DNA of 24,000 nucleotides from Candidatus Pacearchaeota archaeon (lineage in GTDB: Archaea; Nanobdellota; Nanobdellia; Pacearchaeales; GW2011-AR1). The DNA is taken from assembly GCA_038874355.1 (NCBI GenBank), contig JAVZCO010000001.1:84913-108912 (forward strand). The letters are read 5' to 3'. This document shows positions 1-24,000 of the stretch, piece by piece. The translations under genes and the position numbers were made by a program. Position 1 is the stretch's first letter, and each line of letters starts with the position of its first letter. The notes below the pieces were generated by a model. The model did not search any database and had not been told where the DNA came from. It saw only the letters and a program-made list of their open reading frames with translations.

Positions 1-57
1 AGGGGAGTTTTTAATTATTTTGGAAATATTTATTAATTGAGTTAATTTTATAGAGAA

Positions 58-1428
58 ATGAAAAATGATATTGTAAAAATAGGCCTAGAAATACATTGTT
101 ATTTAACAACAAAAGAAAAATTGTTTTGTAGATGCAAAGCAATAAGACATTTTGTTAAACAAAATATAAAACCCAATACAAATATTTGCCCTATTTGTAC
201 AGGAATGCCTGGAAGTAAGCCTATGTTGCCTAACGAAGAAGCAATAAAAAAAGCAATTTCTATAGGATTAATATTAAATTGTAATATTAATAAAAAAATA
301 ATCTGGCAAAGAAAACATTATGACTGGCCAGATTTACCAAAAGGATATCAGATAACTCAATCCGGAAGTTATAGTATTCCTTTAGCAGAAAAAGGTTTTT
401 TTGATGGAATAAAAATAAAAGAATTACACTTAGAAGAAGATCCTGCTTCATGGAACCCAGAAACAGGAGAAATAGATTACAATAGGTCTGGCTTACCATT
501 AGTAGAAATTGTTACAGAGCCTAATTTTAATTCTTCTGAACAAGTTGTTGAATGGATAAAAAATCTTTTATTAACTTTATCTTACATAAAAGCAATCGAA
601 AAAAATGCAGGAATAAAAGTTGATGTCAATATATCAACAAATAATGGTGAGAGGGTAGAAGTAAAAAATATTTCTTCTATAGAAAACATAAAAAAAGCAA
701 TAGATTATGAATTAAAAAGACAAAAAAAAGAGACAGCAAAAAGAGAAACAAGAAGATTTGATGAAACAATAAATAAAACTGTAGTAATGAGAAAAAAGGA
801 AAAAGAAGAGGACTATAGATTTATACCAGAGCCAGATTTGCCTATACTAAAAATTTCTGAAAAAGAAATAGAAGATATAAAAAAATCTCTTCCAGAAACA
901 CCTTCGGAAAAATTAAACAAATTAATAAAAAAGTATAAAATAGATGAAAAGAATGCTAAAATTTTAACAAAAAATTTAGATATAGTAGAATTTTTTGAAG
1001 GAGTAGCAGAAAAAATAGATGCAAAATTTGCATTGCCATGGATAACTATAGAATTATTAAGAGTTTTAAACTATAATAAAAAAAGTTTAGATGAAGTTGA
1101 TATTAAAGTAGAACATTTTATAGAACTTTTAGAAGCCGTAAAAAATAAAAAAATAACAGAACTAAAAGCAAAACAAATTTTAAATGAATTTGTTCCTAAT
1201 TCCTTTTCAATAAAAAAGAACCTTAAAGAATTTGAAAAGATATCTGAAAAAGAAATTGAAAAAATTTGTAAAGAAGTAATAGAAGAGAATAAAAAAGCAG
1301 TTTCTGATTACAAAAATGGAGAAGAAAAAGCTTTATCTTTTCTTATTGGAGCAGTAATGAAAAAGAGTGATAGAAGAGCAGATATTAATTTAATTAAAAA
1401 AATTTTATTAAAGGAAATAGAAAAGTAA
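58..1428 (+). CDS. gatB: Asp/Glu-tRNA amidotransferase subunit B (GatB)
   Basis: 456-aa ORF. Motifs IGLEIHCYL...CRC...CPICTGMPGSKP, LHLEEDPA and DYNRSGLPLVEIVTEP, plus a C-terminal YqeY-like tail (ALSFLIGAVMKKSDRRAD). Length fits GatB rather than GatE. Confidence 0.85.
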   Translation: MKNDIVKIGLEIHCYLTTKEKLFCRCKAIRHFVKQNIKPNTNICPICTGMPGSKPMLPNEEAIKKAISIGLILNCNINKKIIWQRKHYDWPDLPKGYQITQSGSYSIPLAEKGFFDGIKIKELHLEEDPASWNPETGEIDYNRSGLPLVEIVTEPNFNSSEQVVEWIKNLLLTLSYIKAIEKNAGIKVDVNISTNNGERVEVKNISSIENIKKAIDYELKRQKKETAKRETRRFDETINKTVVMRKKEKEEDYRFIPEPDLPILKISEKEIEDIKKSLPETPSEKLNKLIKKYKIDEKNAKILTKNLDIVEFFEGVAEKIDAKFALPWITIELLRVLNYNKKSLDEVDIKVEHFIELLEAVKNKKITELKAKQILNEFVPNSFSIKKNLKEFEKISEKEIEKICKEVIEENKKAVSDYKNGEEKALSFLIGAVMKKSDRRADINLIKKILLKEIEK

Positions 1429-2550
1429 TCATTTTAATAATTCTAATATTGTTCCTATAAGAAATATTAAAGAAAATAAAAATATAATAAATTTATTTAT
1501 TTTTAATTCATACTCTGGTTTTCTTTCACTATTCTTTTTCGCATTATAATTCATAAATAAAATTAAAATTCCAGTTAAACCGCCAGAAATAACGCCACCT
1601 ATACCTAATATTTTTATAAAACTATCTATTTTAAATATATAAAATAACAAAAAAATAATGAATGGAACAAAAGAAGAAAAAATCCATCCTTTCATTCTTC
1701 CTAATTTTAAATCAAATCTAAACATGTCACGTATTGCAATAGACAAAGAAAAATAAGCTGTAAACAAAGTAAGTACAGCTAAAGATGAGTAAATTCTGTT
1801 TAAAGATAAAGTTGCAATTTCATTTATGTTTTCTGCAAAATTTCCTAACAATACAAAACTAAAAATAGAATATAATATAAAAGGAACTAAAGTTCCTATT
1901 ATTATTACATCTTTTATATAATTTTCTTTTCCATGCATAACTCTATTAACTTCTGGTATAGCAGAAAAACCTAAAAAACTAAAAAGAATAACACCAAAAG
2001 GCAAAAAAAAATTTTCTTTATTTACATACATTAGATTTTCTAATTTTATTGACTTTACATAATTAATAAAAATAATTAGAAACAAAATAATAACTAAAAA
2101 CATTGAAATTTTTTCATATTTTTTTAAGGCTTTTAATCCAATAAAAGTTAAATAACACATTATTAGCCAGAAAAAACAAGAAAAAATAAAACTATAATTG
2201 AAATTTCCAAAAATTAGATAAGATAAACTTTCTCCTTCAGCAATAATGTATGCTATTAAAGCAGAATATATACCAAAAATTGTTGCAAAAAACATTAAAA
2301 ATTTTCCTATTTCTCCAGTATATTTTTCTGCATATCCAACAAGTTGAAGATTTCCTTTTGTTCTTAATACTATTTCTCCTAAATATAATTTTATAGTAAG
2401 AATAAATAAAAAAACAAATAAAATAACTAATAAACCTGGTATAAATCCTGATTTACTAACAACATAAGGAATTCCTAAAAATCCTGCGCCTACAATAGTT
2501 CCAATTAATATTGCTAAAGCTGGAATAAATTTTAATATTGTTTTCACCAT
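1429..2550 (-). CDS. amino acid permease-like polytopic membrane transporter
   Basis: 373-aa ORF that is hydrophobic throughout (about 11 TM segments). N-terminal ILIGTIVGAGFLGIPY resembles the Aa_trans / Trp-Tyr permease families. Substrate cannot be inferred. Its stop codon abuts the gatB stop with zero spacer. Confidence 0.6.
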   Translation of the reverse strand: MVKTILKFIPALAILIGTIVGAGFLGIPYVVSKSGFIPGLLVILFVFLFILTIKLYLGEIVLRTKGNLQLVGYAEKYTGEIGKFLMFFATIFGIYSALIAYIIAEGESLSYLIFGNFNYSFIFSCFFWLIMCYLTFIGLKALKKYEKISMFLVIILFLIIFINYVKSIKLENLMYVNKENFFLPFGVILFSFLGFSAIPEVNRVMHGKENYIKDVIIIGTLVPFILYSIFSFVLLGNFAENINEIATLSLNRIYSSLAVLTLFTAYFSLSIAIRDMFRFDLKLGRMKGWIFSSFVPFIIFLLFYIFKIDSFIKILGIGGVISGGLTGILILFMNYNAKKNSERKPEYELKINKFIIFLFSLIFLIGTILELLK

Positions 2551-2590
2551 CTTTTTTACTATAAATCATAAGATATTACTTTTAAGATTA

Positions 2591-2662
2591 TAGGCCTACG
2601 AGGATTCGAACCTCGATTTCTCGGTCCGAAGCCGAGTAGTCTATCCATTGACTTATAGGCCT
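2591..2662 (-). tRNA. tRNA-Arg (anticodon UCG)
   Basis: Hand-folded 72-nt cloverleaf on the minus strand. Acceptor AGGCCTA/TAGGCCT; D arm AGTC-AATGGATA-GACT; anticodon arm CTCGG-CTTCGGA-CCGAG (anticodon TCG). Variable loop is 4 nt; T arm CGAGG-TTCGAAT-CCTCG; discriminator A; no encoded CCA. It forms a GC-rich patch in AT-rich DNA. Confidence 0.85.
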
Positions 2663-2676
2663 AATCTTCTAAATGT

Positions 2677-2688
2677 ATTTTAAATATA
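2677..2688 (-). promoter_or_regulatory. TATA-like box upstream of tRNA-Arg
   Basis: The minus strand reads TATATTTAAAAT about 22-26 nt upstream of the tRNA 5' end. This matches the spacing seen at other genes in the window. Confidence 0.4.
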
Positions 2689-2740
2689 CAATTATTATAT
2701 CGAAAGATTTAATAAATGTTTTTATTTAAAATTAATTATA

Positions 2741-4177
2741 ATGAAGAAGAAAAAAGAACTTGGAATAACAGCAAAAAAAGATGAATTTTCAGAATGGTTT
2801 ACTCAACTCATAATAAAAGCAGATTTGGCAGATTATTCTTCTGTTTCGGGATGTTTAGTTTATAAACCCTATTCTTATGCAATATGGGAAAAAATAAAAG
2901 AAATATTAGACAAAGAATTTAAAAAGATTGGAATAAAAAATTGTTATTTTCCTTTATTCATACCAGAAAAATTACTAGAAAAAGAAAAAGAACATGTCGA
3001 AGGATTTTCTCCAGAAGTAGCATGGGTCATTAAAGCGGGAAATACAGACTTAAAAGAAAAATTAGCTATAAGGCCTACAAGCGAAGCAATAATGTATGAT
3101 TCTTATTCCAAATGGATTAGAAGTTATAGAGATTTACCATTAAGATTAAATCAATGGAATAATGTTGTTAGATGGGAATTTAAAAACCCAATACCTTTTT
3201 TAAGAACAAGAGAATTTTTATGGAATGAAGGGCATCATGTTTATTCTAATGAAAAAGAACTAAATGAAGATAAAGAAAAAATACTAAAAATTTATTATAA
3301 TTTTATGAAAGAATATATGGCTTTACCTGGAATAATAGGAAGAAAAACAGAAAAAGAAAAATTTGCAGGAGCAAAAGCAACCTACACGATAGAAGTTATT
3401 TTGCCTAATGGAAAAGCTATTCAAGGACCAGATTATCATGATGATGGTCAAAATTTTTCAAAAGCATACAATATAAAATATTTAGATGAAGATGGAAAGG
3501 AAAAATATGTTTATCAATCAACTTATGCAATTTCAACAAGAATGCTTGGAGTTATGTTTATTGTTCATTCAGACAACAAAGGTTTAATATTACCACCTAA
3601 ACTAGCTCCAATACAAATTGTTATTGTTCCTATATTTTTCGAGAAATCAAAAGAGAAAGTTTTAAAAGAAGCAAAAGAATTAGAAAAAAAACTAAAAAAT
3701 TATAATGTTTTTTTAGATTCTAGAGAAAATTACAAACCTGGATTTAAATTTAATGAGTGGGAATTAAAAGGAGTTCCTTTGAGAATAGAAATTGGTCCTA
3801 AGGATATAGAAAAAAACCAGGTTGTTATTGTAAAAAGAACAACAAATGAAAAAAGAATTGTTAAAATTAAGAATATAGAAAAAGAAGTGAAAAAAACTTT
3901 GGAAGAAATACATAATGAACTTTATGAAAAAGCATTAAAACTAATGAACGAAAGTATTTTAATAGCTAAAGATTTTGAAGAGTTAAAAAGAATAATAAAT
4001 AATAAAAAAATTGCTTTAACTACATTATGTTCTTCAGAAGGATGTGAGGAAAAAATAAAAGAAGAAACATCTGCAAAAACCCTTAATATACCTGAAGATA
4101 AAAAAATAGGAAATGAAAAGTGTATTATTTGTAATAAAAAAGCGTCCTATTATGTTTATATTGGAAAAAGTTATTAA
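2741..4177 (+). CDS. proS: prolyl-tRNA synthetase, archaeal/eukaryotic type
   Basis: 478 aa. Shows the SEWFTQLIIKADL...YKPYSYAIWE start, RPTSE, FLRTREFLWNEGH and an anticodon-binding domain. The Cys-containing C-terminal domain ends in a terminal Tyr (...YIGKSY), characteristic of this ProRS type. Confidence 0.9.
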   Translation: MKKKKELGITAKKDEFSEWFTQLIIKADLADYSSVSGCLVYKPYSYAIWEKIKEILDKEFKKIGIKNCYFPLFIPEKLLEKEKEHVEGFSPEVAWVIKAGNTDLKEKLAIRPTSEAIMYDSYSKWIRSYRDLPLRLNQWNNVVRWEFKNPIPFLRTREFLWNEGHHVYSNEKELNEDKEKILKIYYNFMKEYMALPGIIGRKTEKEKFAGAKATYTIEVILPNGKAIQGPDYHDDGQNFSKAYNIKYLDEDGKEKYVYQSTYAISTRMLGVMFIVHSDNKGLILPPKLAPIQIVIVPIFFEKSKEKVLKEAKELEKKLKNYNVFLDSRENYKPGFKFNEWELKGVPLRIEIGPKDIEKNQVVIVKRTTNEKRIVKIKNIEKEVKKTLEEIHNELYEKALKLMNESILIAKDFEELKRIINNKKIALTTLCSSEGCEEKIKEETSAKTLNIPEDKKIGNEKCIICNKKASYYVYIGKSY

Positions 4178-4208
4178 ATTTAATTAAATTATTTTTTTAA
4201 ATTTTTAT

Positions 4209-5270
4209 CTAATTGTATTTATTTACCAATTCTTCTATCTTATCTTTAAATTTTTTTAAATTTTCTACATTAAGGGTAGCTCCTGTTGCCATTTCGTGAC
4301 CTCCACCAGTAGCGTTTTCTAATTTTTTTATTGCTTCTTCTGTAATCTTTTTGGCATTTTCCCCACGAATAGAAACATTTGCTTTTGAACCTTTTATATA
4401 AACAACAACAATAAATTTATCTGGGTTTTCATAAAATAGTTTATTAGAAAGATCTGCAGATAAAGAGAGATTCCCAGAATATTGAAAATATATTATCTTT
4501 TTCTCTTTTTTTATAAATTTTTTTGTACGTTCTAATAATTTATTAAATGTTTTTTCTACTTGATTAAATCTTTCTAACATAAAATTTGTTTTTTCTTCTT
4601 TTAATATTTCATAAGGAGATTTTATTTTTTGTAATATTTTTATCATTTTTACAACATTAGAAGTTTTGTCTTTTAAAGCAAAATTTAAAATTCTTACAAT
4701 CTTTCCAAACTCTGTTTTATATAATATATCAAAAGCATTTTTTATATTTTCATAATTTAATAATTCTTTGTAATCTTTTTTAAAATCGCTTATAAAATCT
4801 GGTATATAACCATCACTTATACAACCTGCTAAAGCTATCCATAGATCTTCTCTTTTTTTGTTTATTTTATAACACCAATATGTTACAGGCTCTTTAGATT
4901 TTTTTTCTCCTTTTGCAATATTATAATAATAAATTTTTTCTTTTTCTATATCATAATTTTGATTTACATCATGATGATCTATCCAAACAATGGGTATATT
5001 CATCTCATAAACTTTATTAATAAAATCTTTACTAACTAAAGGTTTATCTAAAATGAATACATAATCTGAATTTAATTCCTCTATTTTTTTTATATAACTC
5101 TTATTTAATTCTGGTCTAGATTTTATTGCAACTCCTTTTCCTTTATTAATAAAACGGCTCAACAAAAGAAAACTACACAAGCCGTCTAAATCGTCATCAA
5201 AAAAAAATAAAGGATTGTTTGTTTTTTCTAAATGAATTAATATTTCTTCTATTTGTTCTTTAGTTAACAT
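4209..5270 (-). CDS. DHH/DHHA1 family phosphoesterase (NrnA/RecJ-like)
   Basis: 353 aa with DHH motifs FFDDDLDGLCS, FILDKP, WIDHHD and GCISDGYIP, plus the DHHA1 motif TGGGHEMATGA. Its start lies 4 nt downstream of the disA stop, so the two form an operon. Confidence 0.8.
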   Translation of the reverse strand: MLTKEQIEEILIHLEKTNNPLFFFDDDLDGLCSFLLLSRFINKGKGVAIKSRPELNKSYIKKIEELNSDYVFILDKPLVSKDFINKVYEMNIPIVWIDHHDVNQNYDIEKEKIYYYNIAKGEKKSKEPVTYWCYKINKKREDLWIALAGCISDGYIPDFISDFKKDYKELLNYENIKNAFDILYKTEFGKIVRILNFALKDKTSNVVKMIKILQKIKSPYEILKEEKTNFMLERFNQVEKTFNKLLERTKKFIKKEKKIIYFQYSGNLSLSADLSNKLFYENPDKFIVVVYIKGSKANVSIRGENAKKITEEAIKKLENATGGGHEMATGATLNVENLKKFKDKIEELVNKYN

Positions 5271-5273
5271 TTT

Positions 5274-6407
5274 TTAAAATATTTTTTCTAACATAATATT
5301 TTCTTTTAGTTCGGATAATTCTTTTAAAAAATTATTTACCTTTTCTGGATTTTTTAGTATTTTTTCTAATTCTTTTGGATTACTATTTATTATTGAATCA
5401 AGATTATCGAAATGTTCTATAATCATTTTAATATCTTCCTTTGGGAAATCTAACTTATCAAGTAACCTATATCCTTTAGGTTTTATGTATTCTTCTTTTG
5501 TGTTAGGAAAATATATCTCTATGATTCTAGATGTTTCTAATAGATTATCAAAATTTAATTTAGAAATTTCTTTATTGTATTTTTTATTTTTTTCTTGGCA
5601 ATAGTCTTGTATTATTAATTTTTTTATTTTATCAACTTCTTTAATTAATTCTTTCATTCTTATTTTTAATAAGATTCCTTCATTTCCCAATTCTACTATA
5701 TCTTTTTTCATCATATTTGATATTCTTAAAATAATTTCTATTCTTTGTAATAAAGAAGAAACATCATTTATAGATACTAAGCTTGTAATTTCTAATTTAT
5801 TTAAATTTAACAAGAGATTGTTATAAATTTCTTTTTGTTTTTCTAATATCTGCAGTTTTTCTAAAGATTTATTTAAAATATCTCTTGTATCTCTTAAAGA
5901 ATATTTAAGATTATTATAATATAAAGTTATTGAAGATTTCCTTTCAGAAATCGCTATAACTAAAGTTTTTAGTTGTTTTGCTGTTCTTTCTGCAGCTTGA
6001 TGTCTTGATCCTGTTTCTTCTGTTAAAATTTTTGGGTCGGGAATTAATAAACAATTAGCATAGATAATTTTTTTTAAGTCTTTAGATAAAATAATAGCAC
6101 CATCCATTTTGCTTAATTCAAATAATCTTTGTGGAGTAAATTTGCAATTTAATTTAAAACCTCCGGAAATAATCTCTTCGACATTGCTAGAAGCAATAAC
6201 TATTAGAGCTCCTCTTCTTCCTAAAACAATATCATCTATTCCTCTTCTTAAAGGCGTGCCTGGAGAAACTAATTTCAAAGCATCTAAGATATCAAATTTT
6301 TCTTTCTTTTTTATTTCAATAAAATCCTCTTTCTTTTCTTCTACAGTATTTTTTAAAGAAATAAGATTATTGTCTATATTTTCCTCTTTTTTATTTTTTT
6401 CTTCCAT
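5274..6407 (-). CDS. disA: DisA-type diadenylate cyclase / DNA integrity scanning protein
   Basis: 377 aa. The DAC domain carries RRGALIVI, MDGAIIL and ETGSRHQAAERTA (DGA and RHR-type motifs). A long helical linker follows, then a C-terminal HhH-like region (IIEHFDNLDSIINSNPKELEKI). Confidence 0.8.
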   Translation of the reverse strand: MEEKNKKEENIDNNLISLKNTVEEKKEDFIEIKKKEKFDILDALKLVSPGTPLRRGIDDIVLGRRGALIVIASSNVEEIISGGFKLNCKFTPQRLFELSKMDGAIILSKDLKKIIYANCLLIPDPKILTEETGSRHQAAERTAKQLKTLVIAISERKSSITLYYNNLKYSLRDTRDILNKSLEKLQILEKQKEIYNNLLLNLNKLEITSLVSINDVSSLLQRIEIILRISNMMKKDIVELGNEGILLKIRMKELIKEVDKIKKLIIQDYCQEKNKKYNKEISKLNFDNLLETSRIIEIYFPNTKEEYIKPKGYRLLDKLDFPKEDIKMIIEHFDNLDSIINSNPKELEKILKNPEKVNNFLKELSELKENIMLEKIF

Positions 6408-6428
6408 TTTTTTAAATGGTTAGAAATA

Positions 6429-6436
6429 TTTATAAA
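6429..6436 (+). promoter_or_regulatory. TATA-like box (TTTATAAA)
   Basis: Lies 29 nt upstream of the ATG at 6458. This supports the shorter, leaderless start for the small membrane protein. Confidence 0.4.
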
Positions 6437-6457
6437 TTATGCTATTATAATACTTAT

Positions 6458-6658
6458 ATGAATAAATGGTTAGAATTATTGATAGGTTTAATACTTTTAG
6501 TAGGAGCAATTATTTTTGCTTTTAATTCTGCAAATTGGGGTGCTTTTTGGAATTTTAAACATGCTGCTTGGGAATTTTTTAAAGGTGGTTTAATTTGGTT
6601 TGTTATTTTAATAGGAGTATTATTCATTATTTTAGGAATATCTGATTTAAAAGAATAA
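6458..6658 (+). CDS. small two-TM membrane protein, unknown function
   Basis: 66 aa from the internal ATG (MNKWLELLIGLILLVGAIIF...), with two hydrophobic helices. The track start at 6416 has no promoter spacing and abuts the disA start (6407), which reads away on the opposite strand. Confidence 0.5.
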   Translation: MNKWLELLIGLILLVGAIIFAFNSANWGAFWNFKHAAWEFFKGGLIWFVILIGVLFIILGISDLKE

Positions 6659-6816
6659 AAAAGAAAGGGGGAAAAATTAAGCAAAAATAATTGCTTTTGA
6701 TAATTATTTCTATAAATTATTTTAAACTATTTTATTAATTAAATTTAAATATTTCTTAATACAAATTTCTTAATATAAATAGAAAAATATATTAATTTCT
6801 TCTTAGTTTTGAATTT

Positions 6817-8034
6817 ATGGAAGATAATTATTTATGTATCAAATGTAAAGGTAAAGGATTGTGTGGAAAAAAATGTCCTATATTAAATAAATTTAAAATT
6901 AAAAATTTAAAAAAAACTTATTTCTCAAGTTCTTTGCCTCCAGAAATTTTTGTTAGCACATACAATTATCCAAATGTAAATAGCGGAATTTTATCTCCAG
7001 AGGAATATGGAGATACTTCTTATTACTCTTCTTCTGAAATATGGTATAAAAATAATTATGATATAGAAAAAATTTTATTCTTGAGATCAAATTTAATTTA
7101 TTCAAAATTTAAAACAAAAATAAAATATGATCAAAAAAATAAATTTTTAGAAATAGCTAAAGAGATATCTTTAACAAATAAGCCTGTTTCTGCAGAAATC
7201 TTTCTTTTAAAACCAATAAAAAATAAAATTTTAATTAATAATTATTATCCCGTCATAGGAAATCCCGCTCCTCTAAAAAATATAAGATTAGGAGAAAATA
7301 TAAAAACAGAAAGGAAAGCAGAATATTTATTAAATGATATTGACGTAAAGGCAGAGGATGCTATAATAGAATTATATAAATCTAAATTAAAAATAGAGCA
7401 GATAATAAGACTTTTATCTGTTGGGAATTTAGGAAGGAAAAAAGAAAGAAAATTAGTTCCTACAAGATGGAGTATTACTGCTACAGATGATATTATCTCA
7501 AGAAAACTTTTAGAAAAAATAAAAACATATCAAGAAATTTCTGAAATTTTAGTTTTTAATTCCTACTACATAGGAAATCATTATGAATTTATATTAATTC
7601 CAGACAAATTCTCCTTTGAAGTTATAGAAGCAAAGCTAACTGGAAGTGTATGGAACCCTAACATGCCAACATATTTTGCAATAGACTATGAAGATTTTTA
7701 TGGAAGGAAAAAATATGCTAAAAATGTAACTGGAGCATATTATGCAAATAGATTAGCTTTATGTGAGTATTTAAAAAAAATAAAAAGACAAGCTGCTTGT
7801 TTAGTAATTAGAGAATGCAGAAAAGAGTATTATGCTCCTTGTGGTGTTGGTGTATTGAGAGAAGCAAGCAGAGGGGCTTTTTCTAAAGAAGCTGAAAGAT
7901 TCTCTAGCTTAAAAGATGCTTTTGAAGTCATACAAAAAAGATTAAAATTACCTATAAAAAATTTTATAGAAAAATCTTGGTTAATAAAAAAATATAAAGA
8001 ACAAAAAAAGATAACTTACTATTTATCTAACTAA
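6817..8034 (+). CDS. nreA: NreA-family DNA repair protein (Nre_N/Nre_C)
   Basis: 405 aa. Has the N-terminal Cys cluster CIKCKGKGLCGKKCPIL and the motifs LVPTRWSITATDD and YYAPCGVGVLREA, as I remember them for archaeal NreA. Confidence 0.7.
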   Translation: MEDNYLCIKCKGKGLCGKKCPILNKFKIKNLKKTYFSSSLPPEIFVSTYNYPNVNSGILSPEEYGDTSYYSSSEIWYKNNYDIEKILFLRSNLIYSKFKTKIKYDQKNKFLEIAKEISLTNKPVSAEIFLLKPIKNKILINNYYPVIGNPAPLKNIRLGENIKTERKAEYLLNDIDVKAEDAIIELYKSKLKIEQIIRLLSVGNLGRKKERKLVPTRWSITATDDIISRKLLEKIKTYQEISEILVFNSYYIGNHYEFILIPDKFSFEVIEAKLTGSVWNPNMPTYFAIDYEDFYGRKKYAKNVTGAYYANRLALCEYLKKIKRQAACLVIRECRKEYYAPCGVGVLREASRGAFSKEAERFSSLKDAFEVIQKRLKLPIKNFIEKSWLIKKYKEQKKITYYLSN

Positions 8035-8589
8035 AAAAATCAAAAGAGTTTCAATTAAAGCTGCTAAAAAGAGTAATGGTAAAATAACATAAATAAATAT
8101 TTCCAATATTAAGGAAAATTCTTTAAAAAATTTATCTTTAAAATTCTTTCCTTTTTTTAAAATAGAAATACCTAACTTTAAACCAAAAGCGAAAGATAAG
8201 AGAACCGCAAATAATTCAAATATACCATGTGGCAATAATTTCCATAGATTCATTACATCATTATTTTTTATTGAAAACTTTATTATATAACCTAATATAT
8301 AACCATTAATTAAAGTTAAAAATAATGGATAAATTCCAAAAAATAAACCAAAAATTAAACCAAAAAAAGCTGTTTTTAAATTATTTTGAAAAATAAAAAT
8401 AAAAATTTGAAAAAAATTCATTCCTTCTGTGATCTTTAATATTTCTTTAATAAGATTATTTATTTTTTCTTCTAAGGAAAAATAAAAAAAATATCCTAAT
8501 ATACTAGAAAAAAAATAAAGAATTAAAATAAAATAAATATAATTTCTATTTTTTTTTATATAATTAATATATTTTACATATTTATTCAT
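8023..8589 (-). CDS. SpoIIM-like (DUF95) integral membrane protein
   Basis: 188 aa, multi-TM, with LPHGIFELFAVLLSFAFGLKLG typical of the stage II sporulation protein M family. Its 3' end overlaps the nreA 3' end by 12 nt (convergent). Confidence 0.6.
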   Translation of the reverse strand: MNKYVKYINYIKKNRNYIYFILILYFFSSILGYFFYFSLEEKINNLIKEILKITEGMNFFQIFIFIFQNNLKTAFFGLIFGLFFGIYPLFLTLINGYILGYIIKFSIKNNDVMNLWKLLPHGIFELFAVLLSFAFGLKLGISILKKGKNFKDKFFKEFSLILEIFIYVILPLLFLAALIETLLIFLVR

Positions 8590-8591
8590 TT

Positions 8592-9227
8592 TTATCTAAA
8601 AATCTTTCTTAATAAATTTACTTTATTCCTATATTTTCTTTTTAAATAAAATCCATACAATAAACCTATAATAAGACCTCCTAAATGGGCAGTATTTGCA
8701 ATAGTTAAACCTAAACTAATAGAAACTGCCCATAGAGCCAAAAGCATAAAAAGCATTCCTAACCAAAGGGGCATTGGTAAAAAGAAAAATACATAAACTT
8801 TTATTTTCGGCAATAAAATCATTAATAAACCACCCAAAGCAAATAAAGCACCAGAAGCTCCAACAGCATAAGAATTAATGTCTTTATTGAATAAAAAACT
8901 AAACAAAACAAAAAATAAAGCTGCAAAAATTCCACTTAAAATGTAAAATCTAAAAAATCTTTTTCTACCAATAATTTTTTCAACAAAATTCCCAATAAAA
9001 AATAAAGAAATCATATTGGCAAATAAATGGAATGAATTAGCATGCATAAAAAAATGGGTTATGATTGTCCATAAGTATTTTCCTTTCAAAATAAATAATG
9101 GATTTAAAGCTAAATATTTTGTTAAATCTAATTGAACTATAAAAAAAATATTAAATATAAAGAAAAAAAGTATATTTATTATGATAATTAAATTTGTAAC
9201 ACTAATAAAAAAATATTTATTTCTCAT
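8592..9227 (-). CDS. rhomboid family intramembrane serine protease
   Basis: 211 aa. Motifs HANSFHLFANM, the catalytic GASGALFALGG and the catalytic His in AHLGGLIIG. Confidence 0.85.
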   Translation of the reverse strand: MRNKYFFISVTNLIIIINILFFFIFNIFFIVQLDLTKYLALNPLFILKGKYLWTIITHFFMHANSFHLFANMISLFFIGNFVEKIIGRKRFFRFYILSGIFAALFFVLFSFLFNKDINSYAVGASGALFALGGLLMILLPKIKVYVFFFLPMPLWLGMLFMLLALWAVSISLGLTIANTAHLGGLIIGLLYGFYLKRKYRNKVNLLRKIFR

Positions 9228-9862
9228 TTTTTCTTTTTAAAAGATTTTTTTATAATCTTTTTCTTATTTTTTAATCTATCTTTTCTCTTTTTTTCTTTTA
9301 ATATAGCCTCTCTTCTTTTTTTATTTTTTTCCTCTTTTAAAGACAAATCTTTTATTTCTTCCTCTACATTTTTTATTTGTTTTTCTTTCTTTTCTATAAG
9401 AGACTTTAATTCATTTATCAAAAAAGAATTATCTTTTAATTCATAAATGTTTCCACATTCTGGACAGGTAAAATTATTAAATAAAGCATTTTCTTCTGAT
9501 ATATCTATTACGCAAGTTTTACAGAAATAAAATCTTTTTGTTTCTCTACTCTTTAGTTTATTTATTAATTCATTTTTTTCTTTTTCTAATTCTTTCTTTA
9601 AAAATTCTAAACATCTTTTTTTATCTAATGTCCAATAATATGTATACCATCCTTTCTTATTATCTTTTTTCCTTGTAAAAGATACTATTCTATGATTAGA
9701 AAGATTATATAGTATATTTCTAACTTGATTTATTGTAAGATTTAATTTTTTTGTTATTAAAAATTCATTAACATTTTTTTTATTTTCTAAAATTTTAAGT
9801 ATATTTACAGCTTGTTTACCAATAACTCTTTCTATAGCATTTTCTAATAATTTTTGTTGCAT
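9224..9862 (-). CDS. tfe: transcription factor E (TFE-alpha / TFIIE-alpha homolog)
   Basis: 212 aa. N-terminal winged helix (VRNILYNLSNHRIVSFTRKKDNKKGWYTYYWTLD) and zinc ribbon (FCKTC...CPECG), followed by a Lys-rich tail. It overlaps the rhomboid start by 4 nt. Confidence 0.8.
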   Translation of the reverse strand: MQQKLLENAIERVIGKQAVNILKILENKKNVNEFLITKKLNLTINQVRNILYNLSNHRIVSFTRKKDNKKGWYTYYWTLDKKRCLEFLKKELEKEKNELINKLKSRETKRFYFCKTCVIDISEENALFNNFTCPECGNIYELKDNSFLINELKSLIEKKEKQIKNVEEEIKDLSLKEEKNKKRREAILKEKKRKDRLKNKKKIIKKSFKKKK

Positions 9863-9975
9863 CTTCTATTTTAATAATTTTTATTTTCTATAGTTCTTAT
9901 TTTAATAGGCTATTAAAGATTATATATCTTTTGTTTTTAAAAGATAGTAACTACTTTATAGTTTATGCAAAAATA

Positions 9976-9983
9976 TTTATATA
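9976..9983 (+). promoter_or_regulatory. TATA-like box (TTTATATA)
   Basis: Lies 27 nt upstream of the ATG at 10003. This supports that start over the TTG at 9931 used by the ORF track. Confidence 0.45.
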
Positions 9984-10002
9984 TAGAAAGAGAATTTTTT
10001 TT

Positions 10003-10674
10003 ATGGCTTTATTTAAAAGGAAAAGAGAAGAAAAAAATATAGAACTTCCAGAATTACCTAATTTACCAGAATTTCCGCCAATTTCTTCGATAAGTCAAAA
10101 TAAAGACTTAAATTTTTATGAAAAAGATTTTGAAAAAAGAGATAGAGATTTAGAATTGTCCCCGCTTCCTTCTTTTAAGGAAAATGATAAATTAAAAGAA
10201 GAAGTAACAAAAACTATAATTAAAGAGGATATAAATGATACAAATAAAAAATTTATAAAAGAGGATATAGAAGAAGAAAATCTAGAAAAATCTTTTTATA
10301 ACTATGATAAAGAAGAAAAAGAAGAATTAGAGGTAATAAAACCGCAAATAAAAGCTCCTTTGATAAAAGAAATTGACAAAAAATTTGAAAAAGATTTTGA
10401 AAAAGAAGATTTAAAAGAAATTAAAATAAATAACAAAACATCGAATGAAAAAAAAGGTCCTTTATTTATTAGAATTGATAAATATAAAAATGCTATAGAA
10501 AAAATACAAGATGTAAAACAGCAATTAATGGAAATAGAAAAAATGTTAAGAGATATAAAAGAATTGAAAGAAAAAGAAGAATTTGAAATAATTGAGTGGG
10601 AAAAAGAAATACAATCTGCAAAATCAAAAATAGATAGTATTGACAAACTTCTTTTTTCAGAATTAGAAGAATAG
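10003..10674 (+). CDS. acidic coiled-coil protein, unknown function
   Basis: 223 aa from MALFKRKREEKN. Has a Pro-rich LPELPNLPEFPP stretch, a Glu/Lys-rich low-complexity middle, and a C-terminal helical domain (GPLFIRIDKYKNAIEKIQDVKQQLMEIEKML...). Confidence 0.55.
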   Translation: MALFKRKREEKNIELPELPNLPEFPPISSISQNKDLNFYEKDFEKRDRDLELSPLPSFKENDKLKEEVTKTIIKEDINDTNKKFIKEDIEEENLEKSFYNYDKEEKEELEVIKPQIKAPLIKEIDKKFEKDFEKEDLKEIKINNKTSNEKKGPLFIRIDKYKNAIEKIQDVKQQLMEIEKMLRDIKELKEKEEFEIIEWEKEIQSAKSKIDSIDKLLFSELEE

Positions 10675-10688
10675 TGCTTTAAATAAAA

Positions 10689-11048
10689 ATGGAAAAAAAA
10701 ATATATCTAAAAAAAGATTTTTATGAAGTAATTAAATCGAAAAAGGATTTATTAGGTATAGAATTAAGTTTAATTAAAATTTTACAAATTATAAAAAGGT
10801 ATTCTTTCTTAAGAAAAAAAGAAATTTTATTAAAGATACAAATTAAAGAAAAATTAAAAAATATACATTCTGAAATAAATTACATTTTTTTAAATTATTT
10901 ACCAAAAATAGAAGAAAAAAGTGAAGATATTAAAAAAAATAAAAAAACTTTATTATTAAAAGATAAAAAAGAAATAAAAAATAAGGATGTTTTAGAATTA
11001 GAGTTGAGAGAAATACAAAGAAAATTAAAAGAATTAGAAAATTTTTAA
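10689..11048 (+). CDS. small coiled-coil protein, unknown function
   Basis: 119-aa ORF starting 14 nt after the previous gene. Predicted helical; its pattern loosely resembles the C-terminal domain of the upstream protein. Confidence 0.45.
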   Translation: MEKKIYLKKDFYEVIKSKKDLLGIELSLIKILQIIKRYSFLRKKEILLKIQIKEKLKNIHSEINYIFLNYLPKIEEKSEDIKKNKKTLLLKDKKEIKNKDVLELELREIQRKLKELENF

Positions 11049-11143
11049 AATAATGAAGTAAAAAGAATCTTTAATATCTTTTTAAAAATAAATAAAGAAA
11101 AATTTTTAAGTAAGAGTAATCTAGAAAATTAATAAATATGAGA

Positions 11144-11542
11144 TTATTCTTTTTTATGATAATTCACAATTTTTTTTATTTTTAATGCTATTTCTTTAGA
11201 TTTTAAAAAAACATCTTCTGAAGAAAAGCCATATATTTTCCATCCAAATGATTTTATTGTAGAATATTTCTTTTTAAGAGTATTATTCTTTTCCTTTATA
11301 CTTTCTCCTATTATCTCAATTACAATTTTTTCTTTTGGAAAAGCAAAATCAACTTGATAATTTCCAATAGAATACATAATCTTAGGAAAGATTCCTATAT
11401 TATTCAATTCTTTAAGTAACTCCTTTTTCGCCTTTATATTTATATCTTCAACTTCTTTAATTTCCTCTTTTGGTATTTCAAAATATTCTTCCTTTTTTTT
11501 AAATTTATTCTTAAAAAATTTTATTAAACCCATATTTATCAA
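11144..11542 (-). CDS. DUF559/Vsr-like PD-(D/E)xK endonuclease-fold protein
   Basis: 132 aa. The C-terminal YQVDFAFPKEKIVIEIIGES...GWKIYGFSSEDV matches the DUF559 pattern (D-F ... E-x-x-G ... G-W-x-v-x-R-F). Confidence 0.45.
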   Translation of the reverse strand: MINMGLIKFFKNKFKKKEEYFEIPKEEIKEVEDINIKAKKELLKELNNIGIFPKIMYSIGNYQVDFAFPKEKIVIEIIGESIKEKNNTLKKKYSTIKSFGWKIYGFSSEDVFLKSKEIALKIKKIVNYHKKE

Positions 11543-11601
11543 AAGATTTTACTCTTTTTAAACTTTTGTTATATCTTTACATTTTTAAATAAACAGTAAA
11601 A

Positions 11602-11609
11602 TTTATATA
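11602..11609 (+). promoter_or_regulatory. TATA-like box (TTTATATA)
   Basis: Lies 30 nt upstream of the ATG at 11632. Confidence 0.45.
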
Positions 11610-11631
11610 GAACGAATGTTTATTAAAAGGA

Positions 11632-11889
11632 ATGGAAAAAGACATGAAAGAAATAGGTAAAGTTACTCATTTCTTTGACAAAATAAGTGTTGCTGTTGTT
11701 GAACTTACAGATTCCTTGGAAGTAGGAGATAAAATAAAGATAAAAGGAACTACAACTGATTTTGAACAAGAAGTAAAGGAAATGCAAATTGAACATCAAA
11801 AAATTGAAAAAGCAAAGGCAGGTGACTTAATTGGATTGAAGGTTGAAGAAAAAGTAAGAGTTAATGATAAAGTTTATCTTTTAGGATGA
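11632..11889 (+). CDS. EF-Tu domain 2-like small beta-barrel protein (translation elongation factor-like)
   Basis: 85 aa. IGKVTHFFDKISVAVVEL...LEVGDKIKIKG...AKAGDLIGLKV...VYLL resembles a stand-alone GTP_EFTU_D2 barrel. Confidence 0.55.
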   Translation: MEKDMKEIGKVTHFFDKISVAVVELTDSLEVGDKIKIKGTTTDFEQEVKEMQIEHQKIEKAKAGDLIGLKVEEKVRVNDKVYLLG

Positions 11890-11979
11890 GTATTTTATAA
11901 TAAAATCTATGTAAGGGAAATAAAGGATGTATAAATAGAAGAAAAAGTTAAAAATAATCTTATAAAAATTTATAAAAGA

Positions 11980-12219
11980 TTATTTTGCTTCTTGAATTAA
12001 TTTAATTCCTGTTATTAAAGCCCAAATCCACATAGATATAATTAAAGGAATTCCTATTAGAATAAAACTTAAAGGAATTCCTATCAAAAATAAAATTAAT
12101 TGTATAATTCCTTCATCTGTTTTTCCTCCGATTAAACTTCCTAGACCTGGAAGAATTAAAATATTAATTAACAAAGATACAATTGCAATATCTCTACTTA
12201 TTTTTTCTTTTTTAGCCAT
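11980..12219 (-). CDS. small membrane protein (TM2-like PGLG motif)
   Basis: 79 aa with two or three hydrophobic helices and LPGLGSLIGGKTDEG. Confidence 0.45.
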   Translation of the reverse strand: MAKKEKISRDIAIVSLLINILILPGLGSLIGGKTDEGIIQLILFLIGIPLSFILIGIPLIISMWIWALITGIKLIQEAK

Positions 12220-12263
12220 CTATACTAAGTATTTAATTTGATTTATAAATTTTCTTTTTTAGA

Positions 12264-13964
12264 TCATTCTAAAATTGCTTTTATCCTTCTAATTCCAGAA
12301 GCAACTGCTTCTTCTTTTACTATTTTAAATTTACCTAATTCTTTTGTATTTTTTACATGTGGGCCAGAGCATATTTCTTTAGAAAAATCTCCTATAAAAT
12401 AAACAGAAACTTTATCTTTGTATTTATTTTCAAATACTCCTTCTGCTCCAATAGACTTTGCCTCTTCTAAAGACATTTCTTTTTTTACCACTTCTAATTT
12501 TTCTTTTATTTTTTGATTCACAAGATCTTCAATTTTTTTTAATTCCTCATTTGTTAATTTTCTCTGAAAATTAAAATCAAATCTTAACCTTTCTGCTGTA
12601 ATATTACTTCCTTTTTGATGTATGTTATTATCTTTTAATATTATCTTCAATGCCCGATTAAGCAAATGAGTTGCTGTGTGTAATTTAGTTACTTGTTCAC
12701 TATTATCTGCTAACCCAGATTTAAAAACCCCGGCAGATGCTGTTCTGCTCAACTCTTGGTGTTTTTTAAGTTCTTTTTTGAAACCGTCTACATCTAATTT
12801 AATTTTTTTCTCTTTTGCTAATTCTTCTATCATCTCTAGAGGAAAACCATAACTTTGGTATAATAAAAAAGCATCTTTCCCTTCTAAAATTCTTTTATTT
12901 TTTATTATTTTTTCAAATAATTTTTCTCCTAAACTTAAAGTTTTTAAGAATTTCTTTTCTTCTTCTTCTAAAACTTTTATTATATGTTCTTTTTTTTCTT
13001 TTAAGTTTTTGTAATCATCATAAATATCAAAAACGCTTAAAGCAATTTCTTTTATAGAAAAATTTATTTCTAATTTTTTTAAATATCTTATTGCTCTTCT
13101 TATTAGTCTTCTTAATACATATCCTCTTTCTATATTACTCGGAATAACACCATCTGAAATTATAAAAACACTAGCTTTAATATGATCTGCTATAATTCTC
13201 ATCTCTCGTTTATTTTTTTCATAAGATTTTTTAGTTATTTCTTCTATTTTTTTTATTATTGGAAGAAAACAATCTGTAAGAAACATATCTTTATTGTTGA
13301 GTATAGCTAAAGTTCTTTCAACACCCATACCAGTATCAACATTTTTCTGTTTTAATTCACTATAACTTCCATCAGGATTTTTATTATATTGCATAAAAAC
13401 ATCATTCCATATTTCATATCCATTCACAAACATTTCTGTATCAGGACCACACGGCCCTGTATTTCCAGCAGGACCCCACCAATTATGATTTCTATCTAAA
13501 AATTTTATTTTATTTATTCCTAAACTTTTCCATATTTCACTAGATTCTATATCTTTTTCTGCAACTTCATCTCCAGCAAAACAACTTACTTCAATTCTCT
13601 CTATAGGAATTTTTAATATTTTAGTTAAAAATTCAAAGCTCATTTCTATTGCTTCTTTTTTGAAATAATCTCCCAAACTCCAATTTCCCAACATTTCAAA
13701 AAAAGTTAAATGAAAATCATCTCCAACTTCTTCTATATCGTTAGTTCTAATACATCTTTGTACATTGACTAATCTTTTTCCTTGTGGGTGTTTTTCTCCT
13801 AATAAAAATGGTACAAGAGGATGCATTCCAGCTGTAGTAAATAAAACAGTTGGATCATTTTCTGGCACAAGAGAAGCATTTGGAATCTCTTTATGTCCTC
13901 TAGATTTAAAAAAATCTATATATGCTTTAATTAATTTTTTTCTTGTCCATTCCTCTTTTTCCAT
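12264..13964 (-). CDS. alaS: alanyl-tRNA synthetase, short bacterial-type form
   Basis: 566 aa. Motifs NDPTVLFTTAGM, FFEMLGNWSLGDYF, DTGMGVERT, RIIADHIKA and YVLRRLIRRA. The editing-site motifs HTATHLL and CSGPHV are present, and the protein ends at GIRRIKAILE. Confidence 0.9.
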   Translation of the reverse strand: MEKEEWTRKKLIKAYIDFFKSRGHKEIPNASLVPENDPTVLFTTAGMHPLVPFLLGEKHPQGKRLVNVQRCIRTNDIEEVGDDFHLTFFEMLGNWSLGDYFKKEAIEMSFEFLTKILKIPIERIEVSCFAGDEVAEKDIESSEIWKSLGINKIKFLDRNHNWWGPAGNTGPCGPDTEMFVNGYEIWNDVFMQYNKNPDGSYSELKQKNVDTGMGVERTLAILNNKDMFLTDCFLPIIKKIEEITKKSYEKNKREMRIIADHIKASVFIISDGVIPSNIERGYVLRRLIRRAIRYLKKLEINFSIKEIALSVFDIYDDYKNLKEKKEHIIKVLEEEEKKFLKTLSLGEKLFEKIIKNKRILEGKDAFLLYQSYGFPLEMIEELAKEKKIKLDVDGFKKELKKHQELSRTASAGVFKSGLADNSEQVTKLHTATHLLNRALKIILKDNNIHQKGSNITAERLRFDFNFQRKLTNEELKKIEDLVNQKIKEKLEVVKKEMSLEEAKSIGAEGVFENKYKDKVSVYFIGDFSKEICSGPHVKNTKELGKFKIVKEEAVASGIRRIKAILE

Positions 13965-13966
13965 TT

Positions 13967-16462
13967 TTATTCTATATATATAGATGGTTTGTTTGGTTTA
14001 GCTTTTTGAGATTTATTTTGAGGATCATATTTATTTTTATCATTCACTGAAAAGATTTGAATATTTAAATTTAGTTCTTTTTCTAATTTTTTCTTTTCTC
14101 TATTGTATAATTCAATTTCATTTGGTATTACATAAAGAAAAACTTTTTTGGCTTCTTTATTATTTTTTTCTTTTAATATTTTCATTATATTTTTAATATC
14201 CTCTACAGTTTTATCTATTATTTTTTCTTCTTCCTCAAATTTTTCATTAATTTTACTTTCATCTGCTACAGGCCATTTTTCTAAACTTATAAAATTTTTA
14301 TTTCCTAACTTATTCCATAATTCTTCGGTTATGTGAGGACAAAATGGGGATAATAATTTAAGAAAAATTTCTATATCTTCTTTAGATATTTTTTCTTCTG
14401 ATTCTATATAATCAAAAAGTTTTTTTAATTTTATTATAGCTAAATTATATCTCAAATTTTCTATATCATCTGTTACTTCTTTTATAGTTTTATTTAATTT
14501 AGATTCTAATTTAGCACTTGATTTTCCAAAGTTATTATTTATTTTTTTAAAATATTTAAAAAGTCTATTAATAAATCTAAAACTTCCTTCTATTCCGCTA
14601 GAACTCCAAACGAGATCTTTATCCAAAGATGCTTGCGACATTAAAAATAATCTTGCTGTATCAATTCCATATTTTTTACTTATTTCTTCTGGCAATACAA
14701 CATTGCCTCTTGATTTACTCATAACATAGCCATCATTACCATGTAACATTCCTTGGTTAAATAAATGTATTGCTGGTTCATCTATTTTTATTAATCCTAA
14801 ATCTCTTAAGAATTTTGTATAAAATCTAAAATAGATTAAATGCATACAAGCGTGTTCAGCACCTCCTATATATAAATCAATAGGAACCCAATAGTTTGCT
14901 TTTTCTTTATCAAAGATTTCTTTATTATTTTTTGGATCAGTATATCTTAAGAAATACCAACTACTATTCACAAAAGTATCCATTGTGTCTGTTTCTCTTT
15001 TTGCTTTTCCTTTACATTTAGGACATTTTGTATTTATCCATTTTTTTGCTGTGTTTAATGGATTTCCTTCTCCGAATTTAACATTTTTTGGTAATTTTAC
15101 TGGCAAATCTTCTTCAGGGACAGGAACAATTCCACATTTATCACAATAAATTATTGGTATAGGTGTTCCCCAATATCTTTGTCTTGAAATAAGCCAATCT
15201 CTTAGTTTGTAGTTTATTGTTGCTTTACCTAAATTATTTTTTTCTAAAAATTCTGTTATTTTTTTTCTTGCTTCTCTACTATCTAAACCATTAAAAATAT
15301 CTGAATTAACAACTATTCCTTCCTCTGTATATGCTTCTGTCATTTCTTTTTCTGATAATTTCTTATTATATGGCTGTATTACAATTTTTATAGGAATACT
15401 ATATTTCTTTGCAAATTCAAAATCTCTTTGATCATGAGCAGGAACTGCCATGACTATTCCAGAAGCATAGTCTGCAATAACAAAATTTCCAGCATAAACT
15501 GGAATTTTTTCTTTTGTTAATGGATGAATAGCATAACTTCCTGTAAAAACACCTTCTTTTTCTAGTTCTTTTAATTCTTTTTCAGATGTTGATCTTAATT
15601 TTTTTAAGAATTTATTTACTTCTTCTTTTTGCTCATTAGTTACTAATTCCATTAATCTTGGATGTTGAGCAGATATTACTAAAAAAGTAACACCATATAA
15701 TGTATCTGGTCTTGTTGTAAAAATTTTCCAATCTTCATTATTTATTTTAAAAATTATTTCAGTTCCATAACTTTTTCCTATCCAATTTTTTTGCATTATT
15801 TTTATTCTTTCTGGCCATTTTTCTAATTTGTCTATGTCTTCGTAAAGTTCATCTGCATATGCTGTTATTTTAAAAAACCATTGTTCTAAATTTCTAATTT
15901 CAATTTCTGTGTCTGTATGACGCCAACACTTTCCGTCATGTACTTGTTCATTAGCTAAAACTGTATTACATTTTTTACAAAAATTTACAGGAGCTTTTTT
16001 TCTATAAACTAATCCTTTTTCAAACATTTTTAAGAATATCCATTGATCCCATTTATAATAATCAGAATCATGTGTTTTAATAACTCTAGACCAATCATAA
16101 CTTAAGCCTAATGATTTTTGTTGTTTAATGAAATTTTTTATTGCTTTTTCTGTATATAACTTAGGGTGTATTCCTTCTTTTATTGCTGCATTTTCAGCAG
16201 GCAATCCTAAAGAATCATAACCCATAGGGTATAATACATTATAACCTAACATTCTCTTAAACCTTGCATAAATGTCACCTATGATGTAATTAAAGGCATG
16301 GCCCATATGTAAACCAGAACCAGACGGATAAGGAAACATCTCTAGAACATAAAATTTTTTTTTCTTATTATCTTCTTTAACTTGAAAAATTTTCTTTTCT
16401 TCCCATTTTTTCTGCCATTTTTTTTCTATAGCAGAAAAATTAATCTCTTTTATTTTTTTCAT
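13967..16462 (-). CDS. leuS: leucyl-tRNA synthetase, bacterial type
   Basis: Reads MKKIKEINFSAIEKKWQKKW... from the ATG at 16462. Shows the HMGH signature, the CP1 editing TTRPDT motif, VMSKSRGN (KMSKS) and the QWFFKITAYADEL block, which closely parallels bacterial LeuRS. A TTTTAAATAT box lies about 30 nt upstream of this ATG. The 36 extra N-terminal codons in the track look spurious. Confidence 0.9.
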   Translation of the reverse strand: MKKIKEINFSAIEKKWQKKWEEKKIFQVKEDNKKKKFYVLEMFPYPSGSGLHMGHAFNYIIGDIYARFKRMLGYNVLYPMGYDSLGLPAENAAIKEGIHPKLYTEKAIKNFIKQQKSLGLSYDWSRVIKTHDSDYYKWDQWIFLKMFEKGLVYRKKAPVNFCKKCNTVLANEQVHDGKCWRHTDTEIEIRNLEQWFFKITAYADELYEDIDKLEKWPERIKIMQKNWIGKSYGTEIIFKINNEDWKIFTTRPDTLYGVTFLVISAQHPRLMELVTNEQKEEVNKFLKKLRSTSEKELKELEKEGVFTGSYAIHPLTKEKIPVYAGNFVIADYASGIVMAVPAHDQRDFEFAKKYSIPIKIVIQPYNKKLSEKEMTEAYTEEGIVVNSDIFNGLDSREARKKITEFLEKNNLGKATINYKLRDWLISRQRYWGTPIPIIYCDKCGIVPVPEEDLPVKLPKNVKFGEGNPLNTAKKWINTKCPKCKGKAKRETDTMDTFVNSSWYFLRYTDPKNNKEIFDKEKANYWVPIDLYIGGAEHACMHLIYFRFYTKFLRDLGLIKIDEPAIHLFNQGMLHGNDGYVMSKSRGNVVLPEEISKKYGIDTARLFLMSQASLDKDLVWSSSGIEGSFRFINRLFKYFKKINNNFGKSSAKLESKLNKTIKEVTDDIENLRYNLAIIKLKKLFDYIESEEKISKEDIEIFLKLLSPFCPHITEELWNKLGNKNFISLEKWPVADESKINEKFEEEEKIIDKTVEDIKNIMKILKEKNNKEAKKVFLYVIPNEIELYNREKKKLEKELNLNIQIFSVNDKNKYDPQNKSQKAKPNKPSIYIE

Positions 16463-16631
16463 AAATAAATTTATTTTAACAGCATATTTAAAACTTTTGA
16501 AGAAGTTGTTTTCTAAATTGCATATAAATCCTATTAAACTCTTTGAAAGAAATGAAAGCCAGCAAAACATGAAAAAATCCTAAGGATTTTGAGTTTAGAA
16601 TCAGTGGTGGCTGAATAGATTCTTAATATTT

Positions 16632-17434
16632 TCAAGGGCGCTTTCTTAAATTTAGTCTAAATAATTTATTTGCATTTTTCCAAAAAACCCTTTCCCTATT
16701 TTCATTTGAAATTTTTAAAGAATTAATCAATTTAATATGTTCTTTAATATCACACATTGCATAATCCGTACCAAATAAAACACTTTCAGGATTGTCTTTA
16801 ATTGATTGCTCTAAAACTTTTTTTATTTTATCTAAACCTGTTTCTTTTATAACTTCCTCATCTGCAAGAGCAGAAGTATCAAAATAGATGTTTTTGAAAC
16901 CTCTTGTTATTCTATAACAATATTCTACTTCTGGCCAATAATAATGAGATATTATAATTCGTAATTTAGGAAATTTCTTTACAATTTTTATAATATGTTT
17001 TGGATTGTTGTATTTTGCAACTTCTGGATGATTTGAATTCCATCCAGTGTGGATAACTACAGGGCAGTTATGTTTTACACAAAGTCTGTAAATCGGCATT
17101 AATCTTTTATCCGTTGGATAAATTGGATCATGTCCTGGAAAAATCTTTATTCCTTTGATTTTTTTTCTTGAAGTAACGAACCCAATTTAGTTATCCATTC
17201 TTTTTCCTCTGTTCTAATATCTATGGTCCCTAATAAAAAAAGTTTTTTCTCATTTTTTATTAATTCTAAACAAACATCCAAATCCCCAATCCTTGAATCA
17301 TGAAGATTATCTGGAATTAGAATTGCATAATCAATTTTATTTTTCTTCAAATCAGAAAGAAGTTTTTTCTTAGATTGCTCAAAGGTAGAATTTTTTTTAA
17401 CAACGGGAAGATGGAGATGTGCATCAATTATCAT
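16632..17434 (-). pseudogene. Amidohydro_2-type metal-dependent hydrolase interrupted by a frameshift in an A8 tract
   Basis: Two adjacent ORFs, 17434-17147 (MIIDAHLHL...) and 17099-16632 (...VVIHTG...ISH...FGTDYA). The downstream frame stays open upstream to 17186 and reads KKIKGIKIFPGHDPIYPTDKRLMPIY. The frames switch in the coding-strand A8 run (plus-strand T8, 17159-17166), and one extra A would fuse them. Confidence 0.75.
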
Positions 17435-17489
17435 AACTTATACTGGGGAAAAGTTTTTTATAAATTTATTGAAAATATCTCTGTATTTT

Positions 17490-17660
17490 GGAGTATGTGG
17501 TTGCGGAGGCAGCCGAATTCTGAATTACGCCTAACATATGCGGATAAACGAAGTTGCCGAAGCGAAGCTATGAGGAAAGTAAAAATGGGTTGCGATGAAA
17601 AATTTTAGTAGATTTCTTGTTTTTGTTATAAGACGGGGCGGCACATTATTTTAAACTCTC
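17490..17660. ncRNA. GC-rich island, candidate structured RNA of unknown class
   Basis: A local GC-rich patch sits in a non-coding gap. It contains a perfect hairpin, GGTTGC-GGAG-GCAGCC (17499-17514). Possible long-range pairs are CGCCT 17528-32 with GGGCG 17636-40, and ATGTG 17495-99 with CACAT 17642-46. I could not fit any RNA family, and the strand is undetermined. Confidence 0.3.
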
Positions 17661-17664
17661 TTTA

Positions 17665-17740
17665 ATTTTTCTCTTGTTTCTTTTTCTGACAAATTCATAA
17701 TATCATAAGACAAACTTAACTTTTAATTCTTTCTTTTTTG
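17665..17740 (-). repeat. inverted copy of the hsdR promoter plus first ~11 codons (truncated 15-codon ORF MNLSEKETREKLKRV*)
   Basis: The reverse complement aligns without gaps to 18275-18343: 25/35 identical upstream of the ATG and 29/34 downstream. The TTAAAAGTT box (17726-17718) is conserved at the same distance. The ATG is at 17698-17696 and the stop at 17653-17651. Confidence 0.75.
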
Positions 17741-17874
17741 TATGCTTTTATAGATTCTCAATTAATTTATATATTAAATTATTAAATAAGTTAAGTATTT
17801 TAAATTTTCTTAAAAGAAAAATTTATAAAAAGTATTAATATTTAATCTAGGATAAAAGATAAAGGAATAGAAAC

Positions 17875-17886
17875 TATATTTAAATT
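17875..17886 (+). promoter_or_regulatory. TATA-like box (TATATTTAAATT)
   Basis: Lies 26-30 nt upstream of the ATG at 17905. Confidence 0.4.
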
Positions 17887-17904
17887 AATTAAGGAATAGG
17901 AAAA

Positions 17905-18132
17905 ATGAAGATAGAAATATTTGGTTCGGGTTGTCCAAAATGCAAAAAACTAGAAGAAAATGCGAGAAAAGCATTAGAAGAGAAAAACAAAAAAGCCGAA
18001 ATTGTAAAAATTACAGACCTTAATGAAATAATAAATCGAGGAGTTATGGCTACTCCTGCGATAGCAATTGATGGAAAATTAAAAGCATATGGTAGAATTC
18101 CAGAAGTTGAGGAAATAAAGAAGTGGTTATAA
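17905..18132 (+). CDS. small thioredoxin-fold redox-active disulfide protein (CPKC motif)
   Basis: 75 aa. MKIEIFGSGCPKCKKLEEN...ATPAIAIDGKL matches the MTH895-like / small redox-active disulfide protein 2 family. Confidence 0.8.
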   Translation: MKIEIFGSGCPKCKKLEENARKALEEKNKKAEIVKITDLNEIINRGVMATPAIAIDGKLKAYGRIPEVEEIKKWL

Positions 18133-18189
18133 AAAGATTAATAAATTAAGAAAAAATCTACAATAGAAACTAAAAAAAATAGAATAAAA

Positions 18190-18285
18190 ATGCCTAAAAA
18201 AGATTATTCAAGTTGGACAAAAGAGGAGCTAATTAGAGAGTTAGAGAAGTTCAAGAAGCAAAAGAAGACAAAAAGAAAAAGTTAA
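18190..18285 (+). CDS. possible 31-aa basic micro-ORF (MPKKDYSSWTKEELIRELEKFKKQKKTKRKS)
   Basis: An ATG-to-TAA ORF not in the supplied track. It carries an SWTKEELI helix-extension-helix-like motif, and its 3' end lies inside the hsdR promoter repeat. There is no independent support for translation. Confidence 0.2.
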   Translation: MPKKDYSSWTKEELIRELEKFKKQKKTKRKS

Positions 18286-18343
18286 AAGTTGGAATTATTT
18301 AATAATATTATGAACTTACCTGAAAAAGAAACAAGAGAACAAT
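18269..18343 (+). repeat. hsdR promoter/5' end copy, partner of the inverted repeat at 17665-17740
   Basis: See the partner entry. Contains the TTAAAAGTT box (18282-18290) 28 nt upstream of the hsdR ATG at 18310. Confidence 0.75.
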
Positions 18344-21039
18344 ACATAGACCCTCTTTTGAGAAAGGAAGGCTGGAGAGATGAATACATAAAAAAAGAAG
18401 TTAACTCTCTTAAATCAAACTTTAAAAAAAAGATTTATTCTTTAAAAACAATAGATGGGAAAGAGGAAGGAAGGTTTATTGATTATCTTCTTTTAGATGA
18501 ACATGGCTCACCTATTGCAATAATTGAAGCAAAAAGATTCTCACTAGATCCTGAAAAAGGAAGAATTCAAGCTGATACCTATCAAAGAGATATTGAAAAA
18601 CAAATAGGTTACATTCTTCCCGCTTTTCTTACTAATGGGAAAAAATGGTATTTTAAGGAAAAAAATTATCCTCTGAGAGAAATTTCCGGTCCTTTTTCGC
18701 AAGAAGATTTACAAAGAAGACTTAATCTCTCAAAAAATAAGAGTGATCTCACAAAAATAGAAATAAATACAAATATTGTTGATAGGTCAAAAAGCATTCA
18801 AATTGTAAAACAAATTTTAAATCACTTTAATATAAGTAACAGAAGCGCCTTAATAACAATGGCTACTGGAACAGGGAAAACAAGAGTAGCAATGGCGATA
18901 ATTCATGCTTTAGTTAAGGCCAGATGGATACAAAATGTTTTATTTGTTGTTGATAGAATTTCGCTTGGTAGGCAGGCATTTTATGATGGATTCCAGAAAT
19001 TTTTTTCTTCAACTCCTTCTTGTTTATTAAATGAGCAAGAGTTTACGAAGGATAAAAGATTTTATGTTTCAACTGTTCAGACCCTTATGGCTAAACAAAA
19101 CGATGGAGAAAGACTATTTCAAAAGTTTAGTCCTGGTTTTTTTGATTTAGTAATTTTCGATGAAGCGCATCGTTCTTATTATGACAAACAAAATCTTGTC
19201 ATGAAATATTTTGATGCTTTAAAAATTGGTTTAACTGCTACCCCTTCTAAAACTGAGGACAAAAATACTTATGATTTATTTGAATGTGAAAGAGGAAAAC
19301 CTACTGCAGAATATACTTATGATGAAGCTGTTCGTGATGGCGTTCTTGTTCCTTATGATGCTCAGATTATTGAAACTAAAGTATTAAAATTAGGAATAAG
19401 AGGGATGGAGCTTGATAAAGAACTTAAAACAGAATTAATGAAACAGGACGAGGATCCAGATCATTTTGAGGTTCCTGGAAAAAAATTTGCTAGATACTTT
19501 ACAGATAAAAAAACTAATGAACTAATTATTAGAGAGTTTATGAATCGCTGTCATAAAACAGAAGACGGAAAGCCTTGTAAATCTATCTTTTTTTGCGTGA
19601 ATGTAGATCATGCCAAAGCAATAAAAAAGTGTTTTGATAAACTTTACCCAAATCTATGTAACGAAACCGAAGTTATTGTTTCTGAATACGATAGATATAT
19701 GGATGCTGTTGAAAGGTTTATGAAAGAATCATCTCCTAGGGTGGCTATTTCTGTTGGGGTTCTTGATACGGGAATCGATATTCCAGAAGTTTGTAATCTC
19801 GTTTTTGTCACTCCTGTTTTCTCTCCTATTAGGTTTTGGCAGATGGTCGGAAGAGGTACAAGAAGTTTATCTGCTTGCAAGCATAAAGAATGGCTTCCAA
19901 ATTATGATGGAGTTCATGATAAAAAAGATTTTAGAATTCTTGATTTTAAATTTGGAGATTTTTCTAATGTTTTAGAGCATCAGTTAGAAGTGAGTAAGGA
20001 AAAAAAACTAAGTGAAGACATAAGAGAAAAAATTCTTAAAAAAGAATTAGATCTCCTGAAAAAAAATCTTAATCCAAGAGAAAAAGAAATAATCGAGAGC
20101 CATATTATTGAAAGAATTGGAAAAATAGATACAAAGTCCTTTATTGTTAGAGATAAAATTCCAATAATAAAGAAAATAGTTTCAAAACAATATGACTTAC
20201 AAAAGCACATAGAAGAGATAAAAAGAGAAATCGCTCCTTTATTAAAGTTTTCTGAATTTGGAGATGGAAAAGTACAAACATTTATTTCTAATTGTATCGA
20301 TTTATTTAAATATATTAAAGAAAGCGACATTGAAAGCATCTCTAAAGTTCAAGAGTTTGTTACAGAAAGAGTTATTAATGTATGGGAATCTGATTTAGAA
20401 GCAGTAAAGAAAAAAGACGAACAAATTAAACGAGTTTTACAAGAAAAGTTTTGGCAAGAGCTAACGTTTGAGGATGTTGATTTTCTTATTAGAGAGATCG
20501 CTCCTTTAATGATTTACTATGAAAAAGAAAAGAAGAGGATTATAAGAGTAGATGCCCCCGATCTTGTTTTGGAGGTTGAGAATTTCAAAATGCAAATTAA
20601 AGAGGACAAAAGATTTGAGGAGTTTAAAAAAAGCGCTCTTGTTCAAAAGATGATTAAAGAAGGAGTTACATGGAAAGAATTATATCAAATATCACAAGAG
20701 CTTGCAAAACTAAATCCTTCTTGGACAATTGAGAACATTCAAAAAAGCCGGGATTTTGTTCTTTTTTTGAGAGATATTCTTGAATTAAAAGATTTATCTA
20801 ATCCAGAAGATATGATAAAACAACAATTTGAAGAGCTCATTATTAAAAACAACAAAGAATATAATGCAGAACAAATTAGTTTTTTAAGAATGCTTTCTAG
20901 TTTCTTTGCAATTAACAAACATCTTGATAAAAAAGATTTTGTTGAATTTCCTCTTGCAGAAGAAAGACCTCTAGAGAAGTTTAGCAGAGAACAGCTTGAT
21001 AGCATAATCAGAAAGGTAGAAGAGATTAGGATTAGATAA
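18310..21039 (+). CDS. hsdR: type I restriction enzyme R subunit (HsdR), EcoEI-like C-terminus
   Basis: 909 aa from the ATG at 18310. N-terminal HSDR_N nuclease (ETREQYIDPLL...GW...IDYLLLD...IIEAK). SF2 helicase motifs MATGTGKT, FDEAHRS, GLTATP, VGVLDTGIDIP and QMVGRGTR. The C-terminal region resembles EcoEI_R_C (YNAEQISFLRML...). Confidence 0.9.
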   Translation: MNLPEKETREQYIDPLLRKEGWRDEYIKKEVNSLKSNFKKKIYSLKTIDGKEEGRFIDYLLLDEHGSPIAIIEAKRFSLDPEKGRIQADTYQRDIEKQIGYILPAFLTNGKKWYFKEKNYPLREISGPFSQEDLQRRLNLSKNKSDLTKIEINTNIVDRSKSIQIVKQILNHFNISNRSALITMATGTGKTRVAMAIIHALVKARWIQNVLFVVDRISLGRQAFYDGFQKFFSSTPSCLLNEQEFTKDKRFYVSTVQTLMAKQNDGERLFQKFSPGFFDLVIFDEAHRSYYDKQNLVMKYFDALKIGLTATPSKTEDKNTYDLFECERGKPTAEYTYDEAVRDGVLVPYDAQIIETKVLKLGIRGMELDKELKTELMKQDEDPDHFEVPGKKFARYFTDKKTNELIIREFMNRCHKTEDGKPCKSIFFCVNVDHAKAIKKCFDKLYPNLCNETEVIVSEYDRYMDAVERFMKESSPRVAISVGVLDTGIDIPEVCNLVFVTPVFSPIRFWQMVGRGTRSLSACKHKEWLPNYDGVHDKKDFRILDFKFGDFSNVLEHQLEVSKEKKLSEDIREKILKKELDLLKKNLNPREKEIIESHIIERIGKIDTKSFIVRDKIPIIKKIVSKQYDLQKHIEEIKREIAPLLKFSEFGDGKVQTFISNCIDLFKYIKESDIESISKVQEFVTERVINVWESDLEAVKKKDEQIKRVLQEKFWQELTFEDVDFLIREIAPLMIYYEKEKKRIIRVDAPDLVLEVENFKMQIKEDKRFEEFKKSALVQKMIKEGVTWKELYQISQELAKLNPSWTIENIQKSRDFVLFLRDILELKDLSNPEDMIKQQFEELIIKNNKEYNAEQISFLRMLSSFFAINKHLDKKDFVEFPLAEERPLEKFSREQLDSIIRKVEEIRIR

Positions 21040-21040
21040 A

Positions 21041-21352
21041 ATGGATTTAGAAAAATTAAAGAACAAACTAAAAAATTACAAAGAAGAAGACATAATATTA
21101 ACTAAACACGCTGAATTTCAGGCCTTTGTTAGAAATGTTTCTTTAAAAGATATTAAAGAAAACATATTAAATCCTTCTAGGTTAGTTTATGCTAGGCAGC
21201 AAGAATCGAAAAAAGAAAATGAAGAAAAATATGATTGTTATTTTGCTTATTCAAAACATTTTTATCACCGTTATGTACTAACTCTAAATAGAAAGATTAT
21301 TATAGTAACAGTTATTAAAATAAATAGGGATTGGCAGAAGGCGATAGGATAA
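21041..21352 (+). CDS. DUF4258-like putative toxin
   Basis: 103 aa. IILTKHAEFQAFVRNVSLKDIKENILNP...IIIVTVIKI fits the DUF4258 pattern (x-T-x-HA...R-x-I-s...I). The gene starts 2 nt after the hsdR stop. Confidence 0.6.
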   Translation: MDLEKLKNKLKNYKEEDIILTKHAEFQAFVRNVSLKDIKENILNPSRLVYARQQESKKENEEKYDCYFAYSKHFYHRYVLTLNRKIIIVTVIKINRDWQKAIG

Positions 21353-21354
21353 AA

Positions 21355-21696
21355 ATGGAAAAATTTAATTTTAATTATGATGAAGAGAATGACGACTTAT
21401 TTGTTTATTTAGAGGGGAAAAAATCTTCGGGTGCGATTGAATTAGGAAATTTTGTTTTTGATTTTGATGAAGAAGGCAATTTAGTGGCTATGCAAATATT
21501 AAATGTCACAGAAGTTTTTTCTAAAATTCTTTCAAAAATAAAAGAAGTTTCAAAAATAAAAGATATAAGAATTGAAATTTTTAATTTTAAGAATATGGAA
21601 GCTATTAAATTTAGCGTTTCAGATAACAGAATAGAGGAAACAGCAAATATTTTGATTCCCTTTATAAAAGAAAAAAGCCCTGTTTTGGAATATTAA
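21355..21696 (+). CDS. DUF2283-like putative antitoxin with C-terminal extension
   Basis: 113 aa from the ATG at 21355 (AGGA lies 5 nt upstream). NYDEENDDLFVYLEGKK...FDFDEEGNLVAMQILN fits DUF2283. The ATG is 3 nt after the DUF4258 stop. Confidence 0.6.
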   Translation: MEKFNFNYDEENDDLFVYLEGKKSSGAIELGNFVFDFDEEGNLVAMQILNVTEVFSKILSKIKEVSKIKDIRIEIFNFKNMEAIKFSVSDNRIEETANILIPFIKEKSPVLEY

Positions 21697-21700
21697 TATA

Positions 21701-21745
21701 GGGATTACAAAGGAATCCCAAAGTTTAAAAATCTGGTCTTTTTTT
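21701..21745 (+). terminator. hairpin GGGATT-N7-AATCCC followed by a T7 run (terminator and/or operator)
   Basis: A perfect 6-bp inverted repeat pairs 21701-21706 with 21714-21719, and a T7 run lies at 21739-21745. The element sits between the hsdR-TA unit and the next cassette and overlaps the cassette promoter. Confidence 0.35.
21724..21731 (+). promoter_or_regulatory. TATA-like box (TTTAAAAA) for the RHH cassette
   Basis: Lies 29 nt upstream of the ATG at 21753, the same spacing as other promoters in the window. Confidence 0.4.
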
Positions 21746-21752
21746 AGTTTTT

Positions 21753-22133
21753 ATGGTTAATGGCAAAACCTACAATAGACCCCGAACAGTTAAGCTAGAT
21801 AAAACAGAAGATTTACAACTACAAGATTATTGTGATAAGTTAGGAGTAGATGTTTCCACATTTATTAGAGAAGCAATTAATGAAAAAATTAATTCAGGCA
21901 ATATTTCAAACATCGCTGGCCAGAATATAATTGATTTTGATAGTAAAGAAGATAAATTTATCTGGAAAATTAAGCTTGATAATGGAGAAGAAAAAACAAT
22001 TTTAGAGGATCTTTCTCCGGAGTTCATGGAAGATTTGTTCAACAAAATTCATCTAAAACTAAAAGAAAGAGACGATTTACTCCAAAGAAAAAATAAAAAA
22101 AGCGTTCCTGTGCCAAGGAGGTTAGTGAGATGA
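21753..22133 (+). CDS. ribbon-helix-helix (CopG/Arc-like) DNA-binding protein with uncharacterised C-terminal domain
   Basis: 126 aa. RTVKLDKTEDLQLQDYCDKLGVDVSTFIREAINEKI reads as a strand-helix-helix RHH pattern. Its stop overlaps the next start (ATGA at 22130-22133). Confidence 0.6.
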   Translation: MVNGKTYNRPRTVKLDKTEDLQLQDYCDKLGVDVSTFIREAINEKINSGNISNIAGQNIIDFDSKEDKFIWKIKLDNGEEKTILEDLSPEFMEDLFNKIHLKLKERDDLLQRKNKKSVPVPRRLVR

Positions 22134-22789
22134 AGAAATATATAAGTAAAAGTTATATTCAATCTATATTTAACAGAAAAATAATTAAAGAAGAAAATTT
22201 TAAAATATGGTCAGAAAAAAACTTTTTGGAAAAGTATTCTAAAGATCATGGTTTAAATCCTAAAGAAATAAATACAAAAATATTAATTTATGAAGATAGG
22301 GTCAAAGGATGGTTTTTAGATATAGCGACTGAACTAAAATCTTTAAGAGATAGTGGTTTTGTTATTCTTCAGATTGTTTTAAGTTACGTTGAAGGGATTC
22401 AACAGTATATTAACGGGAAAATAAGTAAGGGAAAATCTAAAGAATTTTTTAAAGAAGGTTTAATAAGAATATATCCTGAATTAGAAAAAAAAGAAAAAAT
22501 TGACGAAATTCTCAATAATTTTTATAAAGAGGTTAGATGCGGCCTCTTTCATACAGGAATGGTCGGTAAATCCGTAAAAATTAGTGGCGATTATCTAAGG
22601 GCTTTAAATATAAATGAAAGACTTATTGAGATTAACCCCCATTTATTTTTGGAGGATATTAAAAAAGATTTTGAAAATTATATAAAAAAATTGAAAGATG
22701 AAAGTAATGAAGAAGATAGAAAAAAATTTGAAAAAATATTTGATGAGCTAAATATAACAAATGAAGAAAATGACAACACAAAAAACTAG
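22130..22789 (+). CDS. uncharacterised 219-aa protein with Rx4H motif, putative HEPN-like RNase
   Basis: A strong SD (AAGGAGGT, 22115-22122) lies 8 nt upstream. The helical-looking sequence carries FYKEVRCGLFHTG (R136...H141, nt 22535-22552), which resembles the HEPN R-x4-6-H signature. I recognise no other family. Confidence 0.4.
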   Translation: MKKYISKSYIQSIFNRKIIKEENFKIWSEKNFLEKYSKDHGLNPKEINTKILIYEDRVKGWFLDIATELKSLRDSGFVILQIVLSYVEGIQQYINGKISKGKSKEFFKEGLIRIYPELEKKEKIDEILNNFYKEVRCGLFHTGMVGKSVKISGDYLRALNINERLIEINPHLFLEDIKKDFENYIKKLKDESNEEDRKKFEKIFDELNITNEENDNTKN

Positions 22790-23381
22790 AACAAATGTAG
22801 TAGAGGTTTTTGAAGAATTAAAAGAAAAAGGACTAATAAGAAAAGAAAGAAAGTTAAAAGAAAGTAAATTTTTTTCAAATTTTAAAAATTTAGGAAATAC
22901 TATTTTTTTTAATCCTTCTTTTAAAAATCTTAACAAAAATTATTTAAGATTGATCCTCCTTCATGAAGAAGCGCATGCTACAAAGAAACAAAGATCAAAA
23001 TATGTAATTATTTCATCCCTCATCTTATCTTTTTTTTCTTTTTGCATTTTTAACATCTGGCTTTTTAAAATGAAGTTTATTTATTCTTTTATACTTTCTT
23101 TAGTTATCCTTTTTTCAGTATTTAGACTTTCTTTTAATTACTTAAAAAAAGATGAATTTGAAGCTGATTTATTTGCTTGTTCTCGATTAAAAGAGCATTA
23201 TAAGATAAAAAACGTTTCAAAGTTATTAGAAAATTCATTAAAATCGATACATATTAAAAAAAAGAAAAATTATTCTTTATTTATTAAATTATATAAGATT
23301 ATAAATTATCATCCCACTATGAAAGAAAGGGTTAATAGAATTAAAACAATTTTAGAACAAAATGACAACACAAAAAACTAA
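22761..23381 (+). CDS. minimal membrane-anchored M48/HtpX-like zinc metalloprotease
   Basis: 206 aa, or 203 aa from the ATG at 22770 inside the repeat. Order of elements: HEEAH (nt 22962-22976), two TM helices (aa ~81-125), DEFEADLFA (a third-ligand Glu motif as in M48), and near the C-terminus HPTMKERVNRI (as in the HtpX HPplseRi). Confidence 0.65.
   Translation: MKKMTTQKTRTNVVEVFEELKEKGLIRKERKLKESKFFSNFKNLGNTIFFNPSFKNLNKNYLRLILLHEEAHATKKQRSKYVIISSLILSFFSFCIFNIWLFKMKFIYSFILSLVILFSVFRLSFNYLKKDEFEADLFACSRLKEHYKIKNVSKLLENSLKSIHIKKKKNYSLFIKLYKIINYHPTMKERVNRIKTILEQNDNTKN
22767..22788 (+). repeat. direct repeat copy 1 (AAAATGACAACACAAAAAACTA)
   Basis: 22/22 identical to 23359-23380, or 25/26 if extended to 22763/23355. 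It covers the ...NDNTKN C-terminus of the upstream gene and the MTTQKT start of the downstream gene. Confidence 0.95.
23359..23380 (+). repeat. direct repeat copy 2 (AAAATGACAACACAAAAAACTA)
   Basis: Identical to 22767-22788. It contains the hsdS start codon (23362) and the end of the M48-like gene. Confidence 0.95.
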
Positions 23382-24000
23382 ACTTCCAGAAGGCTGGCAA
23401 GAGGTTGAGCTTGGGGATTCAGAATTTTTTGAAATTTTATCTAGCGGTATAGAAAAATTTGAAGGAGAAAAAGATTATTTATCAACAGAATCAATTCAAG
23501 CTACTAAAATAGAAAAAATTGAAGCTAAGATAACTTTTAAAAATAGACCTTCTAGGGCAAATATGCAACCGGTTCTTAATTCTGTTTGGTTTGCTAAAAT
23601 GCAAGCGACATTAAAAGTTTATGTTTTTGATGAAAATAATAAAGATGAAATAAAAAAATATATCTTGTCTACTGGTTTTGCAGGAATAAGATGTAAAGAA
23701 AACAAAGTTTATCCTAAATATTTAAAATATTTTTTTATTACAAATGAATTTAATAAAATTAAAGATTCATTATGCTCTGGAGCAACGCAGAAAGGGATTA
23801 GAAATGAAGAAATAGCTAAAATAAAAATCCCTCTCCCGCCCATCGAAACCCAGAAAAAAATCGTCGCTATTTTAGAAAAAGCTGAAAAGCTGAAAGAAAA
23901 ACGAGAGCAGGCCATAAAATTGGCTGATGAATATTTAAAGAGCGTTTTTGCGGAGATGTTTTTGAAAGAAAAGGATAAGTTTGAGGAGGTTGAGCTGGAG
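23362..24000 (+). CDS. hsdS: type I restriction enzyme specificity subunit (HsdS), 5' partial
   Basis: An open frame, absent from the track, that runs off the window end. It reads MTTQKTKLPEGWQEVELGD...RANMQPV...SVWFAKM...GATQKGIRNEEIAKIKIPLPPIETQKKIVAILEKAEKLKEKR...VFAEMF. This is target recognition domain 1 plus the central conserved helix. Confidence 0.9.
   Translation, partial: MTTQKTKLPEGWQEVELGDSEFFEILSSGIEKFEGEKDYLSTESIQATKIEKIEAKITFKNRPSRANMQPVLNSVWFAKMQATLKVYVFDENNKDEIKKYILSTGFAGIRCKENKVYPKYLKYFFITNEFNKIKDSLCSGATQKGIRNEEIAKIKIPLPPIETQKKIVAILEKAEKLKEKREQAIKLADEYLKSVFAEMFLKEKDKFEEVELE

Follow-up and report, generated by a model that had tools for sequence, protein, structure and literature searches.

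An archaeal type I restriction-modification operon with a ribbon-helix-helix-like regulator candidate and two embedded cargo genes

Type I restriction-modification (R-M) operons can carry both a regulator and unrelated genes, for which the bacterial RptR-RMS-DarTG-M48 island is the precedent (PMC12255303). In that island, the small DNA-binding protein RptR is encoded within the type I operon, regulates its own expression and recognizes palindromes in the promoter of the operon. Between the hsd genes, at what the authors regard as a recombination hotspot, lies cargo of an unrelated kind (DarTG2 or, in other genomes, different gene pairs). The island also includes a gene whose annotation is metallopeptidase of the M48 family (PMC12255303). 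Accessory genes nested between hsd genes are further exemplified by PrrC in the EcoprrI locus and by RloC; genes embedded in this way are often RNases, including HEPN proteins (HEC-08), frequently have solitary homologues elsewhere, and provide the precedent for guilt by embedding in type I R-M loci (bioRxiv 10.1101/2024.01.29.577857).

The locus described here, contained in a 24,000-nucleotide stretch of a Candidatus Pacearchaeota genome (the window), resembles these systems in its regulator-like gene (g1), whose palindromic site is a candidate operator, in the nesting of accessory genes between hsdR and hsdS, and in an M48-type gene (g3), whose likeness to the island gene is one of annotation. 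The original prediction had read g1, g2 and g3 as one toxin/antitoxin-repressor/protease module. Comparative analysis removes this tempting tripartite model, and the locus is probably a conserved hsdR-g1-hsdS-hsdM backbone in which g1 is the regulator and g2 and g3 are independently acquired cargo.

The operon backbone and g1

The co-directional open reading frames, their motifs and overlaps, the Shine-Dalgarno-like GGAGG element and the TATA-like box were all found again at the positions first given for them, which bears out the description of hsdR and hsdS as separated by co-directional genes with a box of their own. Gene hsdR (18289..21039, + strand) encodes an EcoAI-like type I restriction subunit of 916 aa from a TTG start (909 aa in other assemblies) and matches Pfam ResIII (1e-35), HSDR_N and EcoEI_R_C, and PADLOC REase_I (E 5.8e-92). 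The 5' part of hsdS (23362..24000, +) continues past the end of the window and matches Pfam Methylase_S (6.8e-14) and PADLOC Specificity_I (5e-29). Further along the same contig sequence, as followed through locus L002, hsdS (387 aa there) is succeeded by a gene for a 117-aa membrane protein (tm117) and then by hsdM, which completes a type I R-M operon.

The window locus belongs to a family of such operons in DPANN-type (tiny, low-GC) archaea, with hsdR-g1-hsdS-hsdM as the conserved backbone. The layout of the family comprises hsdR, an optional DUF4258/DUF2283 pair, g1, 0-3 variable genes, hsdS, 0-2 variable genes and hsdM, and thus has two or three slots, the passenger genes of which differ in every genome. 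Gene hsdR is followed by g1 in 13 loci (the window, L076, L077, L079, L080, L082, L083, L084, L086, L087/L088, L089 and L023, with L003 weakly), and the bare form without cargo is found at L087/L088. Many of the slot cargo genes encode small membrane ORFans that carry no defence signature. The cargo proteins of the related loci are devoid of Pfam annotation, and a search of the locus against Rfam gave no match.

A DUF4258/DUF2283 pair (21041..21696, +), also located between hsdR and the cassette, had been overlooked originally. DUF4258 (21041-21352) and DUF2283 (from 21331 or 21355 to 21696) are recognized by Pfam with E values of 1e-4 and 2.6e-8, respectively. The pair is a separate optional insert, placed between hsdR and the g1 promoter; it is missing from L077, and in L076 its DUF4258 part has decayed to ORFs of 32 and 29 aa.

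Comparison of the window with its nearest relative, L077, revealed DNA identities of 92% for hsdR, 88% for the promoter and g1, 95% for the start of hsdS, 86% for the C-terminal half of hsdS and 95% for hsdM. L077 has no counterpart to window stretches 21042-21691 and 22155-23357, and a single unrelated 327-aa gene replaces g2 and g3 there, between flanks that are 86-95% identical. This exchange of g2 and g3 beside a g1 that is still 88% identical argues against one module.

Gene g1 (21753..22133, +) encodes a 126-aa protein, of which aa ~10-48 form an N-terminal ribbon-helix-helix (RHH) domain and the C-terminal part a conserved domain of three strands plus a helix. Its earlier assignment as an RHH DNA-binding protein holds at the level of the family, where DUF6290 is matched by 14 of 19 members and RHH_1 by seven of 19 (best E 2.8e-7), whereas the window protein alone remains below threshold (DUF6290 E 6e-4, RHH_1 0.026). 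The g1 profile retrieved only RHH proteins from the PDB (AvtR, SIRV 56B and CopG; E 0.04-0.4); the matches are to RHH-type families alone, with no homology to C proteins or RptR, which are of the helix-turn-helix type. The AF2 model of the monomer is poor (pLDDT 68, pTM 0.35), with helices at 17-30 and 34-47 and a disordered strand region, and Foldseek searches with it gave no RHH match, the best hits being XRCC4 and coiled coils.

The TATA-like box GTTTAAAAAT (21723..21732, +) lies ~21-30 nt upstream of the g1 ATG, leaving a short leader or none, and a TTTA[T/A]AAA box is present at the matching position in 13 related g1 loci; it is likely to be an internal promoter. Directly abutting it is an inverted repeat, GGGATTAC-AAA-GGAATCCC (21701..21719, either strand), a candidate g1 operator. 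An inverted repeat that ends 28-36 nt 5' of the g1 ATG, directly before the TATA box, occurs in 12 of the 14 loci, so that at the sequence level g1 has the palindromic candidate site in its own promoter that an R-M regulator would have. The half-sites vary by lineage yet remain palindromic (GGATTAC, GTATTAC, GTAAAC, GGTTAAC and TGTTTACAAAT), and the changes accompany changes in the N-terminal strand of g1 (RTVK or ITVK versus AATK, MATK or ISVK). Inverted repeats of similar score were found in 24% of random 65-nt windows from the same AT-rich loci; consequently, the case for an operator rests on the fixed position and the covariation, over only ~13 loci. A terminator hairpin is a less likely explanation of the repeat than an operator, its sequence being itself conserved within lineages and its distance to the TATA box fixed.

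We infer that hsdR, here with the DUF4258/DUF2283 pair, forms one transcription unit and that the second promoter drives g1-g2-g3-hsdS-tm117-hsdM as one overlapping, translationally coupled message. A g1 RHH dimer would bind the inverted repeat adjoining the TATA/BRE region, and this binding would autoregulate the specificity/methylase unit together with any cargo riding there. Gene g1 is a conserved, regulator-like backbone gene of an archaeal type I R-M operon, and its fold family, position and operator covariation suggest that it is the autoregulator of the hsdS/hsdM unit.

The 3' end of g1, CAAGGAGGTTAGTGAGATGA (22114..22133, +), combines GGAGG with an ATGA stop/start overlap and encodes the conserved C terminus VPRRLV. 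Both elements are present as reported, although the claim that they couple g1 and g2 like an antitoxin-toxin pair is not supported, since the coupling is kept whatever follows g1. The ATGA overlap is found at 12 of 15 listed junctions, independently of the downstream gene and with hsdS included; it persists in loci without g2 and M48, among them the cargo-free L087. The overlap being kept with various genes after g1, the ATGA/GGAGG coupling is a feature of the operon backbone and not a toxin-antitoxin signature. Moreover, g1 lies directly before g2 in the window only, and in the 12 other loci that extend beyond g1 the next gene is hsdS itself, hsdM or some other one. The recurrence of both genes side by side in homologous loci, as expected of a type II toxin-antitoxin pair, was thus not observed.

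The embedded genes g3 and g2

Gene g3 (22770..23381, +) encodes 203 aa; an alternative start at 22761 would give 206 aa, with 22770 the likelier. The order of features described previously for a ~200-aa M48-like protein was confirmed, with HEEAH at 22962-22976, EFEAD at 23154-23168 and HPTMKER at 23310-23330 (all +), and hydrophobic, putatively transmembrane (TM) segments at aa 79-102 and 99-128 in a hydropathy scan. HExxH, the downstream ExxAD-type Glu, the C-terminal HPxxxER and TM helices between the zinc ligands are shared with the M48 proteases HtpX, Ste24 and BepA, and the Pfam Peptidase_M48 profile (PF01435) is matched with 36.1 bits against a cutoff of 20.3. In contrast to those enzymes, g3 measures only ~200 aa, has no TM pair before HExxH, is known from two R-M operons alone and fails the NCBIfam HtpX model (12.9 bits, cutoff 245), with which its C-terminal half alone aligns. 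Peptidase_M48 is its sole Pfam peptidase match at E<=1, and DUF45/YgjP (COG1451) is not matched. Gene g3 is, as predicted from its sequence, a minimal membrane-anchored M48-like Zn-metalloprotease with intact catalytic motifs. Its sole homologue, P0210 (58% identity, 38.5 bits to M48), lies in the syntenic operon L076, where a 72-aa membrane protein occupies the g2 position and the M48 gene occurs without g2; as there are just two g3 loci, the link of g3 to R-M in both is anecdotal.

A 26-nt direct repeat, GAA[G/C]AAAATGACAACACAAAAAACTA, likewise overlooked originally, brackets g3, with two exact 22-nt copies against a chance expectation of 0. Copy 1, GAAGAAAATGACAACACAAAAAACTA (22763..22788, +), covers the start of g3 and the end of g2, and copy 2, GAACAAAATGACAACACAAAAAACTA (23355..23380, +), covers the end of g3 and the start of hsdS. 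This repeat is the reason for the overlaps of g2 with g3 (20 or 29 nt) and of g3 with hsdS (20 nt), which agree with the 20-29 nt first reported. The same 17-22 nt are found at the start of hsdS in L077 and of the M48 gene in L076. A mobile-element end was considered for the 22-nt repeat and rejected: in L077 the repeat forms the native beginning of hsdS, in L076 that of the M48 gene, and it has no further occurrence in 76 loci. The geometry of the insertion is established by this sequence comparison: g3 would have been inserted precisely where hsdS begins, capturing the start codon and the first six codons, and would have left a 26-nt duplication that restored the hsdS start. The duplication can thus be regarded as the footprint of a gene slotting into an overlapping stop/start junction with the downstream gene unbroken. 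Since the end of g2 (...NDNTKN-stop) shares its overlap with the hsdS start, g2 probably overlapped hsdS at this locus before the M48 insertion.

Gene g2 (22130..22789, +) encodes a soluble α-helical protein of 219 aa, with the length and the RCGLFH motif reported earlier, and comes from a large family that lacks annotation and is spread over both bacteria and archaea (69 word-search matches; 2436 clusters at 50% identity and E<=1e-3). No match was obtained in Pfam, NCBIfam, PADLOC or PHROG. The AF2 model (pLDDT 85, pTM 0.80) consists of helices 47-69 and 76-95, an insert at 103-120, helix 124-142, a loop/β region and helix 170-189. RCGLFH (R136...H141; 22535..22552, +) forms the C-terminal end of helix 124-142, and E88 (22391-22393, +) lies within helix 76-95. 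Arg136 and His141 are invariant across 36 diverse family sequences (alignment A1), and E88 is likewise invariant.

In the model, the helices of g2 appear to correspond to HEPN helices 1-4 in the order defined for that superfamily (Anantharaman et al. 2013, PMC3710099). The predicted structure shares with HEPN proteins an invariant R-x4-H (HEPN Rx4-6H) at the end of helix 3, followed by a loop, an invariant acidic residue in the preceding long helix 2, and a helical insert that separates helix 2 from helix 3 (PMC3710099); its occurrence in R-M and Abi contexts and a single HEPN_AbiU2 fusion are further likenesses. It differs in the residue that follows the Arg, which is Cys137 in at least 90% of g2 sequences in place of the N, D or H usual in HEPN proteins (PMC3710099), in a β-meander between the motif and the next helix, and in the lack of a profile or Foldseek match to HEPN families or structures. 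Pfam HEPN families were matched by none of the 36 members, and the g2 profile retrieved nothing from PDB sequences. Foldseek with the g2 model gave nothing usable from the PDB (best E 2.1) and, from viral structures, one unnamed 170-aa protein at an unusable E of 0.037. Four RNxxxH cargo proteins (L077_327, L080_321, L003_298 and L004_279) were rejected as kin of g2, with hhalign probabilities <3%; an HMM of 197 g2 sequences reached L080_321 only at E 2 and in collinear pieces, which was not counted as evidence. The description of g2 as HEPN-like is therefore favoured by the Rx4H motif and the helix order and weakened by the missing profile and fold matches and the Cys after the Arg; on the model, an HEPN-type Rx4H protein is plausible. 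The placement of E88 and R136-x4-H141 like an HEPN active site would make, with moderate to low confidence, a metal-independent RNase, acting in immunity or abortive infection, the most likely activity.

The neighbourhood of g2 was surveyed in 65 non-redundant loci. It is solitary in ~58 of these, without a recurrent neighbour, and the recurrence of g2 homologues with RHH and M48 genes, as originally anticipated, was not observed: neither was a neighbour in the other 64. Genes of the hsd type occur within 8 kb in ~6 of the 65 (the window, L003/L015, L023, L042, L058 and, with an hsdM-like gene only, L045). In L023, g2 is directly upstream of hsdS and overlaps it, and g1 and g2 are 3 kb apart with hsdM and an SLFN/AlbA_2 gene between them. 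Two fusions were found, each of them once: g2::HsdS in frame (P0188, a lone metagenomic protein truncated at its N terminus) and g2 with HEPN_AbiU2 (P0104, E 3e-9). Linkage to R-M is thus strict for g1, seen in two of two cases for g3, and for g2 limited to these ~6 loci and the one HsdS fusion. Defence genes are scattered among the g2 neighbours; a defence role is nonetheless not certain, because most homologues stand beside ordinary genes. A phage gene was discarded as an explanation of g2, which is present in 0 of 50,697 phage genomes and on only two IMG/VR contigs. Between two near-identical strains, g2 is 100% identical over 660 nt and its flanks vary; 16 of the 46 differences between these strains fall in the TM region of g3.

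Collectively, these comparisons show g2 and g3, as far as gene content and neighbourhood can, to be two unrelated cargo genes that were independently acquired. With moderate to low confidence, g2, from its unannotated family, would be an effector that acts alone and needs no dedicated partner.

Competing readings and relation to known systems

It is possible, albeit unlikely, that g2 is a PrrC-like guardian of the R-M system, held inactive on HsdS/HsdM and freed as a nuclease when a virus inhibits restriction, its solitary homologues being degenerate or differently wired. The overlap of g2 with hsdS in L023, the ancestral overlap in the window locus, the HEPN-like Rx4H/Glu layout and the precedent of PrrC, an effector whose gene is nested in such a locus (PMC12707154), are in keeping with this, as is P0188, from which g2 may dock on the R-M complex. 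P0188 could equally reflect a stop codon lost between overlapping genes, however, and g2 has neither an ATPase or sensor domain like those of PrrC/RloC nor a PADLOC PrrC match. In addition, hsd genes are missing within 8 kb of ~90% of the homologues sampled, so a partner-free function must be the norm.

It is similarly doubtful that g2 and g3 are non-immune, that is, selfish or neutral passengers or housekeeping-type accessories trapped in a recombination-prone slot, with g2 a helical protein without enzymatic activity and g3 a small HtpX-like quality-control protease. Quality control is the usual task of M48/HtpX proteases, even if g3 scores just 12.9 bits to HtpX; housekeeping genes are often neighbours of g2, small membrane ORFans abound in the slots, and the clustering of strain differences in the g3 TM region is consistent with relaxed constraint there. 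Against this, the many invariant polar residues of g2 and its identity over 660 nt between variable flanks indicate purifying selection, and the fusions to HsdS and to the abortive-infection domain HEPN_AbiU2, with the enrichment near R-M genes, point to conflict biology. Genes embedded in type I R-M loci are, furthermore, mostly neither mobile-element nor housekeeping genes (bioRxiv 10.1101/2024.01.29.577857).

A tripartite module backing up R-M, with g1 as RHH antitoxin/repressor, g2 as HEPN-like toxin and g3 as antitoxin-cleaving membrane protease, is very improbable and largely refuted by the gene neighbourhoods. In its favour, RHH antitoxins and HEPN toxins are each widespread (PMC3710099), all three genes lie side by side and overlap, in one direction and behind a single TATA-like box, g1 and g2 share an operon in the window and L023 (weakly L003), and both g1 and g3 are present in L076 as in the window; but the three lack conserved linkage to one another, which is largely what the original prediction had named as refuting it.

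The backbone-and-cargo reading, if its architecture holds, would make the locus an archaeal (DPANN-type) counterpart of the bacterial regulator-plus-embedded-cargo type I R-M islands, with a different DNA-binding fold and a clean, testable operator. Guilt by embedding flags the large unannotated g2 family as a candidate immune effector with sharply defined candidate catalytic residues (E88, R136 and H141). A wider proposal, which at present seems improbable, is that this family (>2,400 clusters) is an overlooked HEPN-like RNase effector, acting solo or docked on HsdS in the manner of a PrrC that lacks the ATPase, and that the DPANN-type type I operons are dedicated cargo platforms in which an RHH controller and its co-evolving operator drive any immune gene that enters by recombination between the controller and hsdS.

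Several differences separate the locus from the described systems. RptR, which is bacterial and measures 9 kDa, has a recognition helix and is not described as RHH; it is encoded by the first gene, upstream of hsdM, and acts on TAGCTA repeats (PMC12255303). In contrast, g1 is archaeal and of RHH type, carries an additional C-terminal domain, lies between hsdR and hsdS, and has as its candidate site a single inverted repeat with arms of 6-11 bp at the TATA box. The M48 gene of the E. coli island follows hsdR (PMC12255303); g3 is membrane-anchored and lacks a DUF45/YgjP match. The C proteins of type II systems are small dimeric DNA-binding proteins, encoded inside an R-M operon, that act on a palindrome in their own promoter, as is proposed for g1; they are bacterial, of helix-turn-helix type and placed before the endonuclease gene, whereas g1 is of RHH type, heads a type I specificity/methylase unit and would have a TATA/BRE promoter of archaeal type as its target. 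The role of g1 would be analogous to that of such R-M controller proteins and of RptR. With regard to known embedded genes, PADLOC 2.0.0 has no model that fits g2 or g3, and the N-terminal ABC-ATPase domain that defines PrrC and RloC is absent from the 219-aa g2. The host is a DPANN-type archaeon, and what defines the slots is the conserved gene of RHH type together with the stop/start junctions that overlap. The locus thus joins the known embedded defence cargo of type I R-M systems, in a different form.

Organization of the R-M operon

The gene layout of the original prediction was recovered throughout, with hsdR (18289–21039), the 126-aa RHH-like gene g1 (21753–22133), the 219-aa Rx4H gene g2 (22130–22789), the M48-like protease gene g3 (22761 or 22770 to 23381; 206 or 203 aa), and hsdS (starting at 23362), and the motifs RCGLFH, HEEAH, EFEAD, and HPTMKER, the two hydrophobic helices, and the GGAGG and ATGA overlap were each found in their predicted place. 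Embedding of the three genes in a type I R-M operon was likewise confirmed: hsdR lies upstream and hsdS downstream, both supported by Pfam, NCBIfam, and PADLOC, and a second assembly of the locus (L002) continues beyond the window from hsdS (387 aa) through a 117-aa membrane protein to hsdM. The window has a GC content of ∼24% and contains archaeal housekeeping genes, and a word search found its g2 protein, without a single difference, in a Candidatus Pacearchaeota MAG.

Between hsdR and g1, at 21041–21696, lies a putative toxin-antitoxin-like DUF4258/DUF2283 pair, absent from the original prediction and tightly packed, with hsdR in front and the g1 promoter behind. The pair has no counterpart in L077, the nearest relative of the window locus, and its DUF4258 part is split into ORFs of 32 and 29 aa in L076, a syntenic operon with the sole g3 homologue; this stretch seems to be another slot for insertion, independent of the first. 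Further upstream, on the minus strand (16632–17434), two consecutive ORFs (95 and 155 aa) lying 47 nt apart resemble the N- and C-terminal parts of a single amidohydrolase-type protein (MIIDAHLHLP... and ...VIHTGW...) and may represent a split gene or pseudogene. The only RNA gene in the window (ARAGORN, Rfam) is a tRNA-Arg (TCG) at 2590–2663 on the minus strand.

Operon backbone and replaceable cargo

The g1 family is small, and its members are ∼125 aa long. An EcoAI-like hsdR precedes g1 in all loci with sufficient flank, directly or via a DUF2283-type insert, and g1 is followed by zero to three unrelated genes, hsdS, zero to two unrelated genes, and hsdM. The interval between g1 and hsdS is occupied by g2 and the M48 gene in the window, a 72-aa membrane protein and an M48 gene in L076, a 327-aa protein in L077, proteins of 66, 69, and 162 aa in L079, 162, 290, and 321 aa in L080, ∼100 and 227 aa in L082 and L084, 143 and 85 aa in L083, and 272 and 230 aa in L089; it is empty in L087 and L088, and in L023 the order is g1, hsdM, SLFN/AlbA_2, a 67-aa gene, g2, and hsdS. 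The ATGA overlap and GGAGG joining g1 to g2 had been taken for antitoxin-toxin coupling. The same stop/start overlap and GGAGG, the latter falling within the codons of the conserved g1 C terminus VPRRLV, are kept in most of these loci irrespective of the next gene, and the toxin-antitoxin-looking coupling therefore belongs to the backbone itself. Judged by sequence and gene order, g1 is part of the operon backbone and not a partner of g2.

The cargo side of the operon can be seen against L077, where DNA identity to the window is 92% in hsdR, 88% in the promoter and g1, 95% in the first 58 nt of hsdS, 86% in the C-terminal half of hsdS, and 95% in hsdM. A counterpart of 22155–23357 (g2 and g3) is absent from L077, and the single unrelated 327-aa gene takes the place of both. 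The proposed tripartite toxin/antitoxin-repressor/protease module is unsupported by the related loci, across which g2 and g3 are instead replaceable cargo. A second variable slot is the hsdS/hsdM interval (L002 3456–3809, with equivalents in L076, L077, L079, and L080), usually home to one small protein (membrane or coiled-coil, 96–377 aa) that differs at each locus; that of L076 also holds an NYN-domain gene.

The reading of g3 as a membrane M48-like protease was borne out, since it exceeds the Pfam M48 threshold and has HExxH, an ExxAD-type Glu, and HPxxxER, with two transmembrane helices between the ligands. The ∼200-aa protein fails the NCBIfam HtpX equivalog model and, by Pfam search, is not a DUF45/YgjP protein. 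Its sole detectable relative (58% identity) occupies the same position in L076, beside the 72-aa membrane protein rather than g2. A 26-nt direct repeat, missed in the original prediction, brackets g3 (22763–22788 and 23355–23380); its copies differ at one base and account for the overlaps of 20–29 nt at both ends of the gene, and the chance expectation for the 22-nt core is 0. The 327-aa gene of L077 ends ...QNDNTKN (stop) and overlaps an hsdS that begins ATGACAACACAAAAAACTA, and the ending NDNTKN (stop) is common to this gene, g2, and g3 because all three overlap the hsdS-start sequence. The L077 hsdS start and the window gene ends thus identify the 22-nt sequence as the start that hsdS natively has in this clade. 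The repeat sequence also occurs in L076 at 8001–8017 (M48 start) and in L077 at about 8338–8360 (hsdS start), and the M48 genes of the window and L076 begin with the same 22 nt (MTTQKT) although their proteins share only 58% identity. In the simplest reading, the M48 body would have inserted at hsdS codon 6–7 and taken the hsdS initiation region, with the 26-nt duplication restoring hsdS. The window and L002, near-identical strains or assemblies, differ at 46 of 2934 positions, with 16 of the differences in the ∼100 nt for the g3 transmembrane helices (window 23019–23117), many in hsdS, and g2 invariant over its 660 nt; the transmembrane cluster could be a recombination patch or reflect relaxed constraint.

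The g2 family and its predicted fold

A word search gave 69 matches to g2, and an exhaustive profile search extended the family to 2436 clusters (E ≤ 1e-3) in DPANN-type archaea, Bacteroidota, Cyanobacteria, Deltaproteobacteria, and Firmicutes. The family is without annotation in Pfam, NCBIfam, PADLOC, or PHROG, has no member in 50,697 phage genomes, and is nearly absent from IMG/VR. Among 65 non-redundant loci, no neighbour of g2 recurs (the biggest neighbour cluster has four members), and the association with M48 implied by a tripartite module is confined to the window locus. hsd genes lie within 8 kb of g2 in ∼6 of the 65, which we estimate to be well above chance, type I systems being rare per genome. 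Further neighbours include OLD nucleases, SLFN/AlbA_2, GmrSD, MmeI/Eco57I-type methylases, and a TOTE protein, plus housekeeping genes. An in-frame fusion to HsdS occurs in one family member, and another has a C-terminal HEPN_AbiU2 domain (E 3e-9). Three Bacteroidota loci (L025, L039, and L054, from Algoriphagus, Belliella, and Cognataquiflexum; about 3400–13350) share a context in which the g2 homologue sits between an SLFN/AlbA_2-type gene and a ∼1600-aa protein with an Eco57I/MmeI-type methylase domain, with a helicase-like gene upstream, and this may be a distinct defence system.

The predicted HEPN-like character of g2 was upheld in part. Its AF2 model is confident (pLDDT 85, pTM 0.80) and agrees in helix order with the published HEPN definition (PMC3710099), with a long helix, a helix bearing the invariant E88, a helical insert, and a helix that closes with the invariant R136-x4-H141, followed by a loop (here a β-meander) and the last helix. 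In HEPN RNases, composite sites arise at the interface of the dimer. Against this, the residue after the motif Arg is Cys, and comparison with HEPN families and structures gave neither a profile nor a Foldseek match. A HEPN-like RNase effector is a tentative assignment, appreciable in probability but on balance the less probable outcome. Canonical RNxxxH motifs (RNKISH, RNKVIH, RNKGAH, and RNNVAH) are present in several other cargo or neighbour proteins, none with a Pfam match (L077 7378–8361, L080 8716–9681, L003 10024–10920, and L004 4952–5791). The 321-aa cargo protein of L080 (L080_321) shows a pattern collinear with g2, FFLHDA...AIESIMG...LYDIFRNKVIHEG, that is below significance.

Proposed regulation by g1 and relation to known systems

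The RHH repressor-like reading of g1 stands at the family level, where DUF6290 is matched by 14 of 19 members and RHH_1 by 7 of 19 (best E 2.8e-7), and where the profile matches only RHH regulators among PDB sequences (AvtR, SIRV 56B, and CopG), with marginal E-values; the structure model of g1 was too poor for a fold search to add support. A candidate operator, an inverted repeat upstream of g1, directly adjoins a conserved TTTA[T/A]AAA box and ends 28–36 nt from the g1 ATG in 12 of 14 loci. Its arms vary by lineage with palindromy kept (GGATTAC/GTAATCC, GTATTAC/GTAATAC, GTAAAC/GTTTAC, GGTTAAC/GCTAACC, and TGTTTACAAAT/ATTTGTAAACA), and their divergence tracks the residues of the N-terminal strand with which g1 is predicted to read DNA (RTVK/ITVK versus AATK/MATK/ISVK). 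Inverted repeats of equal quality occur in 24% of random windows of such AT-rich DNA, and the evidence for the operator therefore lies in its fixed position and covariation. We infer from these sequence features that g1 would act at the TATA/BRE region to autoregulate a second transcription unit, g1-cargo-hsdS-x-hsdM. Taken together, there is support, of unequal strength, for R-M embedding, for a repressor-like role of the RHH protein, and for a possible HEPN-like effector.

The closest precedent is the RptR-RMS-DarTG-M48 island of E. coli, in which a small autorepressor heads the type I operon, cargo sits within the operon at what is proposed to be a recombination hotspot, and an M48-annotated gene belongs to the island (PMC12255303). 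The guilt-by-embedding work shows that type I R-M systems frequently contain nested genes, often with a defensive role (bioRxiv 10.1101/2024.01.29.577857), and PrrC is the classic embedded HEPN effector (PMC12707154). The window locus differs from the known embedded-cargo systems in being archaeal, in having a predicted RHH-fold regulator placed between hsdR and hsdS, in its uncatalogued cargo families, and in its clean junction architecture. With these likenesses and four differences, the locus can therefore be described as a variant of the known regulator/embedded-cargo kind.
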